Assembly (NCBI GenBank): GCA_018268995.1
Contig: JAFDVL010000046.1
Location: 117,715 to 181,714, forward strand
Length of the DNA: 64,000 nucleotides
Source of the DNA: Acidobacteriota bacterium
Lineage (GTDB): Bacteria; Acidobacteriota; Blastocatellia; RBC074
Reading direction: 5' to 3'
Shown: positions 1 to 64,000 of the stretch, in pieces
How the letters are laid out: each line of letters starts with the position of its first letter
Position numbering within the stretch: position 1 is the first letter of the stretch
The notes under the pieces: model-generated
Databases searched by the model: none
Seen by the model: only the letters and a program-made list of their open reading frames with translations
Told to the model about the DNA's origin: nothing
Made by a program: the position numbers and the translations under genes

Positions 1-2883
1 CAACTCGTAGACCTGCGAGAAGACAAAGCCGTGATCGCGTTGCCAGCCCGACGGGCCACGATTCAGATTCGCGTCGTAGAAGAAGTATCCACCGTCATCG
101 GCTGCCTGATCCTGATAGGTGTAATGCATCAGAATCGAGTAGCCATCTGAGAATCGCTTGTCGAGTTTGACTTGCAGCGAGTTGTAGCGGTTGTCGGCAC
201 AGTTGCAGAAGTAATCAATGCCCTGCGTCCAGCCAAATTTCTGGAAGTACGGTTTGGCTAATGTGCTGTTGCGACCCGGTGTGTAGCCCGTGATCGGCAC
301 CTGATTGGCATCAATCGCCGGGCCGTCACCTGCGAACACGTGTGTTCCTTTGTTGCCGACAAACGCGGCTTCAATGGACATCTTGCTGGTCAATTGATAC
401 TGCACCGTCACGTTGTACGCATCCACGCTTGGCAGCCGCATTTTGCTCGGTAATACGCGGGCAAAGACGCCATTGGGGAGGAAGAATTGACCGCTGGAAG
501 GCAGCGAAGTATTCGCCACGGCGGTCGGGTCTTTCGGCGCTTTGTTCAGTCCGAAAAATTGCGTAAACGCGGGCGCGCCATCGGCCAGATTAAAGGCACG
601 ATTAAAAGCACCGTTGTCCACGCGTTGTACTGCAAGCACGGGCAGGTTTTGCGTGACCGAATGTCCGAAGACTGATCCGAACACGCCGATGTCGTAGCTG
701 CGACCGTAGCCTGCACGAATCACGAGTTTATCTGACGCTTTGTAGGAAAGTGCCAGACGCGGAGCGATGTTGATGGAATTATCAACATTGCCATTCAGCT
801 TGGTGCTGCCCACACCGACGGTGCTGATCTGACCGGTTTCCAGGCTCAGGAAGCCCGCGTTTCCGGCTTTGTTAATGGATTGCGGATTGATGACATCTGC
901 CCGTAATCCGTAATTGATGGTCAGCTTGGAAGTGGCGCGCCACGAATCCTGACCGTAATAGAAATGCCGCCATTGGCGTTCACGCGCATCCGTGCTGGAG
1001 CTGATGTAACGACCAAAGCTTGTGACATCGCCCAGAAGGAATGTGGCAAGACCGAGGCCGGTTCCGCTGCCAAATGAAGTCCGTTCGTTGTTGAAGGACA
1101 ACTCACCCGAACGATGTGTGTCGCTCGGCACGCGCAGGTTGAAAGCGCGGCGAATATCAATCCCAAACTTGAAGGTGTGGTTGCCGACAAATTTCGTCGT
1201 GTTCGTCACGAACTGGAATTGATTTTCGTCCTGATCCAAGGGACAGTTGCAACGATTGACGCCAAGGCCGGAACCGAAGTTCGTGCCGCCCGTACCGCCG
1301 TTGCCGTTGATGAAACCAGCAAACAGGCCGGAACTGAACGCGTCATTATTCAGCCCGCGAATGCCCGCATCCGTGGCAGTATTTTTGCCGTAATCAAAGG
1401 GCAATACGTTGACTTTGTAACGGAAAAATCCAAACCGGAAGTCCGTGACAAGTGTCGCGCTCCAGGTGTAGTCAAAGCCGTAAGCGATGCTTTGATTGCG
1501 CACTTTGGAGGAACCACCGAGCGAAACCAATTCGGAACCGCCGCCCGCACCGAAAGCCGTTGGGCCAATGCGAACGAAATCCGCAAAGCTGTAGCGCCCA
1601 AACATGCTGAGTTTTTCAGAGGTGCGATAATCCATGCGGACATCGAAGCTGTCTTTGTCAAACCCTTCAATGCCGGACGCGACGTAGTTATCTGTTGTGC
1701 CATTCAAGCGACCGGGAGCATTCGGCAGCGGGATGAGCTTCAACACATTGAGAGCTTGTGCCGACAAACGAGCTGTCGGAATTTTATTGCTCGTGAATTG
1801 CGTACGCGCCGTCAATGCCCCAGAGGAATTGAAGACCGATGTTACCGGATCGTAGATGTTCACGCCATAGGCGCTCAGATCGCCTGTGCGCGCGGCAGCC
1901 GTGGGCACAGACAGCAACCGCGTGCCGCCGGTTTTGCTGCGCAGTCCTTCATAGTCGCCAAAATAAAACAGCCGATCTTTGATGAGTGCGCCGCCGATGG
2001 CACCACCGAATTGATTTTTCAGTGTGTCAGGAATGAATTTCCCCGTGAGCGAATCTTTGCGCGCCTGGGAAAACGGATTCCGGGCCTGAAACAAATCATT
2101 CTGGCGGAAAAGAAACACTGCACCGTGAATGTCATTTGTTCCTGATTTGGTGGAGACGGAAGCGACGCCCGCAATGGCTTGGCCAAATTCGGCGTCATAA
2201 TTTTGGGAGGTGACCTTGGTTTCGCCAATGGCTTCAAAATTGGGGTTGATGACGATGATGCCAAGAATCGGATCACGATTTTCGGTGCCGTCTAATTGGA
2301 AGCCAGTGCCGCTAAAGCTCTGCCCATTGACCATTGTCTGGGTGGAGCCTTGGGGGTTTTCGCTCGCTGCGTGTTGCCATTGCAATTGCTGCGTGCCGGG
2401 GGTCAATAAAATCAGTTTGGTAAAGTTGCGATCCAGGATTGGCAAATCTGTGACCTGGCGCGATTCAAAGGTTGTTGCCACGTCGGCGCGATCTGTTTTC
2501 AGCAGCGGTGCTTCAGCCGTGATGGTGACTTCTTCTGTCACTGCGCCTGCCTGTAGCTGAAAGTTTGCAGCGGTCGCGACGTCAATGTTGACTGTGACCT
2601 CTTGGACCGCAGCTTTGAAGTTCGGGGCTTCCACTTTGATCCGATAAAGTCCCGCTACCAGACGAGTCTGATTGAAATTGCCGTCTGTATTGGTTTCAGT
2701 GGTAAAGGTGAGATTCTTTCCCAAATCCGTAATTGTGACTTTAGCTTTGGGCAAAGCTGCTCCGCTCGGGTCGGTTACTGTTCCGAAAACGCTGCCGTAC
2801 ACGGCCTGCCCGAAGGCCTGGCTCGTCAAAGCGGAAAGCAAAAGGCACAATGCGATGAGGGAGAATCTCTGAACGGTTCTCAT
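1..2883 (-). CDS. TonB-dependent receptor with N-terminal carboxypeptidase-regulatory-like (CarbD/Cna B-type) domain. It is partial: the C-terminus runs off the left edge.
   Basis: The reverse complement of 2881-2883 is ATG and is preceded by a GGAGG RBS (reverse complement of 2889-2893). The translation begins MRTVQRFSLIALCLLLSALTSQAFGQAVYGSVFGTVTDPSGAALPKAKVTITDLGKNLTFTTETNTDGNFNQTRLVAGLYRIKVEAPNFK, i.e. a signal peptide followed by a CarbD domain as in Acidobacterial TonB receptors. The minus frame stays open to position 1. The + strand ORF 1114-2145 lies antisense to it. Confidence 0.75.
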   Translation of the reverse strand, partial: MRTVQRFSLIALCLLLSALTSQAFGQAVYGSVFGTVTDPSGAALPKAKVTITDLGKNLTFTTETNTDGNFNQTRLVAGLYRIKVEAPNFKAAVQEVTVNIDVATAANFQLQAGAVTEEVTITAEAPLLKTDRADVATTFESRQVTDLPILDRNFTKLILLTPGTQQLQWQHAASENPQGSTQTMVNGQSFSGTGFQLDGTENRDPILGIIVINPNFEAIGETKVTSQNYDAEFGQAIAGVASVSTKSGTNDIHGAVFLFRQNDLFQARNPFSQARKDSLTGKFIPDTLKNQFGGAIGGALIKDRLFYFGDYEGLRSKTGGTRLLSVPTAAARTGDLSAYGVNIYDPVTSVFNSSGALTARTQFTSNKIPTARLSAQALNVLKLIPLPNAPGRLNGTTDNYVASGIEGFDKDSFDVRMDYRTSEKLSMFGRYSFADFVRIGPTAFGAGGGSELVSLGGSSKVRNQSIAYGFDYTWSATLVTDFRFGFFRYKVNVLPFDYGKNTATDAGIRGLNNDAFSSGLFAGFINGNGGTGGTNFGSGLGVNRCNCPLDQDENQFQFVTNTTKFVGNHTFKFGIDIRRAFNLRVPSDTHRSGELSFNNERTSFGSGTGLGLATFLLGDVTSFGRYISSSTDARERQWRHFYYGQDSWRATSKLTINYGLRADVINPQSINKAGNAGFLSLETGQISTVGVGSTKLNGNVDNSINIAPRLALSYKASDKLVIRAGYGRSYDIGVFGSVFGHSVTQNLPVLAVQRVDNGAFNRAFNLADGAPAFTQFFGLNKAPKDPTAVANTSLPSSGQFFLPNGVFARVLPSKMRLPSVDAYNVTVQYQLTSKMSIEAAFVGNKGTHVFAGDGPAIDANQVPITGYTPGRNSTLAKPYFQKFGWTQGIDYFCNCADNRYNSLQVKLDKRFSDGYSILMHYTYQDQAADDGGYFFYDANLNRGPSGWQRDHGFVFSQVYEL

Positions 2884-3224
2884 AAATTTCCTCCCGTGAA
2901 TTGCCCCACCTATGGGCATCAGGAATAAAAGCTTAACGATAAAGCCCTACGCGATACACGTATCGCTTTGCCGATAAACCTGGGGGTTAATATGGATTGT
3001 TGATACGGATTCTGACCTCGTTGTCAGAATAGAATTCCCAGCAAAGTAACGTATTTGTCTTCAGGTCGGTATGTGTCGTCTTATCTTGCCTGAAGATCGT
3101 TTGGATAGTGTGAATAACTAACGAGTAGGGAAGGTACGATGCTTCAGATTGCTTTAGGCGTTACGACACGTATAATACAGTTACTTGAATTAATGCTGGG
3201 AAAATCAATGGTTAGAGGCTTGCA

Positions 3225-3262
3225 CGTTACCAGCGTTACGTCGTTACATGTAACGGTAACTC
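3225..3262. promoter_or_regulatory. Candidate operator: an array of GTTAC/GTAAC half-sites including a perfect palindrome CGTTACATGTAACG
   Basis: The sequence ttaccagcGTTACgtcGTTACatGTAACgGTAAC lies immediately upstream of the 3276 start codon, in the divergent intergenic region 2884-3275. Confidence 0.3.
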
Positions 3263-3275
3263 CCGCAATTTTTTA

Positions 3276-4469
3276 ATGAGCGTGCTAAAGGAAGAAAAGC
3301 TGCGTCAGCTTGATAAGGTTTTGCAATCCCATGCCTTGCACGGAGCAGAGAGCCTGAAAGCATTTCTTCGTTTTGTGGGCTTAAGCGCGATCAACCATCC
3401 TGAAACTCAACTCAAAGAATACGTCATCGCCACCGAAGTCTTTGGGCGTCGCAGCGATTACGATCCCCGCATTGACTCGGCTGTCCGCGTGCAGGCGGGG
3501 CGGCTACGCACAAAGCTGCAAGAGTATTACGCCACCGAAGGCAAGTACGACGAGGTGCATATTGATTTGCCAAAAGGGCAATACACGCCTGTCTTTTCTT
3601 ATGCCAAGCCGTCGCGCGCAGAAGATACCAACGGAACGCATCGCTTGACTGAAACGGCAGAGTCGCTGGCGTCTGCTTCCGTAAAACAGGTCGCACTTCC
3701 TTTATGGGAAGAGTTGTTGCGGGCACCAGAGCCTGTGCTGGTCATTTTCAGCAATAGCGTTTTTCACGGCAACTACGATGAGATGCGACTCTTTAACTCG
3801 CTGGATGTGTTGGAAGGTCATCACGATGTTCCCACTTCTGCTCCCAGCCTGAACCTTGGCCCGGGCCAAACGCCTGTGATTGATCATTACACCGGGATTG
3901 GCGAGGTGATGGGCGTTTATTTCCTCGGAGATTTCTTTGCCAAAATGCATCACCCCTTTCGGATCAAGCGCAGCCTCTTGCTGACCTGGGATGATGCCAA
4001 GATGGAAAATATCGTTGTGCTGGGGTCACCTGCCGAAAATCTGTTTTTGCTCGACCTGCCACAAAAACAGGAGCTGATTTTTAAATGGGTTCCCGATGAA
4101 AATGGAAAAGCCGTCAATGCGATTGTGAATACACGGCTGCAATCGGGCGAGCAGGAAGTGTATCGCGCCACGCAATATGGCAATTCGCCGAGTCAGGTTT
4201 CGGAAGACTATGCGACTGTCAGTGTATTGCAAGGGCTGAGCGGAAAGAACCGCATGATGATTCTGGCGGGGATCAATACGTTCGGCACCCAGGCTGCGGC
4301 AGAATATGTGACACAGCCGGAATACATCAAAGACCTGATTGCTCACCTGAATATTGCACCTGCGGGTGAGTCACCTCGTTTGCCGACCTATTTCCAAATC
4401 CTTCTCAAAGTAAAAGTGAATGGCGGCGTGCCGATTCATATTTCCTACGTCACGCATCACGTGTTGTAG
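3276..4469 (+). CDS. Putative transcriptional regulator: N-terminal OmpR/PhoB/CadC-type winged-helix DNA-binding domain plus an uncharacterised ~280-aa C-terminal domain.
   Basis: 397-aa ORF. The segment EVFGRRSDYDPRIDSAVRVQAGRLRTKLQEYY matches the trans_reg_C signature (VWG....RtvDvhIsrLRkKL). There is no receiver domain and no transmembrane segment. It is divergent from the upstream TonB receptor across a 390-bp intergenic region. Confidence 0.55.
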   Translation: MSVLKEEKLRQLDKVLQSHALHGAESLKAFLRFVGLSAINHPETQLKEYVIATEVFGRRSDYDPRIDSAVRVQAGRLRTKLQEYYATEGKYDEVHIDLPKGQYTPVFSYAKPSRAEDTNGTHRLTETAESLASASVKQVALPLWEELLRAPEPVLVIFSNSVFHGNYDEMRLFNSLDVLEGHHDVPTSAPSLNLGPGQTPVIDHYTGIGEVMGVYFLGDFFAKMHHPFRIKRSLLLTWDDAKMENIVVLGSPAENLFLLDLPQKQELIFKWVPDENGKAVNAIVNTRLQSGEQEVYRATQYGNSPSQVSEDYATVSVLQGLSGKNRMMILAGINTFGTQAAAEYVTQPEYIKDLIAHLNIAPAGESPRLPTYFQILLKVKVNGGVPIHISYVTHHVL

Positions 4470-4480
4470 GTGCATTTTCG

Positions 4481-6697
4481 CTAGCTGCCAATGATGAAAA
4501 AGGCATGTTCTTCGACGGCTTGCGCGCCTTGTTTGGTAATCACGCGGATTTCGTAATTTCCCGCTGTTTTGAAATTCTCCAACGGAACACGCGCAATATA
4601 GGGAATCCTGCCTTGTGCATCCGGTGCAGGCAATTCAAGCTGGCCGCGTGCGACCGATTGCCCATCCAGCAATACTTCCAGAATTAATTGTGGCTTGTCT
4701 GTGCTTCCGCGCAATGGGTAAATGACCGTGTAAATTCCTAGCTCGCTGCCCGCTACGGGCTTAATTGGCTCTCCCAGATTCGGAATGATTTTGCCGGTTT
4801 GAAAGCGAAATGGATTGTCATCGCTGGCACTGGATTGATCTATCGGATCAATTCGCTTGATGATGGAAACGCTGCTCATCTTCAGGTTCTCACCTCGATT
4901 CGGCACCAACAGGATTGAGCGTCGCACGGCTTTTTTATTGGTTTCGCGGTCGTGCGCAACTGTTTCCAGCGTGTAGCGACCGGGCGGAACATCAAAGGCA
5001 CGCGTAAAAACGAGATTGCCTTTTTTTAGCGCTTCCAGTCGCGTGGTTGGCCCATCCAGCGGGAAGTCTTCGCTGAATTTATGCACGACACGTCCTTCGC
5101 TGTTTTTCAATAAGGCCAACAGCGAACAATGGGTGCTGTACAGCTTGGTTGTCTCGTCCACCTTGAAAGTCAGATTTGCCAACGGCACTTCCAACACCAG
5201 CATTTCCTGCGTGCCATTAGGCCGATCTGCGAAATGCAGAATCTGCTGCCGAATGTCGAAATCACGCGGCAATGGTTTGGCACTGAGCGCGGCTAACATG
5301 GGCAATTCGTACGGCAGCAATTGCGCCACACCTTCCATTGTCGGCACTGCGAAATAGCCGCTGCGTGTTTGCAGCACAATGTCCGGGCGTAAAGCCTTGA
5401 CTGTGATTGTGCGGAACTTGCCGTCGAATTCTTTTCCTGTCGGGCTGTAGGACGCTTCGTAGTACGAATTTAATTCCGCCAGCACGCGTTTCATCGGCGT
5501 CCGAAAATCATTCGTGTTGGCAACAAAAGCGCCGCCCGTACTTTCTGCCAGCGATGCCAGATTGTTTTGCGTGTTTTTCGTGATCGCACTTTCGGCATTA
5601 TCGAATGCTTTGACCTGTTCGACGGTCACGGCTTCGCCGCCACGCGTGCGTTGTTGACGTTGCGTTGCGGCGACGGCGGAATTCAGCGATTCTTTAGCTG
5701 AATCAAAATCGCTTTGGGTTTGTAAGCCGCGCGCGTCCATCGCATAAAAACTGACATTCGCGCGATTGGCGGAGCTGATTGTGGTCTGAAATGCGTCCTT
5801 TAAATTCGGCGGAACCTGCAAGCCTTCTGAGAAATACACGACCGTTTTACGTCCCAGCAATTTCTTTTGTCCTTCAATTAGCGAAAGCAACGAAAAGATG
5901 GAAGCCTGCCCTTGCTGTTGTCGCGCTGAATCATCCGCCAATCGCAGAATGTTGAGCGTGACTTCTGCCGCCTTTGCATCCGCAAACGCTCCACCGTTGA
6001 CCGTGCTGGCCCCGCCCTGGCCGACCGACGCCGCAGACTGCGCTGCCGTGGCATCTGCTTTGGTGAAGTTTTCCAATTCCTGTCGAATCTTTTGTGATTC
6101 GCTGGCAAAAGACGAAGGAGCCATTCCGATGACACGATCAACCGCTGTTTTAATGCGATCCCGGTCGCTGGTGAAGGATTGAATTGCGCTCAGTCGCTGA
6201 TCAAGGGCGAAGATAGCAACCATCACGTTTGGCCCGTATTCTTCTTTTAGAAACTCCATCGCTGCCATCCGCGCATTGCGACGACCATCCGGGCTGAGCC
6301 GCTCAAACACAAACGATACCAGGTTGATTTGTCGCGTTGGGTCGGCGGTTGAAGGCACATTCGTCTTCGGCGCATTGGCTGGCGTGGTGGAATTACTTCC
6401 GGCTTCAACCACAGCCTCTCGATTCACCAACCGAAACGAAGTGATTTCCTGTTTGACGCCGTCTTCGTAAATTTCAATGTCACCCGCTTTCAGATCGCGT
6501 ATGCCGCGCCCCTTCTTGTCGCGCACCACAATATCGAGCAGCACTTCTTCTGCTCCGATGCGCAGCACTTCGCCTTGCAGGGGCGGCTTTTGTTGCGGTG
6601 GCTGGGGTGTTTGTGCGAGAACTGGACAGAGGAGTGCGCAGACCAGGAAATGAGCTAATCCGAAGCGGAGTCTAAACATAAAATTTCTCCAAAACAT
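4481..6697 (-). CDS. Secreted VWA (von Willebrand factor A) domain protein that resembles the Acidobacteria-specific VWFA family (TIGR03436)
   Basis: ~738 aa. The N-terminus has a hydrophobic signal sequence and then LRIGAEEVLLDIVVRDKKGRGIRDLKAGDIEIYEDGVKQEITSF, which is typical of that family, followed by a VWA region. The ATG at 6697 overlaps the cytochrome stop codon (TGATG). An alternative ATG lies at 6679. Confidence 0.75.
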   Translation of the reverse strand: MFWRNFMFRLRFGLAHFLVCALLCPVLAQTPQPPQQKPPLQGEVLRIGAEEVLLDIVVRDKKGRGIRDLKAGDIEIYEDGVKQEITSFRLVNREAVVEAGSNSTTPANAPKTNVPSTADPTRQINLVSFVFERLSPDGRRNARMAAMEFLKEEYGPNVMVAIFALDQRLSAIQSFTSDRDRIKTAVDRVIGMAPSSFASESQKIRQELENFTKADATAAQSAASVGQGGASTVNGGAFADAKAAEVTLNILRLADDSARQQQGQASIFSLLSLIEGQKKLLGRKTVVYFSEGLQVPPNLKDAFQTTISSANRANVSFYAMDARGLQTQSDFDSAKESLNSAVAATQRQQRTRGGEAVTVEQVKAFDNAESAITKNTQNNLASLAESTGGAFVANTNDFRTPMKRVLAELNSYYEASYSPTGKEFDGKFRTITVKALRPDIVLQTRSGYFAVPTMEGVAQLLPYELPMLAALSAKPLPRDFDIRQQILHFADRPNGTQEMLVLEVPLANLTFKVDETTKLYSTHCSLLALLKNSEGRVVHKFSEDFPLDGPTTRLEALKKGNLVFTRAFDVPPGRYTLETVAHDRETNKKAVRRSILLVPNRGENLKMSSVSIIKRIDPIDQSSASDDNPFRFQTGKIIPNLGEPIKPVAGSELGIYTVIYPLRGSTDKPQLILEVLLDGQSVARGQLELPAPDAQGRIPYIARVPLENFKTAGNYEIRVITKQGAQAVEEHAFFIIGS

Positions 6698-7857
6698 CAA
6701 TCAATATAGGCCTCGCCTGCTTTGACGATGCGAATGCGATGGTCAGTAAATTTGTGATGCGCGCCGGGAATTTCATATTGTGGCATATGACACGAAACGC
6801 AATTGTTTGTCTTTCCATTTTTGCACAAGGGAGCCGTCCGTCCGGCATTGGTCGCGGGCGCAGTCCGATGACAGGCCGCACATTTTGTATCGTAGAACGC
6901 GGCTTCCTGTGTTGATGCTTCGTGTGGATTATGACACGCCGTACAACTGATGCGTTTGTCATCAAAGTCATAACACTTGCTGCTGAAAATTCGATACGGC
7001 TGAAAACGCACGTTCACCACGCCGCGCGCATTTTTCATCATCTGCACCTGCTCCCACGTGCGATGACACGAACCGCAGAATTGCGTCATTCCTTCGTTGT
7101 CGAAATGTCCCGGATTCAAAATTGCTTTGTTCGCAGATTGCGCGGCGGGCATTTTGGATTTCATCCGCGTCACGTGTTTTTCGCCTGCGCCGTGACAGCC
7201 TTCGCACGTAATGCCCGGCGTCATTTTTTCCACTTGAAGCGTTCGTTCGCTAACGGCGGCTGTCGCGTGGCAGCTAAAGCAATCCTTTGTATCCAGCGAA
7301 TCCATGATTCGTCCGAAAGCTTCTTCTAAAGAATTCGCAGGCTGCCGGGGTGCGCCCAGCGTGTAATCCAGCCCGGCGATTTCATCATAGAAACTGACGC
7401 GGCTTTCATAGTATTTGCCGTTGTGTACTAGCACATACGTTTGTCCCGCTTTGCCTTGCCCGAACGCATACAGAATCGGCACCGACATCGTTGCTTTGCC
7501 ATCGGTGACGGAATAAATACTTTGCGAACCCTGCCGAGAGATGGAGTAGGAATACACACCGCTTTTGAATGTCAGCTTCGGATTCGCTTTGAGAATCCTG
7601 CATTCTTCGCCCAGTTCTAACGCTTTGCCCATTGGGGTTGAGGGTTGCGTTTCCGTTTGTGTGTGGCACTCTGCGCAGGCCCGATTCCCGACGTATTGAT
7701 CTCCCGCTCGTGCATGCGTTGCCCGCCATTCGGTGGCCGGAGCAAAGGATTTCCCTGCCGATTGGCTCAGCAGTTTCAGCGGATTCCAGAAAAACGCTAT
7801 AGTACCGAATGCCAGCATCAGAAGCGTTAATTTCGTGACACGAGAAGTGTGATTCAT
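6697..7857 (-). CDS. Multiheme c-type cytochrome with 7 CxxCH motifs, signal-anchored
   Basis: 386 aa. Seven CxxCH motifs: CAECH, CFSCH, CEGCH, CGSCH, CTACH, CAACH and CVSCH. The N-terminus has a hydrophobic anchor (LTLLMLAFGTIAFFW). The start codon overlaps the upstream TPR stop (TAATG) and the stop overlaps the VWA start. Confidence 0.8.
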   Translation of the reverse strand: MNHTSRVTKLTLLMLAFGTIAFFWNPLKLLSQSAGKSFAPATEWRATHARAGDQYVGNRACAECHTQTETQPSTPMGKALELGEECRILKANPKLTFKSGVYSYSISRQGSQSIYSVTDGKATMSVPILYAFGQGKAGQTYVLVHNGKYYESRVSFYDEIAGLDYTLGAPRQPANSLEEAFGRIMDSLDTKDCFSCHATAAVSERTLQVEKMTPGITCEGCHGAGEKHVTRMKSKMPAAQSANKAILNPGHFDNEGMTQFCGSCHRTWEQVQMMKNARGVVNVRFQPYRIFSSKCYDFDDKRISCTACHNPHEASTQEAAFYDTKCAACHRTAPATNAGRTAPLCKNGKTNNCVSCHMPQYEIPGAHHKFTDHRIRIVKAGEAYID

Positions 7858-9065
7858 TACGGCTTTTTTTCTTCGGTTGAATCGCCGATAAAGCTTTCCT
7901 TTTTCGAGCGGCGGATTTTATCCAAACGCATGAACTCTGCCCGCGCACGATCCGCATCCGCTTTGCGTCCGGCCTTTGAATAGGCTCGTGCCAGCGCAAA
8001 GAACATTTCAGGGCTATCCGGGGCTTGTTTGACGCCGATTTCCAATTCTTTGATCGCGCGTTCAGTCTGCCCGGTTTCAAGCAGGATTCGCCCCAGAGCA
8101 TTGTGCGCGGCAAAGAGATCAGGCGCTAATTTTACGGCTTCTTCTGCGTAACTTAATCCGGCGGCGGGTTCACTTCGCTTGAGAAACTCGAACGCAATTT
8201 GCAGCCGAGCAAAAACGTGATTTGGCGAAATCTGCAATTCATTTTTGAATTCGCGCACTGCTTCATCGGGCGAATCGCGCAGGAAAAACAGACCGTAGGC
8301 GTAATGCACGCCGGGCATTTGCGGGAAGACGGCCAGCAATTCGCTGAATTCCTGGGCTGCAATCGCTCGCTTGTCCGCTGCCATAAAATACGCCGCGCGA
8401 CCAGTTTTCATCACGACTTCGCGTTTGTCCGCAGGCGCTTCTCCAGGCAGGTAAGGCAATCGCAGCATCATCAGGCCAAAAGCTTCAAAGATGGAAGGGC
8501 TTTCATTTTGGAATTTGGCTAATTCCTGCAACACGGCATACGACAATTCAAATTGCTCAAAGCGATTCATCAGGATCGCTGCATGATAACGCGTCACATT
8601 CGCGATTTCCTGATTGCCGCCCAGCCCCAGATCGCGCCCACGTTGCAAGTGCAACAACGCGTTTTGATAATCCTTGAGTTGATATTCGCACAGTCCCAGG
8701 AAGGCCCATCCCACGCCGCCTCTGGGTTCCAATGCCACCAATCGCTTGAACGCCTCGCGGCCTTCGCCGTAACGATCCTGCTGATAATAAATCGTCCCCA
8801 GCGACCACCAGCCCTGTATCCAATTCGGCTTCTGTCGGACAGCTTGCTGAAATAGGTTGATGGCCTCCGCCAGATTGTCTGCTTGCCGTGCCGCTTCGGC
8901 GCGTTGTGTCAATTGCTCGAAAGACGCAGTTGTTGCAGGCGGTGTTGTGCGTCGCTTGGTGGGTTGTGCTGGAACAAACATGACGAAGCAGAGCAGCAGG
9001 CCAAGCCCCAGCAACAAGGGTTGGATCAAAGATAAATTTAGTTGTTTTCGTCCAACAAAAATCAC
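7857..9065 (-). CDS. TPR repeat protein, secreted or periplasmic
   Basis: 402 aa with multiple TPR-like helical repeats (AEAINLFQQAVRQKPNWIQGWWSLGTIYYQQDRYGEGREAFKRLVALEP and others). The N-terminus has a hydrophobic signal sequence. A GTG start at 9065 overlaps the upstream TPR stop. Confidence 0.7.
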   Translation of the reverse strand: MIFVGRKQLNLSLIQPLLLGLGLLLCFVMFVPAQPTKRRTTPPATTASFEQLTQRAEAARQADNLAEAINLFQQAVRQKPNWIQGWWSLGTIYYQQDRYGEGREAFKRLVALEPRGGVGWAFLGLCEYQLKDYQNALLHLQRGRDLGLGGNQEIANVTRYHAAILMNRFEQFELSYAVLQELAKFQNESPSIFEAFGLMMLRLPYLPGEAPADKREVVMKTGRAAYFMAADKRAIAAQEFSELLAVFPQMPGVHYAYGLFFLRDSPDEAVREFKNELQISPNHVFARLQIAFEFLKRSEPAAGLSYAEEAVKLAPDLFAAHNALGRILLETGQTERAIKELEIGVKQAPDSPEMFFALARAYSKAGRKADADRARAEFMRLDKIRRSKKESFIGDSTEEKKP

Positions 9066-10219
9066 TCTGGCTTCTCCTGCGCCCCGGGTTGCTTCGCCTG
9101 ACGTTCGGCGTTGAGCTTGTTCACAATGGCTTGCTCTCGATCTCCGTCCGCCTTGCGTCTCAGGCGATAATACACGGTTGCCAGCATCACGTGTGCCTCG
9201 ACAAAATCAGGTGCATCCTTGACCAATTGCTCAAGCTCCGGCAATGCCTCTGCGATCTTGCCCTGACCGACGCGGATGCTTTCAATGTAAAAGCGTGCAT
9301 TCGGTTCTGCCGGACGCACCAACAATGCCCGCCGAAAATATTTCAGCGCTTCATCCGGGTTTTGATCCTGCTTGAGAATGATTCCCATTTGCAGATTGGC
9401 GTCGAAATCATTCGGATTGTTTTCCAATTCCAGTCGGAATTCTTCTTTAGCTTGATCCGTGTTGCCCGTCATCGTGAGTGCTCGCCCGTAGAACGCATGC
9501 ACGGTGGGCAATTTGGGATTTAATTTTGCCGCCTCTGCCAGTTCTTTTACTGCATTGGCGTAATCGGCTGACAGCAAATGTGTCGTGCCAAGCAGCATAT
9601 GCGCTTCGGCAGAATCCCCGCCCCGCATAATTTTCTCGATTTGCTGCTGGCCTTTTTCGGCTTGTTTGTCGCGCAGCAACGCCGTGCCGAGCAGGTAGGC
9701 CAACGCTTTATCCTGCGGATATTTGGCTTCGAGTGGTGTCAGCAGTGCAATGATTTTTGGGTACTCGCCCATCTGCAAATAACAATCAGCGAGCAGCAAC
9801 GTGGCATTCGGATTTTCCGGTTGAATGGCAACAACTTTTTCAAGTTCCTGCGAAGCTAAGACGATACGCGCCGATTTGTAGTACGCGACTGCCAGATTGA
9901 ACCGGATGCCGGGATTGCGACCATCCAACAACAAGGCGCGATTGTATTGCTCGATAGCCTCCTGAAATCGCCCCAGCCGCGCCAACACCGCGCCCAGATT
10001 GGAGCGGGCATCGGTGCGCTCCGGGCGTTCGGCCAGAAAAGCCTGATATTCCTTGATAGCATTTTCCAAATCGCCTGCCTGATGAAGCTGAACGGCGCGC
10101 GCAAAAATTCGGTCGGGATTGTTCGTTGCTTGTTTAGCTGGTTGTGCCCAGATCGTAAATCCGGCGATCAACCACCAGCCACACAGTGCAACCATCGTCT
10201 GAATCTTTCGCTTCTCCAT
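9062..10219 (-). CDS. TPR repeat protein, secreted or periplasmic
   Basis: The ORF track extends to 10291, but the internal ATG at 10219 (MEKRKIQTMVALCGWWLIAGFTIWAQP, a signal peptide) is preceded by GAGGAAG. Many TPR units follow (NAIKEYQAFLAERPERTDARSNLGAVLARLGRFQEAIEQYNRALLLD and others). Confidence 0.7.
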   Translation of the reverse strand: MEKRKIQTMVALCGWWLIAGFTIWAQPAKQATNNPDRIFARAVQLHQAGDLENAIKEYQAFLAERPERTDARSNLGAVLARLGRFQEAIEQYNRALLLDGRNPGIRFNLAVAYYKSARIVLASQELEKVVAIQPENPNATLLLADCYLQMGEYPKIIALLTPLEAKYPQDKALAYLLGTALLRDKQAEKGQQQIEKIMRGGDSAEAHMLLGTTHLLSADYANAVKELAEAAKLNPKLPTVHAFYGRALTMTGNTDQAKEEFRLELENNPNDFDANLQMGIILKQDQNPDEALKYFRRALLVRPAEPNARFYIESIRVGQGKIAEALPELEQLVKDAPDFVEAHVMLATVYYRLRRKADGDREQAIVNKLNAERQAKQPGAQEKPE

Positions 10220-10278
10220 GAATACTACTTCCTCACGAATTTTTGCTTTTTGAATCGTTCCTATAGTGACGAAAAAAG

Positions 10279-10306
10279 AGGGCGCTGACAAGCAGCGCCC
10301 TTTTTT
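10279..10306. terminator. Bidirectional rho-independent terminator hairpin between the TonB receptor and the TPR operon
   Basis: GGGCGCTG-acaag-CAGCGCCC, flanked by an A-run upstream and a T-run downstream on the + strand. On the minus strand the same stem is followed by TCTTTTTTCG, 24 nt after the TonB receptor stop. Confidence 0.5.
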
Positions 10307-10329
10307 GATGCGAGGAAATTACTTTGGGA

Positions 10330-13300
10330 TTAGAAGGTAAACCTTACACCCAAGTTGATGATGCGACGCCCGAATTTGTTGTTTGTCCAGCGCGCAAAGT
10401 TTGTTTGCGTTGCTGCTGTTGGAACAAATTTCGGACTGGCAGAATTTGCGTTCTGCGTCTCAAACTGTAAGTTCAGATTTTCGTCTTGCAACGACTTGAG
10501 CGGGTGATTCAAGACGTTGTTCGCTGAAGCTCTGAATTGCAGCTTCTTGGACTCAGAGATCGAAAATGTCTTCGCCAGGGTAAGGTCGTGGTTATTGTAC
10601 GCCGGCCCCTTCAGATACGGGAAAATATACACACCCGATTGTCCTTGTGCCGGGGGCGCAAAGCAGTTCAGATTTGCATATTGGTTCTCGCTTAATCCCT
10701 TGCGTGGATCGCAGGTCAGGATTGGCTGAGCGGATGTATCCGTTGTGCCAAGCACTGAACCTACGTTGCCGGGGTTGTAGATGGTGACCAATTCAGTCGC
10801 CGGTTTACCCGTACACAACGAAGCTGTGGCCGGATTCCTGGAGGCATATTCACAGGTTTGCTGTAACGCTCCGCTTAAACGGAAGTTGACGTTGCTGGCT
10901 TGGATGGGATAGCCGCTGGCGAACTGTGTGATGCCTGATAATAACCAGCCATCCAAAATTCCACGCGCGACCTTGCTGTCTGTTTTCATCAACTCCTGCG
11001 CAAACTTGGGCAATTCGACGGTGTACGCGATATTGAAAACATGCGTACGGTCATATCCCAGAATGCCGTAGGTGTGGCCACGTAAATCAAGTGCATCTGC
11101 CTGTGCTCCCTGATTGCTACCGTTGCGAATGCCTAATGCTTTCGAGAAGGTGTAGGAACCCAGGAAGTTGATCTTGCCAATCTGGCGGCTTAAGACCGCT
11201 TGCATCGAATTGTAGTTTTGGTAGGCAATGTGATTCACCACATTGACCGTTCCAAATCCCTGATAGGGTCTGAACGCATCGCAGTTTCCGCCTGCCAGAG
11301 CGGCGGTGCGGCATCCTGCGGTGCCCAGCGGAACCAGATTCGCATTGCGTGTGAATAACTGATCCCGGCTACGATTGCCGACATACGCAACTTCCAGATT
11401 CAATGATGCTGGCAACCGTTGTTGAATCGTAAAGCTGTAGCTATCCACGTACGGTTGTTTATCGTCATTGCGATCCAGGACTTCAAAGCTGGTAATCAAA
11501 TCAGCAGCAGCGCGTGCGGCGGCTTCATTAGCATACTTCGCATTGATTGCACTGAATGTGGTCGAGCCTGTGCTGCCCACGCGACGAACGCCTGCCGCAA
11601 TGTCCAACCCACTGGTGAGCTGAGCATCGTGGAAATACGAACGTCCGTAGCCACCACGTAGCACCGTCTTGCCATTGCCGAAGAGGTCATAGGCGAAACC
11701 TAAACGTGGAGCCGCAAAAAGCGGTTTGGTTGGCGCACCGGAAAGCGGAACACTGCTGTCAATCTTGTTCCATAAGACTCCCGGCAATTTGCCTTGCGCG
11801 GCGGCGGCGGCATTGAATTTTGTCGAATCAAAAACGGCAAATCCGTTTCCTTGACGGTCGTACCATTTGCCAAGGTGATAGAAGCGTGCGCCTAAGTCCA
11901 ACGTCAGACGACGATTTACTTTCCAGTTATCTGAACCGTAAAACTCGAAGGTATTGAACCCAATGTTGCGCAGCGTGTTCTTGGTGGATTCCTGATAATC
12001 GCCCAGCCGTCCGAGCAGCAGGTCAGCCATCGCATTCCCGCTGGTGTTGCCGTGCCAGGTTGAGAACACTGCGAAACCATTTGACCAGTCGTTACCGGGC
12101 TGGTTGTTCACCACGTGTTCGTAGTAGCCGCCAAATTTCAAGGTGTGGGTGCCTTGTACTTTGGTCAGGTTATCTGAAAAGTTGGCCAAGTGCTTGGTTG
12201 CAAACAGAATCGGATCGAAGCCGCCGGGGTTAATCATTTGTGCGCCTTCGCCCCATGCCAGGCTGACCGCAGGAATGAGGTCGAGTCCGTTTTTCAATAG
12301 CCCTTGGAACGGAATGCCCAGCGCTTTCTTAGAAACCTTGGTGGAATCCTCAAACTGATTGGGGAAGTCAATGAAGCTATACCCAAACACGACTTCATTC
12401 GTCAGTGTCGGCGTAAAAACTTTCGTCAAGCTGGCACTGACAGAATCCGAACGGTTCGGGGCCACCACCGGAGTCGGGTAGGGCACCTGACTCCCATTGC
12501 GCCACCATAACCCAATTGGGAAAGGTTGCACTTCGGTTTGCAGGTTATAGCGCGCATAAAACTTCGTGCTTTCGCTAATATTGTAATCAATACGCGTCAG
12601 CGTTTGCTTCATGTTTTGATCCAGGGTCAAAGCCTGAAGGTAGTTGTATCCGTTATTAGCGCTGGGATCAGCGTTAGGCAAGGGAAGCAGACCCATGAGG
12701 ATTTTGCCTGTTGGATCAATCGCACTGGAAGCAATTTTCCCGCCTGTGATCAGACCGGCTAAGCCGTTATCTGTGGTAGCTGCGGGAACGGCGTTAATCT
12801 GACTGGAAACCAGTTTTGACAGATAAGTCGCGTCACTGAAATCACCGGTACGCATGGCCGCCGTTGGCACACGCGAACGGATAATGCCTGTGTCCAGGCG
12901 TTGCTTCATGTATTCAAACCCGACGAAGAAGAAGAGTTTGTCGCGATTTTTGTTGAAATCTGTCCAGGGCAGTACAACCGGGCCGCCGATGTTTCCGCCA
13001 GGAAACGCATAGAAGTTTTCCGGGCGAGTGAGGCTAGCCTTGTTAAATGACCAGTCATTTGAATTTAATTTGTAGCTACGGAAATAGCTGTAAGCCGCGC
13101 CGTGAAATTCTTTACCGCCAGCTTTACTGATGAAGTTGATGACCACCGGGCCTTTGGAAACATCCGCACCGAAGTTTGAGGTCGAAACCTTGAACTCTTC
13201 GATCATATCCGGGTTCGGATTGATCGGCGTAGCGCAGTTGCAACCGGGGTCAGAAATGTGAGCACCGTCTGCGACGATGTCGAGCGCTTCGGCGCGCGTT

Positions 13301-13917
13301 CCGTTGGCCGAGAAGTTGCCAATCGGGCTTTGCTTACCGCCATCGCCGTTGCCGTTGATGCCGATAGCTTCGCCGCTGTAACCGGGTTTGTTGTCCAGCC
13401 CCGTGATTGGCGTGAAGCCCGGAAGCGCTTTGATTAGCTCCCCGGCATTGCGTCCGACCAGCGACAAGTTTTGAATCTGTTTGTTTGTCAGGGTCAGTTC
13501 TTTGGCTCCATTATCAACTGGAGCCAGGTTTTCAGGCGTTGCACTAACGTCTACGGAACCAGCAATAGCTGTGGCCCCAAGGACAATATCTGAAACGCTG
13601 CGACGGTCGCCCGCGCTCACGCGAATGCCCGTGCGTGTCCATTTTGCGAACCCGTCGGCTTCGATGGTCACCGTGTATTCACCGGTCGGAACCGAGGCAA
13701 ATGCAAATAAGCCATCCGCGTTACTGACGGTACGTCGCACGTCACCTGATAGTTGATTGGTCAATGTCACTTTTGCATTCGGAATAATTGCGCCTGTCTG
13801 GTCTGCAATTACTCCCGAAAGCTGACCGGTCAACGTTTGTGCGAACACCGTGCCGGTCAAGGCTAATGCGAATAGTACACAGGAAAACCACCCTCCTGCG
13901 CGTATCGCTCGTTTCAT
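10330..13917 (-). CDS. TonB-dependent outer-membrane receptor with N-terminal carboxypeptidase-regulatory-like domain
   Basis: The ATG at 13917 is preceded by GGAGG (the ORF track starts earlier, at 13989). The sequence MKRAIRAGGWFSCVLFALALTGTVFAQTLTGQLSGVIADQTGAIIPNAKVTLTN...DGLFAFASVPTGEYTVTIEADGF is a CarbD domain. The protein is ~1195 aa and ends in the beta-barrel terminal motif ...NLGVRFTF. Confidence 0.85.
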   Translation of the reverse strand: MKRAIRAGGWFSCVLFALALTGTVFAQTLTGQLSGVIADQTGAIIPNAKVTLTNQLSGDVRRTVSNADGLFAFASVPTGEYTVTIEADGFAKWTRTGIRVSAGDRRSVSDIVLGATAIAGSVDVSATPENLAPVDNGAKELTLTNKQIQNLSLVGRNAGELIKALPGFTPITGLDNKPGYSGEAIGINGNGDGGKQSPIGNFSANGTRAEALDIVADGAHISDPGCNCATPINPNPDMIEEFKVSTSNFGADVSKGPVVINFISKAGGKEFHGAAYSYFRSYKLNSNDWSFNKASLTRPENFYAFPGGNIGGPVVLPWTDFNKNRDKLFFFVGFEYMKQRLDTGIIRSRVPTAAMRTGDFSDATYLSKLVSSQINAVPAATTDNGLAGLITGGKIASSAIDPTGKILMGLLPLPNADPSANNGYNYLQALTLDQNMKQTLTRIDYNISESTKFYARYNLQTEVQPFPIGLWWRNGSQVPYPTPVVAPNRSDSVSASLTKVFTPTLTNEVVFGYSFIDFPNQFEDSTKVSKKALGIPFQGLLKNGLDLIPAVSLAWGEGAQMINPGGFDPILFATKHLANFSDNLTKVQGTHTLKFGGYYEHVVNNQPGNDWSNGFAVFSTWHGNTSGNAMADLLLGRLGDYQESTKNTLRNIGFNTFEFYGSDNWKVNRRLTLDLGARFYHLGKWYDRQGNGFAVFDSTKFNAAAAAQGKLPGVLWNKIDSSVPLSGAPTKPLFAAPRLGFAYDLFGNGKTVLRGGYGRSYFHDAQLTSGLDIAAGVRRVGSTGSTTFSAINAKYANEAAARAAADLITSFEVLDRNDDKQPYVDSYSFTIQQRLPASLNLEVAYVGNRSRDQLFTRNANLVPLGTAGCRTAALAGGNCDAFRPYQGFGTVNVVNHIAYQNYNSMQAVLSRQIGKINFLGSYTFSKALGIRNGSNQGAQADALDLRGHTYGILGYDRTHVFNIAYTVELPKFAQELMKTDSKVARGILDGWLLSGITQFASGYPIQASNVNFRLSGALQQTCEYASRNPATASLCTGKPATELVTIYNPGNVGSVLGTTDTSAQPILTCDPRKGLSENQYANLNCFAPPAQGQSGVYIFPYLKGPAYNNHDLTLAKTFSISESKKLQFRASANNVLNHPLKSLQDENLNLQFETQNANSASPKFVPTAATQTNFARWTNNKFGRRIINLGVRFTF

Positions 13918-14394
13918 AAAAATCCTCCTGGGTTGAGGGAAATTCCTATCGGCTTTAACTTGATAGGCTGTTAATTCATCAAGCTTCAAATATAAAGCAA
14001 CGCATACCGTTTACCTTATATCCGTGAAGCAAAAGCAAATGCCTTTTTAAGACAATGCCCGTAAGGAGCGTCTATTTAAAAGCAACGAGATTCCCAGCAA
14101 GAAGCGATTGATTTATAAACTTGGCTTATTTGGTTTATTTGATTGATGATTCGATGCCATCATTTTGCGGGCGCATAATATGACAGCCGATGAGGTTAGT
14201 CAACCTGTTGGTGGGTGGTAAGGTCAAACTAAAGTTGGATATTCTGCCGTCGCCAGATGATCGGGTTTTTAATAAGTGTGCATATGTAGGAAGCGGTTAT
14301 CAATCTCTAGATTTGTTACAGCAATCAGGCGTAGTAGTGATTCCGAATCACGACCGATATTTCGATGTCACGCCCCATTGATTGCATCCGTGAG

Positions 14395-15216
14395 CTATTT
14401 CAGTCCGCCGGTTGCAATACCTTTGATAAATTGTTTCTGTCCCAGAAAAAACAGCAAAATGCTCGGTACTGTCACAAACACGACCGCCGCCATGAGCAAC
14501 GCATAATCCACTTTGAACTGTTCCTGAAACACTGTCAGCCCAAGCTGTACCGTGCGCATGCTTTTGGTACTGGTGAAGACCAGTGGCTTAAAGAGATCAT
14601 TCCATTCCGCAATAAAGGTAAACAAAAACAGGGTCGTGATCGCAGGCTTTGCCAAAGGCACCAAAATCTTCCACAGCACTGTCCAACGGCTTGCGCCATC
14701 AATGTACGCGGCTTCTTCAAGTTCGTAGGGAATCGTTTGGAAAAACTGCGTGAACAGAAAAATCCCAAAGGCATTTGCCAGCGACGGGATAATCAACGCC
14801 CAATACGTGTTGATCCACGACAGTTTGACCAGAATGATAAAAACAGGAATCACCAGAATTTGAAACGGAATGACCAGCGTCGCCAGCAACGCCACAAACA
14901 GCGGTTTCTTGCCTGTAAATTCCATTCGCGCAAACGCGTAACCCGCCATCAGGGACGTGATAATTTGTCCTGCCGTCACACCCAATGCCATCACCAGCGA
15001 ATTGATAAATTGGCGCGGAAAATTCGTCGCCCGCCATGCTTCAATATAGTTTTGCCAATGAAACGAATCTGGCCACAGAGAAAACCCCGCTGCCGCTTTG
15101 GCTGGATCACGCAACGAAGTCACCAGCATCGCCAGCAACGGCAAGGCAAAAATCAGCGTCACGAATAAGGCCAGCGCATAATGAAAATAAGCTTTCTGCT
15201 TGCTTTCTGTGGTCAT
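14395..15216 (-). CDS. Carbohydrate ABC transporter permease (MalG-like)
   Basis: The internal ATG at 15216 is preceded by GAGGGAG, whereas the upstream extension in the ORF track reads as low-complexity junk. The protein has six transmembrane segments and the EAA motif region (ELEEAAYIDGASRWTVLWKILVP). Confidence 0.85.
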   Translation of the reverse strand: MTTESKQKAYFHYALALFVTLIFALPLLAMLVTSLRDPAKAAAGFSLWPDSFHWQNYIEAWRATNFPRQFINSLVMALGVTAGQIITSLMAGYAFARMEFTGKKPLFVALLATLVIPFQILVIPVFIILVKLSWINTYWALIIPSLANAFGIFLFTQFFQTIPYELEEAAYIDGASRWTVLWKILVPLAKPAITTLFLFTFIAEWNDLFKPLVFTSTKSMRTVQLGLTVFQEQFKVDYALLMAAVVFVTVPSILLFFLGQKQFIKGIATGGLK

Positions 15217-15245
15217 CTCAACTCCCTCAAACCCGAAACTCGAAA

Positions 15246-16112
15246 CTAAACTTCCTTCTGCCCCCGAAATTGCAGCCACGTAATGAGCAGCACGATGCCG
15301 ACCATCAGCGTCGAAATTGCCGCAGCCTGTCCCATATTGCCGAACTTGAACGCTTTGTCGAAGATGTAATACACCAGCGTTGTCGTTGATCCGACTGGCC
15401 CGCCGCGCGTCATCACGAACATTTGCTCGAACGAGCGAAAGGCAAAGATGCTCGAAATCACCAGCACAAAAAACGTGGTCGGCCAGAGCAGTGGCCAGGT
15501 AATGTGACGAAATGTTTGCCATCCGCGTCGCGCGCCATCAATCGAAGCCGCTTCGTAATACATTTCCGGGATACCTTGCAGCCCTGCTAAAAACAAAATC
15601 ATGTTGTATCCCGCCTGCTTCCAAATCGTCATCACGATTACGGCCCACATGGCCCATTTGTCACTTTGCAAAAAATTAATGCGTGAGAGGCCAATTGCGT
15701 TCAGCGCCGCGTTCACCAAGCCCCGGTCATAATCCATCATCCAGATAAAAATCACGCCTGCCGCAACTGTCGAAGTCACGAACGGCGTAAAGACCGCAGT
15801 GCGAAAGAACCCTACGCCTTTGAGTTTGTCATTCAGTAATACCGCCAGCCCCAGCGACACGGCCATCCCGACCGGGACCGTTACAGCAACATAGAAAACC
15901 GTGTTGCGCAATGCCTGCCAGAAACTCTCTTCGTGCAAAATCTCCTGGTAATTCTTCAAGCCCACGAACGTCATTTGATCCTTCAAAATGTTCCATTCGT
16001 TGAGACTGACAAAAAGCAATTGCAGCAGCGGATAAAACACAAATATGCCCAGCAGCAACAGTGCAGGGAAGAGAAACAAATAGGCCGATAAATTGTCTTT
16101 GCGAGCATTCAT
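15246..16112 (-). CDS. Carbohydrate ABC transporter permease (MalF/UgpA-like)
   Basis: 288 aa. The N-terminus MNARKDNLSAYLFLFPALLLLGIFVFYPLL and the segment EAASIDGARRGWQTFRHITWPLL are typical of a sugar-permease EAA loop. Confidence 0.85.
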   Translation of the reverse strand: MNARKDNLSAYLFLFPALLLLGIFVFYPLLQLLFVSLNEWNILKDQMTFVGLKNYQEILHEESFWQALRNTVFYVAVTVPVGMAVSLGLAVLLNDKLKGVGFFRTAVFTPFVTSTVAAGVIFIWMMDYDRGLVNAALNAIGLSRINFLQSDKWAMWAVIVMTIWKQAGYNMILFLAGLQGIPEMYYEAASIDGARRGWQTFRHITWPLLWPTTFFVLVISSIFAFRSFEQMFVMTRGGPVGSTTTLVYYIFDKAFKFGNMGQAAAISTLMVGIVLLITWLQFRGQKEV

Positions 16113-16139
16113 ACTGATTCAAAAGAAAGCCTTGTGAAT

Positions 16140-16307
16140 ACGCGAAGCGCCTGGGAGCGCAGGCGTTGCGCCTGCTTACGAGCGCGTAAGCAGCTCGGCA
16201 GGCTTTACAAGGAAATTGCTTGATCCTAAGCGACTCACTCTCCACGCCTGGCGCATTGCTTCGCTCGTGCAGCAGGCGCAACGCCTGCGCTCCCAGGCGC
16301 TTCGCGT
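16140..16307. repeat. 168-bp element bounded by perfect 36-bp inverted repeats, with internal palindromes; MITE-like or a large structured RNA element
   Basis: The left arm ACGCGAAGCGCCTGGGAGCGCAGGCGTTGCGCCTGC (16140-16175) is the exact reverse complement of the right arm at 16272-16307. Between them lies a palindrome GCTTACGAGCGCGTAAGC. The element sits between the GH32 stop codon and the permease start codon. Confidence 0.6.
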
Positions 16308-16322
16308 TTTATACAAATTCAA

Positions 16323-17858
16323 TTATCTCCACGCCGATTTCAGTTGCCAGATATTGAGCGAAAGGCATTTTGTATTTGTGCCTGTGCCCTGCAATTGGAT
16401 CTGTTGCGTATTTGACGCCGGGAAAATTCGATCTGTCAGCACAACTTCGCCATCACTTCCGAAGACCTCGACCGATGAGCGATCCATGAAAACATGGAGT
16501 TTTACTTTGCCCTGTTGCGGTTGCAGCGAAGCTTCATGACGACCTGCAAACTTCGGGTCAAACTCTACTTGACCAGATTGAGTGCGATCAATAAACAGCT
16601 TGGATGTAGCGGCATCGTAGCCAATGCTTGTTACGCTGCTGCCAGCGTGCAAACGAATTGTAGCCACCGAATCTTTTTCCACGGTAAATTCGCCGCTGAT
16701 TTCTAACGCTTCGCCAGAAGCAATGAGTTGCGCTTTGCCATTCCTTAAATTGAGATTGCGTTTAGTAATCACCTCGCCGCGCAATTTACTTAATTCTGCG
16801 ATGGGTTTTTGCACCAATCGCAATCCCGCCGAAGTTTTCTTCAGCCTCAGTTCGCGTGGAATAGATTGTGCCGTGCGCCACGGCGAAGTAGGCTCTTTTC
16901 CTGCGTACTGCCAATTGCTCATCCAGCCCAGTAAAATGCGGCGTCCGTCTATTTTCGGAAGATCAGAAAACGAAACAGCAGCGTAAAAATCCTTGCCGTA
17001 ATCCACAAATAATTTCGTGTCTGCCAGATTGTCGTTCGTGAACGTTTTGCCGTCGAAATTGCCGACGAAATATTGTCCGCCCGAACCACCTGCAATACCG
17101 CCAGGATTGATGTTGACGATCAGCACCCAACGCTTTTTGGCCGGTTGTCCTTCGATGGGCAATTCAAATAAATCGGGGCATTCCCACAGCACTTCTTTGC
17201 CCGTAACTCCGGCAGGGCCGAATTCACTGAGCAATTCCCATTTCTTCAAATCCTGCGAACTGTAAAAGCGTGCTTTTTGTTCTTTCGACAGCACGACGAC
17301 CATCACCCAATGCTTCGTCGCTTCGTGCCAGAACACTTTCGGATCGCGGAAATCTTTGTCGCCAATATCAATCACCGGATTGCCTGCAAATTTTGTCCAG
17401 GTGCGCCCGCGATCATTGCTGACGGCGATGTGTTGCGACTGATTTGTGTTGGTGTGTCCGGTATAAATCGCAATCAAGCACGATTTGTCTTTTGGGTCGG
17501 AGCTTTTACAAAGCCCGCTTGTGTTGTTCCAATCCACCACTGCGCTGCCCGAAAAAATCATTACGCCGTTCTCTTCGGCCAGCGCGACGGGCAAATGTTT
17601 CCAATGCACCAAATCTGTGCTGACCGCGTGTCCCCAGCTCATGTGCCCCCACGAATTGCCGAACGGGTTGTACTGATAAAACAAATGGTACTCGCCCTTG
17701 TAATACACCAAGCCGTTTGGATCGTTCATCCAGTTCTTTTCGGGCGTGAAGTGGAATTGCGGGCGATATGGTTCTTGGTAAGAGTCGCCTTGCGGCTGTG
17801 CTTCCAGCGTTATCGAAAGCAATAGGAGCAACGTTATAAGCCAAGCTGAATGCAGCAT
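16323..17858 (-). CDS. Glycoside hydrolase family 32 (beta-fructofuranosidase/levanase/inulinase type), secreted
   Basis: GH32 motifs are present: WMNDPNG (the nucleophile box), RDPKV and WECPD. Starting at the ATG at 17858 gives a signal peptide MLHSAWLITLLLLLSITLEAQ. The ORF track starts at 17933 and overlaps the PIN gene. Confidence 0.85.
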   Translation of the reverse strand: MLHSAWLITLLLLLSITLEAQPQGDSYQEPYRPQFHFTPEKNWMNDPNGLVYYKGEYHLFYQYNPFGNSWGHMSWGHAVSTDLVHWKHLPVALAEENGVMIFSGSAVVDWNNTSGLCKSSDPKDKSCLIAIYTGHTNTNQSQHIAVSNDRGRTWTKFAGNPVIDIGDKDFRDPKVFWHEATKHWVMVVVLSKEQKARFYSSQDLKKWELLSEFGPAGVTGKEVLWECPDLFELPIEGQPAKKRWVLIVNINPGGIAGGSGGQYFVGNFDGKTFTNDNLADTKLFVDYGKDFYAAVSFSDLPKIDGRRILLGWMSNWQYAGKEPTSPWRTAQSIPRELRLKKTSAGLRLVQKPIAELSKLRGEVITKRNLNLRNGKAQLIASGEALEISGEFTVEKDSVATIRLHAGSSVTSIGYDAATSKLFIDRTQSGQVEFDPKFAGRHEASLQPQQGKVKLHVFMDRSSVEVFGSDGEVVLTDRIFPASNTQQIQLQGTGTNTKCLSLNIWQLKSAWR

Positions 17859-17886
17859 GATAGAGTCTTTTAAAGGAACGGCAACC

Positions 17887-18375
17887 TTACTCGCCGACAC
17901 TTTGGCACGCCTGTTGATAAAGCTTCGCGTCAATAAAAATACCTACTGCTAGCAACGCGTCGAGTTGAGGACGCACCAGGGGAATAATTCCAGTTTGTTT
18001 AGCGGCAAGAAGTACGCCGACCATTCCTGTAATTTTCAGTTGTTGTTGTCGCGCATATTTCCGCGCTGCAGAATCATCAAGCAGTAGCAAATCCGCTCCG
18101 ATCTCTTGTGCCAACACAATGGCTTCACTTTCTCCTTCATCCAAGCCAATCACATTCATCAAGAATGTTTTATCATCGAAATTGTGAATGGCTTGAGTTT
18201 GAATCCACGAAGCATTGGCGACATCTTGCGATCCAACTTTTCCCGCACCTTCAATCACGACTTTTTGATAGACAGCTTGCGGAATGAATACGCTGGTATA
18301 GATTTGCCGCAGCCAGTCCAGCCCACCAATCGCAGAGAGGCCAATCAATGCTGTGGAATCTGAAACAACAATCAC
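17887..18375 (-). CDS. PIN-domain protein, DUF3368-like; putative toxin of a type II TA pair
   Basis: 162 aa. It reads MIVVSDSTALIGLSAIGGLDWL...LLLLDDSAARKYAR, with acidic residues consistent with a PIN fold. It is paired with an upstream small ORF, with a 2-nt gap between them. Confidence 0.65.
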   Translation of the reverse strand: MIVVSDSTALIGLSAIGGLDWLRQIYTSVFIPQAVYQKVVIEGAGKVGSQDVANASWIQTQAIHNFDDKTFLMNVIGLDEGESEAIVLAQEIGADLLLLDDSAARKYARQQQLKITGMVGVLLAAKQTGIIPLVRPQLDALLAVGIFIDAKLYQQACQSVGE

Positions 18376-18377
18376 GA

Positions 18378-18674
18378 TTATTTTCCCGGTTGTTTATTGA
18401 TCTTGGCGGCACTTATCGCTGCTTCTAAATCCGCTTCTAACTCGCCTTGTTCATAGCGAAAAATCGAGACCTGATGTTTGCCTAGAAACTGCATGAAATC
18501 GTGAATAGACATCCCCATCATCTTTGCGCCTCTGCCAGTGGAAAGCTTGCCTTCCTGATATAAACGCAAAACTGTTTGTTCTTTGATGACTTGTTGTGCG
18601 GTCGCTAAATATTCCTGCTCGAACGGCGTGCCTACAAACTCATCGGGGATTGTTAATTCAATAGTTTTACTCAT
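18378..18674 (-). CDS. UPF0175-family putative antitoxin, the partner of the PIN protein
   Basis: Start taken at the internal ATG at 18674 (MSKTIELTIPDEF...). The segment SIHDFMQFLGKHQVSIFRYEQGELEADLE is typical of UPF0175 proteins, which are encoded upstream of DUF3368 PIN genes. Confidence 0.55.
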   Translation of the reverse strand: MSKTIELTIPDEFVGTPFEQEYLATAQQVIKEQTVLRLYQEGKLSTGRGAKMMGMSIHDFMQFLGKHQVSIFRYEQGELEADLEAAISAAKINKQPGK

Positions 18675-18716
18675 AATTGCATACTCCTCGAAAGATACTC
18701 GTGGATTATAACGCAA

Positions 18717-19952
18717 TCACTTCTTCAATAAATCATTCACTTCCGCCGCCGCCTTATCCAGCGATTCTTTTGACGACAACTTACCGTACAACGCCGCTTC
18801 CAGATATTTGCCGAGCGTTTGCGACAGTGCCGGATATTGCGGGATCGAAGGGCGCGTGCGGCCTGCGGGCATTTGATCGTTGTAGGCTTTGATGAATGGA
18901 TTCGCCTGCAAAAATGCCTGATAGCGCGCGTCATTCGCCGCAGATTTTGAGACAGGCAAATAGCCGGTGTTCATCGCCCAATCCACCTGAAAATCCGCGC
19001 TCATCACGAACTTCATAAACTCCCACGCCGCGCGTTCGCGTTTGTCGTTAGATTTGAAGAGGAACAACGATTCGCCGCCGATATTCGTGGCCGCGTGCTC
19101 TTTTTTCGGCAGCGGAAAAACGCCGATGTCTACGGCAGTTTGCTCTTTCAGTCCGGCATAATTCCACGGACCATTGATCGTCATGGCAATGCGTCCGGCC
19201 AGAATGTTGTCCGGTTTATAGCCTGCATCGGTTTCGGAAAAGTTGGCGAGTTTTGTGTCGTACAGCGACTTCCAAAAATCGAGTGCCGCAACGCCTGCTG
19301 GAGAATTGAAGGCCGCCTGCTTTTTGTCCGGCGTCAAAATCTCGCCGCCCGCTTGCCACAAAAAACATTGCCATGTCCACACTGTCCATTCCGACGTGCC
19401 AATCGGAATTTGAAAGCCAAACACGCCGTTGCGCGTCAGCTTTTTCGCTGCTTCGCTGAATTCTTCCCACGTGTTTGGTAGTTGTGTAATACCCACTTCG
19501 CTGAGCATTTTTTTGTTGTAGTAAATGCCCAGATTATTCGCGGAAAACGGCGTCAGGTAGCGCTTGCCCTCAAACGTGCCGAGTTCCCACAGGTAGTCGT
19601 ACACGTCGTTGTGTACATCGTCTGTAATGAAATCATCAATGTTGCGCAACGCTCCGGCTTTGGCGTACTTGGGAAAGAAAGCGGGTGACCACCAGAGCAA
19701 ATCAGGCGGCGTTTTGCCCGCGACAGCCGCATCGAGCTTTGGGCCTAATTGATCGGCTGCGCCATAGACCTGCGCATCAACGAAAATCTCAGGATGTTTT
19801 GCATTGAAAGCATCAATCTTGGCTTGCAGGATTTTGTTATTCACGCCCGATTCCATGCCGTGCCAGAAGGTAACTGTAGTGCGAGTGTTGTTGGATACAG
19901 ATGTGCAGGCGGAAAAGAATATGAGCGTTAATATTGAGAACGATTTCACCAC
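18717..19952 (-). CDS. Sugar ABC transporter extracellular solute-binding lipoprotein
   Basis: ~410 aa with a family-1 SBP-like sequence (WHGMESGVNNKILQAKIDAFNAKHPEIFVDAQ...). The likely start is the GTG at 19952 or 19949 (VKSFSILTLIFFSAC, a lipobox). The ORF track extends to 20057 through a palindromic repeat, so the start is uncertain. Confidence 0.75.
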   Translation of the reverse strand: MVKSFSILTLIFFSACTSVSNNTRTTVTFWHGMESGVNNKILQAKIDAFNAKHPEIFVDAQVYGAADQLGPKLDAAVAGKTPPDLLWWSPAFFPKYAKAGALRNIDDFITDDVHNDVYDYLWELGTFEGKRYLTPFSANNLGIYYNKKMLSEVGITQLPNTWEEFSEAAKKLTRNGVFGFQIPIGTSEWTVWTWQCFLWQAGGEILTPDKKQAAFNSPAGVAALDFWKSLYDTKLANFSETDAGYKPDNILAGRIAMTINGPWNYAGLKEQTAVDIGVFPLPKKEHAATNIGGESLFLFKSNDKRERAAWEFMKFVMSADFQVDWAMNTGYLPVSKSAANDARYQAFLQANPFIKAYNDQMPAGRTRPSIPQYPALSQTLGKYLEAALYGKLSSKESLDKAAAEVNDLLKK

Positions 19953-20023
19953 AGAGTTGACACAGAGAATCACAGCGGGAAACTCTGCGTGTCTCTGTGA
20001 TTCCTCTGTGCCTCTCTGTGGTG
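19947..20023. repeat. CAGAG-rich imperfect palindromic element, copy 1 of at least 2
   Basis: CACCACAGAG...cacagagaatcacag...ctctgtgattcctctgtg...CTCTGTGGTG. The terminal 10-bp inverted repeat is perfect and there are internal CACAGAG/CTCTGTG units. It lies at the 5' end of the solute-binding-protein ORF. Confidence 0.55.
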
Positions 20024-20053
20024 AAAAAAGGTTTTCGGTTTTACTCATCGCTT

Positions 20054-21151
20054 TCACACCAAAGTTTTCCCTGTCGCCATCTCAAACAACTTCGCCCGCT
20101 CCAGGTCGAACACGAGTTCAATCTGCGCATCGGTTTGTGCCTGTGTGCGGGCGGGCAATCGCACCGTGATTTCGGTGGTGCCAACCGAGCAGGTGGCAAT
20201 CACTTCGCCGCCTAACTGTTCCAGGATTTCAACGCGCGCACTGATGGAATTTCCGTCGCCAGATTTTTCGTGAATGTCTTCAGGTCGGATGCCGAGCACG
20301 GCTTTTGCGTCGCCATTCTGAAATGCCGAGGCAAGGACAGGGAATTTGCTGAGCGGCATTTTTAGATTGATTCCATCACTGACGACAAACCAATCGTTGC
20401 CGCGTTTTTCGATTTCGCCGCTGATAAAGTTCATTGGCGGCGAGCCGATAAATCCCGCGACGAATTGATTAGCCGGGTTGTTGTAAATTTCCAGCGGCGC
20501 ACCGATTTGCTGCACAACGCCGCCTTTCATGACAATCAAGCGGTCGCCCATACTCATCGCTTCGACCTGATCGTGCGTGACGTAAACCATCGTGGCTTGC
20601 AATTGTTTGTGCAGCTTGATGAGTTCGGCACGCATTGTGACGCGCATCTTAGCGTCGAGGTTGCTGAGCGGTTCATCGAAGAGGAAGAGCTTTGGCTGAC
20701 GCACAATCGCGCGCCCGACCGCGACGCGTTGCCGTTGCCCGCCTGACAGCGCGCCGGGCTTGCGTTGCAGGTATTCGGTCAGTCCCAGCACTTTCGCGGC
20801 ACTGTTCACCCGCGATTCGATTTCGGTTTTGGCGAACTTACGCATCTTCAGACCGAACGCCATGTTTTCAGCAACAGACATATGCGGGTACAATGCGTAA
20901 TTCTGAAACACGAATGCGATGTCGCGGTCTTTCGCGTGAACGGCATTGACGACTGCCTTATCAATGCTGATTTCTCCTTCCGAGATTTCTTCCAATCCCG
21001 CAATCATTCGCAGCAATGTGGATTTGCCGCAGCCCGATGGCCCGACCAGAATCACGAATTCGCCGTCGGCAATCTCTGCATTGACTTGAGATACTGCGCG
21101 CACATTGCCTGCATAAATTTTGGAGACATTACGGAGCGTCAAAGTAGCCAT
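20054..21151 (-). CDS. Sugar ABC transporter ATP-binding protein (MalK/UgpC/MsmK family)
   Basis: Contains Walker A (GPSGCGKST), the ABC signature (LSGGQRQR), Walker B ([11 protein letters not shown]) and a C-terminal MalK-like regulatory domain. Start taken at the ATG at 21151 ([13 protein letters not shown]); the ORF track starts at 21175. Confidence 0.85.
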
Positions 21152-21182
21152 ATGGGGGACTCTTGGGAGATACAACTTTTGT

Positions 21183-22235
21183 TTAGATCCTCAATTGCAT
21201 TGAGCCATCAGCCGCGAAAGACGTTTTAATCGGATCGGTAATTCCGCCCACAAAGTTGCCTGCTTCATCTGCCCATTGAAAGCCTAATAAAGTAGGGTGT
21301 TCATCCGTTTCCGGCTTCAGTAACTTGCCCGCATAAATATTGGGCACGAGCAGGCGGGCGGGGTCAATAAATTCAGGCACTTGATTGAAATTCAATGGCA
21401 ACAATCGCGATTGCAAATAGTATGTGCCCGTTACGCAATCGCGGCCTGATTCACGTCGCCACCGCGTCCCATCTTTCTCCTGTGCGCAAAAGACGACGTA
21501 GCAATATTTGCCCGCGCCGCTTCTGCGCCAAAATACCTGCGGCACTTCCATCTGATAGAACTCATTCAGGCATTTGATGAGCGTCGGCTGATTCCATTGC
21601 TGAAGGTCAGGCGATGTGACATAGGCGATTACGCCACCGCCTTCTGCCTGATTCTGTCGCGCACAAATGAAGGCATAAAACCTGCCGTCTTCGCCCTGCA
21701 TCACGTATGGATCGCGCCACGCCACGCCGTCCAGATTTCCCCAATTGCCCGGGTTTGGAATGACGGGAGCGATTTTTGCCGCCTCTGTCCTTGTCCAATG
21801 CGACAAATCGTCCGAAACGGCGACGCCGATTTGTTGCGGGCGTTGCCATTCAGCAGGAGTTTGGAGGAGCGGATCTTCACGCCGCCGCGCCGTGTAAAAC
21901 ATCAAATAGCGGTCATTTGCTGCAATTACGCAGCCTGTCCAGATGGCAAGATTGTCCCAGGCATCTCCATTTGACGCGCGCAGCGCTGTGCCGTTTTCCT
22001 GCCAGCCATCGCGGGTCAAAATTGCGTGCCCGACTGAGGCAAGATTGTGACGTGCTTCAGGATTGAATTGGCAGTCCGCCTGATTTGCCTGCAAGTAAAA
22101 CGCATGCAGCTCTCCGCCTTTCCAGGCAAACCAGGAATCCCAGATATACTTATCTTTAGGTAACCAAGGCATAAGCAAAGCGAATACATCATCTGGCAAT
22201 GATGAAAGCCAAATCGGCGGCTTTGCCTTTCTCAT
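21183..22235 (-). CDS. 5-bladed beta-propeller glycoside hydrolase (GH32/GH43/GH68 superfamily), probably fructan-related
   Basis: 350 aa. The segments [16 protein letters not shown] and [17 protein letters not shown] resemble the Asp/RDP boxes of the GH-J/GH-F clans. It belongs to the same locus as the GH32 gene and the sugar ABC transporter. Confidence 0.6.
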
Positions 22236-22248
22236 CAGCCTGAAGCGG

Positions 22249-24012
22249 TCACGGACGTGGCGCTTTTAAGTGTGGATCAAGTTTGTTGGCGCGTTCAAAT
22301 GCGGCTTTCGCGGCGGCGAGGCTGCCTTTCTTTTGGAGCGCAAGTCCTAAATTATAATGCGCAAGAGCGTGCTCCGGGTCAAGCGATATAGCGCGCTCGA
22401 AAAATTCGATTGCTGCCGCCAGATCGCCTTCCTTCATTTTTTGCAGACCCGTATTGGTTGCAAACGTCGCAGCCTGATTGTTGGATTTCAACTTGTTGAG
22501 TCGCGCGGCTTCGGCAAATTCAACGCGTGCGCCTTCGGCATCACCCTTTTGCCGGAGCGCCGTGCCGAGCGTGTTATGAACCTGTGGGCTGTTCGGCGCA
22601 ATGCGAATTGCTTCGCGAAACGCCGCAATCGCACCGTTCAAATCGCCTTTTTGTTGCAGCGCGGTGCCAAGCGTGTAATGCGCGTCAGCCCAATCCGGCT
22701 TGGCTTTGATCGCGCTACGAAACGCCGTGACTGCTTCATCCAGTTTGCCGATTTGCATCAACGTGATGCCGAGCGAGTAATGCGCCTCCTGCAAGCTTGG
22801 TTGTAGTGCAATGCTGCGCTGAAAGGCCGCAATTGCGGCAGCAAAATCATCTTTGTATTTGAGTGCAAGGCCCAGATTGTAGTGCGCTTCGGCATCGTTG
22901 GCGTTCAGGGCAATGAGCTTGCGATAAATTTCAATCGCGGCGTTGTAATCGCTGCGCTGAATTAACGCTAAGCCAAGGTTGTGATTACCAGCCAGATTGT
23001 TCGGGTCTTGTTTGACGACGATTTGTAACTCGGCAATCGCATTGTCGGCATCCCGTTTGTTGATGTAGGCCAGTCCCAATTGATTGTGCGCTTCCAGCAG
23101 GTTGGGGTTAAGCTTTAATGCCGTGCGAAATTCCGTAATCGCATTGTCCAAATCATCATCTGCGAGAAATGCCATGCCAAGCGCATTGTGCCCTTCAGCA
23201 ACGTTTGGATTGAGTTTGAGGGCAAGTTGTAAGGCTTCAATTGCTTCGGCGATTTTGCCTGTTTTTTGCAGACAGACACCCAAATAATACTGCGATTCAA
23301 AATGCTTCGGATTTAGCTTGGCGGCTTGGCGCAGATATTTGATCGCCTCGCCGTATTGCTGCACATACCAACGTGTGACACCCATTCGATACCACGCCTC
23401 TTGATAATCCGGCTTCAGTTTCATCGCCGTATCGAATTCAGAAACTGCCACATTCAAATTGCCTTGTCGTCCCAGCGCAAAGCCAAGTGCGTTGTGCGCT
23501 TCGGCAGAATCAGGCGCGATTTTGATGACTTCGCGGTATTCGTTGATCGCACCACCCAGGTCTGCTTTCTGTTCCAATGCAAGGCCGAGATTCAGCCGGG
23601 CTTCATTGAATTTGGGATCAAGGGCGATGGCCTCGCGAAACGCCGCAATGGCTTCGTCGGTTTGTCCCTGCTGTCCCAGCGCCATGCCCAATCCGTTTTG
23701 AGCTTCGGCAAAGGCCGGCATCAGTTGCAAGGCTGCACGAAACTCAACAACCGCACGGGCTGGGTTATTTTGTTTGAGCAAGGCAACGCCTTGTTCGTAG
23801 CGTTGCACGGCAGTGCGTTGCGCGGCTTTGGCTTGTTTCGAGGCTTTTTGTGCGATGGCTGGAAGAACAAACAAGCACAAGACGATTAGGAGCCAACAGG
23901 TTCTCTCACCGCAGAGACGCAGAGGTTGCGCAGAGGGGCGCAGAGGGGTTTCTCTGTGGCCTCTGTGTCTCTGCGGTGAAATTGATCTTTGTAAAGCCTC
24001 TACTGAATTCAT
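22249..24012 (-). CDS. TPR repeat protein, secreted
   Basis: Contains about 14 tandem 34-aa TPR units (AEAQNGLGMALGQQGQTDEAIAAFREAIALDP and others). The N-terminus overlaps the CAGAG-rich palindromic element, so the true start may lie downstream of 24012. It overlaps the upstream ASPIC gene by 4 bp. Confidence 0.7.
   Translation of the reverse strand: MNSVEALQRSISPQRHRGHRETPLRPSAQPLRLCGERTCWLLIVLCLFVLPAIAQKASKQAKAAQRTAVQRYEQGVALLKQNNPARAVVEFRAALQLMPAFAEAQNGLGMALGQQGQTDEAIAAFREAIALDPKFNEARLNLGLALEQKADLGGAINEYREVIKIAPDSAEAHNALGFALGRQGNLNVAVSEFDTAMKLKPDYQEAWYRMGVTRWYVQQYGEAIKYLRQAAKLNPKHFESQYYLGVCLQKTGKIAEAIEALQLALKLNPNVAEGHNALGMAFLADDDLDNAITEFRTALKLNPNLLEAHNQLGLAYINKRDADNAIAELQIVVKQDPNNLAGNHNLGLALIQRSDYNAAIEIYRKLIALNANDAEAHYNLGLALKYKDDFAAAIAAFQRSIALQPSLQEAHYSLGITLMQIGKLDEAVTAFRSAIKAKPDWADAHYTLGTALQQKGDLNGAIAAFREAIRIAPNSPQVHNTLGTALRQKGDAEGARVEFAEAARLNKLKSNNQAATFATNTGLQKMKEGDLAAAIEFFERAISLDPEHALAHYNLGLALQKKGSLAAAKAAFERANKLDPHLKAPRP
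23907..23978. repeat. CAGAG-rich palindromic element, copy 2
   Basis: CACCGCAGAGAC-gcagaggttgcgcagaggggcgcagaggggtttctctgtggcctctgt-GTCTCTGCGGTG. The 12-bp terminal inverted repeat is perfect and the interior has three GCAGAGG direct repeats. Same family as the element at 19947-20023. Confidence 0.55.
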
Positions 24013-25727
24013 CGCTTTATTATCCCCGAACCTTCTTTGACGTAGATTACCTGATTAGCTGCAACATCGCTCAGCGTGTCAATCGTGCCGCTTGGCCACG
24101 TCACCATAATCGTCTTTACTTTGGCGACTTTGCCCAAGCCAAAATGCGCGCGCAGATCGTTTTGCGAATAATAACTGCCGCCGCTGCGAACCTCATCAAT
24201 TAAGGTGCGCGTCTTTTGCTCTTCAGCTTCGATTTCAAGTTTGATGCGTGCGCCGATACCACTGCGATTTGATTTTGTGCCAAGTGTGCGGATCGAAAGC
24301 CAATTGTTACCTGTTGTACTGTCAGCGCGCATCAGCACAGGCGTATCATTGACCGGATTAATGACAATATCTACGTCGCCGTCATTGTCGAAGTCGCCAA
24401 AGGCACAGCCACGACTAGAAGTCGGCTCAATGATCGCGCCGCCGATGGCTTCAGTAATGTCTTTGAAGTTGCCGTTGCGCAAGTTTTGATACAGCACTTT
24501 GCGTTGTGGGTAGCCCGCTTCTGTCGTGAGCTTTTCGACTTCGGGATAGACGTGACCATTGACGAGCAAGATGTCGAGCCAGCTATCGTTGTCAAAATCC
24601 AAAAAGCCACAGCCCCAGCCGAGCCAACGCGTATTTAATCCGATGCCTGCCGTAAATGTGACATCGTCAAATGTCATCGCCGCCCCGGTTTTCGTGATGT
24701 TGCGGTACAGCGTCGAAGTGTCGCCGGAAAAGTTCGTCTTGAAAATATCAATCATTCCATCGCCATCGAAATCACCTGCGCTGACGCCCATTCCGGCTTG
24801 CGGTTTGCCGTCACCGCTGTAAGCACAGCCCGCTTCAGTTGCGATGTCAATGAACGTGCCGTTCTTTTGGTTGTGATACAAAATCGCAGGAGCGGAATCG
24901 TCCGCGACGTAAATATCCATCCAACCATCGTTGTCGAAATCGGCGGTCAGTACGCCCAATCCGTAAGTGCCATTCGTTTTCAAAATCCCGGCTTTTTCTG
25001 AAACGTCTGTAAACGTGCCGTTGCCTTCGTTGTGATACAGAACGTTTTTCGCGCCCTCCAATCCTGGTGGGCCACAGGCAACCATCACGCCTTTGTACAG
25101 GCAGGGGCCAGTTTCCGGCGTCGGCGCAGTTTTCAAATCCAGATCAATGTAGTTGGCAACAAACAAATCGAGCTTGCCGTCTTTGTCATAATCCAAAAAT
25201 GCTGCACCTGCGCCCCAGCGGGTTTTTGTGCCTGCGACGCCCGCTTTCTCTGAAACATCAGTGAAAGTTCCGTTGCCGTTGTTATGAAAGAGCGCGTTCC
25301 TGCCGTAATACGAGATGAATAAATCTTCAAATCCGTCGTTGTCGTAATCGCCGATGCAAACGGATTGCCCCCAACCTGTTTTCGCCAAGCCGGATTTCGC
25401 GGTGACATCAATGAATGAACCATCGCGGTTGTTTTTATAAAGCTTGCTGATTGGTTCCTGCCCTTTCGGAAATCCATTCAGGCGCGTTCCGTTCACAAAA
25501 AACAAATCCAGCCAGCTGTCATTGTCATAATCAAACCACGCGACGCCGCAGCCAGTGGTTTCCAGCAAATATTTGTTTTTGTGCTCGTCTCCGTAAATCG
25601 TTTTATGCGTCAGTCCCGCCTGTTTTGCGACGTTGACGAACGACACTTTGAATTCATTCGCGGGTTTTGCTTGCGCGAAAAGCAGGGAAGGGAAGATGAC
25701 GAGAAGCAGCCGTAGCACCTGATTCAT
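24009..25727 (-). CDS. FG-GAP/VCBS-repeat ASPIC-UnbV (CRTAC1-like) family protein, secreted
   Basis: Start taken at the ATG at 25727 (MNQVLRLLLVIFPSLLFAQA, a signal peptide). The protein has repeated DYDNDGxxDL FG-GAP units and a C-terminal UnbV_ASPIC-like region. Confidence 0.8.
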   Translation of the reverse strand: MNQVLRLLLVIFPSLLFAQAKPANEFKVSFVNVAKQAGLTHKTIYGDEHKNKYLLETTGCGVAWFDYDNDSWLDLFFVNGTRLNGFPKGQEPISKLYKNNRDGSFIDVTAKSGLAKTGWGQSVCIGDYDNDGFEDLFISYYGRNALFHNNGNGTFTDVSEKAGVAGTKTRWGAGAAFLDYDKDGKLDLFVANYIDLDLKTAPTPETGPCLYKGVMVACGPPGLEGAKNVLYHNEGNGTFTDVSEKAGILKTNGTYGLGVLTADFDNDGWMDIYVADDSAPAILYHNQKNGTFIDIATEAGCAYSGDGKPQAGMGVSAGDFDGDGMIDIFKTNFSGDTSTLYRNITKTGAAMTFDDVTFTAGIGLNTRWLGWGCGFLDFDNDSWLDILLVNGHVYPEVEKLTTEAGYPQRKVLYQNLRNGNFKDITEAIGGAIIEPTSSRGCAFGDFDNDGDVDIVINPVNDTPVLMRADSTTGNNWLSIRTLGTKSNRSGIGARIKLEIEAEEQKTRTLIDEVRSGGSYYSQNDLRAHFGLGKVAKVKTIMVTWPSGTIDTLSDVAANQVIYVKEGSGIIKR

Positions 25728-25904
25728 AGGCGACAAATATAGTTTGCCGTTCAGGTCGGACGCAAACCCGGTTCGCGCTTTACGATTTTGTCTGAACAGC
25801 CAGGAACTTCTGGTTGCCTCCACTGGTGAGCCTTTCTTGTTTGTGTTGCCGACTGGTATGATGCAAATGGGAACAAGATTTGGCTGTTAATAAAATTTGC
25901 TGTT

Positions 25905-27131
25905 ATGACGAATTATCTACCTCGATTACGCTCAGCCTTGGACGTATTTCCGTCGCCAGTTGAAGATCAACCGGGCTTACTTATTCGTGATCCATTTCGC
26001 TATACCGAAGACATTTTGATCATTCCGCCCGTTTTCATCAGCGCGCTGCAAATGCTGGATGGCAGGCACACTGAAACCGAAGTCCAGAATCGGTTGACAC
26101 AAGTCATTGGGCGGCCTTTCCCGATTCATCCGTTGCACGAATTTGTCGAGGTCTTGCGTATGTCGGGCTTTCTGGAAACCGAAGAATTCAATGCGATGCG
26201 AGCGCAAAAGCACGCGGAGTTTGCGGCAGAGCCGTTTCGCCTGCCATCGCACGCAGGGGCAGCTTATCCTGATTCACAAGTTGAACTGCGTTCGCGGTTG
26301 AATAATTACCTGATGACGATTGTGCCGCCGAATCCGGCCCCGATTCTGGGCATTGCTGCGCCGCATGTCAGCCCCGAAGGCGGTTGGCAATGTTATGCGG
26401 CGGCGTACAACCGATTGCGCGGATTGAAAGACAAATTGCAGGGCAAAACAATTGTGATTCTGGGTACGTCGCATTACGGCGAGCCGGAAAAATTTGGCCT
26501 GACGCGCAAAAGTTTCCAGACGCCGTATGGCACGATTGAGACCAATATGGAATTGGTTGACTGGTTGATGAAACGCGCGGGCGATGCGATCAACATTGAA
26601 GATTATTGCCATTCGGTCGAGCATTCCATCGAATTGCAAGTCGTGTTTTTGCAGCATATGTTGGGAAATGATTTCAAGATTCTGCCTGTGTTGTGCGGAG
26701 CCTTCGTGGAAAGTTTTATGTCTGGCAAACTGCCTGAAACAGGAGACGGCGTCCGAAATTTCTTTGAGGCTTTGGGCGAGATGCAGGAGCAACAAGGCGA
26801 CAATCTTTTCTGGGTCTTGGGCATTGATCTGGCGCACATCGGACAACGTTATGGAGATCCGTTAGAGGCGCGGGCTGAACAGGGCTATCTGCAGGAGGTT
26901 CGTGAAAAAGATTATGAGCGCATGCAGCAGGTTTGCGCGGGCAACAGTGGGGAATTTTTCGAGCTGGTCGTGCGTGATTATGACCCGCTGAAATGGTGCG
27001 GATTCACGCCTGTCTACACGTTTATGCAGGCGGTGAAAGGCGCGCACGGCGAAGTGCTGAAGTACGATCAGTGGAATATAGACGAAAGTTCGGTGGTGAG
27101 CTTTACAGCAATGGAATTTGCGGGGAAATGA
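25905..27131 (+). CDS. MEMO1-family protein (AmmeMemoRadiSam system protein B-like)
   Basis: 408 aa. The segments ILGIAAPHVSPEGG, GTSHYG and LGIDLAHIG are typical of the MEMO1/AmmeMemoRadiSam-B family. No partner AmmeMemoRadiSam-A or radical-SAM gene is present in the window. Confidence 0.75.
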   Translation: MTNYLPRLRSALDVFPSPVEDQPGLLIRDPFRYTEDILIIPPVFISALQMLDGRHTETEVQNRLTQVIGRPFPIHPLHEFVEVLRMSGFLETEEFNAMRAQKHAEFAAEPFRLPSHAGAAYPDSQVELRSRLNNYLMTIVPPNPAPILGIAAPHVSPEGGWQCYAAAYNRLRGLKDKLQGKTIVILGTSHYGEPEKFGLTRKSFQTPYGTIETNMELVDWLMKRAGDAINIEDYCHSVEHSIELQVVFLQHMLGNDFKILPVLCGAFVESFMSGKLPETGDGVRNFFEALGEMQEQQGDNLFWVLGIDLAHIGQRYGDPLEARAEQGYLQEVREKDYERMQQVCAGNSGEFFELVVRDYDPLKWCGFTPVYTFMQAVKGAHGEVLKYDQWNIDESSVVSFTAMEFAGK

Positions 27132-27230
27132 TTTCGCCTAACCCACAAATCCTGTATGCTTGCTGGCAACCTAGTAGTCGAGAAATGATACAAGCACCCG
27201 TGCGAAGGGAGGGACAAACCTGACTACGCG

Positions 27231-27839
27231 ATGAAAAAGCTGAGTAACCTTTTCACGATTACCCCAGAGCAAGTGCTTTCCGCATATCAGCACGGCATGT
27301 TTCCGATGGCGCGCGGACGCTACGGCGAAATCCATTGGTATATCTCAGAACCGCGCGCAATTATTCCGCTTGATAAGTTTGTGATGCGGCGATCTTTGCG
27401 CAAGGCTTATCAAAAGAAACCGTATAAGATCGCTTTCGACACAGCCTTTCAGTCTGTTATTCGTGCCTGTGCCCGGCATCGCGAAGTTCATGGCGAAGAA
27501 GTGTGGCTCAGCGATGAAATGATTGAATTGTATTCCGAATTGTTTCGTCGCGGAAACGCACATTCTGTTGAGGTTTGGGAGGATGAGAAGCTGGTAGGCG
27601 GCTTATATGGGATTGCGATGAAGGCTGCGTTCTTTGGAGAATCTATGTTTAGCCGTGTACCATTTGCCTCACAATTTGCTTTAGTCGCTTTGGTTGAGCG
27701 GCTTCGGCAACAAGGATTTATCTTGCTGGATGCACAAGTTATGACACCTCATCTGTCCCAGTTTGGGGCCATTGAACTGACGCACGATGAATATATGACA
27801 ATTCTGATTCAGGCCCTGCACGAGGATCGAACCTTCTAA
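27231..27839 (+). CDS. aat: Leucyl/phenylalanyl-tRNA--protein transferase
   Basis: 202 aa. Reads LSAYQHGMFPMARG...EVWEDEKLVGGLYGIAMKAAFFGESMFS, the characteristic Aat fold motifs. Confidence 0.8.
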   Translation: MKKLSNLFTITPEQVLSAYQHGMFPMARGRYGEIHWYISEPRAIIPLDKFVMRRSLRKAYQKKPYKIAFDTAFQSVIRACARHREVHGEEVWLSDEMIELYSELFRRGNAHSVEVWEDEKLVGGLYGIAMKAAFFGESMFSRVPFASQFALVALVERLRQQGFILLDAQVMTPHLSQFGAIELTHDEYMTILIQALHEDRTF

Positions 27840-27857
27840 CTGATACCTGCTCCAAAC

Positions 27858-30020
27858 TTACGGAGCGAGTTCATTGATCATCACAACGTCACGATGAACC
27901 GCGCCACGTGCGCAGGCCAATGTCCGTCCATCGCGTGACCAGGCATAAGAAAAGATCCGGTCTGTTTTAAAATCTGTGATTTTTTCAGGTGCCCCGCCTG
28001 AAATCGGCTTACGCCAGATATTCATTGTCCCATCGTCTCGAATCAGGAAGGTGATTGATTGACCATCAGGGTGCCAACGCAAGCTGCTGTCGCTGATTGC
28101 TGGCACATCAAGCACGTACTTAGGCGGACCGCCTTCTGCTGGCAAAACCGCTACTTGTTGTGGCATTCCTGGGGTTGCCTGATAAAAACATGCAATCCAT
28201 TTTCCGTCTGGAGATACGGTTGGATATTCTGTTACTTTGTCGGTTAGCGGCTGCGGTTCTCCGCCTTCCACTTTCACTCGGCTCACAATCCGTTTCCCTC
28301 TGACATCCTGCGAAAAGTAGATGAATTTTTCTACCGGGGAGCTAAACGATTGCAAATCCATCTTGCCGTGTGTGAGTTCAACGGGGTCTTTCCCGTCCAG
28401 TCCGATGCGCCAAATTCTTGGGACTCCATTGCGTCCGGCATTGAATACTACATATTGTCCATCTGCGGTGATGCTGGGGGCTTCGACATTATCTTGTGGG
28501 TCGGTCGTCAATGGTCTGGCGTGGGAACCATCTGCTCGCATAATCCACAAATCTTTGTGCCCGCTTGCCAGTGACGTGTAAATCAACTGTCCATCAAAAG
28601 TCCAGGCGATGCCATTTCCCCCAAGCTGGCTGGCGGGGTCTGAGGTAATGATTTGCGCCCTTCTACTATCGGACTCCGGCAGAATCCATATATCCGACCT
28701 CGTCTCTGAGCGAATTGTGAGTAATGCCGTTCCAGATTTATCCATGCTGATGCCGCGATAAGTATGTAAATCAGTTACAACTCGATTTAATTCCCCCTGC
28801 GGATAATCAATGATCCACAACTGATCGTTCTGCGTGACATTTTTTTCACTGCGTCCGATGAGTGCAATCCCGCTCATGTCGGGCAGCCAGGCTACTTTGC
28901 TCGCCCAGATCAATTTGTGATCAGGAATGGCGGTGACTTCGTGTGTCGCCACATTGATCGTTACTATTTGGAAACGAAATACAGGTGAAGGATGCGCAAC
29001 TGCGACCGCAATGAGCCTGCCATCCGGGGACCAGGATGGTCCTTCAATTGTGAAGTAGTCGGGCTTTTTTTGTGAAGCTATTGGTTGTTCTTCGCCGCCG
29101 TCTGCGCTGGCCAGTATCAACCAGCTTTCGCCCGTTTCCTTCAGGTCGCGCACGAATGCTATGCGCTTACCATCGGGGGAAAAAGTGACTGCGCTATCAA
29201 CGCCCGACATCAATCGTTTTGCTTCCCCACCTTGAATTGGCTTACGGAAGAGAGCGTGCTTGGACGTGCTCTTTTCCATTTGAGAATAGTAGAGGGATTT
29301 CCCATCAGGGGAGAACGTCAACCCCCGAAATCTTCCTGTCTCATGCGCCAGCAGCTCGATTTCCGCGCCCGTATCCATTTGTTTCAGGCGAAGACTCTGA
29401 TTGCGTACGTCACCGATAATGTATGCAACCTGTTTACCATCAGGAGAAATCGCCGTTTCCCAGGCACCGTACGTGCTGGATAGGCGGTTTAGTTTGAAAG
29501 TTGTAGACCGCGCAATCGAAGAACTCGCGCCTCTCTTTGCATTCACAAAATAAAAAATACCTGTGAGCGTGACTAATAAAACCAGCGATACGGATATACG
29601 TGGCCAGACGTTAGGTTTGGGAATTATTCTTTGCGGCAAATCGCTCGCTATCACGGCCGGGGCCGCGATGGTAGGCTTGGGGTCTTCAACCATTACTTCC
29701 TTCACTTCTGCGATGAAGCGATAGCCACGGCGCGGCAAGGTTTCGATAAATTGTCCTGAATGTGAGGTTTCTCCGAGGGCTTTACGAATGGTGCTGATGT
29801 TCTGGTTTAAATTGTTTTCTTCCACTATTGCGTCAGGCCATACCATTTTCATCAAATCATTCTTTTCTACGATGTGGCCATGTCGTTCAACCAGGATCAA
29901 TAATGTGTCAAAAGCCTTGGGGGTGAGCGGAATTCGCTCTCCATTGCGCAGGAGAAATCGCTCCTTTGCATTAAGCTGAAAAGATGAGAATTCATAAAAC
30001 TTGTTGGAAACATTAGGCAT
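27858..30020 (-). CDS. CadC/ToxR-like membrane one-component regulator: N-terminal OmpR-type wHTH, one transmembrane segment, periplasmic TolB-like (PD40) beta-propeller
   Basis: The N-terminus LTPKAFDTLLILVERHGHIVEKNDLMKMVWPDAIVEENNLNQNISTIRKAL...LPRRGYRFIAEV is a trans_reg_C domain. A hydrophobic transmembrane segment (VSLVLLVTLTGIFYFV) follows. After it come repeated PD40-like units (SPDGK.IAF..., SPDGR..., SPDGKW...). Confidence 0.8.
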   Translation of the reverse strand: MPNVSNKFYEFSSFQLNAKERFLLRNGERIPLTPKAFDTLLILVERHGHIVEKNDLMKMVWPDAIVEENNLNQNISTIRKALGETSHSGQFIETLPRRGYRFIAEVKEVMVEDPKPTIAAPAVIASDLPQRIIPKPNVWPRISVSLVLLVTLTGIFYFVNAKRGASSSIARSTTFKLNRLSSTYGAWETAISPDGKQVAYIIGDVRNQSLRLKQMDTGAEIELLAHETGRFRGLTFSPDGKSLYYSQMEKSTSKHALFRKPIQGGEAKRLMSGVDSAVTFSPDGKRIAFVRDLKETGESWLILASADGGEEQPIASQKKPDYFTIEGPSWSPDGRLIAVAVAHPSPVFRFQIVTINVATHEVTAIPDHKLIWASKVAWLPDMSGIALIGRSEKNVTQNDQLWIIDYPQGELNRVVTDLHTYRGISMDKSGTALLTIRSETRSDIWILPESDSRRAQIITSDPASQLGGNGIAWTFDGQLIYTSLASGHKDLWIMRADGSHARPLTTDPQDNVEAPSITADGQYVVFNAGRNGVPRIWRIGLDGKDPVELTHGKMDLQSFSSPVEKFIYFSQDVRGKRIVSRVKVEGGEPQPLTDKVTEYPTVSPDGKWIACFYQATPGMPQQVAVLPAEGGPPKYVLDVPAISDSSLRWHPDGQSITFLIRDDGTMNIWRKPISGGAPEKITDFKTDRIFSYAWSRDGRTLACARGAVHRDVVMINELAP

Positions 30021-30494
30021 AGCCGCTTTTCAGGGTTCTTTCATAACTGTTTCACTATTTTTCATGCAAGATTTCAGGCTTAGTTAAGGACTTTTTTGGT
30101 GGAGACACATATGATCCTGACAGTTCGCAAAAGTAAGCACACACGCAAAAGCTATTCGGTCATTGGGGAAGTTTCAGGGGGGAATTGTAGTTGATTTTTT
30201 CGGATGAGCAATATCTAAACAGGGAATGACCGCATTTCTTATTTGAAATTTTAAGGACTGCCAATGTTGTTTAACTTGGTAGTATGCCCGGAAATAAGCT
30301 ACTGATTTCCGTCCTCAGCAAATTCTGGGAGCGTGTCACTTTATTAATCACCGTCAAGACTTGGGGGAGACTTGAATTGATAAGTGAGGTTGGCACGCTC
30401 TTCGGAAGCCTTCATTACGATAACCCAAACACATAAAATTCTAACTTGGAATGGATCAATAAGAATTCCAATTCAGGGATTCAAGCGCTTAGAC

Positions 30495-33400
30495 TTATCG
30501 AATTTTTACGGTGAAGCCTACGGTGCCAGTATTATTTGGAGATAAATAAGATAGGGTGCCCGCCGTAACCCGCCAGCGAATTGCCCGGACATTGCGATCA
30601 TATCCTGAATCGGCGCTGCCTCCGCCGCTGGTTGGCGTGTAGTTCCAGGTGGCTGAGCCGGGCGAGGCCGAAGTGTAATCGTTAGAATACTCAACCGTGA
30701 TCGTCAGTCCGGTCGTAGCGGGGTCAGTTGTCACAGAACTAAGTTTAAAATCTGTATTATTGGGAATTGGATCAGCGATTACTAGGGACTGCGCATTGCT
30801 GCCGCCGCTATTGGTAAATGCAATCGTATAATTAAGATCCGTTCCAGGTGGTTGTGAAGCCGTCAGGCAATTCGCTGGAACCGGGCAATTTTTGACGAGC
30901 GCTATGCTGGGGGGCAAAGCAAAGGCGACTTGAACACTGGCGGCGGAAGATTCTTTGGTCGCATTGTCAATAACAATAAAGGATATGGTTACTGTTACAG
31001 CTCCATCTGTGGGATCAATGCTAATAATGTCGGCAGGTAGTGCTCCACTCACCGCCGCAATGGTTACCCCTCCAACAGGAAAAGTACCAGAAGTGTAATT
31101 CGTGCCATTGATTGTGATGCTGGTTGCGTTGGAAGGAAACGCGGTGAACTTAAACGATGCAATCGTTCCATCAGGATCGCTGCCAGTGAAATGTGTTGAT
31201 GGAACTGTCACTAATGTTGTGCCGCCAGGGTTACTTTGACTGGCCGGATTGGTTGCAGTCGCCGTAGGCAATTGCTCAATGCCAAAATCTCTTCCTGTAA
31301 TATTGCTGGTCGAAATGTTGAAAGCTGAGGTTGCGAGAGGCGAAGTGTTCGTCCAGCCTGTTGGTACACCCGCTGTGGGAGCTGCCGAACCAATCGTTCC
31401 TGCGCTGGTTGCAAGTTGGATTGTAACGTTAGATTGGTTTCCTGCCACATTGCTAAAGGAATAAGTTCCATCGTTGTTAACGGGGGTCGTTGCTACCACA
31501 TTTCCACCAGAACTGACTAAAATTGCGTGCAATGCGCTGCCTGCATTGGTTCCCGTTTCAGCACCTGTGTTGATATTGGTGAAGGTATTATTCGCACTGT
31601 TATCCGCATCATCCCAGACTTTACCGGAAACAGTTACAACGGACGTCACGCTGACGGTTGTTGGATCAGTCCCTGCGCCCTGTGTTTGCGCAATGCTGCT
31701 GGATGGCACTGTGACGCCAGACGGTAAGCTGCCCGTCGTGCTATCCACGTTGTCCGTGTTTACGCCACTAACTGAAATTGTTGATCCCGTCGCATTTGCC
31801 TGATTACTTAAAGTGCCGGAGAAGCCGGATGTCACCGTCGTCGGAATCGCAACAGTGATAACCCCACTATTGCCGAGCGTCGCGCCAGCAGCGAGCAGAT
31901 TGCTCACTGCTCCTGACGCCGCTCCCGTGTACGAATTATTTTTGCTCGCACTTGTGCCCGCTCCTGAAACAGTGACCGTTTGCGCGCCAGTTGATGTGAT
32001 TGTGACGCCTGCGGGAAGGGGATCATTAATTTGAAAACTGGAGGCCGCGTTTGACGTTGTATTTTTATAGGAAAGTGTCCAGGTCAACGTATCGCCGGGC
32101 GTCACCGAACCGGTGCCGTCGGCATCAGTCGTGAGTTTGACGGATTTGTAGCCATTGACGACTGCATTGACAGTGGTGGTCGTCGTATTGGTTGGAACAC
32201 CTCCGCTTGGTTCATCCAGATAATTAATGACGCCACTATTATTAACCACGCTCGGCGGACTCGAAGAGTTGACCGTGACTTGATAGGTGATTGTCGCACG
32301 ATTGGCGTAGCCGACTTTAATCGCACCTGACGAAGCATTGCGGCCACTGATTGAGTACGCTGATCCAAAAGGGTAGGACGCGGCCCCTAGACTGGTTCCA
32401 TTGAGCGTTGCACTGTTGGCCACATAGGTTGTTCCGCTGGGAAGGCTATCTGTAAACGTCATGACGACAGCCGGCGCATTTCCCGTATTTTCGATTTCAA
32501 TCGTGTAGGTGAGTGTCGCACCGGGATTCACATTGCCTGTGGGGCTCACCGATTTCGTCGCAACTAAATTGGGATTAATGTTCGGTGAGTTCCCGCTGGC
32601 AAAGTCCGTGACCACGTTGCCGGAAAGCGCAGACCCCACTTGGACAGCGGACGCATCATTCAGGTCAACCCGGTAAATGGTTGTTGTGGTGCCGCTGATA
32701 GAGGAAACTAATAAGTTGCCTGAGGAATCAAACGCGACACTGACGACTGTGTTGGATGCAGTGCTGAGTGGAGTTCCACTGACGCTGATTTGTCCAATTG
32801 GATAGGCTTTGATCGGGCTGGAGTTGAAGTCCATCCGATACAGGGAATTACCGAAAATTCCCCAACAGTGGCTGTTGCCATCAAACGCAATGTCTCCGCT
32901 GGCGGTGGAACCGGAAGGCGATGTCCCTTGAAAGCTGACAGCTCCCCGCGATGTGATGGTTGAGGGAGCCGTGTTGGTGAACGAAAAAATATTGTTGTTC
33001 CCATCAATTGAATAACCCGTCGAACCATTAAAGGCCATGCGTAACGTGACGTTGCTGCTGGTTGTGCCCGGAAAGGTTCCGATAGAGCCGGATTCAGTTG
33101 TCCCGTCATAGCGGCGCAATTGATTGGGCGAGGTTGTGCGGTCTGCGTAATACAAGGTTTGTGTCGCGGCATCAAATCCCATCCCGGAACTGCCGCCCAC
33201 CGCTGAGGTGTAAATCGTGGAAGAAAGCACACCCGTTGTCGGATTAATCGTTCGGATATTTTTATTATTGGCGGTTGCCGTTCCTTCGATGACATAGATC
33301 GCTGTCGAGCTTAAAGTCGCCGCTATTGCCTGATGCTTTAAGCTCAGTGTGACGAATAGTGGATGAAGCGCGAGCAGCGCACATAAAACGCGACTAAAAA

Positions 33401-33500
33401 AGCGGCGTAAATACGAATCGGCAGGCCGTTGAAGCTGAGGTCGCGGCCTCTTCCCCTTAGTTTGTTTGTGCGGGGGCTTCCCGCCGTAAAAACGAATCAT
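30495..33500 (-). CDS. Large secreted DUF11 (conserved repeat domain, TIGR01451-like) repeat protein; S/T/G/N-rich surface protein
   Basis: 1001 aa with DUF11 signatures (GATLTYTIEIENTGNAPA...). Its C-terminal ~110 aa is near-identical to that of the upstream paralogue (NYTIAFTNSGGSNAQSLVIADPIPNNTDFKL...RAIRWRVTAG...GTVGFTVKIR). It overlaps the upstream gene by 4 bp. Confidence 0.7.
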   Translation of the reverse strand: MIRFYGGKPPHKQTKGKRPRPQLQRPADSYLRRFFSRVLCALLALHPLFVTLSLKHQAIAATLSSTAIYVIEGTATANNKNIRTINPTTGVLSSTIYTSAVGGSSGMGFDAATQTLYYADRTTSPNQLRRYDGTTESGSIGTFPGTTSSNVTLRMAFNGSTGYSIDGNNNIFSFTNTAPSTITSRGAVSFQGTSPSGSTASGDIAFDGNSHCWGIFGNSLYRMDFNSSPIKAYPIGQISVSGTPLSTASNTVVSVAFDSSGNLLVSSISGTTTTIYRVDLNDASAVQVGSALSGNVVTDFASGNSPNINPNLVATKSVSPTGNVNPGATLTYTIEIENTGNAPAVVMTFTDSLPSGTTYVANSATLNGTSLGAASYPFGSAYSISGRNASSGAIKVGYANRATITYQVTVNSSSPPSVVNNSGVINYLDEPSGGVPTNTTTTTVNAVVNGYKSVKLTTDADGTGSVTPGDTLTWTLSYKNTTSNAASSFQINDPLPAGVTITSTGAQTVTVSGAGTSASKNNSYTGAASGAVSNLLAAGATLGNSGVITVAIPTTVTSGFSGTLSNQANATGSTISVSGVNTDNVDSTTGSLPSGVTVPSSSIAQTQGAGTDPTTVSVTSVVTVSGKVWDDADNSANNTFTNINTGAETGTNAGSALHAILVSSGGNVVATTPVNNDGTYSFSNVAGNQSNVTIQLATSAGTIGSAAPTAGVPTGWTNTSPLATSAFNISTSNITGRDFGIEQLPTATATNPASQSNPGGTTLVTVPSTHFTGSDPDGTIASFKFTAFPSNATSITINGTNYTSGTFPVGGVTIAAVSGALPADIISIDPTDGAVTVTISFIVIDNATKESSAASVQVAFALPPSIALVKNCPVPANCLTASQPPGTDLNYTIAFTNSGGSNAQSLVIADPIPNNTDFKLSSVTTDPATTGLTITVEYSNDYTSASPGSATWNYTPTSGGGSADSGYDRNVRAIRWRVTAGTLSYLSPNNTGTVGFTVKIR

Positions 33501-36025
33501 CGAATTTGTACCGTGAATCCGACATTGCCTGTGTGATCAGGAACTGTCGGACTTAAATTGCCCGCTGTGACACGCCAACGAATTGCGCGCACGGTGCGAT
33601 CATAGCCAGCAGCAGCAGTGCCGCCGCCGCTGATCGGCGTATAGCTCCACGTTGCAGCGCCAGGTGCCGCAGAGTTGTAATCACTCGAATATTCCACCGT
33701 TATCGTTAAGCCTGTTGAGCCAAGAGAGGTGAAAACCGATCCCACCTTAAAATCGGTATTGGCTGGAATCGGATCAGTAAGACTCAGCCTTTGTGCGGCT
33801 AATCCGCCTGAGTTCGTGAAGACAATTGTGTATGTTAGGTCTGTACCTGGCGCTTGTTCTCCGATGGGCGAAACATTTTTTGTCAAGCTCACATTTGGCG
33901 TAGATACCAAAACTGGCGCGGCGGCAGTGATGTTAGAAGCTAAACTGGTGGAGCCATTGTTATAGTCCACCTTGGCATCATTGGTGTATGGCGTCGTAGA
34001 GACTGGCACCCCGCTGCCTGCGGTCGCCTGAAACTGAATCGTGAAGGTTGCCCCAGCCGCTAAAGTTGGCGGCGAAGGGATTGTGGCGAAATCCCATTTG
34101 ACCTCTTGCCGATTATCTGACGTGTAAGGCAACTGCGTTGGGGGCGCAGTGACAGTGGGTGTCACGCTGGTAATATTGGTGAACACACTAGAGCCAGTAA
34201 CAAAGTTAAAGCGTGTGTTGGCATTAAGTGCGCCGCCTGCTGTGGGCAGAAAATCATAAACGACCAGACTACTAGCCGCAGCGTTCCCGGTGTTTGTCAC
34301 AGTGATTGTGTAAGTTACCGTGCCACCAACGGCAATGGCTGATGGAGTAACGCTCTTGGTGATTTGCAGGTTTGCTGTTGAAGAAACCACAGAGGCCGCA
34401 TTAGACGTTACTCCGGTTGGCACTTGCGAACTGGTCAAAAGAGCCTGATTGATGACCGTATCGCCGTTCCCTGCATTGGTCTGTACATCGAATTCAACTG
34501 CACCGCCACTGCCCGCGCCAAGGCTGGCAATCATCTGAAAGGTAAACGTTCCGCCTGCTGTTGGGCTGGCAGGCGAAATGGGCAAGATGTTTGCCCCACT
34601 AATGACGCTGAGGTTACTCACCGAGCCGGCAGCCGTCTGCGAGGGCAGAGTGTCAGTCAACAGCACATTCGTTTGCGTTGTGACCCCGCTGTTCAGATAG
34701 GTGATGCGGTAACGTATCTTGGCATTGGCCGGAATATTCGCGCCGTTGGAGGCCACGCCGTTCACTTGCACGATTTGTTTGAGGACGTAGAGATTAGAGT
34801 TGTTGTTGGCTACGCTCGGTACGTGATAACGCCAACTGTTATCGTTCCCCGCTTTGCCCGCTGCTTCGGCGGAATCGCCTCCATAGACCTCTGAATTCAG
34901 CACCAGTCCATTCACGGGCGGATTAACCGTCAGGCGCAGACGCAGCTTAACGTATTTGGTTTGCCCCACGACCAATTGTCCGACCGCCCAACGGACGGCA
35001 TTCGTATTGGAAGGAAGCGGACTTGCCTCCGACAGACTCCAACCGAAACTTGTATAACTTCCTGCGATGTAGGTTGAACTGTCAGTTGGGCCGCCCGCAC
35101 TTTCAGGGTATGAACGCGTTGTCGAAACCGCCGGGCCGTTGGGCGTCCCAATCCGGGACCCAAAGTAGGAAATGCGCCGCCAAGGGCCGATATTTCCGGT
35201 ATTGTCTAACGTGTAACCGGAATCCGGGCCAGCCACGGCAGAGCCTGCATTGAAGGGAGTTGCGCCTGTGCCCGACGAAAGAGAGGCCGCCGCAGATTTT
35301 GGATTGGCCGTCGAAGAAATAGCTGCGGATGTGGAGCCGAAGGCATTAGCCTGATCCGCATCCCACAGGTTATGCGTTGTGGCACCGGCTTGCCCAATGA
35401 TGGGATTAAGCTGGGATTCGCCAGTAGGACTGATGTTGTAGCCGTTCGTCCCTTGTCGTGCTTTGCCATCAGCATCGGGCGATGTATAAACCGCTGTCCG
35501 CGCATCTGTCGAATAGAATATCCCGGTATCCGCGTAAATCTCTGCCAAACTGCCATTACATCGTCCCAGCGGCTGGCCTGCTGTGGCACAACGCGCATCA
35601 TAGTTTCCACTGAAAGGCCCGGTAAAGGTTCGCTGCCCACGTGGTCCCCAACCATTGCTGATCGGGCCAGGTAAATCAGGGGCAGTGGACGAATAGCCAC
35701 CGCTGCCATTGGGTTGCACGATTTCAGCTCCGACTACCTCTGTGCCAGCCGGGATATAGGCCGTGACATAACCGCCTGCGCCGATAGTGGCGTTATTCGC
35801 AACCGGAGAAAATTGAATGATATATCCCACCACATCACCTGCGCGCAGTCCCGGCGACCCACCGCTCGCGCGTGTTTGCAGCAGTTGCACAGTTTCCGGT
35901 GCAAAAAATACGGTGGTTTGTACTTGCGCCACGTTGTGCGCCGAGACCCAGAAAACGACTCCAAATGAAAGGCCGATTAGCAGGGTACTTACCACCACTA
36001 ATCGAAGTCGCCATCGTTTGTGCAT
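33497..36025 (-). CDS. Large secreted DUF11 repeat protein, paralogue of 30495-33500
   Basis: Start taken at the ATG at 36025 (MHKRWRLRLVVVSTLLIGLSFGVVFWVSA, a signal peptide or anchor). DUF11 cores are present (TVTYTITVTNTGNAAASSLVVYDFLP). It shares the conserved C-terminal domain (YTIVFTNSGGLAAQRLSLTDPIPANTDFKV...RAIRWRVTAGNL...GNVGFTVQIR). Confidence 0.7.
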   Translation of the reverse strand: MHKRWRLRLVVVSTLLIGLSFGVVFWVSAHNVAQVQTTVFFAPETVQLLQTRASGGSPGLRAGDVVGYIIQFSPVANNATIGAGGYVTAYIPAGTEVVGAEIVQPNGSGGYSSTAPDLPGPISNGWGPRGQRTFTGPFSGNYDARCATAGQPLGRCNGSLAEIYADTGIFYSTDARTAVYTSPDADGKARQGTNGYNISPTGESQLNPIIGQAGATTHNLWDADQANAFGSTSAAISSTANPKSAAASLSSGTGATPFNAGSAVAGPDSGYTLDNTGNIGPWRRISYFGSRIGTPNGPAVSTTRSYPESAGGPTDSSTYIAGSYTSFGWSLSEASPLPSNTNAVRWAVGQLVVGQTKYVKLRLRLTVNPPVNGLVLNSEVYGGDSAEAAGKAGNDNSWRYHVPSVANNNSNLYVLKQIVQVNGVASNGANIPANAKIRYRITYLNSGVTTQTNVLLTDTLPSQTAAGSVSNLSVISGANILPISPASPTAGGTFTFQMIASLGAGSGGAVEFDVQTNAGNGDTVINQALLTSSQVPTGVTSNAASVVSSTANLQITKSVTPSAIAVGGTVTYTITVTNTGNAAASSLVVYDFLPTAGGALNANTRFNFVTGSSVFTNITSVTPTVTAPPTQLPYTSDNRQEVKWDFATIPSPPTLAAGATFTIQFQATAGSGVPVSTTPYTNDAKVDYNNGSTSLASNITAAAPVLVSTPNVSLTKNVSPIGEQAPGTDLTYTIVFTNSGGLAAQRLSLTDPIPANTDFKVGSVFTSLGSTGLTITVEYSSDYNSAAPGAATWSYTPISGGGTAAAGYDRTVRAIRWRVTAGNLSPTVPDHTGNVGFTVQIR

Positions 36026-36142
36026 AACACGAGGTTTACCGTTTTTGCCTGGATGCTTGACGTTAATTGAAGATGGTAAAAAGTCTCTTCTGGCTCGTTG
36101 CATACACCTAAAAATGGAGGCTCATCTTGGTTCAACTCAAAT

Positions 36143-39100
36143 CTACTCTTGCTGATTATTTGACGTCGTTTTTGCTGGTGAGGCCTTGATTTCATTTGGC
36201 AAATTCGACTCGTGGCCTACTAAACCATCGGGTGCTGTGCCGAATAAATTGAACATATTCGAGAGCTTTGACGACACCACGAAGTAAAAGCCTTTGCGCG
36301 TATTTACGTTACTGTTGAGGTTGCTAAAGCCTCCGAAGTATCCCGGACTTTCCTTCATCTGCGTGAAGTTATAGCCACCCGCCAGACGCAAATCTGACAA
36401 TGCCCAGAAGCCAAGTTCTGTTCCTATCGAAGTGCGACGTGATCCTGTACCTGAAAGCCACAACGCGCGAATTTCGCCTGCCAGATCAAAGTATTGCGCG
36501 AACCGCCATTCGGCGCGTCCCTGCATCAATGAGGTTATTGTGCCGACGACAGGCAATCCATCGCGTCCCGTGCGGTTGAATTTCAGGGCGTAACGTCCGT
36601 ACAGTTCCACTCGGCGCAGCGGTTGATACAGTCCATCAATTGCCAGCACGGTGTCGCGATCCAGCAAAGGCTGAAAACCCTGCCGCGCGCCCTGCTCAAT
36701 CGAACGGAAGTTGTAGCTCAGCAACAACGCGGTTTTATCAGATTCCAATGGACGCCAGGCGAGTGCCAATTGCCCGTTCATCATCACGTTGCTGGCCTGA
36801 TTTTGAAACGCTGTGCGCGAATATTGCACCCGCCCCAGCGACGTCCAGCTCTCGCTTAATTTGCCTGCGGCTCCGACCGTGAAGATGTTGCCGAAACCGT
36901 ATAAATCTCGCAGTTCGTAACGCGCTGCCGAACGGAAACTATCCGTCGGGTTATAGTTGAATCCGAACATCGCGTTATTGAAGCTTTTGCCATTGCCGCG
37001 CAGGTGCAATCCGCGTTCATAGCCCGCGTCCAGCGAAAGCACTTTGTTGATCGGGAAGCGATTCAGCAAACCAATCACCGCAAAACTGTCTGTGCCATTG
37101 ATGCCGTTGTTGATCTGATACCGCCCGCTCATCGTCGTGTATTTATTGAGCGGCGATTCGACGCCGACAGCGGTTTCACGACGTGAAGCGGTTTCAGCAA
37201 ACCCAAACGAACTGACATCGCTGATGGCTGTGATTGCTTGAGAAGCAAGGCGTTGCGTGAAGAAAATCTTGGCCAGCGAATTGACCTGATAGCTGGCCGC
37301 GACCGTCGTTTGATCTGGATAAGTCGGGTCAGAGTCACCCAGATTTTGTTCGCGTTTGACAGCAACGCTGATTTTGTCATTCGGACGATATTCCGCGCCC
37401 GCCGTAATCAAATTTGATGTGACCTCGCGGCCAGCAAATTGTGAAGCCGTGGCGGTTGGCGGCGTAGTTGCCGTGCCTGTTGCATCCGCGTTGGCGTTGG
37501 CATTATTGGCCAGCGCGCTGCCCGCTTCGTCCTTGAAGGTGCGATAATCGTAGCCAAGGCTGAACCGTAATTTATCACCGTAAGATTGAATCCACCCGAT
37601 GGAACCTGTGCGGCGGCTGTTGTTGAAATTGGCCGTCCGGTTGCGTTCATCGGTGAAGCCAACGCGCATTTGCGCCGATCCGATGGGTTTCAAATCGAGC
37701 GCGACTGAACCGCGTTGCGAACCTGGCGTAATTGTGGTGCCAAAGGGATTGAAGAAGCTGCGATCTGACCGGGCAAAGCTGGCTTGTAACTGTGCTTCTC
37801 TGAAACTGAGCGGTTGGCGATATTCGGCGCGATAGGCGTGTCCGTTGTGCTCACCGTTGCTGCTGTTCAGGCTGCCGGCCAAACCGTCGAAACCAAAATA
37901 GCTACCACTGGAAGCGACGCGCCCATTGCTCATGCCCCATTCGAGTTGCAATGAACCGCTCTTGCCAATTTTCTTTTCCACGTCAACGCCGCCCAGATAG
38001 AACGATCCGAACGTTTCCTGTCGCTGGTCAATGAACGACGTGCCAATGCGCAATCCTGCGCTGTTGAAGTTCTTCGATCCGCGCCCTGTGTACACCGCAG
38101 AATTCATGCCGACTGCGCGGTATTCGTATGTCGCGACGATTTGCACCAGATTCAGCGCGTAATCAAACGTCGAAATCGGGCGCATGAAGTAAATCGAACC
38201 CAGGTACGGATCAAGGTTGTAATCCACCGAACGCACCAGAACCTCGCGCTGCAAAATGATGTCGGGGTTACGCCGATCACGAACTTCGCGGACGATGGTT
38301 TCGGTGCCCTGCAAAATGTCCGTGTGCGAAAGTCGAATTAACCCCAATGTGCTGCCGGGGAACACATCGCGTGAAAACGATGTGTCAGGACGCGCACCGG
38401 AAAGCGTGAGGGAACTGCCGCCTGCGGTTTCCAAATGGACTTTGACGCCCGTCAGGCGGCGGTTGTAGCCCGTCAATTGCGGGCCTTGATCGGCGAACAC
38501 AGGGATCGAATTGAAGTTATTCAGAATCGAATTGCCGATGCCTGCGCTGGCCAGATTTTCAGCCAGATTCGTCACTGCCGTCGGCGTGTAGCTGTTGTTG
38601 ATGTATTCCTGCTGGCTCGCATCGAAATCGCCGAACATCGCATATGAACGACCACGATCAATGCGCGCATAGAGCTTGGAATTGGATTGCGCATCTTCAA
38701 ATCGCGTCGAGGAATCACCGAAGATGGGATAGACGCGATCCAACGGATCAAGGAAAAATGTGCGGTCACGTCCTGCTGTGCGCGTCAACGGACGAAAGCT
38801 GTTGTAGGCCAGTGTCAATTGCGAAGTCATCGGCAACGGCCCACGGAAATAGAATTCTGTGTGATGCCGATAATTCTTGTCGCTGCCACTTGCTGCAATA
38901 TCCGGCGCAGCTTTGCCGAAAGATGCTTCGGCTAATCCAACCAGAATTTGCGGGCGCTGTTCGGGCGTGATGCGAATCAGCCCCTTGGCCTGCAAATCGC
39001 CACTGAATGCGCGGATTTCGGCATTGCCGGGTTGGCCTTCGCCGATCAATTCAATCGTTGCTTCTCCGTTATCGAGCGAGAGAATTTGCTGGCGATAAGC

Positions 39101-42100
39101 TGCGCTGACCTGTTCCGCCGAAAAGCCATTGACCGGTTCCGCACCCGCGCCAATTAAGGGCGAACGTAATTTCTCGGCTTCTTCGCGACTGATGTTGCGC
39201 GCATTTGCAATCGTTGCGATGCAATCATTGGCCTCGCCTTTTTTGCTGGCTGTGCGTTGGCAAACCGGAGCTGAAGCGGAGCTTGGCTGGTTGGTCGGTC
39301 GTGATTCAGAGGGGGTTGCCGATGGCTTTGGATTATCAGCTTCAGCGTTGCTGATTTGATTGGCCGACCGCAGCAACCGCCCGGCAGAAATTTGCAATCC
39401 GACTTGTCCGCTCATCGCCGGATTACCCCACGCGTCATACGCTCTGACACGAACCATCGTTGCGTCGCGTCCGCCTGATTGAATTTCTTTTTTGTCAGTG
39501 ACGATTTCCAATCGTGAAGCCGGGCCGCGTCCCATCACGGTTAAGTTGACGGCTTCACCCGGCGCACCATCGGGCGAGAGCGCGATGACTTTCAATTGAT
39601 TCGGGCCGGGCTTGAGATTGATGCCGACAAAGACGAAGGTCGCAACTTTGTTTTTGCGATCAATTTCTTTGACGCCGATGTTTGTTTCAGGAATGCGTTG
39701 GCCGCCGATTTCCAGCGCGACGCTGTAATCCATATGGACGCGCGCTTCAACACGCAACGCGGTTTCCATCACCACTTCGTTTGCTTCAGGCGACAGCACT
39801 TCGATTTTGCCCGGCTCGACAGGCTTGATGTTTTCCGTTGATGTTTCGTTGTAAGTGCCAGGTGCCTTGTGGCCGTTCTTGCCAACGTTCATGGCCGCGA
39901 CGCCCGCGCGTGTTTTCGGTTCGCTGCGTTTATTCAGAATGCGGTCAAACGCGCCGCCGAGGACAGAATCATCTTTAGTTGTTGTTCCTTTGCCTGTGCG
40001 CACTGATTCTGCGCCTGCCTCTTCGCCTCTCGCTTCATTGGCTGCTTTGTTGGTTGCCCAGATTGAGGCGAGCGATCCAGTAGCTGATGTCGCAGGTGTC
40101 GCACTGGAAATGCTGGTTTCGACTGCGCCGACATCGGTCACAGTTTCGGTAATGGGATTGATGTTTTTTTCCAGCGCGAAATTGACACGATTCAATCCGC
40201 CTCCGCCCAGCGGCGTGCGTACCAGGCGCGTCCAACTGCGCCCGGATTTTTGTCGGTTGTCCATCAGACTGTAGCCGCGTGGCACGGTGATTGGATCGAG
40301 CGAAACCACGGCTGCGCCTTCTTCAACAGAAGGGAAGTTATACAGCCCGTGCGAATCGGTGATGACCGACATACCGTTGTTCAGGTAAACGCGAGCGCCC
40401 GTCACCGCCCGATCACAGGCTTCAAATAAGCCGTTGCCGTTCGTGTCTTCAAATACGCGCCCGATGATGATTTGCCGCATCGAAAACGCGCCCAATCCAA
40501 CTAACACAGGCGCTTTGGCGGGTTGCGTGCGAATCGGATCGCCGTTTGGATATTTGGCTTCAGCATAGGCCAGATTGACTTGCTCGCCCTCTTTGGCGTT
40601 CGCCCCAACGCGCAGGCGATAAGTAACTGTGACGCGTGCGCCCGCAGGCAAATCGCCGACTTTGAAGGTCAGACGATTGTTGGCAATGGTTGGCTCAACG
40701 CTCAGAATCGCGCCGTCAATTTGAATGCGCGCGGTGCCAGGCACATACAAAAACGATTGCGGCACTGTGTCTACCAGCACAACATCCGTGAACTTCGTTG
40801 CCGTTGCGTTGTGTGCTTCCAGCCGATACGAAACTGTGTCGCCGATTTCTGTGCGTTGCTTGTCGGCAACTTTGGTTAGTTGCAGCGTGGCAGTCTCGAA
40901 CATCGGAATGTTCATGACCAGCGCAGAGATGTCCGTCAGCGTCACGCCCGAAGTGGTGAGTGCAAAGCTGCCTGCCTGCGCAATTGGTTGCCCGTCCAAA
41001 CTGCGCACATCTACTTTGAAAAGCCCTCCGGCTGTGGGTTCGATCTTAATTTCGAGCACACGTTCCCGATAACCCTGTGCTGCGACGTGAATGTAATACG
41101 TGACAGGAGCGCCGGGAGCGCCAACCTGATTGGGCGCAAAGGCGAAAGCGAAATGTCCCTGCCCATCAGACAGGAATGGATTGTCGTTTTTATCGTTTGG
41201 CGAAAACCCTCCCGTCGGCATTTGTAAAGGCGCTTTGCCTTGCGGATCGGTTGAGACCAGCACCGTGGCCCCGGAAATCAAAATGCTGCCGTTGCTGTAG
41301 CCCGCGTAAACCGTGCCTTCAGGATTGATGACAACGACGGTTCGCGCGGTTCTGATGGCTGTGCCGATGTTGTCACCCGCGACCTGTGCGGTGTTGATGA
41401 CGCCAACGCCGGGTTTGACGTTGCTGTTCAGCCGAGCCTGAAATGCGACGCTGACAATCTGATTGACCGCGACGCTGGCCAATTTGACTTCCAGGCGGCG
41501 ACTGTTGATGACGTGTGCAATGTCGCCATCAATCGCGTCGGTCAGGGAGACATCACCGATCTTCATTGTGCCGGGCATGTAATCCAGCTCCGGCGGCAAA
41601 TCATCCGTCAGCAAAACGTTAATTGCAGGGGTCGTACCACTGTTCCGAAAATTGATGCTGTAGTTAAGAATGGCACCTGCGGTCGAAGTGATGTGATCTT
41701 TGTTCTCGACGTATTTGACGGGCGGCAGCGCGGGATTGGTGGGGTCGGTAACTTTCGTCCCTTCTCCGCCTTTATTGATGTTTGTGCCCGTGTCAGTTTT
41801 GTTGTTATCAACTTTTGACTTGGCGGTCAGGCCAATGGTGATGACTTCATCCAGCTTGATTGCACCTGTGTCAACGATGACAAGAATGCCCAGACACGCG
41901 CCGGGTTGCATCGTTGGCGTCAGCGTTGAATTCAATGAAACCTGTGTATCGCCTGCGGTGAGTGTGCCGCTGCCGTCAATATCCCAGTAAAGCGCGGAGA
42001 TGGTCGAAGGCGGTGTGATGGTTGTTTGTGTCAGCGAATATTGATCGGCCACGTTGCCCGTATTGCAAACGCGAAACAGGCGAGTGACCTGTTCGTTGGG

Positions 42101-42340
42101 CACCATGATCCCGGTGGGTTGCGTGTCATCCGGCGTAACGCTGAGGCTGACGACGGCAATCACCGTCAGGCTGACGGGATTGGAAGAAACCTGATGATCA
42201 TTGCCGCCAGGATCGCTGTAGGTTGCGTGTGCCTGATTGGTAATGACTACGCCTCCTGTTCCGCTGCTTTGTGCCCAGGCTGAGGACGCACAAAACAGCA
42301 GGACGGCGAATAGAATTAGCCATGAATTATGCTTGGTCAT
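36143..42340 (-). CDS. Giant (2065 aa) outer-membrane protein: signal peptide, N-terminal DUF11 and SdrD-B/CnaB-like domains, and a C-terminal ~900-aa predicted beta-barrel
   Basis: N-terminus MTKHNSWLILFAVLLFCASSAWAQ, then ITNQAHATYSDPGG...SLTVIAVVSLSVTPDD (a DUF11 start motif) and GRVFEDTNGNGLFEACD (an SdrD B-like motif). The C-terminal half has alternating hydrophobic amphipathic strands rich in Y, R and G (RVGFTDERNRTANF, RFSLGYDYRTF, MSGRYQINNGINGTDSFAVIGLL, LAIDGLYQPLRRVELYGRYALKF, IGTELGFWALSDLRLAGGYNF), typical of outer-membrane beta-barrels. Confidence 0.75.
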   Translation of the reverse strand: MTKHNSWLILFAVLLFCASSAWAQSSGTGGVVITNQAHATYSDPGGNDHQVSSNPVSLTVIAVVSLSVTPDDTQPTGIMVPNEQVTRLFRVCNTGNVADQYSLTQTTITPPSTISALYWDIDGSGTLTAGDTQVSLNSTLTPTMQPGACLGILVIVDTGAIKLDEVITIGLTAKSKVDNNKTDTGTNINKGGEGTKVTDPTNPALPPVKYVENKDHITSTAGAILNYSINFRNSGTTPAINVLLTDDLPPELDYMPGTMKIGDVSLTDAIDGDIAHVINSRRLEVKLASVAVNQIVSVAFQARLNSNVKPGVGVINTAQVAGDNIGTAIRTARTVVVINPEGTVYAGYSNGSILISGATVLVSTDPQGKAPLQMPTGGFSPNDKNDNPFLSDGQGHFAFAFAPNQVGAPGAPVTYYIHVAAQGYRERVLEIKIEPTAGGLFKVDVRSLDGQPIAQAGSFALTTSGVTLTDISALVMNIPMFETATLQLTKVADKQRTEIGDTVSYRLEAHNATATKFTDVVLVDTVPQSFLYVPGTARIQIDGAILSVEPTIANNRLTFKVGDLPAGARVTVTYRLRVGANAKEGEQVNLAYAEAKYPNGDPIRTQPAKAPVLVGLGAFSMRQIIIGRVFEDTNGNGLFEACDRAVTGARVYLNNGMSVITDSHGLYNFPSVEEGAAVVSLDPITVPRGYSLMDNRQKSGRSWTRLVRTPLGGGGLNRVNFALEKNINPITETVTDVGAVETSISSATPATSATGSLASIWATNKAANEARGEEAGAESVRTGKGTTTKDDSVLGGAFDRILNKRSEPKTRAGVAAMNVGKNGHKAPGTYNETSTENIKPVEPGKIEVLSPEANEVVMETALRVEARVHMDYSVALEIGGQRIPETNIGVKEIDRKNKVATFVFVGINLKPGPNQLKVIALSPDGAPGEAVNLTVMGRGPASRLEIVTDKKEIQSGGRDATMVRVRAYDAWGNPAMSGQVGLQISAGRLLRSANQISNAEADNPKPSATPSESRPTNQPSSASAPVCQRTASKKGEANDCIATIANARNISREEAEKLRSPLIGAGAEPVNGFSAEQVSAAYRQQILSLDNGEATIELIGEGQPGNAEIRAFSGDLQAKGLIRITPEQRPQILVGLAEASFGKAAPDIAASGSDKNYRHHTEFYFRGPLPMTSQLTLAYNSFRPLTRTAGRDRTFFLDPLDRVYPIFGDSSTRFEDAQSNSKLYARIDRGRSYAMFGDFDASQQEYINNSYTPTAVTNLAENLASAGIGNSILNNFNSIPVFADQGPQLTGYNRRLTGVKVHLETAGGSSLTLSGARPDTSFSRDVFPGSTLGLIRLSHTDILQGTETIVREVRDRRNPDIILQREVLVRSVDYNLDPYLGSIYFMRPISTFDYALNLVQIVATYEYRAVGMNSAVYTGRGSKNFNSAGLRIGTSFIDQRQETFGSFYLGGVDVEKKIGKSGSLQLEWGMSNGRVASSGSYFGFDGLAGSLNSSNGEHNGHAYRAEYRQPLSFREAQLQASFARSDRSFFNPFGTTITPGSQRGSVALDLKPIGSAQMRVGFTDERNRTANFNNSRRTGSIGWIQSYGDKLRFSLGYDYRTFKDEAGSALANNANANADATGTATTPPTATASQFAGREVTSNLITAGAEYRPNDKISVAVKREQNLGDSDPTYPDQTTVAASYQVNSLAKIFFTQRLASQAITAISDVSSFGFAETASRRETAVGVESPLNKYTTMSGRYQINNGINGTDSFAVIGLLNRFPINKVLSLDAGYERGLHLRGNGKSFNNAMFGFNYNPTDSFRSAARYELRDLYGFGNIFTVGAAGKLSESWTSLGRVQYSRTAFQNQASNVMMNGQLALAWRPLESDKTALLLSYNFRSIEQGARQGFQPLLDRDTVLAIDGLYQPLRRVELYGRYALKFNRTGRDGLPVVGTITSLMQGRAEWRFAQYFDLAGEIRALWLSGTGSRRTSIGTELGFWALSDLRLAGGYNFTQMKESPGYFGGFSNLNSNVNTRKGFYFVVSSKLSNMFNLFGTAPDGLVGHESNLPNEIKASPAKTTSNNQQE

Positions 42341-42437
42341 TTCCCGTATTCCGTTTTCTATGTATTCATTTTTCAGTTGGCACTGTGGCAGCCCTGACTG
42401 CCACAGTTACCAATGACCAATGACCAATGACCAAAAG

Positions 42438-43958
42438 TTATTGTTTGATTTTGCGCTTGAAGCGAAACGTGCCGGATTGCCCACCAGCTAATGTACCAAC
42501 AGTGTCCACGTATTTGCTGTTGGCCACGCCACCCGTGCTATTGCTGATGGTGATGGTGCCGCCGCGCGAATCAGATTCAGTGCTGGCGACGCGATCCGTC
42601 GTGGTGGACCAGTTGTTGGGCGAAACATCGCCATCTTCTGTGATGACGACCAGCAACGCGTCCAAATCCACATTGCCCGTTCCCGTCGGAGCATTGGCGA
42701 TATTGTCGTAGGCAATGACATATTCAATATCTGCTCCTGGCACTGCATCCGTCGCCCCACCCACGCCTGTCGCATTTGTCACAGTCGCGGTCTTTACCAA
42801 TCGCAGATAGCCCGTGTAAATGCGGTCAATCGTATTATTGGTTTGTGTGGGATCAGAAACAGAGACGGCTTGGATGATAGTTTCGTAGGCCGTTAATGCG
42901 GTTGCTCCGCCCGGCAAAGTGATACGTACTTTGTAGTTGGAGTTCGCACCCGACGCGACCGATGCTGTGGTGACTTCCGGTGTACCACTGGGGGAGCCGT
43001 TCGTGATGACCTCAGTCCAAACCGTGCCGCCATCAATACTGATTTCGACTTTGGAACCTGCGGGCGCACCGCTGGTGGCGACTTTCAGCTTGAACGTGTC
43101 TGCTCCGTTTCCGCCGTTTTTGAAGGTGTTGTCGAATATGACGGGCGTGTTCGTTGTCGCGGCGGTGACGGCTTTATTTGTGTAGTCCGTGTTGGTGCTT
43201 GGGCCTGGGCCGACGGCATCAGGCTGGCCACTGGGGCCATTCGTGACGGTTGCCACGTTGCTCACGGTCATTGTGATGTCACCTTTGGCTTCACGTTCGC
43301 CATTCACGGCGGTGATGCTGCCTGGATGTTTAGTATGAACTTCGTGCGTCGAATTGTTGGCGCTTTGGTTGTCATACGGGGAACTGCCTGTGGTGTCACC
43401 TAACTCGACCTTAATCGTTTGACCCGCAGATGCCGCTCCGCTGACGGTGACTTTCACGACGACCGCAACAGCGCCGCTTTGTGCCAGCGAATGCGTGGCG
43501 GCAGCTCCGTTGCCCTGAATGTCAACGTCCGTGCCAGCATCATAATTTCCATTGCCGTTCACATCCACGAACGCCTGCGAAACCGTGCCCGGCCCGGTGA
43601 CCTGAATGCTTGCGCCGCTGGCCAAAAACTCTACATTGTCGGTGAAGTTGCCAAGGTTCGTGACCGTGAAGGTATACGTTGCCGTCGAACCCGGCGCAAC
43701 AGTTGTCGCAGGGGTGCTTCCGTCAGGCGTGATTTGCAATCCTGCCACATAAGAAACGGTAGTTGTCACTTCATTTGAAGTGGCGCTGTATTTGGTCGGA
43801 TTGGATGGATCATCCGTATAGGAGGCGGATGCCTGGTTGCGGATTACGGTTCCGCCTGCGGTGGCCTGCGCATAAGCACTGCCAGTCAATGCAACGAGGG
43901 CAACTGTGCCCAACAGCACCTTGCCCCAGAGGTCATGTTTCCTCGTCATCTTCATCAT
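42438..43958 (-). CDS. Secreted DUF11 repeat protein
   Basis: Start taken at the ATG at 43958 or 43955, preceded by AGGAG (MMKMTRKHDLWGKVLLGTVALVALTGSAYAQA, a signal peptide). The sequence TVIRNQASASYTDDPSNPTKYSATSNEVTTTVSYVAGLQITPDG has the same N-terminal motif as the giant protein. Further DUF11-like units follow (TATYTFTVTNLGNFTDNVEF). Confidence 0.7.
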   Translation of the reverse strand: MMKMTRKHDLWGKVLLGTVALVALTGSAYAQATAGGTVIRNQASASYTDDPSNPTKYSATSNEVTTTVSYVAGLQITPDGSTPATTVAPGSTATYTFTVTNLGNFTDNVEFLASGASIQVTGPGTVSQAFVDVNGNGNYDAGTDVDIQGNGAAATHSLAQSGAVAVVVKVTVSGAASAGQTIKVELGDTTGSSPYDNQSANNSTHEVHTKHPGSITAVNGEREAKGDITMTVSNVATVTNGPSGQPDAVGPGPSTNTDYTNKAVTAATTNTPVIFDNTFKNGGNGADTFKLKVATSGAPAGSKVEISIDGGTVWTEVITNGSPSGTPEVTTASVASGANSNYKVRITLPGGATALTAYETIIQAVSVSDPTQTNNTIDRIYTGYLRLVKTATVTNATGVGGATDAVPGADIEYVIAYDNIANAPTGTGNVDLDALLVVITEDGDVSPNNWSTTTDRVASTESDSRGGTITISNSTGGVANSKYVDTVGTLAGGQSGTFRFKRKIKQ

Positions 43959-44076
43959 TTGCTCCTGATAGGTTTTTGATTGGGCTCTGGCCGTTGATAA
44001 CGCAGGCAGATTGAGTGGAGCTGCCAAACACCCGGTTCCAACGAGAAAATCCAATGAATATGAAAGCTTGTCTTGA

Positions 44077-44574
44077 TTATTTCACGCGGACTTTATACAT
44101 CGCGGAAACTTGTTTTCCTTCGTTTAGCGGATCATTCCATTCGTAGCGAATATGGGTGTACATCGTCGCTGGCGCAGGCACTTGACGATAAGAACCGTCG
44201 GGCTGCTTTTGTTCAATCGTGGGTTTGGTCGAATACGTCTTTCCCTGATCAATGCTGAAGAAAATCGTTGCATTCCCGCCTGCTTTTGCACTGCCACCCA
44301 CATACGCTGTTCCCTGCGGGATTTCGCCGACAGTTTTGTAATTATGCGCCGGAGCATTTCCGGCATTGTGTGACAGGATCGTCCAGTTCAGGACTTCGCC
44401 TGGATTGAGCAGGCCAGCTTTATCAATCTCAATCGCCTGATTTTCGCGCTCGACCGTACCTGTCAGCACGACTTTGACTTCAGGCCGGACGGCCCACATG
44501 GCGAAAACGCTGCTGGTGATAACCACGGCGGCCAGAGAGCTAAGAATCAGGGCGCGATGTTTGTTAAGTTTCAT
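44077..44574 (-). CDS. Small signal-anchored single-domain DUF11-like protein, first gene of the cluster
   Basis: Start taken at the ATG at 44574 (MKLNKHRALILSSLAAVVITSSVFAMWA). The segment GEVLNWTILSHNAGNAPAHNYKTVGEIPQGTAYVGGS has the DUF11 pattern (..Y.I.V.N.G.A.A.N....D.LP.G...V..S). Confidence 0.55.
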   Translation of the reverse strand: MKLNKHRALILSSLAAVVITSSVFAMWAVRPEVKVVLTGTVERENQAIEIDKAGLLNPGEVLNWTILSHNAGNAPAHNYKTVGEIPQGTAYVGGSAKAGGNATIFFSIDQGKTYSTKPTIEQKQPDGSYRQVPAPATMYTHIRYEWNDPLNEGKQVSAMYKVRVK

Positions 44575-44882
44575 ACGGGTTTTTCCTTTGGTTGAAATGC
44601 AGGGGCAGGAAGTCACTTGCCGGCTTGGACTGAGGCCAGCATGGTCACAAGGACAATTTCTGTGCCAGTTTTGTCATTGCTTTGCAATCATTCGATAACT
44701 TGCAAGATGACTGAATTTAGACGCGCTTTCACAACAATGATGAAACTGACAGATTGACAAAAACTGACAAGCTTGACTGACAAATTTGGGCAAATTGTGG
44801 CGAGCATCAATCAGGTTGGAGTGTACGGCAGCCGCGAATCCATCTATAATCAGCGCTTATATTGTTCCCCCTGAGAATGCTT

Positions 44883-45539
44883 ATGCCAAAAGCGAATGGG
44901 ATGAAAGTGCTGATTTCATTATTACTTTTGCTGACAACGACAATTGCCGCATCAGCCTCAGAATTAGATCAACTAATTACTGGATTACAGGCAAAATATC
45001 AGCGGCTCAATACTTTGACGGCGGATTTTACGCAAATCTACAACGCGCCGGGCGAACGCACGCGCCGCGAAAGTGGCCAAATGCAACTCAAAAAGCCGGG
45101 CAAAATGCGTTGGGATTATGCCTCGCCAGAATCCAAACTGTATGTTTCGGATGGCAAAACCATCTATGAATACATCCCGGCTGAACGGAGCGCGACACGC
45201 ACCAGCGCCAAGGAAACTGATGATTGGCGTGCGCCTTTTATGTTTTTGCTGGGACGCGGCAATTTGCGCCGTGATTTTGCGCGCATCGAATTTGCCAATG
45301 AATCCCCGGTGCGGGCCGGAAATCGCGTGCTGCGCATGATTCCGAAACGAAGCTCAGACATTCGAGAATTGCTGATTGAAGTTGAGCCAAAATCTTTGGG
45401 GCTGGCGCGCTTGTCACTGATCAAACAGGGTAATGCCAGAATTGATTTTCTGCTGAATAATATGCAGGAAAATGCTGTCATTGCCGATACAGCGTTTGTC
45501 TTCAAACCGCCCGCAGGCGTTAGTGTGCGGCAGCAATAA
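44883..45539 (+). CDS. lolA: Outer-membrane lipoprotein carrier protein LolA-like
   Basis: Signal peptide MPKANGMKVLISLLLLLTTTIAASA, then LTADFTQIYNAPGERTRRESGQMQLKKPGKMRWDYASPESKLYVSDGKTIYEY, a LolA-family signature. The start is ambiguous (44862, 44883 or 44901). Confidence 0.7.
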   Translation: MPKANGMKVLISLLLLLTTTIAASASELDQLITGLQAKYQRLNTLTADFTQIYNAPGERTRRESGQMQLKKPGKMRWDYASPESKLYVSDGKTIYEYIPAERSATRTSAKETDDWRAPFMFLLGRGNLRRDFARIEFANESPVRAGNRVLRMIPKRSSDIRELLIEVEPKSLGLARLSLIKQGNARIDFLLNNMQENAVIADTAFVFKPPAGVSVRQQ

Positions 45540-45566
45540 TTTCAAATTTCAAATCCACCAGAGGAG

Positions 45567-46235
45567 ATGGTTATTTCTAAGCTTCATATTTTTTCTGATT
45601 TTGACGGCACGATTACGGATACAGATTCATTAGTTTTCTTAACCAGAGAGCTTGGCGGCGGGCCGGAATTACTGGCTCAGGTTGGAGAACAATTGCGCGC
45701 CAATAAAATGACCTTACGCGAAGGCATTGCGACAGAAATGGCAACAATTCGGACTTCGTTCAGCGAAGCCGAAGCCCTTTTACGCGCCAGCATCAAAGTT
45801 GATCCTGACTTCAACGTATTTGTGCAATGGTGCAAGATGCAGAAGATTCCCTTGACCGTGCTGAGCGCAGGCTTTCACGAAATCATTGAGATGTTCATTC
45901 CCGCTACGGAATTTCCTTCGCTTGAAATTTTGGCGAGCCGGATTGAACCACGCGAAACGGGCTGGCAATGCAACTTCCGCGATGATTCGGATTACGGCAA
46001 TGACAAAGCCCGTGCGATTGAAGCAGCGCGTGCCGCAGGCTTTCATACGATTTTCATTGGTGATGGATTGTCAGATCGCGCTTCGGCAGAAGTCGCGGAT
46101 GAAGTCTTTGCCAAGCGTTATCTGGCTGAGTATTGTCGCGCGCGCGGCATCTCTGCCCGCGAATTTCAAACGTTTGCAGACATCCTGACTCACTTTCAGA
46201 TTTCCAATCTCAAATTTCAAATTGTAAATCCATGA
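45567..46235 (+). CDS. HAD-IB family phosphatase (phosphoserine phosphatase/MtnX-like)
   Basis: HAD motif I is present at the N-terminus (FSDFDGTIT). The protein also has motif III/IV (IFIGDGLSD). An RBS GAGGAG precedes the ATG. Confidence 0.75.
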   Translation: MVISKLHIFSDFDGTITDTDSLVFLTRELGGGPELLAQVGEQLRANKMTLREGIATEMATIRTSFSEAEALLRASIKVDPDFNVFVQWCKMQKIPLTVLSAGFHEIIEMFIPATEFPSLEILASRIEPRETGWQCNFRDDSDYGNDKARAIEAARAAGFHTIFIGDGLSDRASAEVADEVFAKRYLAEYCRARGISAREFQTFADILTHFQISNLKFQIVNP

Positions 46236-46960
46236 ACTTAGTCGTTAGCTCACTCACCGAACAACGCGAACTTGAAGAACGACGCGCTGAATTAAAAGCG
46301 CTGGAAGATGCGCTGGCCGAACGCGAAACCGAATTGGCGTTGCTGCAATCCAGCGTGCGCGAGTTTGAGTTGAATTATCTCGAAGCGGTCGGACAGAAGT
46401 TTGATGAACTTGCCGAAATCGAAAAACAAATTGCGATCACTTTGGGACAGCAAATGGCTGACGAAGATTACACGATCAGCAACGAACTGGAATGCGGCCA
46501 AACCAAGTTCCACGCGTCTGAAAACCTGAAAAAGCTGTATCGCGAAGTTGCCCGCCTCTGTCATCCAGATTTGGCTGGCAATGAACAGGAGCGCGAATAT
46601 CGCCACAAACTGATGATTGCCGCCAATCAGGCCTATGAATCAGGTGCAGAAGATCGCTTGCAGGCGTTGCTTAGTTCGGAAACAAGTTTTGTGGAGCTGA
46701 CAAGGCAAAGCAATTCGGCTTTGGACTTGGTGCATATGTTGCGCGCCATCAGTACCACGCAGGAACGGTTGATTGAAACCAAAGCAGAAATTGAACGCGT
46801 AAAGCACTCAGAGCTGTACCGTCTGAAATTGCGAGCGGATCGTGCAGAATCTGTTGGCCATAACTTCCTGTTGGATTTGATTAGTCAGGTCGAACGTCAA
46901 ATTCGCAAATCCAAAAATCGCCTGACGACGCTCCAGGCCGATCTGGCCGCACACCGATGA
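46232..46960 (+). CDS. Coiled-coil protein with an internal J domain (HPD motif)
   Basis: The ATG at 46232 overlaps the HAD stop (ATGA). The N-terminal coiled coil is E/L/A-rich. The J-domain signature is KKLYREVARLCHPDLAGNEQEREYRHKLMIAANQAYE. The stop overlaps the GrpB start (ATGA). Confidence 0.6.
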   Translation: MNLVVSSLTEQRELEERRAELKALEDALAERETELALLQSSVREFELNYLEAVGQKFDELAEIEKQIAITLGQQMADEDYTISNELECGQTKFHASENLKKLYREVARLCHPDLAGNEQEREYRHKLMIAANQAYESGAEDRLQALLSSETSFVELTRQSNSALDLVHMLRAISTTQERLIETKAEIERVKHSELYRLKLRADRAESVGHNFLLDLISQVERQIRKSKNRLTTLQADLAAHR

Positions 46961-47490
46961 AAGTCGAGATCGCTGAGTACAACCCTGATTGGCCTGCGAT
47001 CTTCGCACGGGAAAAAGCCGACTTGCTGCGGGCGCTCAGGCTTGATGGAGTTTGCATCGAACATTTCGGCAGCACTTCCGTTATTGGCTTGGCAGCAAAA
47101 CCGGTCATTGATGTGATCGTTGGATTGCCGGATTTTGCTCTGGCTGATGGCTTCGTACCCAACATCGAGGCTTTGGGTTACGACTACATCGCCAAATACA
47201 ACGCTGTCATGCCGTTCCGCCGCTTCTTCCAAAAAAGGCCAGACGGAATTGCCACACACAACCTTCACATGGTCGAAACGGGTTGCGAGTTTTGGGAACG
47301 TCATTTACTGTTTCGAGACTACTTGCGAAGCCATCCCGAAACCGCGATGGGTTACGCCGCACACAAGAAAGAATTGGCATTGCGCGAATGGCAGGATGTA
47401 AATGACTATGCGAACGCCAAAACTGAGTTTATTCAGGCGATAGATGCGCAAGCAAAGGTTTGGAAAGACCTGCAACATTACATACAATGA
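46957..47490 (+). CDS. GrpB-family (UPF0157) nucleotidyltransferase-fold protein
   Basis: 177 aa. Reads IEHFGSTSVIGLAAKPVIDVIVGL, the GrpB signature. Confidence 0.75.
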   Translation: MKVEIAEYNPDWPAIFAREKADLLRALRLDGVCIEHFGSTSVIGLAAKPVIDVIVGLPDFALADGFVPNIEALGYDYIAKYNAVMPFRRFFQKRPDGIATHNLHMVETGCEFWERHLLFRDYLRSHPETAMGYAAHKKELALREWQDVNDYANAKTEFIQAIDAQAKVWKDLQHYIQ

Positions 47491-47514
47491 GAGCTTAAAA
47501 GAAGGAGTTGTTTT

Positions 47515-47763
47515 ATGAGTGTAGTCTTAACTCCAACCAATCTTCCTCAGAAAACGGATCAGGGATGGATTATTGATATTCCACCTGATATGGCTGATGT
47601 AATGGGCGTTGCACATGGCTCAATCGGAGTTTTGTATCCGCGTAAGGGCGGGTTGAGTATTGAAGTTCTGCCACCGCCATTACCTGAATTAGTCTCATCT
47701 GTACTTGAGACTTGTGAGGAGTTCCGCGAAGCGTTTGAGGAAATGAAACGACTGGGAGACTAA
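47515..47763 (+). CDS. MazE/AbrB-fold (swapped-hairpin) antitoxin-like protein
   Basis: 82 aa. Reads GWIIDIPPDMADVMGVAHGSIGVLYPRKGGLSIEVLPP, a SpoVT/AbrB-like motif. An RBS AAGGAG precedes the ATG. It lies immediately upstream of the Doc-like ORF. Confidence 0.55.
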   Translation: MSVVLTPTNLPQKTDQGWIIDIPPDMADVMGVAHGSIGVLYPRKGGLSIEVLPPPLPELVSSVLETCEEFREAFEEMKRLGD

Positions 47764-47767
47764 ATAT

Positions 47768-48163
47768 ACGCGCTATTTTTCCTACCCCGAAGCCGTGGCC
47801 GTTCACATGCTCCTGATGCGGTATTATGGGGAGGTTCGTTATGGTGTTGCGGATCGTACATTAGTGGAATCTGCACTTGCCCGTCCTCAGCAAGCCGCAG
47901 CCTATGAAAATGCTGATCTTATCCGACAGGCTGCGACATTGTGTTTTGGTCTCATAAAAAATCATCCCTGGATAGGCGGTAATAAACGCACTGCAACTGT
48001 CATTATGTAGGAATTCCTCAAACTCAATGGGTACAAGTTTGTTACCTCTGCCGCAGAACTTATTGAGATGGTTTTATTCGTCGAGTCAGATCATTGGAAA
48101 GTAGATGAAATTGAAGCCTGGCTGAGAACAAGAACAATTGAAAAAACAAAGCAAACAACATGA
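47768..48163 (+). pseudogene. doc: Doc (death-on-curing, Fic-fold) toxin gene. Likely inactivated: ATG replaced by ACG at the position that aligns with the Doc initiator Met, plus an in-frame TAG at 48008-48010.
   Basis: The frame reads TRYFSYPEAVAVHMLLMRYYGEVRYGVADRTLVESALARPQQ...LIKNHPWIGGNKRTATVIM*EFLKLNGYKFVTSAAELIEMVLFVESDHWKVDEIEAWL. The Doc motif HxFx(D/N)GNKR is present. TAG occupies the position of the conserved Leu in ...ALLFL.... The first in-frame start is the GTG at 47795. The frame ends at a TGA overlapping the ROK gene start. Confidence 0.55.
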
Positions 48164-49137
48164 AAAATCACTACATCGGCATTGACCTCGGCGGCACGAA
48201 CATCAAGGCCGCGATGGTCAACATCACGACAGGAGAAATCAGTGGTACAACCTCAATTCCCACCCATTCCCGCGAAGGCTATGATTCCGTCATTGCGCAA
48301 ATGGGCGTGTTGGTTGAGCGTGTGATCAAAGCCAGCAGCGTCACCAAAGCCAAAGTGGGAGGCGTTGGGGTTGGTGTTCCCGGTGTCATTGATATGGAAA
48401 GGGGACGCACCCTGTTTCTGACGAATTTGCCTGGCCAGTGGCGCAATGTGCCTTTGGCCGAAAAGCTTAGCGTCCATGCCAAATTGCCTGTGCGCCTCAT
48501 CAATGATGCGCGTGCGATGACACTTGGCGAATGGAAGTTTGGCGCGGGCAATGGCGTAGACACGGTTGCCTGCTACACGCTCGGCACGGGAATCGGTGGC
48601 GGCTTAGTCATCAATGGCAAATTGCATCTTGGCATTGGCGGCGCAGCCGGCGAACTCGGTCACGTCATCGTGGATTTGTATGGCCCGAAATGCGGGTGTG
48701 GCAGCAACGGCTGCATCGAAGCGTTTGCCTCAGGCCCGGCCATTGCCGCGATGGGCATGAAGGCTGTGGTGCAGGGGCTGACCACGCGCATTGCTGAACT
48801 GTGCGAAGGCGATCTGAATCGCATCACTCCCGAATTGGTTTGTCAGGCTGCGCTTGAAGGCGACATCATTGCCAAAGATATTTACGAACAGGCGGGCCGT
48901 TACATCGGCGTTGGTGTCGCCAGCATTGTCACCGCAATCAATCCACGCCGCGTGATTTTCGGTGGCGGCGTTGCTGCGGCAGGTGAAATCATTCTTGATC
49001 CGATTCGTCGCACCGTACAATCACGCGTTTGCCTGACAGATTTGAAGCACGTGCAGGTTGTGGCTGCTGAACTTGGCAATAACGCTGGATTAATCGGTGC
49101 TGCGTATTGGGCCAGTCAGGCGGAGAAAAACAGTTAA
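48160..49137 (+). CDS. ROK-family glucokinase/sugar kinase
   Basis: Reads [15 protein letters not shown] (ATP-binding). The ROK signature and zinc motif are present ([29 protein letters not shown]). Confidence 0.8.
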
Positions 49138-49149
49138 CAGGAAATAGTT

Positions 49150-49200
49150 AATAGTGAACAGCGGACTGTTAACCGTTCCCTGTTCACTATTTCTTCTTGA
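49150..49200 (+). terminator. Rho-independent terminator after the ROK kinase gene
   Basis: A perfect 12-bp stem AATAGTGAACAG...CTGTTCACTATT with an 18-nt loop, followed by TTCTTCTT. Confidence 0.5.
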
Positions 49201-49212
49201 TTCCTGCCTTCT

Positions 49213-49596
49213 ATGATCATTGGCATCGGCATAGACATCATCGAAATTCGTCGCATTGAACGTGCCTTGTCGCCGCGCTTCATTGAGCGTGTTTTCACGC
49301 CGCGTGAAATTGCTTATTGCGAGCCTGCGCGGCGGGTCGAGAAATATGCGGCACGCTTTGCGGCGAAAGAAGCCGCGCGCAAAGCTATCGGCGCAGCAAC
49401 GCCTGTGACTGCGCTTTCCTGGCATGATGTTGAAGTTGTATCTTCCAATGAAGGTGCGCCAACCCTGGTTTTTCACGGACGGGCTGCCGCGTTGATCAAG
49501 CAATTACAGGTGACGCGTGCGCATGTTTCGATGTCACATTCGACCGACAACGCAATTGCGCAGGTGATTTTGGAATCTTTATCCTCACAACAATGA
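49213..49596 (+). CDS. acpS: Holo-[acyl-carrier-protein] synthase
   Basis: 127 aa. Reads MIIGIGIDIIEIRRIERAL...FAAKEAARKA, the AcpS signature. Confidence 0.85.
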   Translation: MIIGIGIDIIEIRRIERALSPRFIERVFTPREIAYCEPARRVEKYAARFAAKEAARKAIGAATPVTALSWHDVEVVSSNEGAPTLVFHGRAAALIKQLQVTRAHVSMSHSTDNAIAQVILESLSSQQ

Positions 49597-50552
49597 AAAC
49601 AATCTTGCAGAAGTTGTTGCAGCTGGGAATCGTTATCATTGGCGGATGTAGCCTGCTCGGCTATTTCGGCAGGTTTCACCGCCTGTTGGAACTCGCCAAT
49701 CATTTTCGATTGCAATACTTGTTGGGAGCAACGTTGGTGCTGATTTTACTGCTGGCGTTGAAGCAATGGCGCTGGTCTGCGGTGGCAGCAGTTTTTGTTG
49801 TGCTCAATGCGGTTCACGTTGTGCCGTGGTTTTTGCCCACAGGCAATGTGCAGGCAGCGATGGCCGGGCAACGCCTGAAAATCCTTCAGTCAAACGTCAA
49901 ATACAACAGCACTCAGTATGCGAATCTTATTGCTTATGTGAAAGAGGAAGCGCCTGACATCGTAACGTTGCAGGAAGTGGATCAGAATTGGTTTGAGAAT
50001 CTCAACGCGTTGCAGGCATCTTATCCATATTTCAAATTTGAGGCCGAAGCGACTGGTTCCGGGCTTGCGCTGTATAGCAAAATCAAACTGGAAAATATCC
50101 AGCGAATAGATTTGGGTCTAAGCTGGCGACCCAGTATCCAGGCGGATTTGAAGCTGGATAACACGCTGGTTCATCTGCTGACGATTCATCCGCCGACGCC
50201 AACCGAAGCGCCAAATTACCGCGACCGCAACATCCAGTTTGCCGCAGTCGCACAACACCTGAACAGTTTATCCGCGCCAAAGATTTTGATCGGAGATATG
50301 AATGATACCGTCTGGTCAACGTATCACGCGCAGATGCTGGAGCAAACCCAGATGCGCAATGCTCGCAAAGGCTACGGCGTGTTACCTAGCTGGCCCGCGT
50401 GGTTGTTTTTCAGGCCGTTGATGATCCCGATAGATCAATGTTTGATTAGCTCCGAAATTGAAGTTATCTCTATCCAAACAGGAAAAAATATTGGTTCCGA
50501 TCACTTGCCCCTGGTGGTCGAATTAGTGGTTCCAACACAGAAGGGGAATTGA
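49593..50552 (+). CDS. Endonuclease/exonuclease/phosphatase (EEP) family membrane protein
   Basis: Overlaps acpS by 4 bp. It has N-terminal transmembrane helices and EEP motifs (IVTLQEVD, LLTIHP, GDMNDT, SDHLPLVVEL). Confidence 0.75.
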   Translation: MKTILQKLLQLGIVIIGGCSLLGYFGRFHRLLELANHFRLQYLLGATLVLILLLALKQWRWSAVAAVFVVLNAVHVVPWFLPTGNVQAAMAGQRLKILQSNVKYNSTQYANLIAYVKEEAPDIVTLQEVDQNWFENLNALQASYPYFKFEAEATGSGLALYSKIKLENIQRIDLGLSWRPSIQADLKLDNTLVHLLTIHPPTPTEAPNYRDRNIQFAAVAQHLNSLSAPKILIGDMNDTVWSTYHAQMLEQTQMRNARKGYGVLPSWPAWLFFRPLMIPIDQCLISSEIEVISIQTGKNIGSDHLPLVVELVVPTQKGN

Positions 50553-51389
50553 ATGGTTTTCATAATCGCTACTTTGCTGATGGTTTTGTTCGGAGATGTA
50601 CGACAGGCGGCCCGCCTGTCAGATGTACGACAATCCGCCTGCCTGTCAACCTTCACCCACGATACGCGACAGGCGGGACGCCTATCGTACTTTTTCGGAG
50701 GCGAAAAATATGATTTGCCTGCCGGAGCCAGGATCATTGAAACACAGGCAATCACATCACCCGCGCATCCGAATCGCGCTTTGATTTTGTGGATGCTGAG
50801 TCCGAAAGATAATCCCTGCGAGCACTGCCCCGAAGGTTATACCTGCCCGGATTACACGCGCGGGCATTATTTCAGCGGGCCAACCAGAGTCTCTTTGGTA
50901 GACACCAAAACAAACAAGATCATCAACACGATTAAGGTCAATGCTGATCAGGCAGAGCCAAACGAAGACAGCTTTGATGTGCCATACAAAATCCAGAGAG
51001 GCTTGTCGTATTTCGTTGCTGGCAGCCGGAAAGAAAGCAAGCCTGTCATAATGCGGTTGCGTGATTTGAACGACGACGGCAAATCGCTGGAATTTGTGCT
51101 GTATGATGCGCAGACTTGTGCTTTGATGAATACGGCGTTGATCGGCTACAGTGAAAGCAAAGACAAAGTAATTCATTATCCGGTTGTCTTGAACTGGCAA
51201 TCCGAAGGAAAACGCGAGACGATTACCAGCGATTGGGCGGATCGCCTTTTCCAGCAAAAGTCCATTAAGTCGGGCGTCTGGAAATATCAGGTAGATTATC
51301 GCGGACGCGGCGGCACGCTGGATAAATATGAAGTTCGCTACAACGCCAAGTCGGAACGCTTTGAAGGCAATGTCATTTCCAAACCCTAA
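50553..51389 (+). CDS. Hypothetical signal-anchored protein with an N-terminal 9-aa repeat
   Basis: The ATG lies immediately after the EEP stop (TGAATG). The N-terminus is a hydrophobic MVFIIATLLMVLFG, followed by repeats DVRQAARLS/DVRQSACLS/DTRQAGRLS. The remaining ~220 aa have non-repetitive, globular-looking composition. No family was recognised. Confidence 0.45.
   Translation: MVFIIATLLMVLFGDVRQAARLSDVRQSACLSTFTHDTRQAGRLSYFFGGEKYDLPAGARIIETQAITSPAHPNRALILWMLSPKDNPCEHCPEGYTCPDYTRGHYFSGPTRVSLVDTKTNKIINTIKVNADQAEPNEDSFDVPYKIQRGLSYFVAGSRKESKPVIMRLRDLNDDGKSLEFVLYDAQTCALMNTALIGYSESKDKVIHYPVVLNWQSEGKRETITSDWADRLFQQKSIKSGVWKYQVDYRGRGGTLDKYEVRYNAKSERFEGNVISKP
50595..50687. repeat. Three tandem 27-bp repeats, each containing an 8-9 bp dyad (ACAGGCGG/CCGCCTGT)
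   Basis: GATGTACGACAGGCGGCCCGCCTGTCA at 50595-50621, GATGTACGACAATCCGCCTGCCTGTCA at 50622-50648, and GATACGCGACAGGCGGGACGCCTATCG at 50661-50687. Confidence 0.55.
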
Positions 51390-51393
51390 CCCT

Positions 51394-53109
51394 ATGCAAA
51401 AGAAACAAACTCTTTCCGCTTTTTTGTGTTTTGCGCTTTTACTTTCCCTCGTCATCACGCCTGCAAATCAGGCGGCTTCGCGCGCACCTGTGCGGGGCAA
51501 ACACGGAATGGTTTCCTCGGTCAGCGAAATCGCTTCGCAGGTGGGCGTAGACATTTTGAAGCGCGGCGGCAACGCGGTGGATGCTGCCGTGGCCGTCGGT
51601 TTGGCGCTGGCTGTCGTGTGGCCGGAAGCGGGGAATCTGGGGGGCGGTGGTTTTATGATGATTCGCCGCAACGATGGCAAGGCGGTGGCAGTTGATTACC
51701 GCGAGATGGCTCCGGCTGCCGCGCATCGGAACGTCTATCTCGACAGCAAAGGCGAATACATCAAAGACTCATCGCTGATTGGCCATAAGGCTTCTGGCGT
51801 GCCAGGCACGGTCGCGGGCTTTGCGATGGCGCTGGAAAAATACGGCACGATGAAATGGGCCGATGTCGTTGAACCCGCGCGGAAGTTGGCGGCGGACGGT
51901 TTTCCGGTTTGGTATAGCCTGGAAAACAGCCTCAAAGGAGCAGGCAAAAATCTGGCCTTGTTTCCCGAAAGCAATCGTATTTTTCTTCGCAACGGCAAGC
52001 CGTATGAAGATGGCGAAATCTTTCAGCAACCCGAATTGGCGTCAACGCTTGACCGGCTCAGCAAAGAAGGCCCGCGCGAATTTTACGAAGGGCGAACCGC
52101 GCGCCTGATCGCTGACACGATGAAGGCAAATGCGAACGGCTGGATCACGATGGACGACCTGAAAAACTATCAGGCCAAAGAACGCGAGCCGCTGCGCACA
52201 AATTATCGCGGCTACGACATCATCACGATGCCGCCGCCATCATCCGGTGGCATTGCCTTGATTGAAATGCTGAATATTCTGAGCCGCTACGATCTGAAAT
52301 CAATGGGCTTTAATTCCTCGCGCGAACTTCATGTCAAAGTCGAAGCGATGCGGCGCGCCTTTGCAGATCGTTCTGAATTTCTGGGCGATGCTGATTTTGT
52401 AAAAGTTCCTGTTGCCGGATTGATCTCGAAAAAATATGCCGACACCGTCGCTGCCTCCATCAAACTGACACAAGCTTCCTCTTCGGAAAAGATCAAACAC
52501 GGCAAACCGACTGCATATGAATCCACTGAAACCACACATTTCACAGTCGTGGATAAAGACGGCAATGTGGTGACGAATACCTACACGTTGAATGGCAGTT
52601 TTGGCAGCTTTGTCACCGTCGAAGGCGCGGGCTTTTTGCTCAACAACGAGATGGATGATTTTGCTGCGAAACCCGGCAGCCCAAATATGTATGGCCTGAT
52701 TCAAAGTGAACAGAACGCTGTCGCCGCGCGCAAACGTCCGTTATCTGCGATGACGCCGACCATTGTGCTGAAAGATGGCAAATTGTGGTTTGCGCTGGGC
52801 AGCCCCGGCGGCCCGACGATTATCAATACTGTTCTGCAAACGCTCATCAATGTCATAGATCACGGCATGACAATTCAACAGGCTGTGGATGCGCCGCGCA
52901 TTCATCATCAATGGATGCCGGATCAAATTCGCTATGAGCCAATGGGAATTGTGGCGGATGTGAAAGATAAGCTTCAGGCTCTGGGGCACAAGTTTACGGA
53001 TCGGCCCGGCTATATGGGTGATTGCGAAGCCATTATGATCGAAGACAAAACGGGTGTGCGGCTTGGCGCGAGCGATCCGCGTCGTGGCGGTAAATCGGTT
53101 GGGTACTAA
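51394..53109 (+). CDS. ggt: Gamma-glutamyltransferase
   Basis: Start taken at the ATG at 51394 (MQKKQTLSAFLCFALLLSLVITPANQAAS, a signal peptide). It has the GGT signatures (GGGGFMMIR; the T-nucleophile region ...TTHFTVVDKDGNVV; GSPGGPTII). Confidence 0.85.
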   Translation: MQKKQTLSAFLCFALLLSLVITPANQAASRAPVRGKHGMVSSVSEIASQVGVDILKRGGNAVDAAVAVGLALAVVWPEAGNLGGGGFMMIRRNDGKAVAVDYREMAPAAAHRNVYLDSKGEYIKDSSLIGHKASGVPGTVAGFAMALEKYGTMKWADVVEPARKLAADGFPVWYSLENSLKGAGKNLALFPESNRIFLRNGKPYEDGEIFQQPELASTLDRLSKEGPREFYEGRTARLIADTMKANANGWITMDDLKNYQAKEREPLRTNYRGYDIITMPPPSSGGIALIEMLNILSRYDLKSMGFNSSRELHVKVEAMRRAFADRSEFLGDADFVKVPVAGLISKKYADTVAASIKLTQASSSEKIKHGKPTAYESTETTHFTVVDKDGNVVTNTYTLNGSFGSFVTVEGAGFLLNNEMDDFAAKPGSPNMYGLIQSEQNAVAARKRPLSAMTPTIVLKDGKLWFALGSPGGPTIINTVLQTLINVIDHGMTIQQAVDAPRIHHQWMPDQIRYEPMGIVADVKDKLQALGHKFTDRPGYMGDCEAIMIEDKTGVRLGASDPRRGGKSVGY

Positions 53110-53262
53110 GCCGAAAAGTAAACCCTGCGACTGTTCAGCATTTTGGGCCAGTGAGAAGGCGTGACTTGACGCTCGAATCCTCTGCTCACTACAATGCCCG
53201 TGTGAAATTCGTCAAAGCGGTCGAATTTTTGTTCTACGAAGTCTCCCCAGAAAGACAAACCT

Positions 53263-53691
53263 ATGATTCCTGATCCTGTCGAGCGTTCCTCAAATGGGAA
53301 TTCGGCTATTACTGCGAAAACCATACCACGAAAGATTCTGGTGGCGGATGACAATGATGATATTCGTGAAATGCTGGCATTGCTGTTGCGACGCCTCGGT
53401 CACGAAGTTGTCGTTGCTTCAGATGGTGAAACGGCGGTGACTGTGGCGGCGCAGGAAAGACCCGATTTAATTTTGATGGATGTCATGATGCCGCGTTTGA
53501 GCGGACTGGAAGCAGCGCGGAAAATTCATGAAATCACTGCCTTGAATACCGTACCCATTGTTGCTATCTCAGCATTTCGTAACCCGCTGGTGGAAACAAC
53601 CAACACCAGCACTTTTCGTTGGCACGCGTACCTCACAAAGCCCGTAAACACAGATGAACTGGAAATGGTCGTTGCCAGCTTAACGCGCTAA
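53263..53691 (+). CDS. Response-regulator receiver-domain protein (CheY-like, single domain)
   Basis: Reads KILVADDNDDIREMLALLLRRLGHEVVVASDGETA...DLILMDVMMPRLSGLEAARKI, with the conserved phospho-acceptor Asp and the KP motif (YLTKP). Confidence 0.75.
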   Translation: MIPDPVERSSNGNSAITAKTIPRKILVADDNDDIREMLALLLRRLGHEVVVASDGETAVTVAAQERPDLILMDVMMPRLSGLEAARKIHEITALNTVPIVAISAFRNPLVETTNTSTFRWHAYLTKPVNTDELEMVVASLTR

Positions 53692-53697
53692 CCACGC

Positions 53698-54768
53698 TTA
53701 CTTAACTTTCATCCAGGCTAACCTCGCTGCTCCCAAAAGTCTGGATTGTTCCCCTAATTTAGCGGTCACGATTTGGCATTGCCTGGCGGCAATTGGATTG
53801 GCCCATTGCTTTGCCTCACGGCGGATGGTGCTGAGAAACGGTTTGAGTTTGAGGCCAAAGGTGCCGCCGATGACGACGGCTTCCGGGTTGAGCAGCGAAA
53901 TTAAATTGGCAATCGCGCGCCCGATCCATCCGCAGGTTTCTTCGACGACGCGCAAGGCAAATGGGTCTCCACTGCGAGCGGCGCGCAGAATCATGGTGGC
54001 TGTCAATTGGCCTGGGTCAGTCAGCGTCACCTGGCTGAGCAATGAATCAGAATCCGCCGTCCAGTGTTCCAGCGTGCGTCGCAACAGTGCAGCTTCACTG
54101 GCCTCAAAGGTCAGCGCCCCCTTTGTTGCATATTCGGTTTTGTAGCTTTCACTGAGCGCAAAAAAACCGAGCGCGCCCGCGTGATCCCCCGTGCCGTGCA
54201 GGATTTTGTGATTTACTAAAATGCCCGCGCTGATCGGCGCATCAAGCGAAAGCATCACCACATTTGACTTGCCTGCGGCTGCCCCACACCAGGCTTCGGC
54301 CGCAACTTGCGTATCACGGTTGGCATAAACTGCGAACGGTGGATGGGCAGATTCCATTTTAGCCTCGCGCACGGGGGAGGCGGTGGCTGAGAATCGAATG
54401 TCTACGCCGGATGTTTCCAGCGCTTTTTCGATCATCGAACCAAGTGGAACACGCTCCCAATTAAAGCTGTCGTGATGGGTGAACGAAACCCGCCCGGCAC
54501 GCTGATCCACATTGCCCGGCACGCTGATGCCAATGCCTTTGATGGCCACTAACTTTCTTTCCGGTGCATGGGCTAAGTCGAGAATGGATTGGCTTATGGC
54601 CGCAACAGTCGCGCGCACGGTTGTTTTTTGAATCGGCACTGCGCGTGTGACCAGGATACGCCCTGTTTCATTAACTAATGCCCCAACTGCTTGCTCGCTT
54701 TGCAAATCCAATGCGATCACAGTGGGCGTTCGTGGAGTTGTCTGACGCCGGGGAGTGATTTCAGCCAT
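53698..54768 (-). CDS. ROK-family protein (sugar kinase or transcriptional-regulator type)
   Basis: Start taken at the ATG at 54768 (MAEITPRRQTT..., preceded by AGAGGAAA). It has ROK-like glycine-rich segments (VAIKGIGISVPGNVD, GTGDHAGALGF). It lacks the CxCGxxGC zinc motif. Confidence 0.65.
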   Translation of the reverse strand: MAEITPRRQTTPRTPTVIALDLQSEQAVGALVNETGRILVTRAVPIQKTTVRATVAAISQSILDLAHAPERKLVAIKGIGISVPGNVDQRAGRVSFTHHDSFNWERVPLGSMIEKALETSGVDIRFSATASPVREAKMESAHPPFAVYANRDTQVAAEAWCGAAAGKSNVVMLSLDAPISAGILVNHKILHGTGDHAGALGFFALSESYKTEYATKGALTFEASEAALLRRTLEHWTADSDSLLSQVTLTDPGQLTATMILRAARSGDPFALRVVEETCGWIGRAIANLISLLNPEAVVIGGTFGLKLKPFLSTIRREAKQWANPIAARQCQIVTAKLGEQSRLLGAARLAWMKVK

Positions 54769-54918
54769 AATATTTCCTCTTGAAGTTTTGACCTGTTTTG
54801 ATTGGCTGGATATGATACCGTTTGCTGCGCTCAGCCCCAAACGTTGCAGCAAATTTTCTTTTGGTTACAACCACCGACCCCGCTCGCGCCCCGAAAAAAT
54901 GCCTTCAGGAGATATTCA

Positions 54919-55431
54919 ATGAATCGAACGATTTTCGTGGTTCTTACGATCTTACTTGTTTCTATCTTTCAGCTTGCCTGTCAGAATTCCTCCACCGAAG
55001 TTTCTTCGGCACCTGCGGCAACTCCGCAATTCACGGCGACGCCCACAGCGCAACCGTCTTCCGGGCCGGGCGAAATGAAAACTACGCCCACTGGGTTAAA
55101 GTATCAAGACCTGGTTCTGGGCACCGGGCAACGTCCCTTGTTAGGCCAAACCGTTACTGTGAAGTACGTGGGCAAACTCGCCGACGGCAAAGTTTTTGAA
55201 GAAGGCAAATTTGATTTCAGGCTGGGAGAAAAAGACATTATTCGAGGATTCACTTTGGGCATCGGTGGCGGCGAAGGGATTGACGCCATGAAGTTGGACG
55301 GCAAACGCTTAATAATCGTGCCTCCCGAACTTGGCTACGGCAACACCGGTAATCCGCCGAAAGTTCCACCGAACGCGACCATCTCATATGAAATGGAATT
55401 GGTAAAAGTGCAGGGCGGATTAGGATTTTAA
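54919..55431 (+). CDS. FKBP-type peptidyl-prolyl cis-trans isomerase, secreted
   Basis: The ATG at 54919 is preceded by AGGAG. The signal peptide is MNRTIFVVLTILLVSIFQLAC, and the FKBP domain reads GLKYQDLVLGTG...VTVKYVGKLADGKVFE...GEKDIIRGFTLGIGG...PPELGYG. Confidence 0.8.
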   Translation: MNRTIFVVLTILLVSIFQLACQNSSTEVSSAPAATPQFTATPTAQPSSGPGEMKTTPTGLKYQDLVLGTGQRPLLGQTVTVKYVGKLADGKVFEEGKFDFRLGEKDIIRGFTLGIGGGEGIDAMKLDGKRLIIVPPELGYGNTGNPPKVPPNATISYEMELVKVQGGLGF

Positions 55432-55522
55432 TGAATTTCACCGCAAAAGGCTCAAAAGGCACAAAGCAGAGACGACGACTGTCATTTATGCGTTCTGGGC
55501 TTTTTGCGGTAAATGAATCAGT

Positions 55523-56302
55523 TTACTTGATCTGGGAATACGCCGTAGGTCGCAAGAACGAGCCATAGATATTCGATACGGCTTCGGGGTCTGTCCAGCC
55601 GGGCATCACGCGGATTTTCTTGAACGCTTCACTATTGATGAACGTCGCCCAGCATTTATCACGAGATGCCATGTCATCAAACGCCACCATATAAGTCAGC
55701 GCAGGCTGGCGCGTCCCAATCACACTTTCACCAAAGAAAATTGGGGCAAAGCCGGAATCGCGGAAGATTTTGATTTCTTCCTTATTGAACATGTCCAGCT
55801 TGGCTTTGAGCGAGAAATGATTGCGCGATTCGTACGTGCGCAGCTCAAACAATCGCGGCGCTTTGCCAGGAGCGGGAATTTCCGTTTTCAAATGTCCATC
55901 AAAGGCTTTGAGCAACGCGGATTCATACCGCACATACGGCATTTCAGTGGTGGCTTCAAACTCCTGCCACGCTTTCATGAATTCTTTGTCCGCTTCCATT
56001 CGCGCGTTGGCCGCCTGCATTTCACCAAGCGATTTGTGGTCAATGAACACCATCAGCGAAGGCGTATATTGCCCGGATGCAACGGTGAAACAACCGACGG
56101 GGCCAAAGTCCTGTCGCTTCGCCATCGGCAAAAAAGACTGCTGAAAAAAGTCGTGAATGCGTTTGGTGTTGATGTCATTGCGCAATTGATACGTGCGCAG
56201 TTCGTAGTAGTGATTGCCTTCAGCGGCAGCATTTGTAGTCAAGGTGGTAGCTCCTGTGAATCCGGCAGCGAGGCCGGTTTTGAGAATGTTGCGGCGGTTC
56301 AT
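55523..56302 (-). CDS. NIPSNAP-family protein with a Tat signal peptide
   Basis: MNRRNILKTGLAAGFTGA is a twin-arginine signal. Two NIPSNAP-like halves follow (YELRTYQL... and LFELRTYES...). Confidence 0.7.
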   Translation of the reverse strand: MNRRNILKTGLAAGFTGATTLTTNAAAEGNHYYELRTYQLRNDINTKRIHDFFQQSFLPMAKRQDFGPVGCFTVASGQYTPSLMVFIDHKSLGEMQAANARMEADKEFMKAWQEFEATTEMPYVRYESALLKAFDGHLKTEIPAPGKAPRLFELRTYESRNHFSLKAKLDMFNKEEIKIFRDSGFAPIFFGESVIGTRQPALTYMVAFDDMASRDKCWATFINSEAFKKIRVMPGWTDPEAVSNIYGSFLRPTAYSQIK

Positions 56303-56320
56303 GAAATGATCCTTTCAAAA

Positions 56321-56570
56321 TTCATTTTGTCGTCAACAGTGACCGACAATATAGTCCAGCGAGCATCCTTCATTTTGTCGCTGAAAGCGACGCACAATAT
56401 AGCCCAGCGAGAATCGCTGGGAAAGCGGTACAACGGGATTCCGTCGCTGAAGGCGACAAACAAAATGCCAAGGTTGAATTTGTTGCTCGCCTTCAGCGAG
56501 CGGGCGTTTATTGATCGTCTACCCAGCGCTCCTCGCTGGGCTATGTTGTTGGTCGCCTTCAGCGACTCAA
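56321..56570. repeat. REP/BIME cluster 1, with about 4 units in both orientations
   Basis: The unit is GTCGCTGAAGGCGAC (a 5-bp-stem palindrome) plus (C)AACAATATAGCCCAGCGAG-GATCGCTGGG. Forward copies lie at ~56377-56421 and 56442-56456, and a reverse copy at 56521-56566. The cluster abuts the RAYT gene. Confidence 0.7.
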
Positions 56571-57019
56571 TCCCACACATATCGTTCATCATATTCAATC
56601 TCACATTGCTGCAAAAACGAACGATACTCGTCCTGAAAATCCTGTTTCGCGTGATGGTGTTTTTGTTGTTTGATGTAATTCATAACGACGTCAACCTGTG
56701 ATTGCCCAACAGAAAACGCCCCATAGCCTTTTTGCCAATAAAAATCGGCAAATTTTGTGTCTTGCTCTTTCATCCAACTGGAGCTATTGCGTTTGATGTC
56801 GCCAATCAATTCGGACAAATCAATTTTCTTCGGCAATGAAACCAACAGATGAATGTGGTTCGTTGTGCCATTCGCAATCATCAATTTCGCGCCATTGTTT
56901 TCAACGATGCCGTGAATATAGCCGAACAATTCATGTTCGATTTCAGGGGTAATCAAATCCGCCCGATGTTTCGTAGAGAAAACAATATGCGCCAGAAGTT
57001 TGTATAGTGATTGTGGCAT
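56567..57019 (-). mobile_element. REP-associated tyrosine transposase (RAYT), IS200/IS605 TnpA-like Y1 HUH enzyme
   Basis: 150 aa. HUH motif NHIHLLVS, catalytic Tyr region VVMNYIKQQ, and an IS200-like core (YKLLAHIVFSTKHR). It is flanked on both sides by REP clusters. Confidence 0.8.
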
Positions 57020-57149
57020 CGGTATCAGCCTCTATTTATTGAGAATCCAAATGTAAACGTCAATGTCATTGGTGCAGTCGTGTCGTTATGAATCGAAACG
57101 TAAGCCCCATTGTTATTGCAGCAATGGTATTTTGTCGCCAAGTCATTGA

Positions 57150-57360
57150 ATTGTATTTTGTCGCCAACGGCGACTAACAATATAGCCCAGCGAGGATCGC
57201 TGGGAAAGCAAGGCCGTGTGATCCTGTCGCTGAAGGCGACAAACAATCTAAACCTAATTGATGGCGGCGTATTTGTTGCTCGCCTACAGCGAGCGGGTGT
57301 TGGTTGATTGCCTACCCAGCGATGCTCGCTGGGCTATATTGTTGGTCGCTTTCAGCGACG
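57150..57360. repeat. REP/BIME cluster 2
   Basis: GTCGCCAACGGCGAC-TAACAATATAGCCCAGCGAGGATCGCTGGG at 57159-57203. GTCGCTGAAGGCGAC at 57226-57240. A reverse unit ACCCAGCGATGCTCGCTGGGCTATATTGTTGGTCGCTTTCAGCGAC at 57313-57358. Confidence 0.7.
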
Positions 57361-57449
57361 GCGAATAAGGTGCTTGAGAATTTTGATTGCTGGATTACGC
57401 GCCTAAAATCAATTGCTAACGGCGAACGATTTGTTGCCAAACGTTTTTT

Positions 57450-60400
57450 CTAGGTTGCAATAATTTCTCGGACCAAATCATCAATTTCCTGCATCTCGAC
57501 GGTCATTTGATTTTTGATTTCAACGCGGAGGCGACCTAACCGACCGGGCGTCAAATCGCCTGCGGGTGGATTTGTGCGCAGGTATTGCGCGGCTTGTTGA
57601 TGCGCGGTTTCGCTTAACTGGGCAAGGCGCAAATGCACCTCATTGGCGGGATCAAAGCGCGGGAAATAAACATCAAGGATTTTTTTGTGGATGTCCCGCG
57701 CGCCAAATAATCCACGCGACTGAAAATCTTTCATCATTTCGTTGGGCGCAGATGAATTCAAAATTGCAGTCAAATAATAAGCCTCTTGTTGGTTGAATGT
57801 TTCGCAAACATAAGCCTTATGGTCAACGATAAATTCAAAATCATAATCGTTGCGATTGACGACGGTAGCGTTGGCATCTGTTGCCGAGGAATTGTAAAGC
57901 ACCAGATGTGGCGCATTGAGATTTTGTTCTGTTAATTTGCTTTGCCAATTCAGCCACGTTTTCAAAATCACATCTTGGTTGTTTTCGGTTTTGCGTTCTT
58001 CCCAAATTTTCTCCGCTGCGGCAAACCAGCGAGCTGTATGCAAAAAACCTTCTGCTCTTAACTCGTCCGCCGTGTGCAGCACAATCGCTTTATCGCCGTT
58101 GTCTTTTTGCCTGATGATGAGTGGCAGCGTGACAAGGTTGGGCTGAAAAAGCGTAAACGGCAAAATGCTTTTGGATAATGCCGTGCGAAAAAGAAAGCGG
58201 CTCTCGACGCGACCTTTGAGATCAATGTTTGTCCACGGTTTTTTGGCGTCAATCGTCGGAGAAGTTCTGATATTGATAATGCGGTCGGTAAAATCAGGCG
58301 GCAATTGTTGCGCAATGTCTACAAAATAAAACGAACGCGGCACAATCGTTGCACCTTGTTTGAAAGCATCTTTATAGGGATTCGGTTTGTTATCTTCGGT
58401 TGGATGTCGCAAAGAGAGCGCCGACGATTTGCCTTGCTCAACATAAAACCATTCGGCATTAATTTCGGAGAGTTTGGATTCGACTGCCTGCCAGTTGCAA
58501 TTGTTTACTGGCAACTTTCCGCTAAAAGATTTTCCGGCAAAAGTGCGCGGGCTTGCATTCGTCGTACTATTTTTCTCGGCGAATAAAACGCAACTTGGCA
58601 CGCGAAATAATGGCGCTACGCCGTCCAAATCCCACGCCCCTGTTAATGAAAAGCCTTTTGCTTTGCCGCTGCGTGTGTTGTCGTGATGATCCGCGCTGAA
58701 AAAGCTGCGTGGCAAAACAAACGCGATTTTGGCTCCATCAGAGTTGAGAAAATAGCTGCTGCAATAGGCCAGAAAAATTGCGGCAATTTCTAAATGTGGA
58801 TAATTCGCTTTGCGTTCAGGTTTCACGTCATATTCTTTGGCAAGCGTATCCAATACATTTTGATATTCCTGATTGCGAATTGAGCTGTACGTGAACCAAG
58901 GCGGATTGCCGATGACGTAATCGAATTTGTTAGCGAGAAAATAAGGCTTGTATAAGTTCTGTACGATGAATTTCCAAATGCTGTCGCGTCCGGCTTCCTT
59001 CACCTTTTTCAAGCCGCGATAAATTTCATAAAAGCTGTGCGCGATGGATTCAGGAATTTCGCTGCGATGGCATTGCGTTTTTAAGATGTTGGCGAAGGTT
59101 TTGAGTGATTCATCTTTGCGCTTTTGGGTTTGCGTTGCCAATTCTTCGCAGACGCTCAAGGCATCATCAAACAATGCCATATCCTCAAAAATATCCATCT
59201 GTAGCGCATAGCGATCTTTATCAATTTGCAGCAAAAATTCATTGCCGAACAGCGACTCTACGCCTTTGGGGGCGAGCAATGTGTTTGCCAAAACGATATT
59301 CAAATGGAGCGGCCTTTTAGCGTTGATGATTGCTTTTCCATACGCCAGGAGCAGCGTCGTTTTCGCAATTTGCACGGACAACGGGTGAATATCAATGCCG
59401 TGAATTTGTTCGTTGAGTTCTTCGATTGTGACATTGGCATGCAAGGTTTTGATCCGATGAATCACTGCACGTAAAAACGAACCGCTGCCGCAGGATGGAT
59501 CAAGAATTTTGTCAGTTGGTTTGAAATCAAATTCTCTGACCACCCGTTCACATAACCAATCAGGCGTGTAATATTCGCCGAGCGCGTGGCGCGTGTCCAA
59601 ATCAATTAATTCCTGATAGACGCCTTTCAGAATGTCTTCGTCAACATTATGAAAATCGAAGGCGGACAGTTCCTGCGCAATGAGTCGAAAGACCTGTTTG
59701 AGCGTTGGGAAACTTTGTTCGTTTTGAATCCAGTAATAAAAATCGTTCTCAACAAAATTGCTGATGTTGTAGCTCTGAAAAATCGAGCCATCAATAATCT
59801 CGCGCATTTCGTTGTCATCAATGTAATCGTCATTGGAGACAACCTTGTACGCCAGCATTTTGGCAAAGACGCTGAGATATGTGTGGATCAAAAAATTATC
59901 TTCCGTCGCCACATACGAACCATACGCTACGCTCAGGAAACGATTCCATTGCTCAAATGAAACCTGTATTTCGCCGCCGTCTCGGACAGCACGAAAATTC
60001 TTTTTCATTTCACGAAAGCACTGAATAAAAACGTAGCTTTGATAGCCGAACGCTTCCTCAATTCGTTTGAGTGAAGCCTTTTGCTTTTCTTCTTTGAAAA
60101 GAAAACGATCTATCCAGTAGTAAAAATCTTCTGTGTTGTATTCGGTCAATGTGAAAGACGCGCTTTCCACTTCATTTAGAATTAGCTCGTGTTCCTTGAG
60201 GGTTTCCAATTTATCCAGACAGGAAACATCCGGCGCGTACACTTTCCAAGTGATGAAATCCGAAGCAATCAATGTAAAATTATAGCCTTCGCCAGAATTG
60301 AACTGTCCTAACAAGTACCCCGCCAATTGTTCTTTCGCGTGGCTGAGCGTTTTCTTCAGGTCATTTTCAAACTCAATAATGATTTTATTGTAGAGCGTAT

Positions 60401-60608
60401 CCGCGCTACCGCGATGCATTTTGTCTTTGCGCGGGATGTTGACAATAGATGCTTCTGCCCCACTGCTAATGGCATCAATCACTTTTTTTGTTTCGGTAGT
60501 TTCAGCGTACAGGCGATTGAGCAAATCTTTGAATGCTTCTTTTTTGGTGAGTTCTTTATTGGCAGATTTTATCTTTTGCCGATATTCACGGATCAGTTCC
60601 AAATTCAT
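57450..60608 (-). CDS. MmeI-like Type IIL (IIG/IIC) single-chain restriction-modification enzyme: N-terminal nuclease, gamma-class N6-adenine methyltransferase, C-terminal target-recognition domain
   Basis: 1052 aa. Methyltransferase motif X-like LGEYYTPDWL, motif I ILDPSCGSGSFL, an MmeI-like segment QIHGIDIHPLSVQIAKTTLLL, and motif IV VIGNPPWF. The N-terminus has D-x9-E-F-E (SADTLYNKIIIEFENDLKK) at the position of the MmeI D-x9-E-x-K nuclease motif. No separate S or R subunit genes are present. Confidence 0.75.
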   Translation of the reverse strand: MNLELIREYRQKIKSANKELTKKEAFKDLLNRLYAETTETKKVIDAISSGAEASIVNIPRKDKMHRGSADTLYNKIIIEFENDLKKTLSHAKEQLAGYLLGQFNSGEGYNFTLIASDFITWKVYAPDVSCLDKLETLKEHELILNEVESASFTLTEYNTEDFYYWIDRFLFKEEKQKASLKRIEEAFGYQSYVFIQCFREMKKNFRAVRDGGEIQVSFEQWNRFLSVAYGSYVATEDNFLIHTYLSVFAKMLAYKVVSNDDYIDDNEMREIIDGSIFQSYNISNFVENDFYYWIQNEQSFPTLKQVFRLIAQELSAFDFHNVDEDILKGVYQELIDLDTRHALGEYYTPDWLCERVVREFDFKPTDKILDPSCGSGSFLRAVIHRIKTLHANVTIEELNEQIHGIDIHPLSVQIAKTTLLLAYGKAIINAKRPLHLNIVLANTLLAPKGVESLFGNEFLLQIDKDRYALQMDIFEDMALFDDALSVCEELATQTQKRKDESLKTFANILKTQCHRSEIPESIAHSFYEIYRGLKKVKEAGRDSIWKFIVQNLYKPYFLANKFDYVIGNPPWFTYSSIRNQEYQNVLDTLAKEYDVKPERKANYPHLEIAAIFLAYCSSYFLNSDGAKIAFVLPRSFFSADHHDNTRSGKAKGFSLTGAWDLDGVAPLFRVPSCVLFAEKNSTTNASPRTFAGKSFSGKLPVNNCNWQAVESKLSEINAEWFYVEQGKSSALSLRHPTEDNKPNPYKDAFKQGATIVPRSFYFVDIAQQLPPDFTDRIINIRTSPTIDAKKPWTNIDLKGRVESRFLFRTALSKSILPFTLFQPNLVTLPLIIRQKDNGDKAIVLHTADELRAEGFLHTARWFAAAEKIWEERKTENNQDVILKTWLNWQSKLTEQNLNAPHLVLYNSSATDANATVVNRNDYDFEFIVDHKAYVCETFNQQEAYYLTAILNSSAPNEMMKDFQSRGLFGARDIHKKILDVYFPRFDPANEVHLRLAQLSETAHQQAAQYLRTNPPAGDLTPGRLGRLRVEIKNQMTVEMQEIDDLVREIIAT

Positions 60609-60740
60609 AGCTTATGTTTTCTCCGAAGGTAAAGTTTGACAGTTGTGGGTTCGGATTGAACTGAAGAGGGTTTCTATCACGAAACTAAAACGAAACTCAA
60701 AGTAGATAGTTGCTGTTGCCAACGAAGTTGGTAAGTAAAT

Positions 60741-60950
60741 GTCGCTGAAAGCGACCGACAATATAGCCTGGCGAGGATCGCCAGGAAAGTTGCCACAGAG
60801 CATCTGCTCGCTGAAGGCGAGCCACAGTAAGTACGCCGAATTTCCTGCACTTTTGTGCGTCGCCTTCAGCGACAGATTCTTTTGGAATCATCACACCCAG
60901 CGATGCTCGCTGGGCTATATTGTGCGTCGCCTTCAGCGACTGTGTGACGT
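60741..60950. repeat. REP/BIME cluster 3
   Basis: GTCGCTGAAAGCGAC-CGACAATATAGCCTGGCGAGGATCGCCAGG at 60741-60785. CTCGCTGAAGGCGAG. GTCGCCTTCAGCGAC at 60870-60884. A reverse unit ACCCAGCGATGCTCGCTGGGCTATATTGTGCGTCGCCTTCAGCGAC ends at 60950. Confidence 0.7.
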
Positions 60951-61049
60951 TCAAATTTCATCTCTCTCTTGCCAATTCGCGGTTCGTCTCGTTAAATGAC
61001 AACCGCATTCCAAATACGTTCACTCGTAACCAAACAGACATGCAAACTT

Positions 61050-62807
61050 ATGAACCTTGCAACATTGTTTCGCAGAAAATCCGTTGAGCAAATTCAACTC
61101 GACGCCGCACGGGGCCTGGGCGATGGAGAAGGTGGCGGGGGGTTGAAAAAAGCGCTCGGCGTGGTAGACCTCACCGCACTTGGCATTGCTGCCGTGATCG
61201 GTGCCGGGATTTTTTCGACCATTGGCAATGCCGCGTACAACGGCGGGCCAGCGGTAGCATTTTTATTTATCTTCACCGCGATTGCCTGTGCGTTCGCTGC
61301 TTTGTGCTATGCCGAATTCGCTTCGATGATTCCGGTGGCGGGCTCGGCGTACACGTATGCCTATGCTTCGTTCGGCGAACTGGTCGCGTGGATCATCGGC
61401 TGGGATTTGTTGATGGAATACGCCATCGGCAACATCGCCGTAGCGATTTCATGGAGCGATTATTTTACGTCGTTGCTCGCGGGCTATGGCGTCAACATCC
61501 CGCAGTATTTGACGATGGATTTTCTAACGGCATCGCGCGGGTTCGACAAGGTAGATGCCTTGTTGAAGGCGGGACAAACGTTGGATCAAATCAATGCTAC
61601 GGAAGGGATCGGCAATGCCGTGGCCGCTCATCAGGCGTGGACAACTGCGCCAATACTCGGTGGCTTTCATTTGGTGTGTGACCTGCCCGCCCTGGTCATT
61701 GTGTTCATCATCACTGCCCTGGTGTTCGTCGGTATCAAAGAATCCAAGAACGCCTCGAACATTATGGTAGCGATCAAGCTGGCCGTGATCTTTTTCGTCA
61801 TCGTGCTCGGCGCGTTTTATGTGAAGCCGGGCAACTGGTCGCCCTTTGCTCCGAACGGCGTGGCCGGCGTGCTGAAAGGCGTGAGCGCCGTGTTCTTTGC
61901 CTACATCGGCTTCGATGCGATTTCGACGACTGCCGAAGAATGCAAGGACCCGCAGCGTGATTTGCCGAAGGGGATGATTTATTCGCTGATCATCTGCACG
62001 ATTTTGTACGTGCTGATTGCGTTGGTGCTGACGGGGATGGTCAGTTACAAAGAACTTGCTGTCGGCGATCCGCTGGCGTATGTATTTGCCAAAGTTGGCG
62101 CGAACTGGATTGCAGGCATCATCGCGATCAGTGCGGTGATTGCAATGGCAACCGTGCTACTGGTCTTTCAGCTTGGACAGCCGCGCATCTGGATGACAAT
62201 GAGCCGCGATGGCCTGTTGCCACCAATCTTTGCTGCAATTCATCCGAAATTCAAAACGCCGTGGTTTTCGACGATTGTGACGGGGTTAGTGGTAGCGATT
62301 CCGTCGCTGTTTATGAACCTGACCGAAGTCACCGATTTGACCAGCATCGGTACTCTCTTCGCTTTCGTGCTGGTGTGTGGCGGCGTGCTGTTGTTGCAAA
62401 ACAATCAAAACATCGAACGAAAATTCAGAGCGCCTTACATCAACTCAAAATTCATTGCACCTGCGTTGTTCATTCTGATCTGGCTCGGCTTTATTTTGTT
62501 CAAGCCCGAAGCGATTTCCTCGTTATTTGCGATGACTGACCCCGCGAATCCGACCGAAACCGGCTGGGAAGTCTTCAAGCATAAAATCCCGCTGCTCGGC
62601 TTTATCGTGATTGCGACGATTCTGGTGGTGCAATGCTTCCGTAAATCGTTGTCGTTGATTCCCGTGCTGGGCGTGCTGACGTGCGGATATTTGATGACAG
62701 AGCTTGGTTGGACGAACTGGTATCGGTTTGTCATCTGGCTAATGATTGGATTGGTGATTTATTTTCTGTATAGCTATCGGCACAGCAAATTGGCGAGAGT
62801 GTCATGA
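61050..62807 (+). CDS. APC-superfamily amino-acid permease (cationic amino acid transporter-like)
   Basis: Start taken at the ATG at 61050 (MNLATLFRRKSVEQ). The protein has 12-14 transmembrane segments and APC signature regions (GIAAVIGAGIFSTIG, FAYIGFDAISTTAEE). Confidence 0.85.
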   Translation: MNLATLFRRKSVEQIQLDAARGLGDGEGGGGLKKALGVVDLTALGIAAVIGAGIFSTIGNAAYNGGPAVAFLFIFTAIACAFAALCYAEFASMIPVAGSAYTYAYASFGELVAWIIGWDLLMEYAIGNIAVAISWSDYFTSLLAGYGVNIPQYLTMDFLTASRGFDKVDALLKAGQTLDQINATEGIGNAVAAHQAWTTAPILGGFHLVCDLPALVIVFIITALVFVGIKESKNASNIMVAIKLAVIFFVIVLGAFYVKPGNWSPFAPNGVAGVLKGVSAVFFAYIGFDAISTTAEECKDPQRDLPKGMIYSLIICTILYVLIALVLTGMVSYKELAVGDPLAYVFAKVGANWIAGIIAISAVIAMATVLLVFQLGQPRIWMTMSRDGLLPPIFAAIHPKFKTPWFSTIVTGLVVAIPSLFMNLTEVTDLTSIGTLFAFVLVCGGVLLLQNNQNIERKFRAPYINSKFIAPALFILIWLGFILFKPEAISSLFAMTDPANPTETGWEVFKHKIPLLGFIVIATILVVQCFRKSLSLIPVLGVLTCGYLMTELGWTNWYRFVIWLMIGLVIYFLYSYRHSKLARVS

Positions 62808-64000
62808 AAACCCGAATTTTATTGACGGTTATTGTTCTGCTGGCTTGTGTCAATGTGAGTTTTTCACAAGCCTCGCCCCCGCTTGGCAACAAGCCGGAAC
62901 GCGTGGAGTGGTTGCGCGATCTTGGCTTTGGGATGTTCATTCACTGGAATGTGGATGGCACACTGGGCGGTGTCATCAGCCATTCGATGGTGGGCGCATC
63001 CGAAGATTATTTGCAGCGGTACGTGAACGAACTGCCGAAACTCTTCAATCCCTACAAATACAAGCCGGATGATTGGGCAATGCTGGCGAAGCTGGCAGGA
63101 ATGAAATACGTCGTGTTCACGACCAAGCATCACGCGGGCTTTTGCATGTGGGATTCCAAAACGACGAGCTTCAATTCCATGAATACGCCGTATGGCAAAG
63201 ACATCACGAAGCAGCTTGTTGCAGCGTTTCGCCAGCAGGGAATTGCCGTGGGCTTTTATTTTTCACCCGATGATTTCTTGTGGCTTTGGAAAAACGGCAA
63301 GCCTGTCGCTCGCGCACCGCATCCGGGCGTGACGCCGCAGGAAAACAAGGCGTTGATGGAGTACGACAAAGCGCAGATCAAAGAGTTGCTGACGAACTAC
63401 GGCCCGATTGATTTCTTTTTCATTGACGGCCCGGCAGAAAGCTTGCGCGAATATTGCTGGGAACTGCAACCGAACATCGTCGTGACGCGTGGCGCGATTG
63501 CTACGCCGGAGCAATACATCCCCGGCTTACCGCTGGAAGGCGCGTGGGAAGCGAATCTGACGATGGGTACGGAATGGCCGTACAAGCCGACGAATGAAAC
63601 GTACAAGTCAGGGCAGGACTTAATTCGCACGCTCATTGAAACGCGTGCCAAAGGGGGAAATTTATTGCTGAATGTCGGCCCCAAACCCGATGGCGAATTG
63701 CCGATTCAACAGGAAGATCGGTTGCGCGAAGTCGCGTTGTGGATGTTCGTCAATCAGGAATCCATTCACGGCACTCGCCCGTGGAGCGTGACGAATGAAG
63801 GCGGCATCTGGTTCACGCGCAAAGGCGATACGGTGTACGCGATTGTGACCGATGCCTGGAAGTACGGCGATCCAAAAACGATGACGCTGAAAACCGTCGC
63901 GGCCACAAAAGACAGCGTTGTCAGCGTGTTGGGGCAAACGGGAGAGATTCTGGAATATCGCCCGCAAGTCGTGCCGCGTGCGAAGTGGGAACAGACTGCT
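62804..64000 (+). CDS. Alpha-L-fucosidase (GH29), secreted. It is partial and continues past the window end.
   Basis: The ATG at 62804 overlaps the permease stop (ATGA). The signal peptide is MKTRILLTVIVLLACVNVSFSQA. GH29 motifs are present (FGMFIHWN, VVFTTKHHAGFCMWDSK, LLLNVGP). The frame is open to 64000. Confidence 0.8.
   Translation, partial: MKTRILLTVIVLLACVNVSFSQASPPLGNKPERVEWLRDLGFGMFIHWNVDGTLGGVISHSMVGASEDYLQRYVNELPKLFNPYKYKPDDWAMLAKLAGMKYVVFTTKHHAGFCMWDSKTTSFNSMNTPYGKDITKQLVAAFRQQGIAVGFYFSPDDFLWLWKNGKPVARAPHPGVTPQENKALMEYDKAQIKELLTNYGPIDFFFIDGPAESLREYCWELQPNIVVTRGAIATPEQYIPGLPLEGAWEANLTMGTEWPYKPTNETYKSGQDLIRTLIETRAKGGNLLLNVGPKPDGELPIQQEDRLREVALWMFVNQESIHGTRPWSVTNEGGIWFTRKGDTVYAIVTDAWKYGDPKTMTLKTVAATKDSVVSVLGQTGEILEYRPQVVPRAKWEQTA

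What the first reader, a model, noticed from the sequence alone, without database searches (positions are those of the whole stretch)
4481..10219. Translationally coupled, all-secreted operon: TPR - TPR - heptaheme cytochrome c - Acidobacterial VWA protein
Four genes overlap by 1-4 nt at every junction (TGATG, TAATG, GTGA), which implies tight co-translation. All four products have signal or anchor sequences. A 7-heme c-type cytochrome is embedded between TPR scaffolds and a VWA protein of the Acidobacteria-specific TIGR03436-like type. This suggests an extracytoplasmic redox module attached to a protein-interaction scaffold, which is not a described respiratory complex. A bidirectional terminator isolates it from the upstream TonB receptor.
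Basis: partly seen in the sequence, partly recalled or inferred. Interest (0 to 1): 0.6.

Follow-up and report, generated by a model that had tools for sequence, protein, structure and literature searches.

The report
Conserved acidobacterial cytochrome–TPR–VWA envelope cassette
The four overlapping genes are real and form the core of a widespread, undescribed gene cassette of soil Acidobacteria, in which a new seven-haem cytochrome is linked to TPR scaffold proteins, adhesion-type proteins and a TonB-type outer-membrane barrel inside sugar-polymer-degrading gene clusters.

Summary
On the minus strand, TPR1 (10219..9062), TPR2 (9065..7857), a cytochrome with 7 CxxCH motifs (7857..6697) and a TIGR03436 VWA protein (6697..4481) are tightly packed behind a strong terminator hairpin.

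It is not an isolated four-gene unit. In about 90 related loci (cytochrome 43-85% identical) the same families recur: a CarboxypepD_reg/OMP_b-brl_4 TonB-type barrel, a small TPR protein, the VWA protein, TPR1, TPR2, the cytochrome and a CRTAC1-like FG-GAP/UnbV_ASPIC propeller. TPR-cytochrome fusions exist in both orders.

The barrel-terminator-TPR1 layout is itself conserved, so the terminator does not mark the edge of the system. Neighbours are rich in glycoside hydrolases (at least 24 of 153 ORFs). In the window these are GH32 genes plus a sugar ABC transporter.

The cytochrome belongs to none of NrfB, MtrA or MtrC/OmcA. Its weak nearest relatives are c554, OcwA and MccA, and a confident model (pLDDT 84) has no significant Foldseek match in the PDB.

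Best reading: an exported redox module scaffolded by TPR proteins, accessory to TonB-dependent glycan-uptake loci, not a respiratory complex. Its biochemical function is untested. I found no description of it in the searchable literature.

The parts
10330..13989 (-). OMP1: TonB-dependent-type outer-membrane barrel with an N-terminal CarboxypepD_reg domain. It is a conserved upstream partner of the operon.
   Evidence: PF25183 OMP_b-brl_4 at 502 bits and PF13620 at 75 bits. Homologues in L092 and L093 also hit the Plug domain. It is syntenic in L001, L003, L004, L005, L008, L012 and L014-L017.
10270..10301 (-). Intrinsic terminator or attenuator hairpin (AGGGCGCTG-CTTGT-CAGCGCCCT) plus a T-run, between OMP1 and TPR1.
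   Evidence: Found by the terminator scan. A GC hairpin with a T-run occupies the same junction in 12 of the 13 related OMP-TPR1 junctions folded, all but L016, with a different sequence in distant loci such as L014, L043 and L080.
9062..10219 (-). TPR1: exported TPR protein of 385 aa. It belongs to an orthologous family with a conserved N-terminal motif, IFARAVQLHQAGDLE.AI.EYQ.FL.
   Evidence: Multiple TPR Pfam hits. It is 52-86% identical to syntenic proteins in other loci, against about 26% to TPR2.
7857..9065 (-). TPR2: exported TPR protein of 402 aa with a GTG start that overlaps the TPR1 stop (GTGA). It is the most constant neighbour of the cytochrome.
   Evidence: It lies immediately upstream on the same strand in 23 of 43 non-redundant loci. 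TPR-cytochrome fusion proteins exist, such as P0247 of 977 aa.
6697..7857 (-). CYT7: heptahaem c-type cytochrome of 386 aa. It has a signal sequence, haem 1, a beta-sheet domain of about 85 residues (80-165), and then six closely spaced haems.
   Evidence: It has 7 CxxCH motifs; their cysteines and all motif histidines but His65 (at least 90%) are invariant. Pfam Paired_CXXCH_1 and Cytochrome_C554 pass their cut-offs. The AlphaFold2 model has pLDDT 84.4 and pTM 0.81. The best PDB sequence relatives are OcwA and c554.
4481..6697 (-). VWA: exported TIGR03436-type VWA protein of about 732-738 aa. The start is either the ATG at 6697, which overlaps the cytochrome stop, or more likely the ATG at 6679 behind a GGAG.
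   Evidence: TIGR03436 at 216 bits against a cut-off of 81. There is no Pfam or PDB sequence hit. The MIDAS motif is degenerate, FERLS here and VFDRLS in the consensus. Homologues lie within 8 kb of the cytochrome in 13 of 17 well-flanked loci.
3276..4469 (+). Convergent 397-aa ORF with no family hit. Its homologues recur divergently upstream of a second barrel gene, so it may be a regulator.
   Evidence: No Pfam or NCBIfam hit. Homologues occur in L014-L017, L043, L046 and L080. Its N-terminal 90 residues are shared with a malectin-domain protein next to the cytochrome in L010.
1..2919 (-). OMP2, partial because it runs off the window start: a second CarboxypepD_reg/OMP_b-brl_4 barrel. In the sister assembly it is followed by a small TPR protein and an FG-GAP/UnbV_ASPIC propeller.
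   Evidence: tblastn gives 26% identity over 991 residues to OMP1. L094, which is 99.5-99.95% identical to the window, shows OMP2 of 1144 aa followed by a TPR protein and then the propeller.
22249..25823 (-). A second pair of an FG-GAP/UnbV_ASPIC (CRTAC1-like) propeller (25823..24009) and a 587-aa TPR protein (24012..22249). It heads the GH32/ABC block upstream of OMP1.
   Evidence: FG-GAP_3 at 172 bits and UnbV_ASPIC at 73 bits, plus TPR hits. It is homologous to human CRTAC1, PDB 9etn, with E = 3.5e-27.
14395..22235 (-). Fructan-utilisation block: a GH32N/GH43-like gene, a MalK-type ABC ATPase, a solute-binding protein, GH32 and two ABC permeases, directly upstream of OMP1 on the same strand.
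   Evidence: Pfam hits. The same order is seen in L094.

Best explanation
The four genes are the core operon of a conserved cell-envelope cassette of Acidobacteriota.

Shown:
- The cassette families are a TonB-dependent-type barrel (CarboxypepD_reg + OMP_b-brl_4), a small TPR protein, a TIGR03436 VWA protein, TPR1, TPR2, a dedicated heptahaem cytochrome (CYT7) and a CRTAC1-like FG-GAP/UnbV_ASPIC propeller.
- The order varies between lineages, but TPR1-TPR2-CYT7 stays tightly linked.
- The cassette sits inside loci rich in glycoside hydrolases and sugar transporters. Here these are GH32 plus a sugar ABC transporter.

Inferred:
- All products are exported by Sec.
- TPR1 and TPR2 act as scaffolds that hold CYT7 and connect it to the VWA and/or propeller proteins and to the barrel.
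- CYT7 is a new heptahaem member of the c554/MccA/OcwA branch of multihaem cytochromes. It would have a c554-like four-haem module, a beta-sheet domain inserted between haems 1 and 2 as in OcwA and MccA, and three further haems.
- One haem, probably haem 2, may have an open coordination site.
- CYT7 therefore works as a periplasmic or envelope reductase or electron-transfer module. It would act on something captured or imported by the TonB-type system, such as metal-organic complexes or oxidised or mineral-bound glycans.
- The hairpin after the barrel gene most likely sets a high ratio of barrel to accessory proteins, or separates two co-located transcription units.

It is not a respiratory complex or a transmembrane electron conduit.
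For: Synteny:
- OMP-TPR1-TPR2-CYT7-VWA is conserved at 71-85% cytochrome identity.
- At about 50% identity all four families stay within 8 kb although rearranged (L006, L009).
- Among 69 non-redundant loci, TPR2 is the immediate upstream gene in 23 of 43, and TPR1-TPR2 in 13 of 28.
- The gene directly downstream is the propeller or the VWA protein in 29 of 47.
- In 17 loci with enough flank, TPR2 is within 8 kb in 15, VWA in 13, the barrel in 12 and the propeller in 11.
- Loci from megabase-sized contigs show the full set followed by GH3, SASA, GH51 and GH39 genes (L092), or by GH3 and a Reg_prop/Y_Y_Y sensor kinase (L093).
- This genome holds the missing parts just outside the window.

Physical linkage of TPR proteins and cytochrome:
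- Junctions are tight.
- Fusions exist in both orders. P0247, of 977 aa, is TPR followed by CYT7 and has 23 cluster members from several assemblies. P0331 and P0374 carry a CYT7-like part followed by TPR repeats.

Glycan context:
- At least 24 of 153 non-cassette neighbour ORFs are glycoside hydrolases: GH3 x11, GH97 x4, GH10, GH5, GH67, GH42, GH20, GH27 and GH2. ROK and DeoR regulators also occur.
- A GH97 gene sits directly upstream of CYT7 in L018, L019 and L025.
- The window has GH32 genes and a MalK/SBP/permease set.

Nature of the cytochrome:
- It has 7 conserved CxxCH motifs (cysteines invariant; His65 at least 90%), but only 4 other invariant His and 2 nearly invariant Met. That is 6 candidate distal ligands for 7 haems.
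- A profile search of the PDB finds OcwA (E = 1.7e-6) and c554 (E = 5.8e-6). CYT7 haems 1-4 align with their haems 1-4.
- The best Foldseek hit is MccA.
- In OcwA, c554 and MccA haem 2 is the open active-site haem, and OcwA and MccA share an extra beta-sheet domain (PMC6703420, PMC9250108).
- The model places a beta-sheet domain of about nine strands at residues 80-165, between haems 1 and 2.

Against a respiratory role: no quinol dehydrogenase or cytochrome b family recurs among the neighbours.
Against: - There are no expression, localisation or biochemical data, so the function is inferred only from context and remote homology.
- The relation to OcwA, c554 and MccA is weak. Short stretches give E of about 1e-6, and the Foldseek hit has E = 0.069 and TM 0.23.
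- The open haem rests only on a count of conserved ligands.
- The enrichment in glycoside hydrolases was not tested against a genome-wide background, and Acidobacteria are rich in such enzymes and in TonB-type barrels.
- The conserved terminator could mean that barrel and operon are regulated separately.
- The window's own operon lacks the propeller. Some cytochrome homologues stand without any cassette partner (L007, L025, L077).
- The VWA MIDAS motif is degenerate, so metal-dependent adhesion is doubtful.
- The signal peptides were judged by eye.
Confidence: 0.45

Rival explanations
1. Outer-membrane electron conduit. The barrel and the heptahaem cytochrome would form a porin-cytochrome-like complex for extracellular electron transfer to Fe(III), Mn(IV) or humics. 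The TPR, VWA and propeller proteins would act as assembly or mineral-adhesion factors.
For: - A multihaem cytochrome is conserved next to an outer-membrane barrel.
- The nearest solved relative, OcwA, is a cell-surface Fe(III)-oxide reductase.
- Adhesion-type domains (VWA, FG-GAP) are present.
Against: - The barrel is of TonB-dependent type, with CarboxypepD_reg, a Plug domain in homologues, and OMP_b-brl_4. It is not MtrB-like or OmbB-like.
- There is only one cytochrome, with 7 haems.
- The scores for MtrA/DmsE and GSU2203 are far below their cut-offs.
- There is no second, extracellular cytochrome and no inner-membrane quinol dehydrogenase in the cassette.
- A terminator separates the barrel gene from the cytochrome operon.
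- The neighbours are glycoside hydrolases and sugar transporters.
Confidence: 0.15
2. Dedicated maturation system. TPR1 and TPR2 would be CcmI/NrfG-like apocytochrome chaperones needed only to attach haem to CYT7. The VWA protein and the barrel would be unrelated neighbours.
For: - TPR1 passes the cut-off of PF23914, TPR_CcmH_CycH (66 against 42 bits).
- TPR proteins such as NrfG and CcmI are known to serve cytochrome c maturation (established knowledge).
- TPR2 is strictly adjacent to CYT7 in many loci.
Against: - Generic TPR proteins cross-hit many TPR families. TPR1 scores higher on MamA, PrsT and PilW models, all below their cut-offs.
- All seven motifs are canonical CxxCH and need no special lyase.
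- Stable TPR-cytochrome fusion proteins argue for a permanent complex, not a transient chaperone.
- Pairs of a TPR protein and a propeller or a barrel occur without any cytochrome, for example window 22249..25823 and L010.
- The VWA protein, the barrel and the propeller co-occur far too often to be unrelated.
Confidence: 0.1
3. Periplasmic stress or aerotolerance complex of the Bat type. VWA and TPR proteins with a cytochrome would deliver reducing power to the envelope to cope with oxidants (peroxidase- or NO-reductase-like detoxification), independently of nutrient uptake.
For: - The combination of VWA and TPR proteins recalls the Bacteroides BatA-E operon (my own knowledge).
- TPR1 weakly hits the BatC model.
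- Relatives in the c554/OcwA group reduce NO or nitrite in vitro.
Against: - No MoxR ATPase, DUF58 or membrane-anchored VWA protein appears among the frequent neighbour families.
- The BatC score of 32 bits is far below its 175-bit cut-off.
- This reading does not explain the consistent pairing with barrels and glycoside hydrolases.
Confidence: 0.1
4. The cytochrome is the electron acceptor of a periplasmic sugar-oxidising enzyme. The propeller or an unrecognised partner would oxidise imported sugars and pass electrons through CYT7 to the respiratory chain. This would be analogous to PQQ dehydrogenase/cytochrome pairs, with the VWA protein helping metal insertion as in the mxa genes.
For: - The glycan context.
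- The propeller is the commonest gene directly downstream of CYT7, in 15 of 47 loci.
- About 4 of 33 propeller homologues carry twin-arginine signals, which suggests export in a folded or cofactor-bound state.
- A GSDH-type dehydrogenase is among the neighbours.
Against: - FG-GAP/CRTAC1 propellers have no known redox activity, and most of them here have Sec signals.
- The window operon has no propeller.
- No cofactor-binding motif was identified.
Confidence: 0.12

Closest known systems
OcwA (Thermincola potens nonahaem surface reductase, PDB 6I5B) and the related MccA and cytochrome c554
   Same: - It is the best sequence-profile match, with E = 1.7e-6. c554 gives 5.8e-6, and MccA is the best Foldseek hit.
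- The order of elements is the same: haem 1, an insertion of more than 100 residues, then closely spaced haems 2, 3 and 4.
- OcwA and MccA also carry an extra beta-sheet domain, and haem 2 is their open active site (PMC6703420).
   Different: - CYT7 has 7 haems, against 9, 8 and 4.
- There is no MccA-type CX15CH motif.
- The model shows no C-terminal three-helix bundle.
- Similarity is confined to the haem motifs, and there is no significant global fold match.
- The genomic partners (TPR proteins, VWA, propeller, TonB-type barrel) are unlike those of any of these proteins.
SusC/SusD-type polysaccharide utilisation loci and TonB-dependent carbohydrate utilisation (CUT) loci
   Same: - A TonB-dependent-type barrel with an N-terminal CarboxypepD_reg domain is followed directly by an all-helical TPR-type protein.
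- A constant transport and accessory core sits among variable glycoside hydrolases, sugar transporters and sensor regulators.
   Different: - No SusD family member was detected, and the TPR proteins show no lipoprotein signal.
- The core also contains a multihaem cytochrome, a VWA protein and an FG-GAP propeller. As far as I know, none of these is part of described PUL or CUT cores.
Porin-cytochrome complexes (MtrCAB, PioAB/MtoAB, Geobacter Pcc)
   Same: A multihaem cytochrome is encoded next to an outer-membrane beta-barrel.
   Different: - The barrel is a different family and is plugged.
- The cytochrome is not MtrA-like or DmsE-like (34 against 192 bits).
- There is no extracellular cytochrome partner.
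Bacteroides Bat (aerotolerance) operon and MoxR-VWA systems
   Same: Exported or envelope VWA proteins are encoded together with several TPR proteins.
   Different: - There is no MoxR ATPase or DUF58 gene.
- The VWA protein is the acidobacterial TIGR03436 type with a degenerate MIDAS motif.
- A cytochrome is present.
Integrin alpha/beta head (FG-GAP propeller plus VWA-like domain) and human CRTAC1
   Same: - The cassette pairs an FG-GAP propeller protein with a VWA protein.
- The propeller is homologous to CRTAC1, PDB 9etn, with E = 3.5e-27.
   Different: - The two are separate bacterial exported proteins.
- No interaction has been shown.
- The MIDAS motif is not conserved.

Membership tests
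NrfB pentahaem cytochrome | Score at or above the curated cut-off of PF22678 or TIGR03146, and five haems | tested here: not met
   PF22678 scores 18.3 bits against 27. TIGR03146 scores 16.4 against 166.6. The protein has 7 CxxCH motifs.
MtrC/OmcA outer-membrane decahaem cytochromes | MtrC/MtrF domain II/IV (PF22113) and about 10 haems | tested here: not met
   PF22113 is not among the hits of the window protein at E <= 0.01. Stored annotations of homologues show only faint or weak hits. The protein has 7 haems.
MtrA/DmsE and GSU2203 periplasmic decahaem cytochromes | Score at or above the cut-off of TIGR03508 or NF041028 | tested here: not met
   TIGR03508 scores 33.8 against 192.2, and NF041028 scores 42.8 against 325.
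Cytochrome c554 / paired-CXXCH module (domain level) | Score at or above the Pfam/TIGRFAM domain cut-offs | tested here: met
   PF09699 scores 40.4 against 20.6. PF13435 scores 26.1 against 20.8. TIGR01905 scores 27.0 against 25.2.
Cytochrome c554 of Nitrosomonas (equivalog) | NF043010 score at or above 400, and four haems | tested here: not met
   The score is 16.4 bits and the protein has 7 haems.
c554/MccA/OcwA clade of multihaem cytochromes | Sequence homology of the N-terminal four-haem module | tested here: inconclusive
   The profile search against the PDB gives OcwA at E = 1.7e-6 and c554 at 5.8e-6, over stretches of 40-90 residues centred on the haem motifs.
c554/MccA/OcwA clade of multihaem cytochromes | Superimposable haem core, and (for OcwA and MccA) an extra beta-sheet domain | tested here: inconclusive
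c554/MccA/OcwA clade of multihaem cytochromes | Penta-coordinated (open) haem 2 | not testable with these tools
   There are only 6 conserved candidate distal ligands for 7 haems: H228, H312, H367, H373, M76 and M358. This is consistent with an open haem but is not proof. EPR or a solved structure is needed.
TIGR03436 acidobacterial VWA domain family | Score at or above the curated cut-off of 81.25 bits | tested here: met
   The score is 216.1 bits, covering residues 45-451.
Canonical VWA/integrin I-domain | Intact MIDAS motif (DxSxS ... T ... D) | tested here: not met
   The window protein has FERLSP, and the consensus of 25 homologues is VFDRLS. SEG replaces TDG.
Porin-cytochrome complex | MtrB/OmbB-type plugless porin plus a periplasmic and an extracellular multihaem cytochrome | tested here: not met
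   The barrel is CarboxypepD_reg plus OMP_b-brl_4, with a Plug domain in homologues. Most cassettes have a single cytochrome.
SusC/SusD polysaccharide utilisation locus | SusD-family lipoprotein next to a SusC-type TonB-dependent transporter | tested here: not met
   The proteins that follow the barrel hit only TPR families among the matches listed. TPR1 shows no lipobox.
SusC/SusD polysaccharide utilisation locus | Glycoside hydrolases, sugar transporters and sensor regulators clustered with the transporter | tested here: met
   - In the window: GH32 x2 and a MalK/SBP/permease set.
- In L092 and L093: GH3, GH51, GH39, SASA and a Reg_prop/Y_Y_Y kinase.
- Across loci: at least 24 of 153 neighbour ORFs are glycoside hydrolases.
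- No background control was run.
Bat/MoxR-VWA system | MoxR AAA+ ATPase and DUF58 protein alongside the VWA proteins | tested here: not met
   Neither family is among the 25 most frequent neighbour families in either batch, nor in the window genes scanned from 14 to 30 kb.

The most novel reading that the evidence does not exclude
A previously unrecognised type of nutrient-foraging machine in soil Acidobacteria, in which redox chemistry assists TonB-dependent uptake. A dedicated OcwA-like heptahaem reductase would be tethered by TPR scaffolds to an integrin-like VWA/FG-GAP pair. It would carry out redox chemistry that releases or processes glycans before or during import. One example is reductive release of polysaccharide bound to Fe(III) or Mn minerals or metal complexes. 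Another is electron exchange with an unrecognised carbohydrate oxidoreductase. The cassette would then be the acidobacterial counterpart of the SusC/SusD core with a redox component added.
Probability: 0.2. Interest if true: 0.85.

Novelty: new variant of a known kind. Interest (0 to 1): 0.66.

Why it matters
- Acidobacteria are among the most abundant soil bacteria, yet how they acquire carbon is poorly understood.
- The cytochrome family is very large. It has more than 3,000-4,700 clusters at 90% identity, and 1,058 representatives at 50% identity with E <= 1e-30.
- It has no solved relative of the same fold, and its partner set is constant.
- If the cassette links haem-based redox chemistry to TonB-dependent glycan uptake, that would be a new principle for polysaccharide utilisation. 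It could also provide a molecular link between soil carbon turnover and iron or redox cycling.
- Even on a conservative reading, it defines a new multihaem cytochrome family and gives a functional context to three large orphan acidobacterial families: the TIGR03436 VWA proteins, the OMP_b-brl_4 barrels and the CRTAC1-like propellers.

Tried and rejected
- **First structure model.** The AlphaFold2 model built from 24 sequences was poor (pLDDT 48). A 143-sequence alignment gave pLDDT 84.
- **PDB sequence searches.** The VWA protein gave nothing, and the barrel matched only through its CarboxypepD_reg domain.
- **The 397-aa ORF.**
  - It looked to me like a divergent OmpR/CadC-type winged helix.
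  - Pfam and NCBIfam found nothing, even at E <= 10.
  - BLAST against the Trans_reg_C protein of the window found nothing either.
  - The regulator idea therefore rests on position only.
- **Literature.** Seven full-text searches found no description of the cassette. They covered ASPIC/UnbV with cytochrome and TPR, Acidobacteria with multihaem, TonB and VWA, PULs with FG-GAP, SusC/SusD with ASPIC, and CRTAC1 with multihaem. The Solibacter genome paper lists VWA, TonB-dependent receptor and ASPIC/UnbV only as expanded paralogue families.
- **Families rejected on score.** Membership of NrfB, MtrA/DmsE, GSU2203 and MtrC/OmcA was rejected.
- **Systems rejected on parts.** The porin-cytochrome and Bat readings were rejected because their defining parts are missing.
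- **Taxonomic range.** Only Acidobacteriota names appear among named hits, apart from one MAG labelled Heliobacteriaceae. Looking up ten distant representatives returned only one named member, an Acidobacteria MAG protein in the P0247 cluster.

Full report
**1. The observation**

The minus strand carries four consecutive ORFs: TPR1 at 10219..9062, TPR2 at 9065..7857, a cytochrome at 7857..6697, and a VWA protein at 6697..4481.

The junctions are as follows.
- TPR1/TPR2 overlap by GTGA.
- TPR2/cytochrome overlap by TAATG.
- Cytochrome/VWA can be read as a TGATG overlap. The gene call stored for a 99.5%-identical assembly instead starts the VWA gene at an ATG 18 nt downstream, which has a GGAG 8 nt before it. 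This third overlap is therefore uncertain.

The protein assignments hold.
- The cytochrome has seven CxxCH motifs. All their cysteines are invariant in 24 and in 143 homologues, and so are the motif histidines except His65, which is kept in at least 90% of the 143.
- The VWA protein scores 216 bits on TIGR03436, whose cut-off is 81.
- Both TPR proteins pass several TPR cut-offs.
- All four N-termini look like Sec signals. This is by inspection only.

A hairpin of 9 bp with 7 G-C pairs, followed by a T-run, lies at 10301..10279 between the upstream barrel gene and TPR1.

**2. Organism and family size**

The cytochrome is identical to a protein of an Acidobacteria MAG. Its close relatives are named Blastocatellia, Pyrinomonadaceae and Terriglobia.

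The family is very large.
- Two searches gave more than 3,254 and more than 4,719 clusters at 90% identity with E <= 1e-5.
- Among representatives at 50% identity, 1,058 have E <= 1e-30.

**3. Synteny**

At 71-85% cytochrome identity, the order barrel-TPR1-TPR2-cytochrome-VWA is kept (L001, L003, L004, L005, L008).

At about 50% identity the same families remain together in other arrangements.
- L006 has all four within 8 kb, on different strands.
- L009 has: barrel, VWA (divergent), TPR1, TPR2, cytochrome, FG-GAP/UnbV_ASPIC propeller, and a CarboxypepD_reg-TPR protein.

Eighty metagenome loci with 43-61% identity were fetched. Their ORFs were labelled by BLAST against seed proteins. After reduction to 69 loci with less than 80% cytochrome identity, the counts were:
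- TPR2 is the immediate upstream same-strand gene in 23 of 43 loci.
- TPR1-TPR2 precede the cytochrome in 13 of 28.
- The next gene downstream is the propeller in 18 of 47 and the VWA protein in 11 of 47.
- Among 17 loci with enough flank, TPR2 is within 8 kb in 15, VWA in 13, the barrel in 12 and the propeller in 11.

The commonest distant layout is VWA (divergent) | TPR1 TPR2 cytochrome propeller, often preceded by the barrel and a CarboxypepD_reg-TPR protein. Two loci from megabase-sized contigs show exactly this layout with Pfam-annotated genes.

TPR1 and TPR2 are specific orthologous families. They are 48-86% identical across loci but only about 26% identical to each other, and each has its own conserved N-terminal motif.

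Junctions within TPR1-TPR2-cytochrome are mostly overlapping or at most 30 nt apart.

**4. The terminator and the barrel**

Every barrel-TPR1 junction has a gap of 35-168 nt. Nearly all of the junctions folded (all but L016) contain a strong GC hairpin with a T-run. The sequence is conserved in close relatives and different in distant ones such as L014, L017, L043 and L080.

The hairpin is therefore a conserved feature inside a conserved gene order. It does not mark the edge of the system.

**5. The rest of the cassette in this genome**

L094 comes from another assembly and is 99.5-99.95% identical to the window. It extends past the window start. There, the partial second barrel (window 1..2919, minus strand) is followed by a small TPR protein and an FG-GAP/UnbV_ASPIC propeller.

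The window also holds another pair of a propeller and a 587-aa TPR protein at 25823..22249. All cassette families are thus present, split into two or three units.

**6. Genomic context**

Between that pair and the first barrel lie a GH32N-like gene, a MalK-type ATPase, a solute-binding protein, GH32 and two permeases. This is a fructan-utilisation block.

Elsewhere the cassette is followed by other carbohydrate genes.
- L092 carries GH3, SASA, GH51 and GH39, and L093 carries GH3 and a Reg_prop/Y_Y_Y sensor kinase.
- Of 153 non-cassette neighbour ORFs of at least 180 aa, at least 24 are glycoside hydrolases: GH3 x11, GH97 x4, GH10 x2, GH5 x2, GH67, GH42, GH20, GH27 and GH2.
- ROK and DeoR regulators, an aldose epimerase and a GSDH dehydrogenase also occur.
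- In L018, L019 and L025 a GH97 gene sits directly upstream of the cytochrome.

No NapC/CymA-type, NrfD-type or cytochrome b family recurs.

I did not run a background control. The enrichment is judged against my own expectation of a few per cent glycoside hydrolases in acidobacterial genomes.

**7. The cytochrome**

It falls below the cut-offs for NrfB, DmsE/MtrA, GSU2203 and Nitrosomonas c554. It passes only the generic Paired_CXXCH_1 and Cytochrome_C554 domain models.

A profile search of the PDB finds OcwA (6I5B, E = 1.7e-6) and c554 (E = 5.8e-6). MccA, OmhA and NrfA appear at E > 0.01. The alignments pair CYT7 haem 1 with their haem 1, and CYT7 haems 2-4 with their haems 2-4.

With 143 sequences, AlphaFold2 gives pLDDT 84.4 and pTM 0.81. 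The model has an N-terminal helix, the haem 1 region, a beta-sheet domain of about nine strands at residues 80-165, and then the six-haem region. Foldseek against the PDB finds nothing with E <= 1e-3. The best hit is MccA, with E = 0.069 and TM 0.23.

According to the OcwA paper (PMC6703420) and the evolutionary study (PMC9250108):
- c554, MccA, OcwA and OmhA form one clade.
- Their haem 2 is the penta-coordinated active site.
- OcwA and MccA share an extra beta-sheet domain.

CYT7 has the same order of elements. Outside the motifs it has only four invariant His (228, 312, 367, 373) and two nearly invariant Met (76, 358). That is six candidate distal ligands for seven haems.

I infer that CYT7 is a new heptahaem offshoot of this clade, possibly with one open haem. 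This is not shown.

**8. Link between cytochrome and TPR proteins**

- P0247 (977 aa) has TPR repeats at 90-606 and the complete CYT7 at 629-976. Its cluster has 23 members from JGI, ENA and NCBI assemblies, one of them named Acidobacteria.
- P0331 and P0374 have a CYT7-like N-terminal part followed by TPR repeats.

Fusions in both orders, together with the tight adjacency, argue for a stable TPR-cytochrome complex.

**9. The VWA protein and the propeller**

The VWA family has a degenerate MIDAS motif: FERLS in the window and VFDRLS in the consensus. It also has a conserved C-terminal region of about 290 residues with no family hit.

The propeller is homologous to human CRTAC1. About 4 of 33 homologues have twin-arginine signals, and the rest have Sec signals.

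**10. Interpretation**

The evidence supports a conserved envelope cassette associated with TonB-type barrels in glycan-utilisation loci.

The most likely mechanism is a TPR-scaffolded, exported reductase or electron-transfer module that acts on material captured or imported by the barrel system (confidence 0.45).

The rivals and their confidences are:
- a porin-cytochrome-like conduit (0.15);
- electron acceptor of a periplasmic sugar oxidoreductase (0.12);
- TPR proteins as maturation chaperones (0.10);
- a Bat-like stress complex (0.10).

No paper in the searchable library describes the cassette.

**11. Verdict**

Its boundaries were drawn too narrowly, and its context is nutrient acquisition rather than respiration.

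I rate it a new variant of known kinds: a TonB-dependent utilisation locus, and a multihaem cytochrome of the c554/OcwA superfamily. Interest is 0.66. It would be higher if redox-assisted foraging were demonstrated.

Noticed in passing
L003:6141-6827, L004:6131-6811, L005:2234-2914: A gene for a Uma2-family putative restriction endonuclease, of about 226 aa, is inserted between TPR1 and TPR2 in three related loci. It breaks the GTGA coupling seen in the window, so translational coupling of TPR1 and TPR2 is not essential.
   Followed up: partly
window 4332-4393 and within 7857-9065, compared with L094: Two assemblies of the same population (99.5-99.95% identical) differ by a 24-nt indel inside TPR2. 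They also differ by about 53 nt of repeat length near the 3' end of the 397-aa ORF. That difference changes the called product from 397 to 375 aa.
   Followed up: partly
window 10255-10275 and the equivalent sites in L001, L003, L004 and L008: Directly after the terminator T-run there is a conserved TTTTTTCGTCA(G/C)TATAG(T) element. It could be the -10 region of a promoter for the TPR1 operon.
   Followed up: no
window 30495-42340 (minus strand): Three tandem giant exported proteins of 1001, 868 and 2065 aa carry DUF11, DUF7619 and DUF7927 repeats. Together they form a surface-protein block of about 12 kb.
   Followed up: no
L009:11217-12959, L010:984-2657, L046, L078, L024: Some FG-GAP/UnbV_ASPIC propellers next to the cytochrome have canonical twin-arginine (SRRxFLK) signals, while most have Sec signals. 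Tat export of a CRTAC1-like propeller hints at a bound cofactor or metal.
   Followed up: partly
window 3276-4469 and L010:8297-9919: The unannotated 397-aa ORF shares its first 90 or so residues (37% identity) with a 540-aa malectin-domain protein that lies next to the cytochrome in a Terriglobia locus. This is an unrecognised N-terminal domain, possibly DNA-binding, but no tool confirmed that.
   Followed up: partly
L016, L040, L069, L031: Several loci carry two or more cytochrome paralogues. They lie side by side (L040, L069, L031) or in a second barrel-TPR-cytochrome unit (L016). This indicates paralogous expansion of the cassette within genomes.
   Followed up: no
window 57450-60608 (minus strand): A 1052-aa type IIG-like restriction-modification fusion enzyme with N6_Mtase, Eco57I and MmeI methylase domains.
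   Followed up: no
L003 (CAZWAK010000041.1): A MAG labelled 'uncultured Heliobacteriaceae' carries the full acidobacterial cassette. Its cytochrome is 73% identical and its barrel 81% identical to those of the window. This is probably a mislabelled bin or a contaminating contig.
   Followed up: no

Follow-up and report, generated by a model that had tools for sequence, protein, structure and literature searches.

A five-gene locus of a soil acidobacterium that may encode a surface fibre or modular adhesin joined through split CLIPPER (DUF11) domains

Chaperone-usher pili (type 1 and P pili) comprise the subunits FimH, FimG/F/A and FimI, and the usher FimD or PapC has a barrel of 24 strands. 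The incomplete Ig-like fold of a pilus subunit is completed by the N-terminal extension of the more proximal neighbour; the tip offers only an acceptor, the shaft both elements and the terminator only a donor. SpyTag/SpyCatcher and SnoopTag/SnoopCatcher are engineered splits of a CnaB domain and RrgA domain D4, respectively. In each pair, a peptide carries one reactive residue and the truncated domain the other two, and the halves, which derive artificially from Gram-positive adhesin domains, reconstitute and ligate spontaneously. In type Va and inverse autotransporters (intimin/invasin), the signal peptide, the Ig-like repeats of the surface passenger and a membrane barrel are parts of one polypeptide.

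TasA-like BsaA of Clostridium perfringens forms fibres by 'donor-strand exchange and lock', in which an N-terminal segment enters the β-sheet of the next subunit and a spontaneous intermolecular N-E-K isopeptide involves Asn of the donor and Lys and Glu of the acceptor (10.1101/2024.11.04.621531). Archaeal thread filaments (Saci_0406) use chaperone-free donor-strand complementation and an intersubunit isopeptide, with Asn57 bonded to the N-terminal amine of subunit n+2, and a putative cap gene lies next door (PMC9715654). In CLIPPER (DUF11) fibrillar adhesins (PDB 9IFR), the Asp-catalysed Lys-Asn isopeptide lies inside one domain of one chain (PMC12617251).

The 64,000-nt window of a soil acidobacterium analysed here includes five consecutive, tightly spaced minus-strand ORFs for secreted proteins, P5 to P1 (Table 1). 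The gaps P5-P4, P4-P3 and P3-P2 are 118, 97 and ~114 nt, respectively, whereas 4 nt are shared by P2 and P1. Read by eye, the N-terminus of each of the five proteins shows a basic and a hydrophobic stretch together with an AXA-like site, which bears out the initial annotation of five consecutive genes for secreted proteins. It had further assigned DUF11 modules to all five. This held for P1, P2 and P3, which pass the Pfam cut-off, and for P5 only with TIGR01451 (25.7 bits, cut-off 24), the Pfam DUF11 score of 19.6 bits being below the cut-off of 24.6; P4 had no Pfam match and no DUF11 match in Pfam or NCBIfam. As had been noted for the cluster, neither the five proteins nor their neighbours matched a chaperone, sortase, T5SS or T9SS family, and family searches detected neither an usher (PF00577) nor a PapD-like chaperone.

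Table 1. Positions in the window of the genes and of the predicted donor, acceptor and barrel segments.
Feature	Position	Strand	Description
Possible regulator	27858-30020	-	720-aa membrane protein; OmpR/CadC-type DNA-binding domain and PD40/TolB-like propeller
P1	30495-33500	-	1001 aa; 'acceptor only' tail protein
P1 truncated C-terminal CLIPPER domain	30498-30911	-	Lys870, Asp910
P2	33497-36028	-	843 aa; 'acceptor only' tail protein
P2 truncated C-terminal CLIPPER domain	33500-33898	-	Lys717, Asp752
P3	36143-42340	-	2065-aa giant; 'donor only' plus barrel
P3 barrel region	36146-38893	-	aa 1150-2065; ~37 predicted strands; confident part aa 1415-2023 (nt 36272-38098)
P3 donor hairpin	42152-42271	-	Residues 24-63, QSSGTGGVVITNQAHATYSDPGGNDHQVSSNPVSLTVIAV; Asn35 codon 42236-42238
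P4	42438-43958	-	506 aa; secreted; ~4 Ig-like domains; 'donor plus acceptor'
P4 C-terminal acceptor	42441-42842	-	Truncated CLIPPER-like domain; Lys389 (42792-42794), Glu441 (42636-42638)
P4 donor hairpin	43746-43868	-	Mature residues 1-41, QATAGGTVIRNQASASYTDDPSNPTKYSATSNEVTTTVSYV; Asn41 codon 43836-43838
P5	44077-44574	-	165 aa; secreted; single domain; 'acceptor only'

With a probability of about 0.6, the locus is considered to encode a surface fibre of several subunits or a modular adhesin in a diderm bacterium; the subunits would be joined by complementation of split CLIPPER (DUF11, CnaA-like) domains. The C-termini of P5, P4, P2 and P1 are CLIPPER domains cut in the loop preceding the last two strands. 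All four truncated domains retain the first-strand Lys, and those of P4, P2 and P1 retain the Asp/Glu too, the residue with the catalytic part in Lys-Asn bond formation in complete CLIPPER domains. The mature N-termini of P4 and P3 correspond exactly to the missing two-strand hairpin, including its conserved Asn. In the complete internal CLIPPER domains of P1, P2 and P3, the Lys/Asp/Asn triad is present at the expected positions. Across 118 donors the Asn shows a conservation of at least 90%, as does the acceptor Lys in P5, P4 and the tails (at least 90%), and the canonical acid position is Asp in the tails and Glu in P4. There are four acceptor types in the system versus only two donor types.

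P5 is a CLIPPER-like domain with a chain that stops (...YKVRVK) ahead of the last two strands. Among 58 homologues, none has the donor motif and 50 have the Y.V.V. ending. Lys34 is conserved in P5; however, the canonical acid position is Gly in Blastocatellia, and a covalent lock at P5 is therefore doubtful.

The AF2 monomer model of P4 is all-β (pLDDT 92.4, pTM 0.76) and consists of a string of Ig-like domains; Foldseek matched it to tandem-Ig proteins. Within the model, the donor hairpin comprises four short strands (E8-11, 14-18, 26-30 and 34-37; pLDDT 80-90). Asn41, Lys389 and Glu441 (precursor numbering) are invariant in 40 homologues, all of which end in ...F.R.I[K/N], and the donor directly follows the signal peptide in 57/58 P4-like proteins of homologous loci. 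Head-to-tail polymerisation would be possible for P4 alone among the subunits.

P2 (DUF11 62 bits, TIGR04226 48 bits) includes a variable N-terminal region and complete CLIPPER domains ahead of the truncated one, and its last 133 aa share 64% identity with P1. In the closest relatives, a distinct P2-like gene is absent from the interval between P3 and the P1-like gene, and P2 matches only the C-terminal domain of the P1-like protein. P1 matches DUF11 and TIGR01451 and also has CLIPPER domains besides the truncated one; its N-terminal region of ~300 aa, with no match in Pfam or NCBIfam, is a candidate binding head. The C-terminal sequence ...SPNN.GSV.F.VRI[RK] is conserved across 57 tails, and the donor motif was found in no tail protein of related loci.

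By Pfam and NCBIfam matches, with modelling for the barrel, P3 runs from a signal peptide and the donor hairpin through a CLIPPER/SdrD_B stalk (aa 1-725), a low-complexity linker (726-839) and Ig-like domains to a large predicted β-barrel. The donor motif stands straight after the signal peptide in 61 of the 62 complete giants of related genomes, and residues 3-130 of P3 are 35% identical to the N-terminus of P4. The domain behind the hairpin of P3 and P4 has no first-strand Lys, the sequence there being I-T-P-D. The last ~900 aa of P3 model as an outer-membrane β-barrel of ~30-38 strands, in agreement with the earlier proposal of a barrel and not a soluble region. This barrel has no relative in Pfam, NCBIfam or PDB, and no autotransporter, intimin or other known barrel family was matched in Pfam/NCBIfam. 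In Vulcanimicrobiota, residues 1-725 and 840-2030 of P3 match two separate genes (E 1e-84 and 1e-72, respectively). This fusion or fission speaks for the split-domain reading, in which a terminator subunit and a barrel protein would be fused in P3. Big_1 domains adjoin the barrel in some P3 homologues.

Chimeras of acceptors and donors gave longer profile matches. The Pfam DUF11 match of P5 covers profile positions 13-57 of 114 for P5 alone, 13-104 with the P4 donor peptide and 13-111 with the P3 donor. The P4 acceptor matched DUF7927 (37-126 of 132) when followed by the P4 donor, and there was no match without it. In the chimeras, DUF7927 alignments at profile positions 74-126 of 132 run across the artificial junction. 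Addition of a donor to the C-termini of P2 and P1 raised the DUF7619 score from 18.3 to 28.7 and from 24 to 35.4 bits, respectively, and the DUF7927 match of the P1 chimera spans the junction. In profile-profile alignment with a 132-column profile built from complete internal CLIPPER domains, the tail acceptors occupy positions 14-93 and end there, the end of P4 occupies 76-93, and the donors occupy 104-129.

With a local HMM, the cognate donor outscored a shuffled one in 44/48, 39/49, 55/57 (P4 acceptor), 52/56, 46/51 and 45/49 cases for six acceptor-donor combinations, p-values for which overstate independence because the loci are phylogenetically related. The alignment end shifted from profile positions 53-96 to 125-129 in five of the six combinations, and remained near 57 for tail acceptors with the donor of the giant. 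The score gains upon donor addition were modest (4-11 bits), and a gain would be expected with any genuine C-terminal hairpin of a CLIPPER domain; the argument lies in collinearity and the chain ends, not in the score alone.

The donor hairpin of one subunit would slot into the truncated domain at the C-terminus of its distal neighbour, which would give the order tip, then P4, then P3. The tip would be an acceptor-only protein, P5, P1 or P2, with the variable N-terminal heads of P1 and P2 making them alternative adhesive tips. P4 would form the shaft, as one copy or a polymer, and donor-only P3 the base, fused to the barrel that would anchor the fibre in the outer membrane. This polarity would be that of chaperone-usher pili, with a FimH-like tip, FimA-like shaft and FimI/PapH-like terminator. 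As the terminal CLIPPER domains are split between two polypeptides, isopeptide chemistry would join subunits, and it is plausible that the join is locked by an intermolecular Lys-Asn isopeptide in the manner of a natural SpyTag/SpyCatcher. Being the sole outer-membrane component in the operon, the barrel is likely the export pore and would act as an usher, and a wide lumen would pass already folded, cross-linked Ig-like domains.

The locus resembles chaperone-usher pili in the proposed completion of an incomplete Ig-like fold by a neighbour, in the tip, shaft and terminator pattern as deduced here from sequence, and in an operon that also encodes a large outer-membrane barrel. It differs in the CnaA-like CLIPPER fold, which replaces the pilin fold, in a donor that is a two-strand hairpin and not a single strand, in the size of the predicted barrel and its unrelated sequence, in the fusion of the terminator to the barrel, and in the likely covalent lock. 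The usher-adhesin or pilus-like logic with unrelated domains that had been suggested is supported and can be made more specific, as four proteins end lacking two strands and two begin with them. While the SpyTag and SnoopTag pairs are artificial, the CnaA-like domain of the present locus would be split naturally and serve in assembly. P3 has the autotransporter combination of elements; however, its barrel is ~3 times larger, it has partner subunits, and the barrel is a separate gene in another phylum. The residue logic of BsaA is conserved here, whereas BsaA is a Gram-positive protein of TasA/camelysin-like fold that depends on the SipW signal peptidase, has no outer-membrane barrel and forms homopolymers and not graded subunits (10.1101/2024.11.04.621531). 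The archaeal threads likewise lack an outer membrane or barrel and belong to an unrelated sequence family (PMC9715654). The domain family is common to the locus and the described CLIPPER adhesins, in which the domain is not split over two polypeptides as the terminal domains are here (PMC12617251).

About 60 species-level genomes of Blastocatellia keep the order small - mid - giant barrel - tail(s) together with the motifs. In Vulcanimicrobiota, Moraxella and Smithella the core of small, mid and giant genes was also found, the tail genes lying to either side of it, and the donor/acceptor logic is seen again in L083, L085 and L086 of Vulcanimicrobiota, in L087 of Moraxella osloensis, in L088 of Smithella and in L091. 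Giants with no donor hairpin (L084, L089, L090) are single chains of 3300-3850 aa and have no small or mid partner genes. DUF11 matches, barrel versus soluble fold and gene order, on each of which the initial annotation could have failed, were all checked, and none spoke against it. The possible regulator is placed 474 nt downstream of the cluster, and profile searches gave Trans_reg_C (62 bits), PD40 (102 bits) and a TolB-like match. The ToxR/CadC-like regulator proposed previously is thus correct in domains, strand and location; however, synteny with the cluster is confined to the nearest clade (L004, L005, L006, L010 and L013), and the link is therefore weak.

Consistent differences separate the donor of P3 from that of P4 (N-R/H-A-E-A-T-Y...S-P-T-V versus N-Q-A-S-A-T-Y...S-N-T-V), which hints at specific pairings. 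With only two donor types, this would suit a fixed three-piece modular adhesin, also joined through split domains, in which every barrel-anchored P3 bears exactly one P4 and a single cap (P5, P1 or P2) and P4 never adds to P4; the stalk would then have a set length and its heads would be exchangeable. The single-chain relatives indicate that a finite stalk is viable. Such an arrangement is nevertheless rather unlikely, given that in all lineages examined P4 combines a donor with an acceptor, which is the hallmark of a polymerising subunit, that the sequences hold nothing forbidding P4-to-P4 joining, and that the chimera of P4 acceptor and P4 donor is the combination that yields a Pfam match.

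That four proteins end at the same CLIPPER loop in at least four phyla would be left unexplained by a pile-up of independent paralogous adhesins, with a self-sufficient P3, the other four as unjoined secreted or periplasmic DUF11 proteins, and the ends and hairpins folding alone or in cis. So would the acceptors that keep Lys and Asp/Glu with no Asn in cis, the Asn on the P3 and P4 hairpins though the next domain has no first-strand Lys, and the confinement of donors to genomes with partner genes. Partnerless stand-alone CLIPPER-plus-barrel giants do exist, AF2 models the P4 monomer confidently with its N-terminus included, the HMM gains are small and P5 lacks the canonical acid, but a pile-up is considered improbable. 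Still harder to sustain is a giant-barrel autotransporter of type Va topology that exports only the P3 passenger, the partners arriving otherwise and being caught outside by the P3 hairpin. P3 does have an N-terminal passenger and a C-terminal barrel, and each of the single-chain relatives, which have no further dedicated gene in the vicinity, must be exporting its own passenger. Yet the operon has no other export component in any lineage, and P3 matches none of the known barrel families. In Vulcanimicrobiota the donor-only stalk and the barrel are separate polypeptides; the stalk cannot be a passenger linked covalently to the barrel, and there must therefore be one protein or more that the barrel handles in trans.

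No publication describing a split-domain giant-barrel system was found in the literature. The locus appears, from sequence comparison, to represent an uncharacterised system found in several bacterial phyla, and the organisms with the system include the culturable Moraxella osloensis.

The five genes of the cluster, designated P5, P4, P3, P2 and P1, are spaced by ~100 nt, with a 4-nt overlap between P2 and P1, and all five encoded N-termini have the appearance of Sec-type signal peptides when read by eye. The ORFs and these signal peptides bear out the placement of five same-strand genes for secreted proteins in the initial annotation. Operon boundaries rest on gene spacing only, since a promoter and terminator scan of the cluster gave counts no higher than the shuffled expectation. 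LolA was rejected as a component of the system, being a neighbour only in the nearest clade. The downstream membrane regulator with a TolB-like sensor that had been annotated is present in the window 474 nt from P1, and combines an OmpR/CadC-type DNA-binding domain with a TolB-like propeller, but its adjacency is limited to the nearest clade and it was rejected as a core part.

Features of the window and of related loci; positions are those of the window unless a locus or accession is named
Feature	Position	Strand or orientation	Length	Description
P5	44077-44574	minus	165 aa	acceptor
P4	42438-43958	minus	506 aa	donor and acceptor
P3	36143-42340	minus	2065 aa	donor, C-terminal barrel
P2	33497-36028	minus	843 aa	acceptor
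P1	30495-33500	minus	1001 aa	acceptor
LolA gene	44862-45539	divergent		upstream border of the cluster
Linker of P3	39824-40165		~110 aa	residues 726-839, low-complexity, Ser/Thr/Ala/Gly/Lys/Glu-rich
Separate outer-membrane protein cluster	4481-13989	minus		
Multihaem cytochrome c	6697-7857			paired CXXCH, in the separate cluster
Other outer-membrane protein	10330-13989		1219 aa	CarboxypepD_reg + OMP_b-brl_4, in the separate cluster
TPR and FG-GAP/ASPIC (UnbV) repeat proteins	22249-25823	minus	587 and 604 aa	4-nt overlap
Low-GC segment	56000-60608			GC down to 0.45-0.46, ~0.50-0.55 elsewhere
Restriction-modification enzyme	57450-60608		1052 aa	Eco57I/MmeI-like, fused
Vulcanimicrobiota gene 1			164-165 aa	acceptor-only
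Vulcanimicrobiota gene 2			~740-800 aa	donor-plus-acceptor
Vulcanimicrobiota gene 3			~711-734 aa	donor-only
Vulcanimicrobiota gene 4			~1100 aa	barrel protein, own signal peptide
Vulcanimicrobiota gene 5			~845 aa	acceptor-only tail
Moraxella osloensis locus (L087)	CP083409.1, 794390-820422		1593, 158, 908 and 2010 aa	complete chromosome; tail, small, mid and giant
Sortase-family gene	L090:8195-8788			PF04203, directly upstream of the L090 giant
L090 giant	L090:9001-20559		3852 aa	CLIPPER-plus-barrel
Barrel homologue with OmpA domain	L091:9001-15213			OmpA (peptidoglycan-binding) domain C-terminal to the barrel

DUF11, which had been assigned to all five proteins, was renamed CLIPPER in 2025; crystallography showed it to be an Ig domain of the CnaA-like type, in which Asp catalyses an intramolecular Lys-Asn isopeptide, and the domain is typical of the stalks of fibrillar adhesins (PMC12617251). 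P1, P2 and P3 scored above the curated cut-off of PF01345 (41, 62 and 59 bits, respectively) and reached 72-78 bits with TIGR01451, whereas P5 passed the cut-off for TIGR01451 alone (25.7 bits vs 24) and P4 had no DUF11 match in Pfam or NCBIfam. Membership of the CLIPPER family holds for four of the five cluster proteins, and the missing DUF11 match of P4 is the one exception to the initial observation. The TIGR04226 matches of P2 and P3 are due solely to their isopeptide domain. The triad of the family consists of Lys on the first strand, catalytic Asp, and Asn on the penultimate strand. Within the complete internal domain of P3 homologues, conservation of this triad (K490, D524 and N589 in the window) reaches 90% or more at each residue; the terminal domains have it shared between two chains and not contained within one. 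The fold expected of the family is a CnaA-like beta-sandwich of nine strands. The AF2 model of mature P4 (pLDDT 92, pTM 0.76) is all-beta with tandem Ig-like domains, and Foldseek returned generic tandem Ig proteins. Its first 40 residues form two bulged strands modelled at pLDDT 80-90, which indicates that they are packed against something.

The C-termini of P5 (...YKVRVK), P4 (...FRFKRKIKQ), P2 (...GFTVQIR) and P1 (...GFTVKIR) stop right behind the strand that precedes the loop and last two strands of a complete CLIPPER domain; these truncated domains are termed acceptors. In complete domains the last two strands follow a short loop and read [IV]xNxAxAxY...SxxVxxxV, and the complete domains within P1, P2 and P3 display this arrangement. 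Such a hairpin, termed the donor, forms the mature N-terminus of P3 (QSSGTGGVVITNQAHATYSDPGGNDHQVSSNPVSLTVIAV) and of P4 (QATAGGTVIRNQASASYTDDPSNPTKYSATSNEVTTTVSYV), with the opening strand of the following domain directly behind it. Donors are present in 61 of 62 P3-like proteins (giants) and 57 of 58 P4-like proteins, and absent from P5-like proteins (0 of 58) and from the P1- or P2-like tails. Matches of the donor regular expression in some tail proteins were located 54-85 residues into the chain and thus away from the mature N-terminus; they were rejected as false positives.

Conservation is 90% or higher for the donor Asn (n = 118 donors) and for the first-strand Lys in every acceptor family, and the catalytic position is occupied by Asp in tails and Glu in P4. 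Invariant residues of P4 are N41, K389 and E441 (precursor numbering), and N35 in P3 and the Lys and Asp of P1 and P2 are also conserved. P5 is exceptional in that Lys is kept and the acid position is Gly in Blastocatellia. In both P4 and P3, the first full domain after the hairpin has an invariant I-T-P-D where the first strand would usually carry Lys, and hence the donor Asn has no adjacent partner in cis. P4 also has invariant L-G-D...F-D-N-Q motifs; the residues concerned in mature P4 are T47, P48, D49, D158, D166 and N167. These two sets of motifs could represent a metal site or another type of cross-link.

Complementarity of the two parts was evaluated by hmmscan on artificial acceptor-plus-donor sequences. 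P5 alone aligned with DUF11 positions 13-57 of 114 (20.6 bits), and the alignment extended to positions 13-104 (26.7 bits) with the P4 hairpin and 13-111 (27.7 bits) with the P3 hairpin. DUF7927 alignments crossed the acceptor/donor junction in chimeras, addition of a donor to the C-termini of P1 and P2 gave a gain of 10-11 bits on DUF7619, and the P4 C-terminus matched only with a donor attached. In hhalign comparisons with a profile of 132 columns, made from the complete internal domains of 67 giants, tails covered columns 14-93 and stopped, the P4 end covered 76-93, and donors covered 104-129. Using a local HMM built from the same internal domain, with about 50 loci per combination, five of the six acceptor-donor combinations scored higher with the cognate than with a shuffled donor in 85-96% of loci; the figure for the sixth was 80% (39/49). 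The alignment end shifted from columns 53-96 to 125-129 in five combinations, and stayed near column 57 for tail acceptors with the giant's donor. APC-corrected mutual information from 176 P4 homologues (Neff 76), calculated to find a contact between the N-terminal hairpin and C-terminal domain of P4, gave scattered top pairs dominated by a clade split. Judged from the sequences, it is likely that the subunits join via split-domain complementation. That the joint would also be covalent has slightly less than an even chance.

Modelling of P3 residues 1150-2065 from an alignment of 30 sequences bore out the earlier assignment of the C-terminal region as an outer-membrane beta-barrel. The model has ~37 beta-strands across ~860 residues, with exact strand number and closure uncertain given a pTM of 0.47 and poor modelling of the fragment's first ~265 residues; P3 1415-2023 (fragment residues 266-874) has pLDDT ~70-90. 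No sequence relative of the barrel was found in Pfam, NCBIfam or PDB, and a PDB sequence search with the chimera, barrel profile and P4 profile gave a single match, a meaningless cadherin. In contrast, the other outer-membrane protein of the window matches OMP_b-brl_4 at 502 bits. A profile search among 1.84 billion cluster representatives found 3544 relatives of the barrel (E<=1e-3), 1763 of them with E<=1e-30.

The barrel is joined to the stalk of P3 by the low-complexity linker. In Vulcanimicrobiota (Eremiobacterota) the boundary between stalk and barrel genes falls exactly at the position of this linker, the donor-only protein aligning end-to-end with P3 1-725 (E 1e-84) and the barrel protein with P3 840-2030 (E 1e-72). 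Thus, P3 looks like a gene fusion via the linker, or the Vulcanimicrobiota state like a fission. The OmpA domain behind the barrel in one homologue (L091) suggests a periplasmic location of the barrel C-terminus, and tethering of the fibre base to the cell wall in some lineages.

Conserved gene order in relatives, proposed initially as a check, was found among 80 species-level Blastocatellia/Pyrinomonadaceae loci examined by tblastn and ORF calling, of which the closest to the window cluster are from Blastocatellia. P4 shares 100% identity with a protein of a MAG listed at NCBI as 'Acidobacteria bacterium'. Wherever the contig was long enough, the order was uniform, namely a small gene (~165-175 aa), a mid gene (~500-750 aa), a giant (~1850-2100 aa) and one or two tails, the latter varying widely between genomes (437-1544 aa). 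P2 is an extra tail, as the nearest relatives (L003, L005, L006, L010 and L013) pass from the giant directly to a P1-like gene. Variation in tail number and length is as expected for exchangeable adhesive heads, which the tails may carry.

The barrel family also occurs in Vulcanimicrobiota, Moraxella osloensis, Smithella (Thermodesulfobacteriota) and Candidatus Wallbacteria. Three Vulcanimicrobiota loci share a five-gene order, and the loci of Moraxella, Smithella and L091 include the small-mid-giant trio with donor and acceptor ends as in the window. In M. osloensis, a cultured human-associated gammaproteobacterium and hence a tractable model, the giant is WP_224054489.1 and both kinds of ends are conserved at the locus. 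Three further giants (L084, L089 and L090) are single chains of 3300-3850 aa that combine a long CLIPPER array with the same barrel, open with an ordinary complete CLIPPER domain and have neither a donor hairpin nor small and mid genes. Therefore, in this small sample the donor hairpin and partner subunits are all-or-none, and the barrel family exists both as a self-contained protein and as a split system of several subunits. L002 is probably another single-chain relative, in which a frameshift seems to split the ORF. L090 is a 5.5-Mb metagenomic contig, and a sortase beside an outer-membrane-barrel adhesin is unexpected.

Among known systems, chaperone-usher pili have a subunit logic like that proposed here: the N-terminal extension of one subunit completes the incomplete Ig fold of its neighbour, the tip lacks a donor and the terminator lacks an acceptor. 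The cluster proteins show a compatible pattern at the sequence level, in a different fold. However, their usher is a 24-strand barrel with a plug, P3 lies outside the PF00577 family, no PF00577 usher was found at the cluster, and no PapD-like chaperone was found in the five proteins, flanking genes or related loci. Sortase-dependent pili of the Gram-positive type need a pilin-specific sortase and LPXTG; no sortase is encoded by the window cluster or the genes next to it, and the C-termini of P5, P4, P2 and P1 have no LPXTG motif or hydrophobic tail. The earlier statement that neither a chaperone nor a sortase is recognisable agrees with the HMM matches of the five proteins and flanking genes. 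The C-terminal barrel of type Va autotransporters has 12 strands, against ~37 in the P3 model; P3 matched no autotransporter or intimin barrel, and no autotransporter family, including PF03797, was among the Pfam matches at E<=0.01. Homology of the barrel to SprA, LptD, ushers or autotransporters was rejected, as these families are absent from the HMM matches.

Type V pili (Bacteroidota FimA/Mfa) are made from lipoprotein precursors and use a C-terminal donor strand that becomes exposed when a protease removes an N-terminal strand, whereas the donor here is N-terminal, and the cleavage sites of the cluster proteins have no lipobox cysteine. The closest functional precedent for a locked joint is the 'exchange and lock' of BsaA fibres (10.1101/2024.11.04.621531), in which a donor-strand Asn and an acceptor Lys and Glu form an intermolecular isopeptide; equivalent residues are conserved here. 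Neither the TasA/camelysin fold nor a SipW-type signal peptidase was among the Pfam and NCBIfam matches of the five proteins and scanned neighbours. The locking chemistry proposed here is like that of archaeal threads and SpyTag/SpyCatcher. We rate the system as outside every described assembly family, yet built on known principles, CLIPPER itself being a known family. The literature covered, which excludes most subscription journals, yielded no account of this operon, of its barrel family or of a split CLIPPER domain.

The sequence data support the pilus-like assembly suggested initially and would now give it a specific split-domain mechanism. The hairpins would insert in trans, linking a tip (P5, P1 or P2) to one or many copies of P4 and then to P3, with a polarity like that of chaperone-usher pili, and a Lys-Asn isopeptide would probably seal the joint as it does within complete CLIPPER domains. 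Binding heads would be provided by the variable N-terminal regions of the tails, and candidate roles for P5 are those of a cap, of an initiator and of a chaperone-like protein that holds donor hairpins. The barrel would anchor the structure and is the best candidate for the export pore, as it is the sole outer-membrane protein in the operon and is separate from the stalk in one phylum. Because unfolding is impossible for cross-linked Ig domains, such a pore would require a wide lumen. Export of the partner subunits through the barrel is conceivable, with odds a little below even. The full reading is of an undescribed, cross-phylum class of Gram-negative pili, in which a CnaA-like (CLIPPER) isopeptide domain that is split in nature, a natural SpyTag/SpyCatcher, would let subunits ligate covalently with no enzyme. 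The chain of Ig domains, folded and cross-linked as it grows, would leave, chaperone-free, via a ~36-strand outer-membrane barrel acting as usher and terminator, to be finally anchored by it. This reading is tentative and is given a probability of about 0.35.

Elsewhere in the window, the separate cluster that encodes the OMP_b-brl_4 protein and cytochrome also includes two TPR proteins and a 739-aa protein with no Pfam match, and is a possible outer-membrane module for redox reactions or uptake. The GC dip surrounding the restriction-modification enzyme suggests a horizontally acquired island. The pair of TPR and FG-GAP/ASPIC genes showed no linkage to the P1-P5 cluster in other genomes.

If correct, the proposal would add a new fibre-assembly pathway of diderms to chaperone-usher, type IV, curli and type V pili and type 5 secretion, with components that have no detectable sequence relationship to those pathways, and the system, with sequence clusters numbering in the thousands, would range from soil Acidobacteriota to the human-associated Moraxella osloensis. 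It would be a natural split intramolecular-isopeptide domain serving as a self-ligating connector, which bears on the evolution of giant adhesins through fission and fusion, and a source of new Tag/Catcher pairs for protein engineering, potentially orthogonal because P3-type and P4-type donors differ consistently. The barrel family, with no Pfam model or solved structure, would rank among the largest single-chain barrels, and the gating of such a pore and the passage of folded domains are questions for outer-membrane biology. For the poorly studied soil Acidobacteria, the system would offer a first route into surface attachment.

Follow-up and report, generated by a model that had tools for sequence, protein, structure and literature searches.

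The window analysed here is a stretch of 64,000 nucleotides from an Acidobacteriota bacterium, and an open reading frame on its minus strand, 36143..42340 (-), encodes a protein of 2065 amino acids whose C-terminal half raises the question of what it is and what it does. The original prediction described the last ~900 residues, at 36143-39050, as an unusually large outer membrane β-barrel fused to an adhesin-like passenger, in an arrangement resembling type V secretion (T5SS). Very large single-chain barrels are rare, and the largest that have been solved are those of SprA, the type IX translocon, with 36 strands, and SlpA, with 30. The questions considered here are whether this region forms a barrel, whether it belongs to a known family, and what role the barrel might have among the products of the neighbouring genes.

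The C-terminal region is predicted to form a very large β-barrel

Structure prediction with AlphaFold2 used residues 1098-2065 of the 2065-aa protein together with a 62-sequence alignment; positions referred to below as "fragment" are numbered from the start of this segment. The prediction, which had been proposed as the check that could reveal a non-barrel fold, returned a barrel-type fold (mean pLDDT 71.8, pTM 0.68, most strands at 80-94) in which a long meander of β-hairpins extends across residues ~1154-2032. Fragment residues 301-926 hold 32 strands of 7-17 residues each, joined by turns that are almost all 2-8 residues long, and the final strand, GFYFVVS, is followed by a conserved KLSNMFNLFG. 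N-terminal to this meander are four extra strands (fragment 60-143) that may also belong to the barrel, and a small 8-strand β-sandwich insert (fragment 198-290). Every loop of at least 10 residues in the model comes after an odd-numbered strand, as is expected if the long loops share one face.

A Foldseek search of the PDB with the barrel model gave 46 matches at E<=1e-3, with probability ~1.0. Human ApoB100 took ranks 1 and 44; the others of the best 50 matches were membrane β-barrels, nearly all of them from bacterial outer membranes; they include SlpA, BtuB, FepA, Cir, MtrB, LptD, FimD, SprA and porins, as well as mitochondrial TOM40 and VDAC. The highest TM-score, 0.27, was to the 30-strand SlpA of Deinococcus, and scores against every solved barrel were low (<=0.27), a point that counts against the role proposed below. 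Hydrophobicity averaged over the alignment alternates along the predicted strands, and at 23% of positions the pattern is stronger than the 90th percentile obtained by shuffling, compared to 10% expected. Coevolution was assessed by mean-field DCA with a reduced alphabet (250 sequences, 806 columns), an analysis that is noisy and underpowered at an Neff of 166: z-scores for adjacent hairpins ranged from -1.5 to 10, most of them <4, the value of 10 belonging to the pairing of strands 1 and 2, and no closure signal was seen.

The 2065-aa protein thus carries the general features of an outer membrane β-barrel protein, namely a signal peptide, an amphipathic meander and a barrel-type predicted fold, and we predict that residues ~1154-2032 form an unusually large outer membrane β-barrel. 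The original prediction of a very large barrel in the last ~900 residues is borne out by the AlphaFold2 meander, the Foldseek barrels and the amphipathicity, and the peptides that it quoted (RFSLGYDYRTF, MSGRYQINNGINGTDSFAVIGLL and LAIDGLYQPLRRVELYGRYALKF) are all found there. Its expectation of a strand number far above 12 also agrees with the model, in which the barrel has at least 32 strands and probably 36. The extent needs adjustment at one end, as the predicted barrel begins near residue 1154 (38881) and positions 38882-39050 are Ig-like.

Domains surrounding the barrel

The layout of the protein and of its gene neighborhood is given in the table.

Features of the 2065-aa barrel protein and neighbouring genes, listed in the direction of transcription
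Feature	Position in window (strand)	Residues	Basis
Gene A, 165-aa secreted protein with one CLIPPER-like domain	44077..44574 (-)		
Gene B, secreted protein of ~505 aa (538 aa in the BLASTP comparison)	42438..43955 (-)		
Signal peptide, ...SSAWA/QS	42272..42340 (-)	1-23	Read from translation
N-module	40181..42271 (-)	24-720	Pfam, NCBIfam, BLASTP
Low-complexity linker	39791..40180 (-)	721-850	
Ig-like spacers (Big_1 / invasin-D3 / GH2-C5-like) and low-complexity insert	38882..39790 (-)	851-1153	
First four predicted strands and family motif	38621..38881 (-)	1154-1240	
Close-lineage insertion, predicted disordered/helical	38465..38620 (-)	1241-1292	
Small 8-strand β domain ahead of main meander	38165..38464 (-)	~1293-1392	
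Main β-meander, 32 predicted transmembrane strands	36245..38164 (-)	~1393-2032	AlphaFold2 DSSP, Foldseek, amphipathicity
Disordered variable C-terminal tail (pLDDT <50) and stop codon	36143..36244 (-)		
Gene D1, 868-aa CLIPPER protein	33497..36103 (-)		Pfam, NCBIfam
Gene D2, 1001-aa CLIPPER protein	30495..33500 (-)		Pfam, NCBIfam
Likely regulator, 720 aa, CadC/ToxR-like winged-helix and TolB-type β-propeller	27858..30020 (-)		Pfam, NCBIfam

The signal peptide of the barrel protein aligns with that of the protein encoded by gene B, immediately upstream, and the N-module opens with a domain that the two have in common (BLASTP, first ~190 aa of the gene B product against the barrel protein's N-terminus: 31% identity over 200 aa, E=1e-18). 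CLIPPER/DUF11-type domains follow at residues 212-321 and 486-596, and an SdrD_B-like domain, detected below threshold, at residues 628-695. Matches to PF01345 (58.9 bits, cut-off 24.6) and TIGR01451 (71.7, cut-off 24) are confined to the N-terminal half, and both thresholds are passed, making the 2065-aa protein a member of the CLIPPER (DUF11) class. The adhesin-like character that had been assigned to the N-terminal half is upheld by these CLIPPER and SdrD_B matches and by the Big_1/invasin-like Ig domains. The spacer formed by the latter has a weak Pfam match to Glyco_hydro2_C5, matches a GH2 C-terminal Ig domain and invasin 1cwv in a PDB profile search (E 0.007-0.02), and contains AlphaFold2 strands at fragment 8-44.

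The most conserved motif of the barrel family, FLDPLDRVYPIFGDSS...SNSKLYARIDRGRSYAMFGDF, lies just after the spacer, in residues 1154-1240, a segment with invariant columns in both family alignments (A1 and A2). AlphaFold2 places strands in this segment at fragment 60-83 and 126-143, with a pLDDT of ~30 for the motif, and the segment possibly represents barrel strands 1-4 linked through a conserved loop on the periplasmic side. The close-lineage insertion that follows (pLDDT 32-37) is missing from the family consensus. Strands of the 8-strand domain lie at fragment 198-288 with pLDDT 68-88, and its conserved motif is GSETV.LEVRDRRNP...DYNLD..TG.I.F. This domain and the conserved family motif, each searched alone, gave no Pfam match at E<=10; the domain is a candidate plug-like element.

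The barrel defines a large sequence family

The barrel sequence has no family match in Pfam (E<=10), NCBIfam or the PDB (phmmer and profile search), and the sole match of the PDB searches made with the barrel region was the upstream Ig domain. Homology to TonB receptors, ushers or LptD, suggested earlier as known families that might account for the region, does not explain the barrel in Pfam or PDB profile searches, and a search for a plug domain found no Plug match even at E<=10. Some relatives score 24.7-25.9 bits over ~110-150 residues against BBP2 (PF07642, gathering threshold 26.2 bits); the 2065-aa protein itself has no match to this porin family. Relatives of the barrel form 3531 clusters (50% identity) at E<1e-3 and 1761 at E<1e-30. 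The proteins are 1000-3650 aa long and carry the barrel at their C-terminal end or close to it; the exceptions are short fragments and a few extended forms (e.g., P0231). The literature examined on DUF11/TIGR01451 in connection with barrels, ushers, pili and Acidobacteria does not describe this system, and judged by sequence the barrel family is previously undescribed.

Additional domains in some relatives bear on the topology. In two proteins (P0187 and P0206) three SLH domains separate the SdrD_B domain from the barrel, P0215 has an OmpA domain at the same place, and P0231 has an OmpA domain C-terminal to the barrel. Those N-terminal to the barrel occupy the position of linker 721-850 of the 2065-aa protein. 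Among relatives, SLH was found in 2 of the 271 examined and OmpA in 3 of the 19 scanned. The 2065-aa protein itself has neither SLH nor another peptidoglycan-binding domain in Pfam or NCBIfam. The presence of SLH or OmpA on both flanks of the barrel in relatives implies that both barrel ends lie in the periplasm. The N-terminal region would then be periplasmic at least where it adjoins the barrel, and the entire N-module could be periplasmic too.

The linker is also the point at which the gene is split in one distant locus, L005, where a 711-aa CLIPPER/SdrD protein corresponding to the N-module comes first and the barrel protein next, the latter being 1134 aa long and bearing a separate signal peptide. 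Short forms of ~1020-1190 aa, in which the barrel match begins after ~260-350 residues, make up at least 22 of the best 150 cluster representatives, and a simple hydrophobicity test classed the N-terminus of 16 of these 22 as signal-peptide-like. Five further candidates for free-standing barrels (P0005, P0031, P0107, P0064 and P0053) were rejected as frameshift-split or truncated gene calls; overlapping ORFs were found in L001, and the N-termini of apparent barrel-only homologs begin within Ig domains. Homologs of this type were for that reason dropped as evidence of separability, while L005 and the ~1100-aa subfamily were kept. By this comparison of sequences, the CLIPPER/SdrD module is dispensable for the barrel protein, and many relatives have a barrel protein that lacks it.

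These arrangements modify the comparison with type V secretion. Adhesin domains and a barrel do share one chain, as predicted, but homology to a T5SS barrel is lacking, and assignment to T5SS as a family fails, Pfam and NCBIfam showing no signature of an autotransporter, Omp85/POTRA or intimin barrel. The term passenger is likewise unproven, and partly contradicted by the SLH and OmpA domains at the junction in relatives and by the separate module in L005.

The barrel gene lies in a conserved CLIPPER operon

The product of gene A was modelled by AlphaFold2 with a pLDDT of 88.6, and the model matches the CLIPPER structure 9ifr in Foldseek (TMt 0.53, rmsd 3.7) as well as TTHA1873 and RrgB. Downstream of the barrel gene, the C-terminal 139 aa of D1 are 64% identical to D2, forming a common C-terminal domain, and this domain of D2 has weak homology to gene A. 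A homolog of the likely regulator stands after the operon in 6 closely related loci. Genes for c-di-GMP, sigma-54 and two-component regulators are present in the neighborhoods of relatives, and a genuine Oar-like gene (PF25183 at 4e-150) is located elsewhere in the same window, at 10330-13989.

Conservation was counted over 80 species-level loci, with assessable loci as denominators; every locus retrieved comes from a MAG. The N-module and barrel were fused in 66 of 66, a gene A homolog was found upstream in 59 of 59, and a gene D homolog directly downstream in 55 of 61. The order of small CLIPPER protein, mid-size protein, barrel protein and large CLIPPER proteins is repeated in the distant loci L005, L087, L088 and L089 and on the P0187 contig. 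The six operon products scanned against Pfam and NCBIfam include no other secretion component. The module also has no chaperone, ATPase or other energy source, which again counts against the proposed role.

Discussion

We give an even chance to the reading that this giant, undescribed barrel is the dedicated outer membrane platform, serving as pore or anchor, of a conserved CLIPPER module. Under this proposal the barrel would be the membrane component of a four-to-five-gene module whose other products are all Sec-exported CLIPPER-type (isopeptide-stalk) proteins. Both of its ends would be periplasmic, with the Ig-like spacer domains hanging underneath, and it would provide a wide, possibly plugged pore and an anchor, so that CLIPPER proteins would reach the surface through or on the barrel and be held there. 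The barrel protein's own N-terminal module, which one lineage or more encodes as a distinct polypeptide, would be among the cargo. The working logic would be akin to that of an usher or a two-partner transporter without homology to either, and we infer export or anchoring of partner proteins by the barrel. A bolder version, which we consider possible with the balance against it, is that the barrel is the translocon of an unrecognised pathway: a gated pore of ~36 strands, equal in size to SprA, the biggest known, that exports and anchors folded, isopeptide-stabilised CLIPPER proteins encoded by its neighbours and recognises them through their common N- or C-terminal domains. Such a pathway would range over Acidobacteriota, Candidatus Wallbacteria and other unassigned metagenomic lineages, some with SLH.

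Other readings place the N-terminal region differently. Like SlpA or OmpM, the barrel could be a giant porin or a tether within the envelope, with the N-terminal Ig chain in the periplasm, extending to the peptidoglycan (by direct contact in those relatives that have SLH or OmpA), and the CLIPPER proteins forming a periplasmic or inner-leaflet-associated lattice instead of a fibre on the surface. Chlamydial OmcB is a periplasmic DUF11 protein for which a lattice has been proposed. Deinococcus SlpA is the top structural match by TM-score, P0187, P0206 and P0215 carry their SLH (three copies) or OmpA domains before the barrel and P0231 its OmpA domain after it, and the succession of barrel, Big spacer, peptidoglycan-binding domain and CLIPPER module is the order of a chain descending from the outer membrane. 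We nevertheless hold this reading to be unlikely: the 2065-aa protein has no peptidoglycan-binding domain, SLH and OmpA domains were found in 2/271 and 3/19 of the relatives examined, CLIPPER domains are typically extracellular (PMC12617251), and a tether leaves unexplained both the 3-4 further secreted CLIPPER proteins that are conserved and the existence of the N-module as a separate protein. An autotransporter-like route, in which the CLIPPER/SdrD passenger is threaded out via the C-terminal barrel of the same chain and a segment lying in the pore keeps it attached, would account for the domain order of signal peptide, adhesin-like domains and C-terminal barrel. Folded Ig domains could fit through a wide pore, the occurrence of both fused and split forms has its parallel in types Va and Vb, and a threaded topology with the linker within the pore and a peptidoglycan-binding domain beneath is possible. 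It is opposed by the lack of any T5SS barrel, POTRA or intimin signature, by 32 or more model strands compared to 12-16, by a minimal conserved unit that has no passenger, and by the junction peptidoglycan-binding domains of relatives, which would take the chain down to the wall and then back up. Self-export through its own pore is possible but not the simplest reading, and overall we regard this route as improbable.

The fold itself could also be otherwise, as two or more tandem smaller barrels or a partly open β-sheet. For other families, chains with several barrels have been predicted (10.1101/2021.02.17.431615), and that precedent, the long loops at fragment 378-402, 508-540 and 603-623 and the low TM-scores to solved barrels are all consistent with such an arrangement. 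Against it, a pTM of 0.68 for a 968-residue chain that includes ~170 disordered residues fits one coherent fold, the meander of hairpins is unbroken with short turns, and AlphaFold2 has been reported to reproduce a never-seen 36-strand topology (10.1101/2022.10.09.511469); tandem barrels or an open sheet are very improbable. The least probable alternative, with hardly any chance of being correct, is a divergent TonB-dependent receptor or Oar-like barrel, consisting of CarboxypepD_reg, plug and 22 strands. Barrels of this type are very common in Acidobacteriota, an Oar-like one is encoded at 10330-13989 in this window, an SdrD_B/CarboxypepD_reg-like domain lies upstream of the barrel, and BtuB, FepA and Cir are among the Foldseek matches. 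This identity was rejected because it is contradicted at the sequence level, where Plug (PF07715), TonB_dep_Rec and PF25183 gave no match at E<=10 while the gene at 10330-13989, used as positive control, matched PF25183 at 4e-150. The PDB profile search likewise returned no TonB-dependent receptor, TMq to BtuB was just 0.15, and the strand number is too high.

As a compact family of 32-36 strands with thousands of unannotated members, these barrels would widen the range of known outer membrane architectures. Their fixed partnership with secreted CLIPPER proteins offers a candidate answer to how isopeptide-stalk proteins are displayed on the surface of Gram-negative bacteria that lack sortases and known adhesin transporters, and its relevance would be greatest in Acidobacteriota, a soil phylum that is abundant and has received little study.

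Comparison with known systems

The 30-strand barrel of Deinococcus radiodurans SlpA (PDB 8ae1, 7zgx), preceded by SLH and a stalk, resembles the present protein in being a very large single-chain C-terminal barrel after a long N-terminal region, gives the best TM-score, and shares the placement of SLH N-terminal to the barrel with some distant relatives of the query. The two differ in that there is no sequence similarity and the query has neither the SLH that precedes the barrel in SlpA/OmpM tethers nor a coiled coil; domains of CLIPPER, SdrD and Big Ig type make up its N-terminal region, its gene belongs to a multi-gene CLIPPER operon, and its strands are probably more numerous.

The chaperone-usher proteins PapC and FimD are large barrels encoded in operons with several secreted Ig-fold subunits, and they too have periplasmic β-sandwich domains. 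The usher plug is inserted after the first few barrel strands, and the β-sandwich of the query has the same placement; FimD is among the Foldseek matches (TMq 0.23). Neither the barrel protein nor any of the other five operon products scanned matched PF00577 or a PapD-like chaperone, the query has 32-36 predicted strands compared to 24, and its subunits are complete CLIPPER domains.

Type V systems share with the query an adhesin-like region and barrel in one chain, fused and split versions, and Big_1/invasin-like Ig domains beside the barrel. The query barrel is about three times larger, and in relatives peptidoglycan-binding domains precede it, which argues against a simple type Va topology with an extracellular passenger and a segment in the pore. 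The type Va barrel of 12 strands (PF03797 / TIGR01414) gave no match at E<=10, and the model has 32 or more; POTRA, ShlB and Bac_surface_Ag, which mark type Vb with its 16-strand Omp85 barrel, gave no matches, and neither did the intimin barrel of type Ve. The intimin barrel, moreover, is N-terminal and 12-stranded, whereas the query barrel is C-terminal to Big_1-like domains.

SprA has a comparable predicted strand number and appears among the Foldseek matches (8gl6_A, TMq 0.21), and the conserved C-terminal Ig-like domain of the candidate cargo recalls T9SS C-terminal domains. No sequence similarity to SprA was detected, and the scan of the operon products revealed no gld/por genes. With ~640 aa the query barrel is compact; SprA is a far longer protein that exceeds 2,600 residues.

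The N-terminal CLIPPER-type domains and the partner proteins share their domain class with the fibrillar CLIPPER (DUF11) adhesins; such domains typify the stalks of extracellular adhesins (PMC12617251). The account of that class makes no mention of a barrel or outer membrane, and its Acinetobacter CLIPPER adhesin B9T28_05395 has an OmpA-like anchoring domain (PMC12617251), whereas the anchor predicted here would be a giant barrel.

The barrel protein and its predicted fold

The 2065-aa barrel protein is identical to the public record MBS1809900.1 ('DUF11 domain-containing protein [Acidobacteria bacterium]'), and its nearest loci are without exception Blastocatellia or Pyrinomonadaceae MAGs. 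Its last ~910 residues gave zero matches in Pfam, NCBIfam, or PDB sequences, even at E<=10. Features of the protein and of the window are listed in the table.

Features of the barrel protein and of the surrounding window
Feature	Position	Strand	Basis or description
Barrel protein ORF	36143-42340	-	2065 codons
Signal peptide	N-terminal start of barrel protein
CLIPPER/DUF11-type domains	residues 24-720		Pfam, NCBIfam; SdrD_B match below threshold
Low-complexity stretch	residues 721-850
Ig-like domains	residues 851-1153		weak resemblance to Big_1, invasin, GH2 C-terminal domain
Conserved motif	residues 1195-1240 (~38621-38758)
1219-aa second large outer-membrane barrel protein	10330-13989	-	CarboxypepD_reg; PF25183 OMP_b-brl_4, E=4e-150
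Fructan-utilisation-like cluster	16323-22235	-	GH32 enzyme, sugar ABC substrate-binding protein, second GH32/GH43-like protein
Large TPR protein and FG-GAP/ASPIC (UnbV) protein	22249-25823		after the fructan-utilisation-like cluster
720-aa protein	27858-30020	-	CadC/ToxR-like winged-helix DNA-binding domain, TolB/PD40 beta-propeller
LolA-family outer-membrane lipoprotein carrier	44862-45539	+
1052-aa protein	57450-60608	-	N6_Mtase, Eco57I, MmeI-type methyltransferase domains

AlphaFold2 modelling of residues 1098-2065 with 62 homologs (fragment numbering is protein residue minus 1097) gave a pLDDT of 71.8, with most strands at 80-94, and a pTM of 0.68. The model contains 32 strands of 7-17 residues at fragment 301-926, joined mostly by turns of 2-8 residues, as well as four additional earlier strands (fragment 60-83 and 126-143) and a small 8-strand domain at fragment 198-290. 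Loops of at least 10 residues occur only after odd-numbered strands, and including or omitting the four early strands does not change this parity; as modelled, such an arrangement is that of an outer-membrane protein whose two termini are periplasmic. Foldseek returned 46 PDB matches at E<=1e-3 which, ApoB100 aside, were membrane beta-barrels, nearly all of them bacterial outer-membrane proteins and the remainder mitochondrial TOM40 and VDAC. The top TM-scores (0.27) belonged to the 30-strand SlpA of Deinococcus; other matches included FimD, SprA, MtrB, LptD, and TonB-dependent receptors. Hydrophobicity averaged over the alignment alternates inside the predicted strands (23% of positions, compared to 10% in shuffled profiles), and a few relatives score just below threshold for the OmpL-like porin family BBP2. 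DCA (Neff 166) recovered only some adjacent hairpins, and long-range signal was absent. The AlphaFold2 meander, barrel matches, alternation, and near-threshold BBP2 scores together confirm the original prediction of a large outer-membrane beta-barrel in the last ~900 aa: the predicted fold is of barrel type, and its size, 32 or 36 strands in the model, is far above 12 strands.

The barrel represents a new family. A barrel-only profile scored against 1.84 billion cluster representatives matched 3531 clusters at E<1e-3, of which 1761 passed E<1e-30, and members extend beyond Acidobacteriota to, for example, Candidatus Wallbacteria. Among the 150 best representatives listed, many short fragments included, proteins of 1000-3650 aa have the barrel at their C-terminal end or close to it. 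The best-conserved element, LDPLDR.YP.FGDSS...SKLYAR.D...SYAMFGDF, sits outside the strands just past the first hairpin, is poorly modelled (pLDDT only ~30), and had no match among known families; a role as a functional loop, periplasmic or lumenal, is possible.

Conservation of the operon

Gene context was read in 80 species-representative loci. The N-terminal CLIPPER module and the barrel shared one ORF in 66/66 assessable loci, the upstream 165-aa protein had a homolog in 59/59, and one or other of the downstream proteins (868 aa, 1001 aa) had one in 55/61. The order small, mid-size, barrel, and large CLIPPER protein also occurs in the distant loci L005, L087, L088, and L089 and on the contig of relative P0187, and sigma-54, two-component, or c-di-GMP regulators often adjoin these loci. 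DUF11, now named CLIPPER in Pfam, is a stalk domain with isopeptide bonds that occurs in extracellular fibrillar adhesins (PMC12617251). The 165-aa protein consists of a signal peptide and a single CLIPPER-like sandwich (AF2 pLDDT 88.6), for which Foldseek found the CLIPPER crystal structure 9ifr and the pilin RrgB. The first ~190 residues of the 538-aa protein recur in the barrel protein at 31% identity (E=1e-18). The 868-aa and 1001-aa proteins have a C-terminal domain in common (64% identity), which shows a weak relationship to the 165-aa protein.

Directly past the operon, in a position kept in 6 close relatives, the 720-aa CadC/ToxR-like protein may be a membrane-bound regulator of the operon; the LolA-family gene lies divergently, immediately upstream. 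The distant members L006 (Ca. Wallbacteria, GCA_016190005.1) and L088 (GCA_945787445.1) adjoin giant surface-type proteins (PKD, dockerin, Laminin_G_3) and GGDEF/EAL regulators, surroundings that hint at adhesion or biofilm islands. Elsewhere in the window, the 1052-aa protein resembles restriction-modification enzymes of type IIG/IIL, and its gene falls within the lowest-GC part (0.45-0.46).

Topology and proposed function of the barrel

Apparent barrel-only homologs in long-read ENA contigs were rejected as assembly frameshift artefacts, the orthologous giant gene being split there into ORFs that overlap but differ in frame (L001, 6918-12673; L002, 9016-14539). Such breaks give rise to spurious barrel-only entries in protein databases. 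Locus L005 shows a true fission: a 711-aa CLIPPER/SdrD_B protein precedes a 1134-aa protein with Ig domains and barrel, each with its own signal peptide, so that the CLIPPER module is here a detachable partner. Among the 150 best representatives, 22 or more are short forms of ~1020-1190 aa in which the barrel match starts ~260-350 residues in, and a simple test of hydrophobicity gives a signal-peptide-like N-terminus in 16/22. An Ig spacer with the barrel is therefore the minimal unit.

Both SLH and OmpA-C are cell-wall-binding domains. Three SLH domains (P0187, P0206) or an OmpA domain (P0215) lie between SdrD_B and the barrel-adjoining Big-like domain, and P0231 has an OmpA domain C-terminal to the barrel. 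By their domain assignments, relatives thus carry peptidoglycan-binding domains on both barrel flanks, which would place both termini and the junction region in the periplasm. A T5SS protein would be expected to have a pore-spanning linker where these relatives have wall-binding domains; as the family signature is also absent and the strand number wrong, the barrel does not belong to the T5SS.

The barrel would serve as a dedicated outer-membrane pore or anchor for the operon's CLIPPER proteins, usher-like or two-partner-like in logic only; we give this platform reading about an even chance. It is favored because another three to four CLIPPER proteins with Sec export are conserved alongside, because no other secretion component was found among the operon products scanned, because at least 32 strands imply a wide pore, because a plug-like domain is inserted, and because fused and split forms both exist. 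The main rival, which we consider possible yet clearly less probable, is an SlpA/OmpM-like tether or porin that would keep its Ig chain and its partner proteins in the periplasm. Self-export of the N-terminal module through its own pore, with the linker threading it, is unlikely, and a tandem multi-barrel more so. A divergent TonB receptor is highly improbable: the 1219-aa protein, taken to be of the Oar-like TonB-receptor type, was used as a positive control and matched PF25183 strongly, and HMMs show no relation between it and the barrel studied here.

The significance of the finding would be greater if export were shown. Neither the barrel nor the operon is described in the literature searched. 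Candidates with 34 and with 40 or more strands have been predicted before (10.1101/2021.02.17.431615), and the literature consulted gives SprA (36 strands) and SlpA (30) as the largest solved barrels. Outer-membrane barrels of giant size that carry Ig or tether regions at the N-terminus are thus a known kind; what had not been described is the partnership with this operon.
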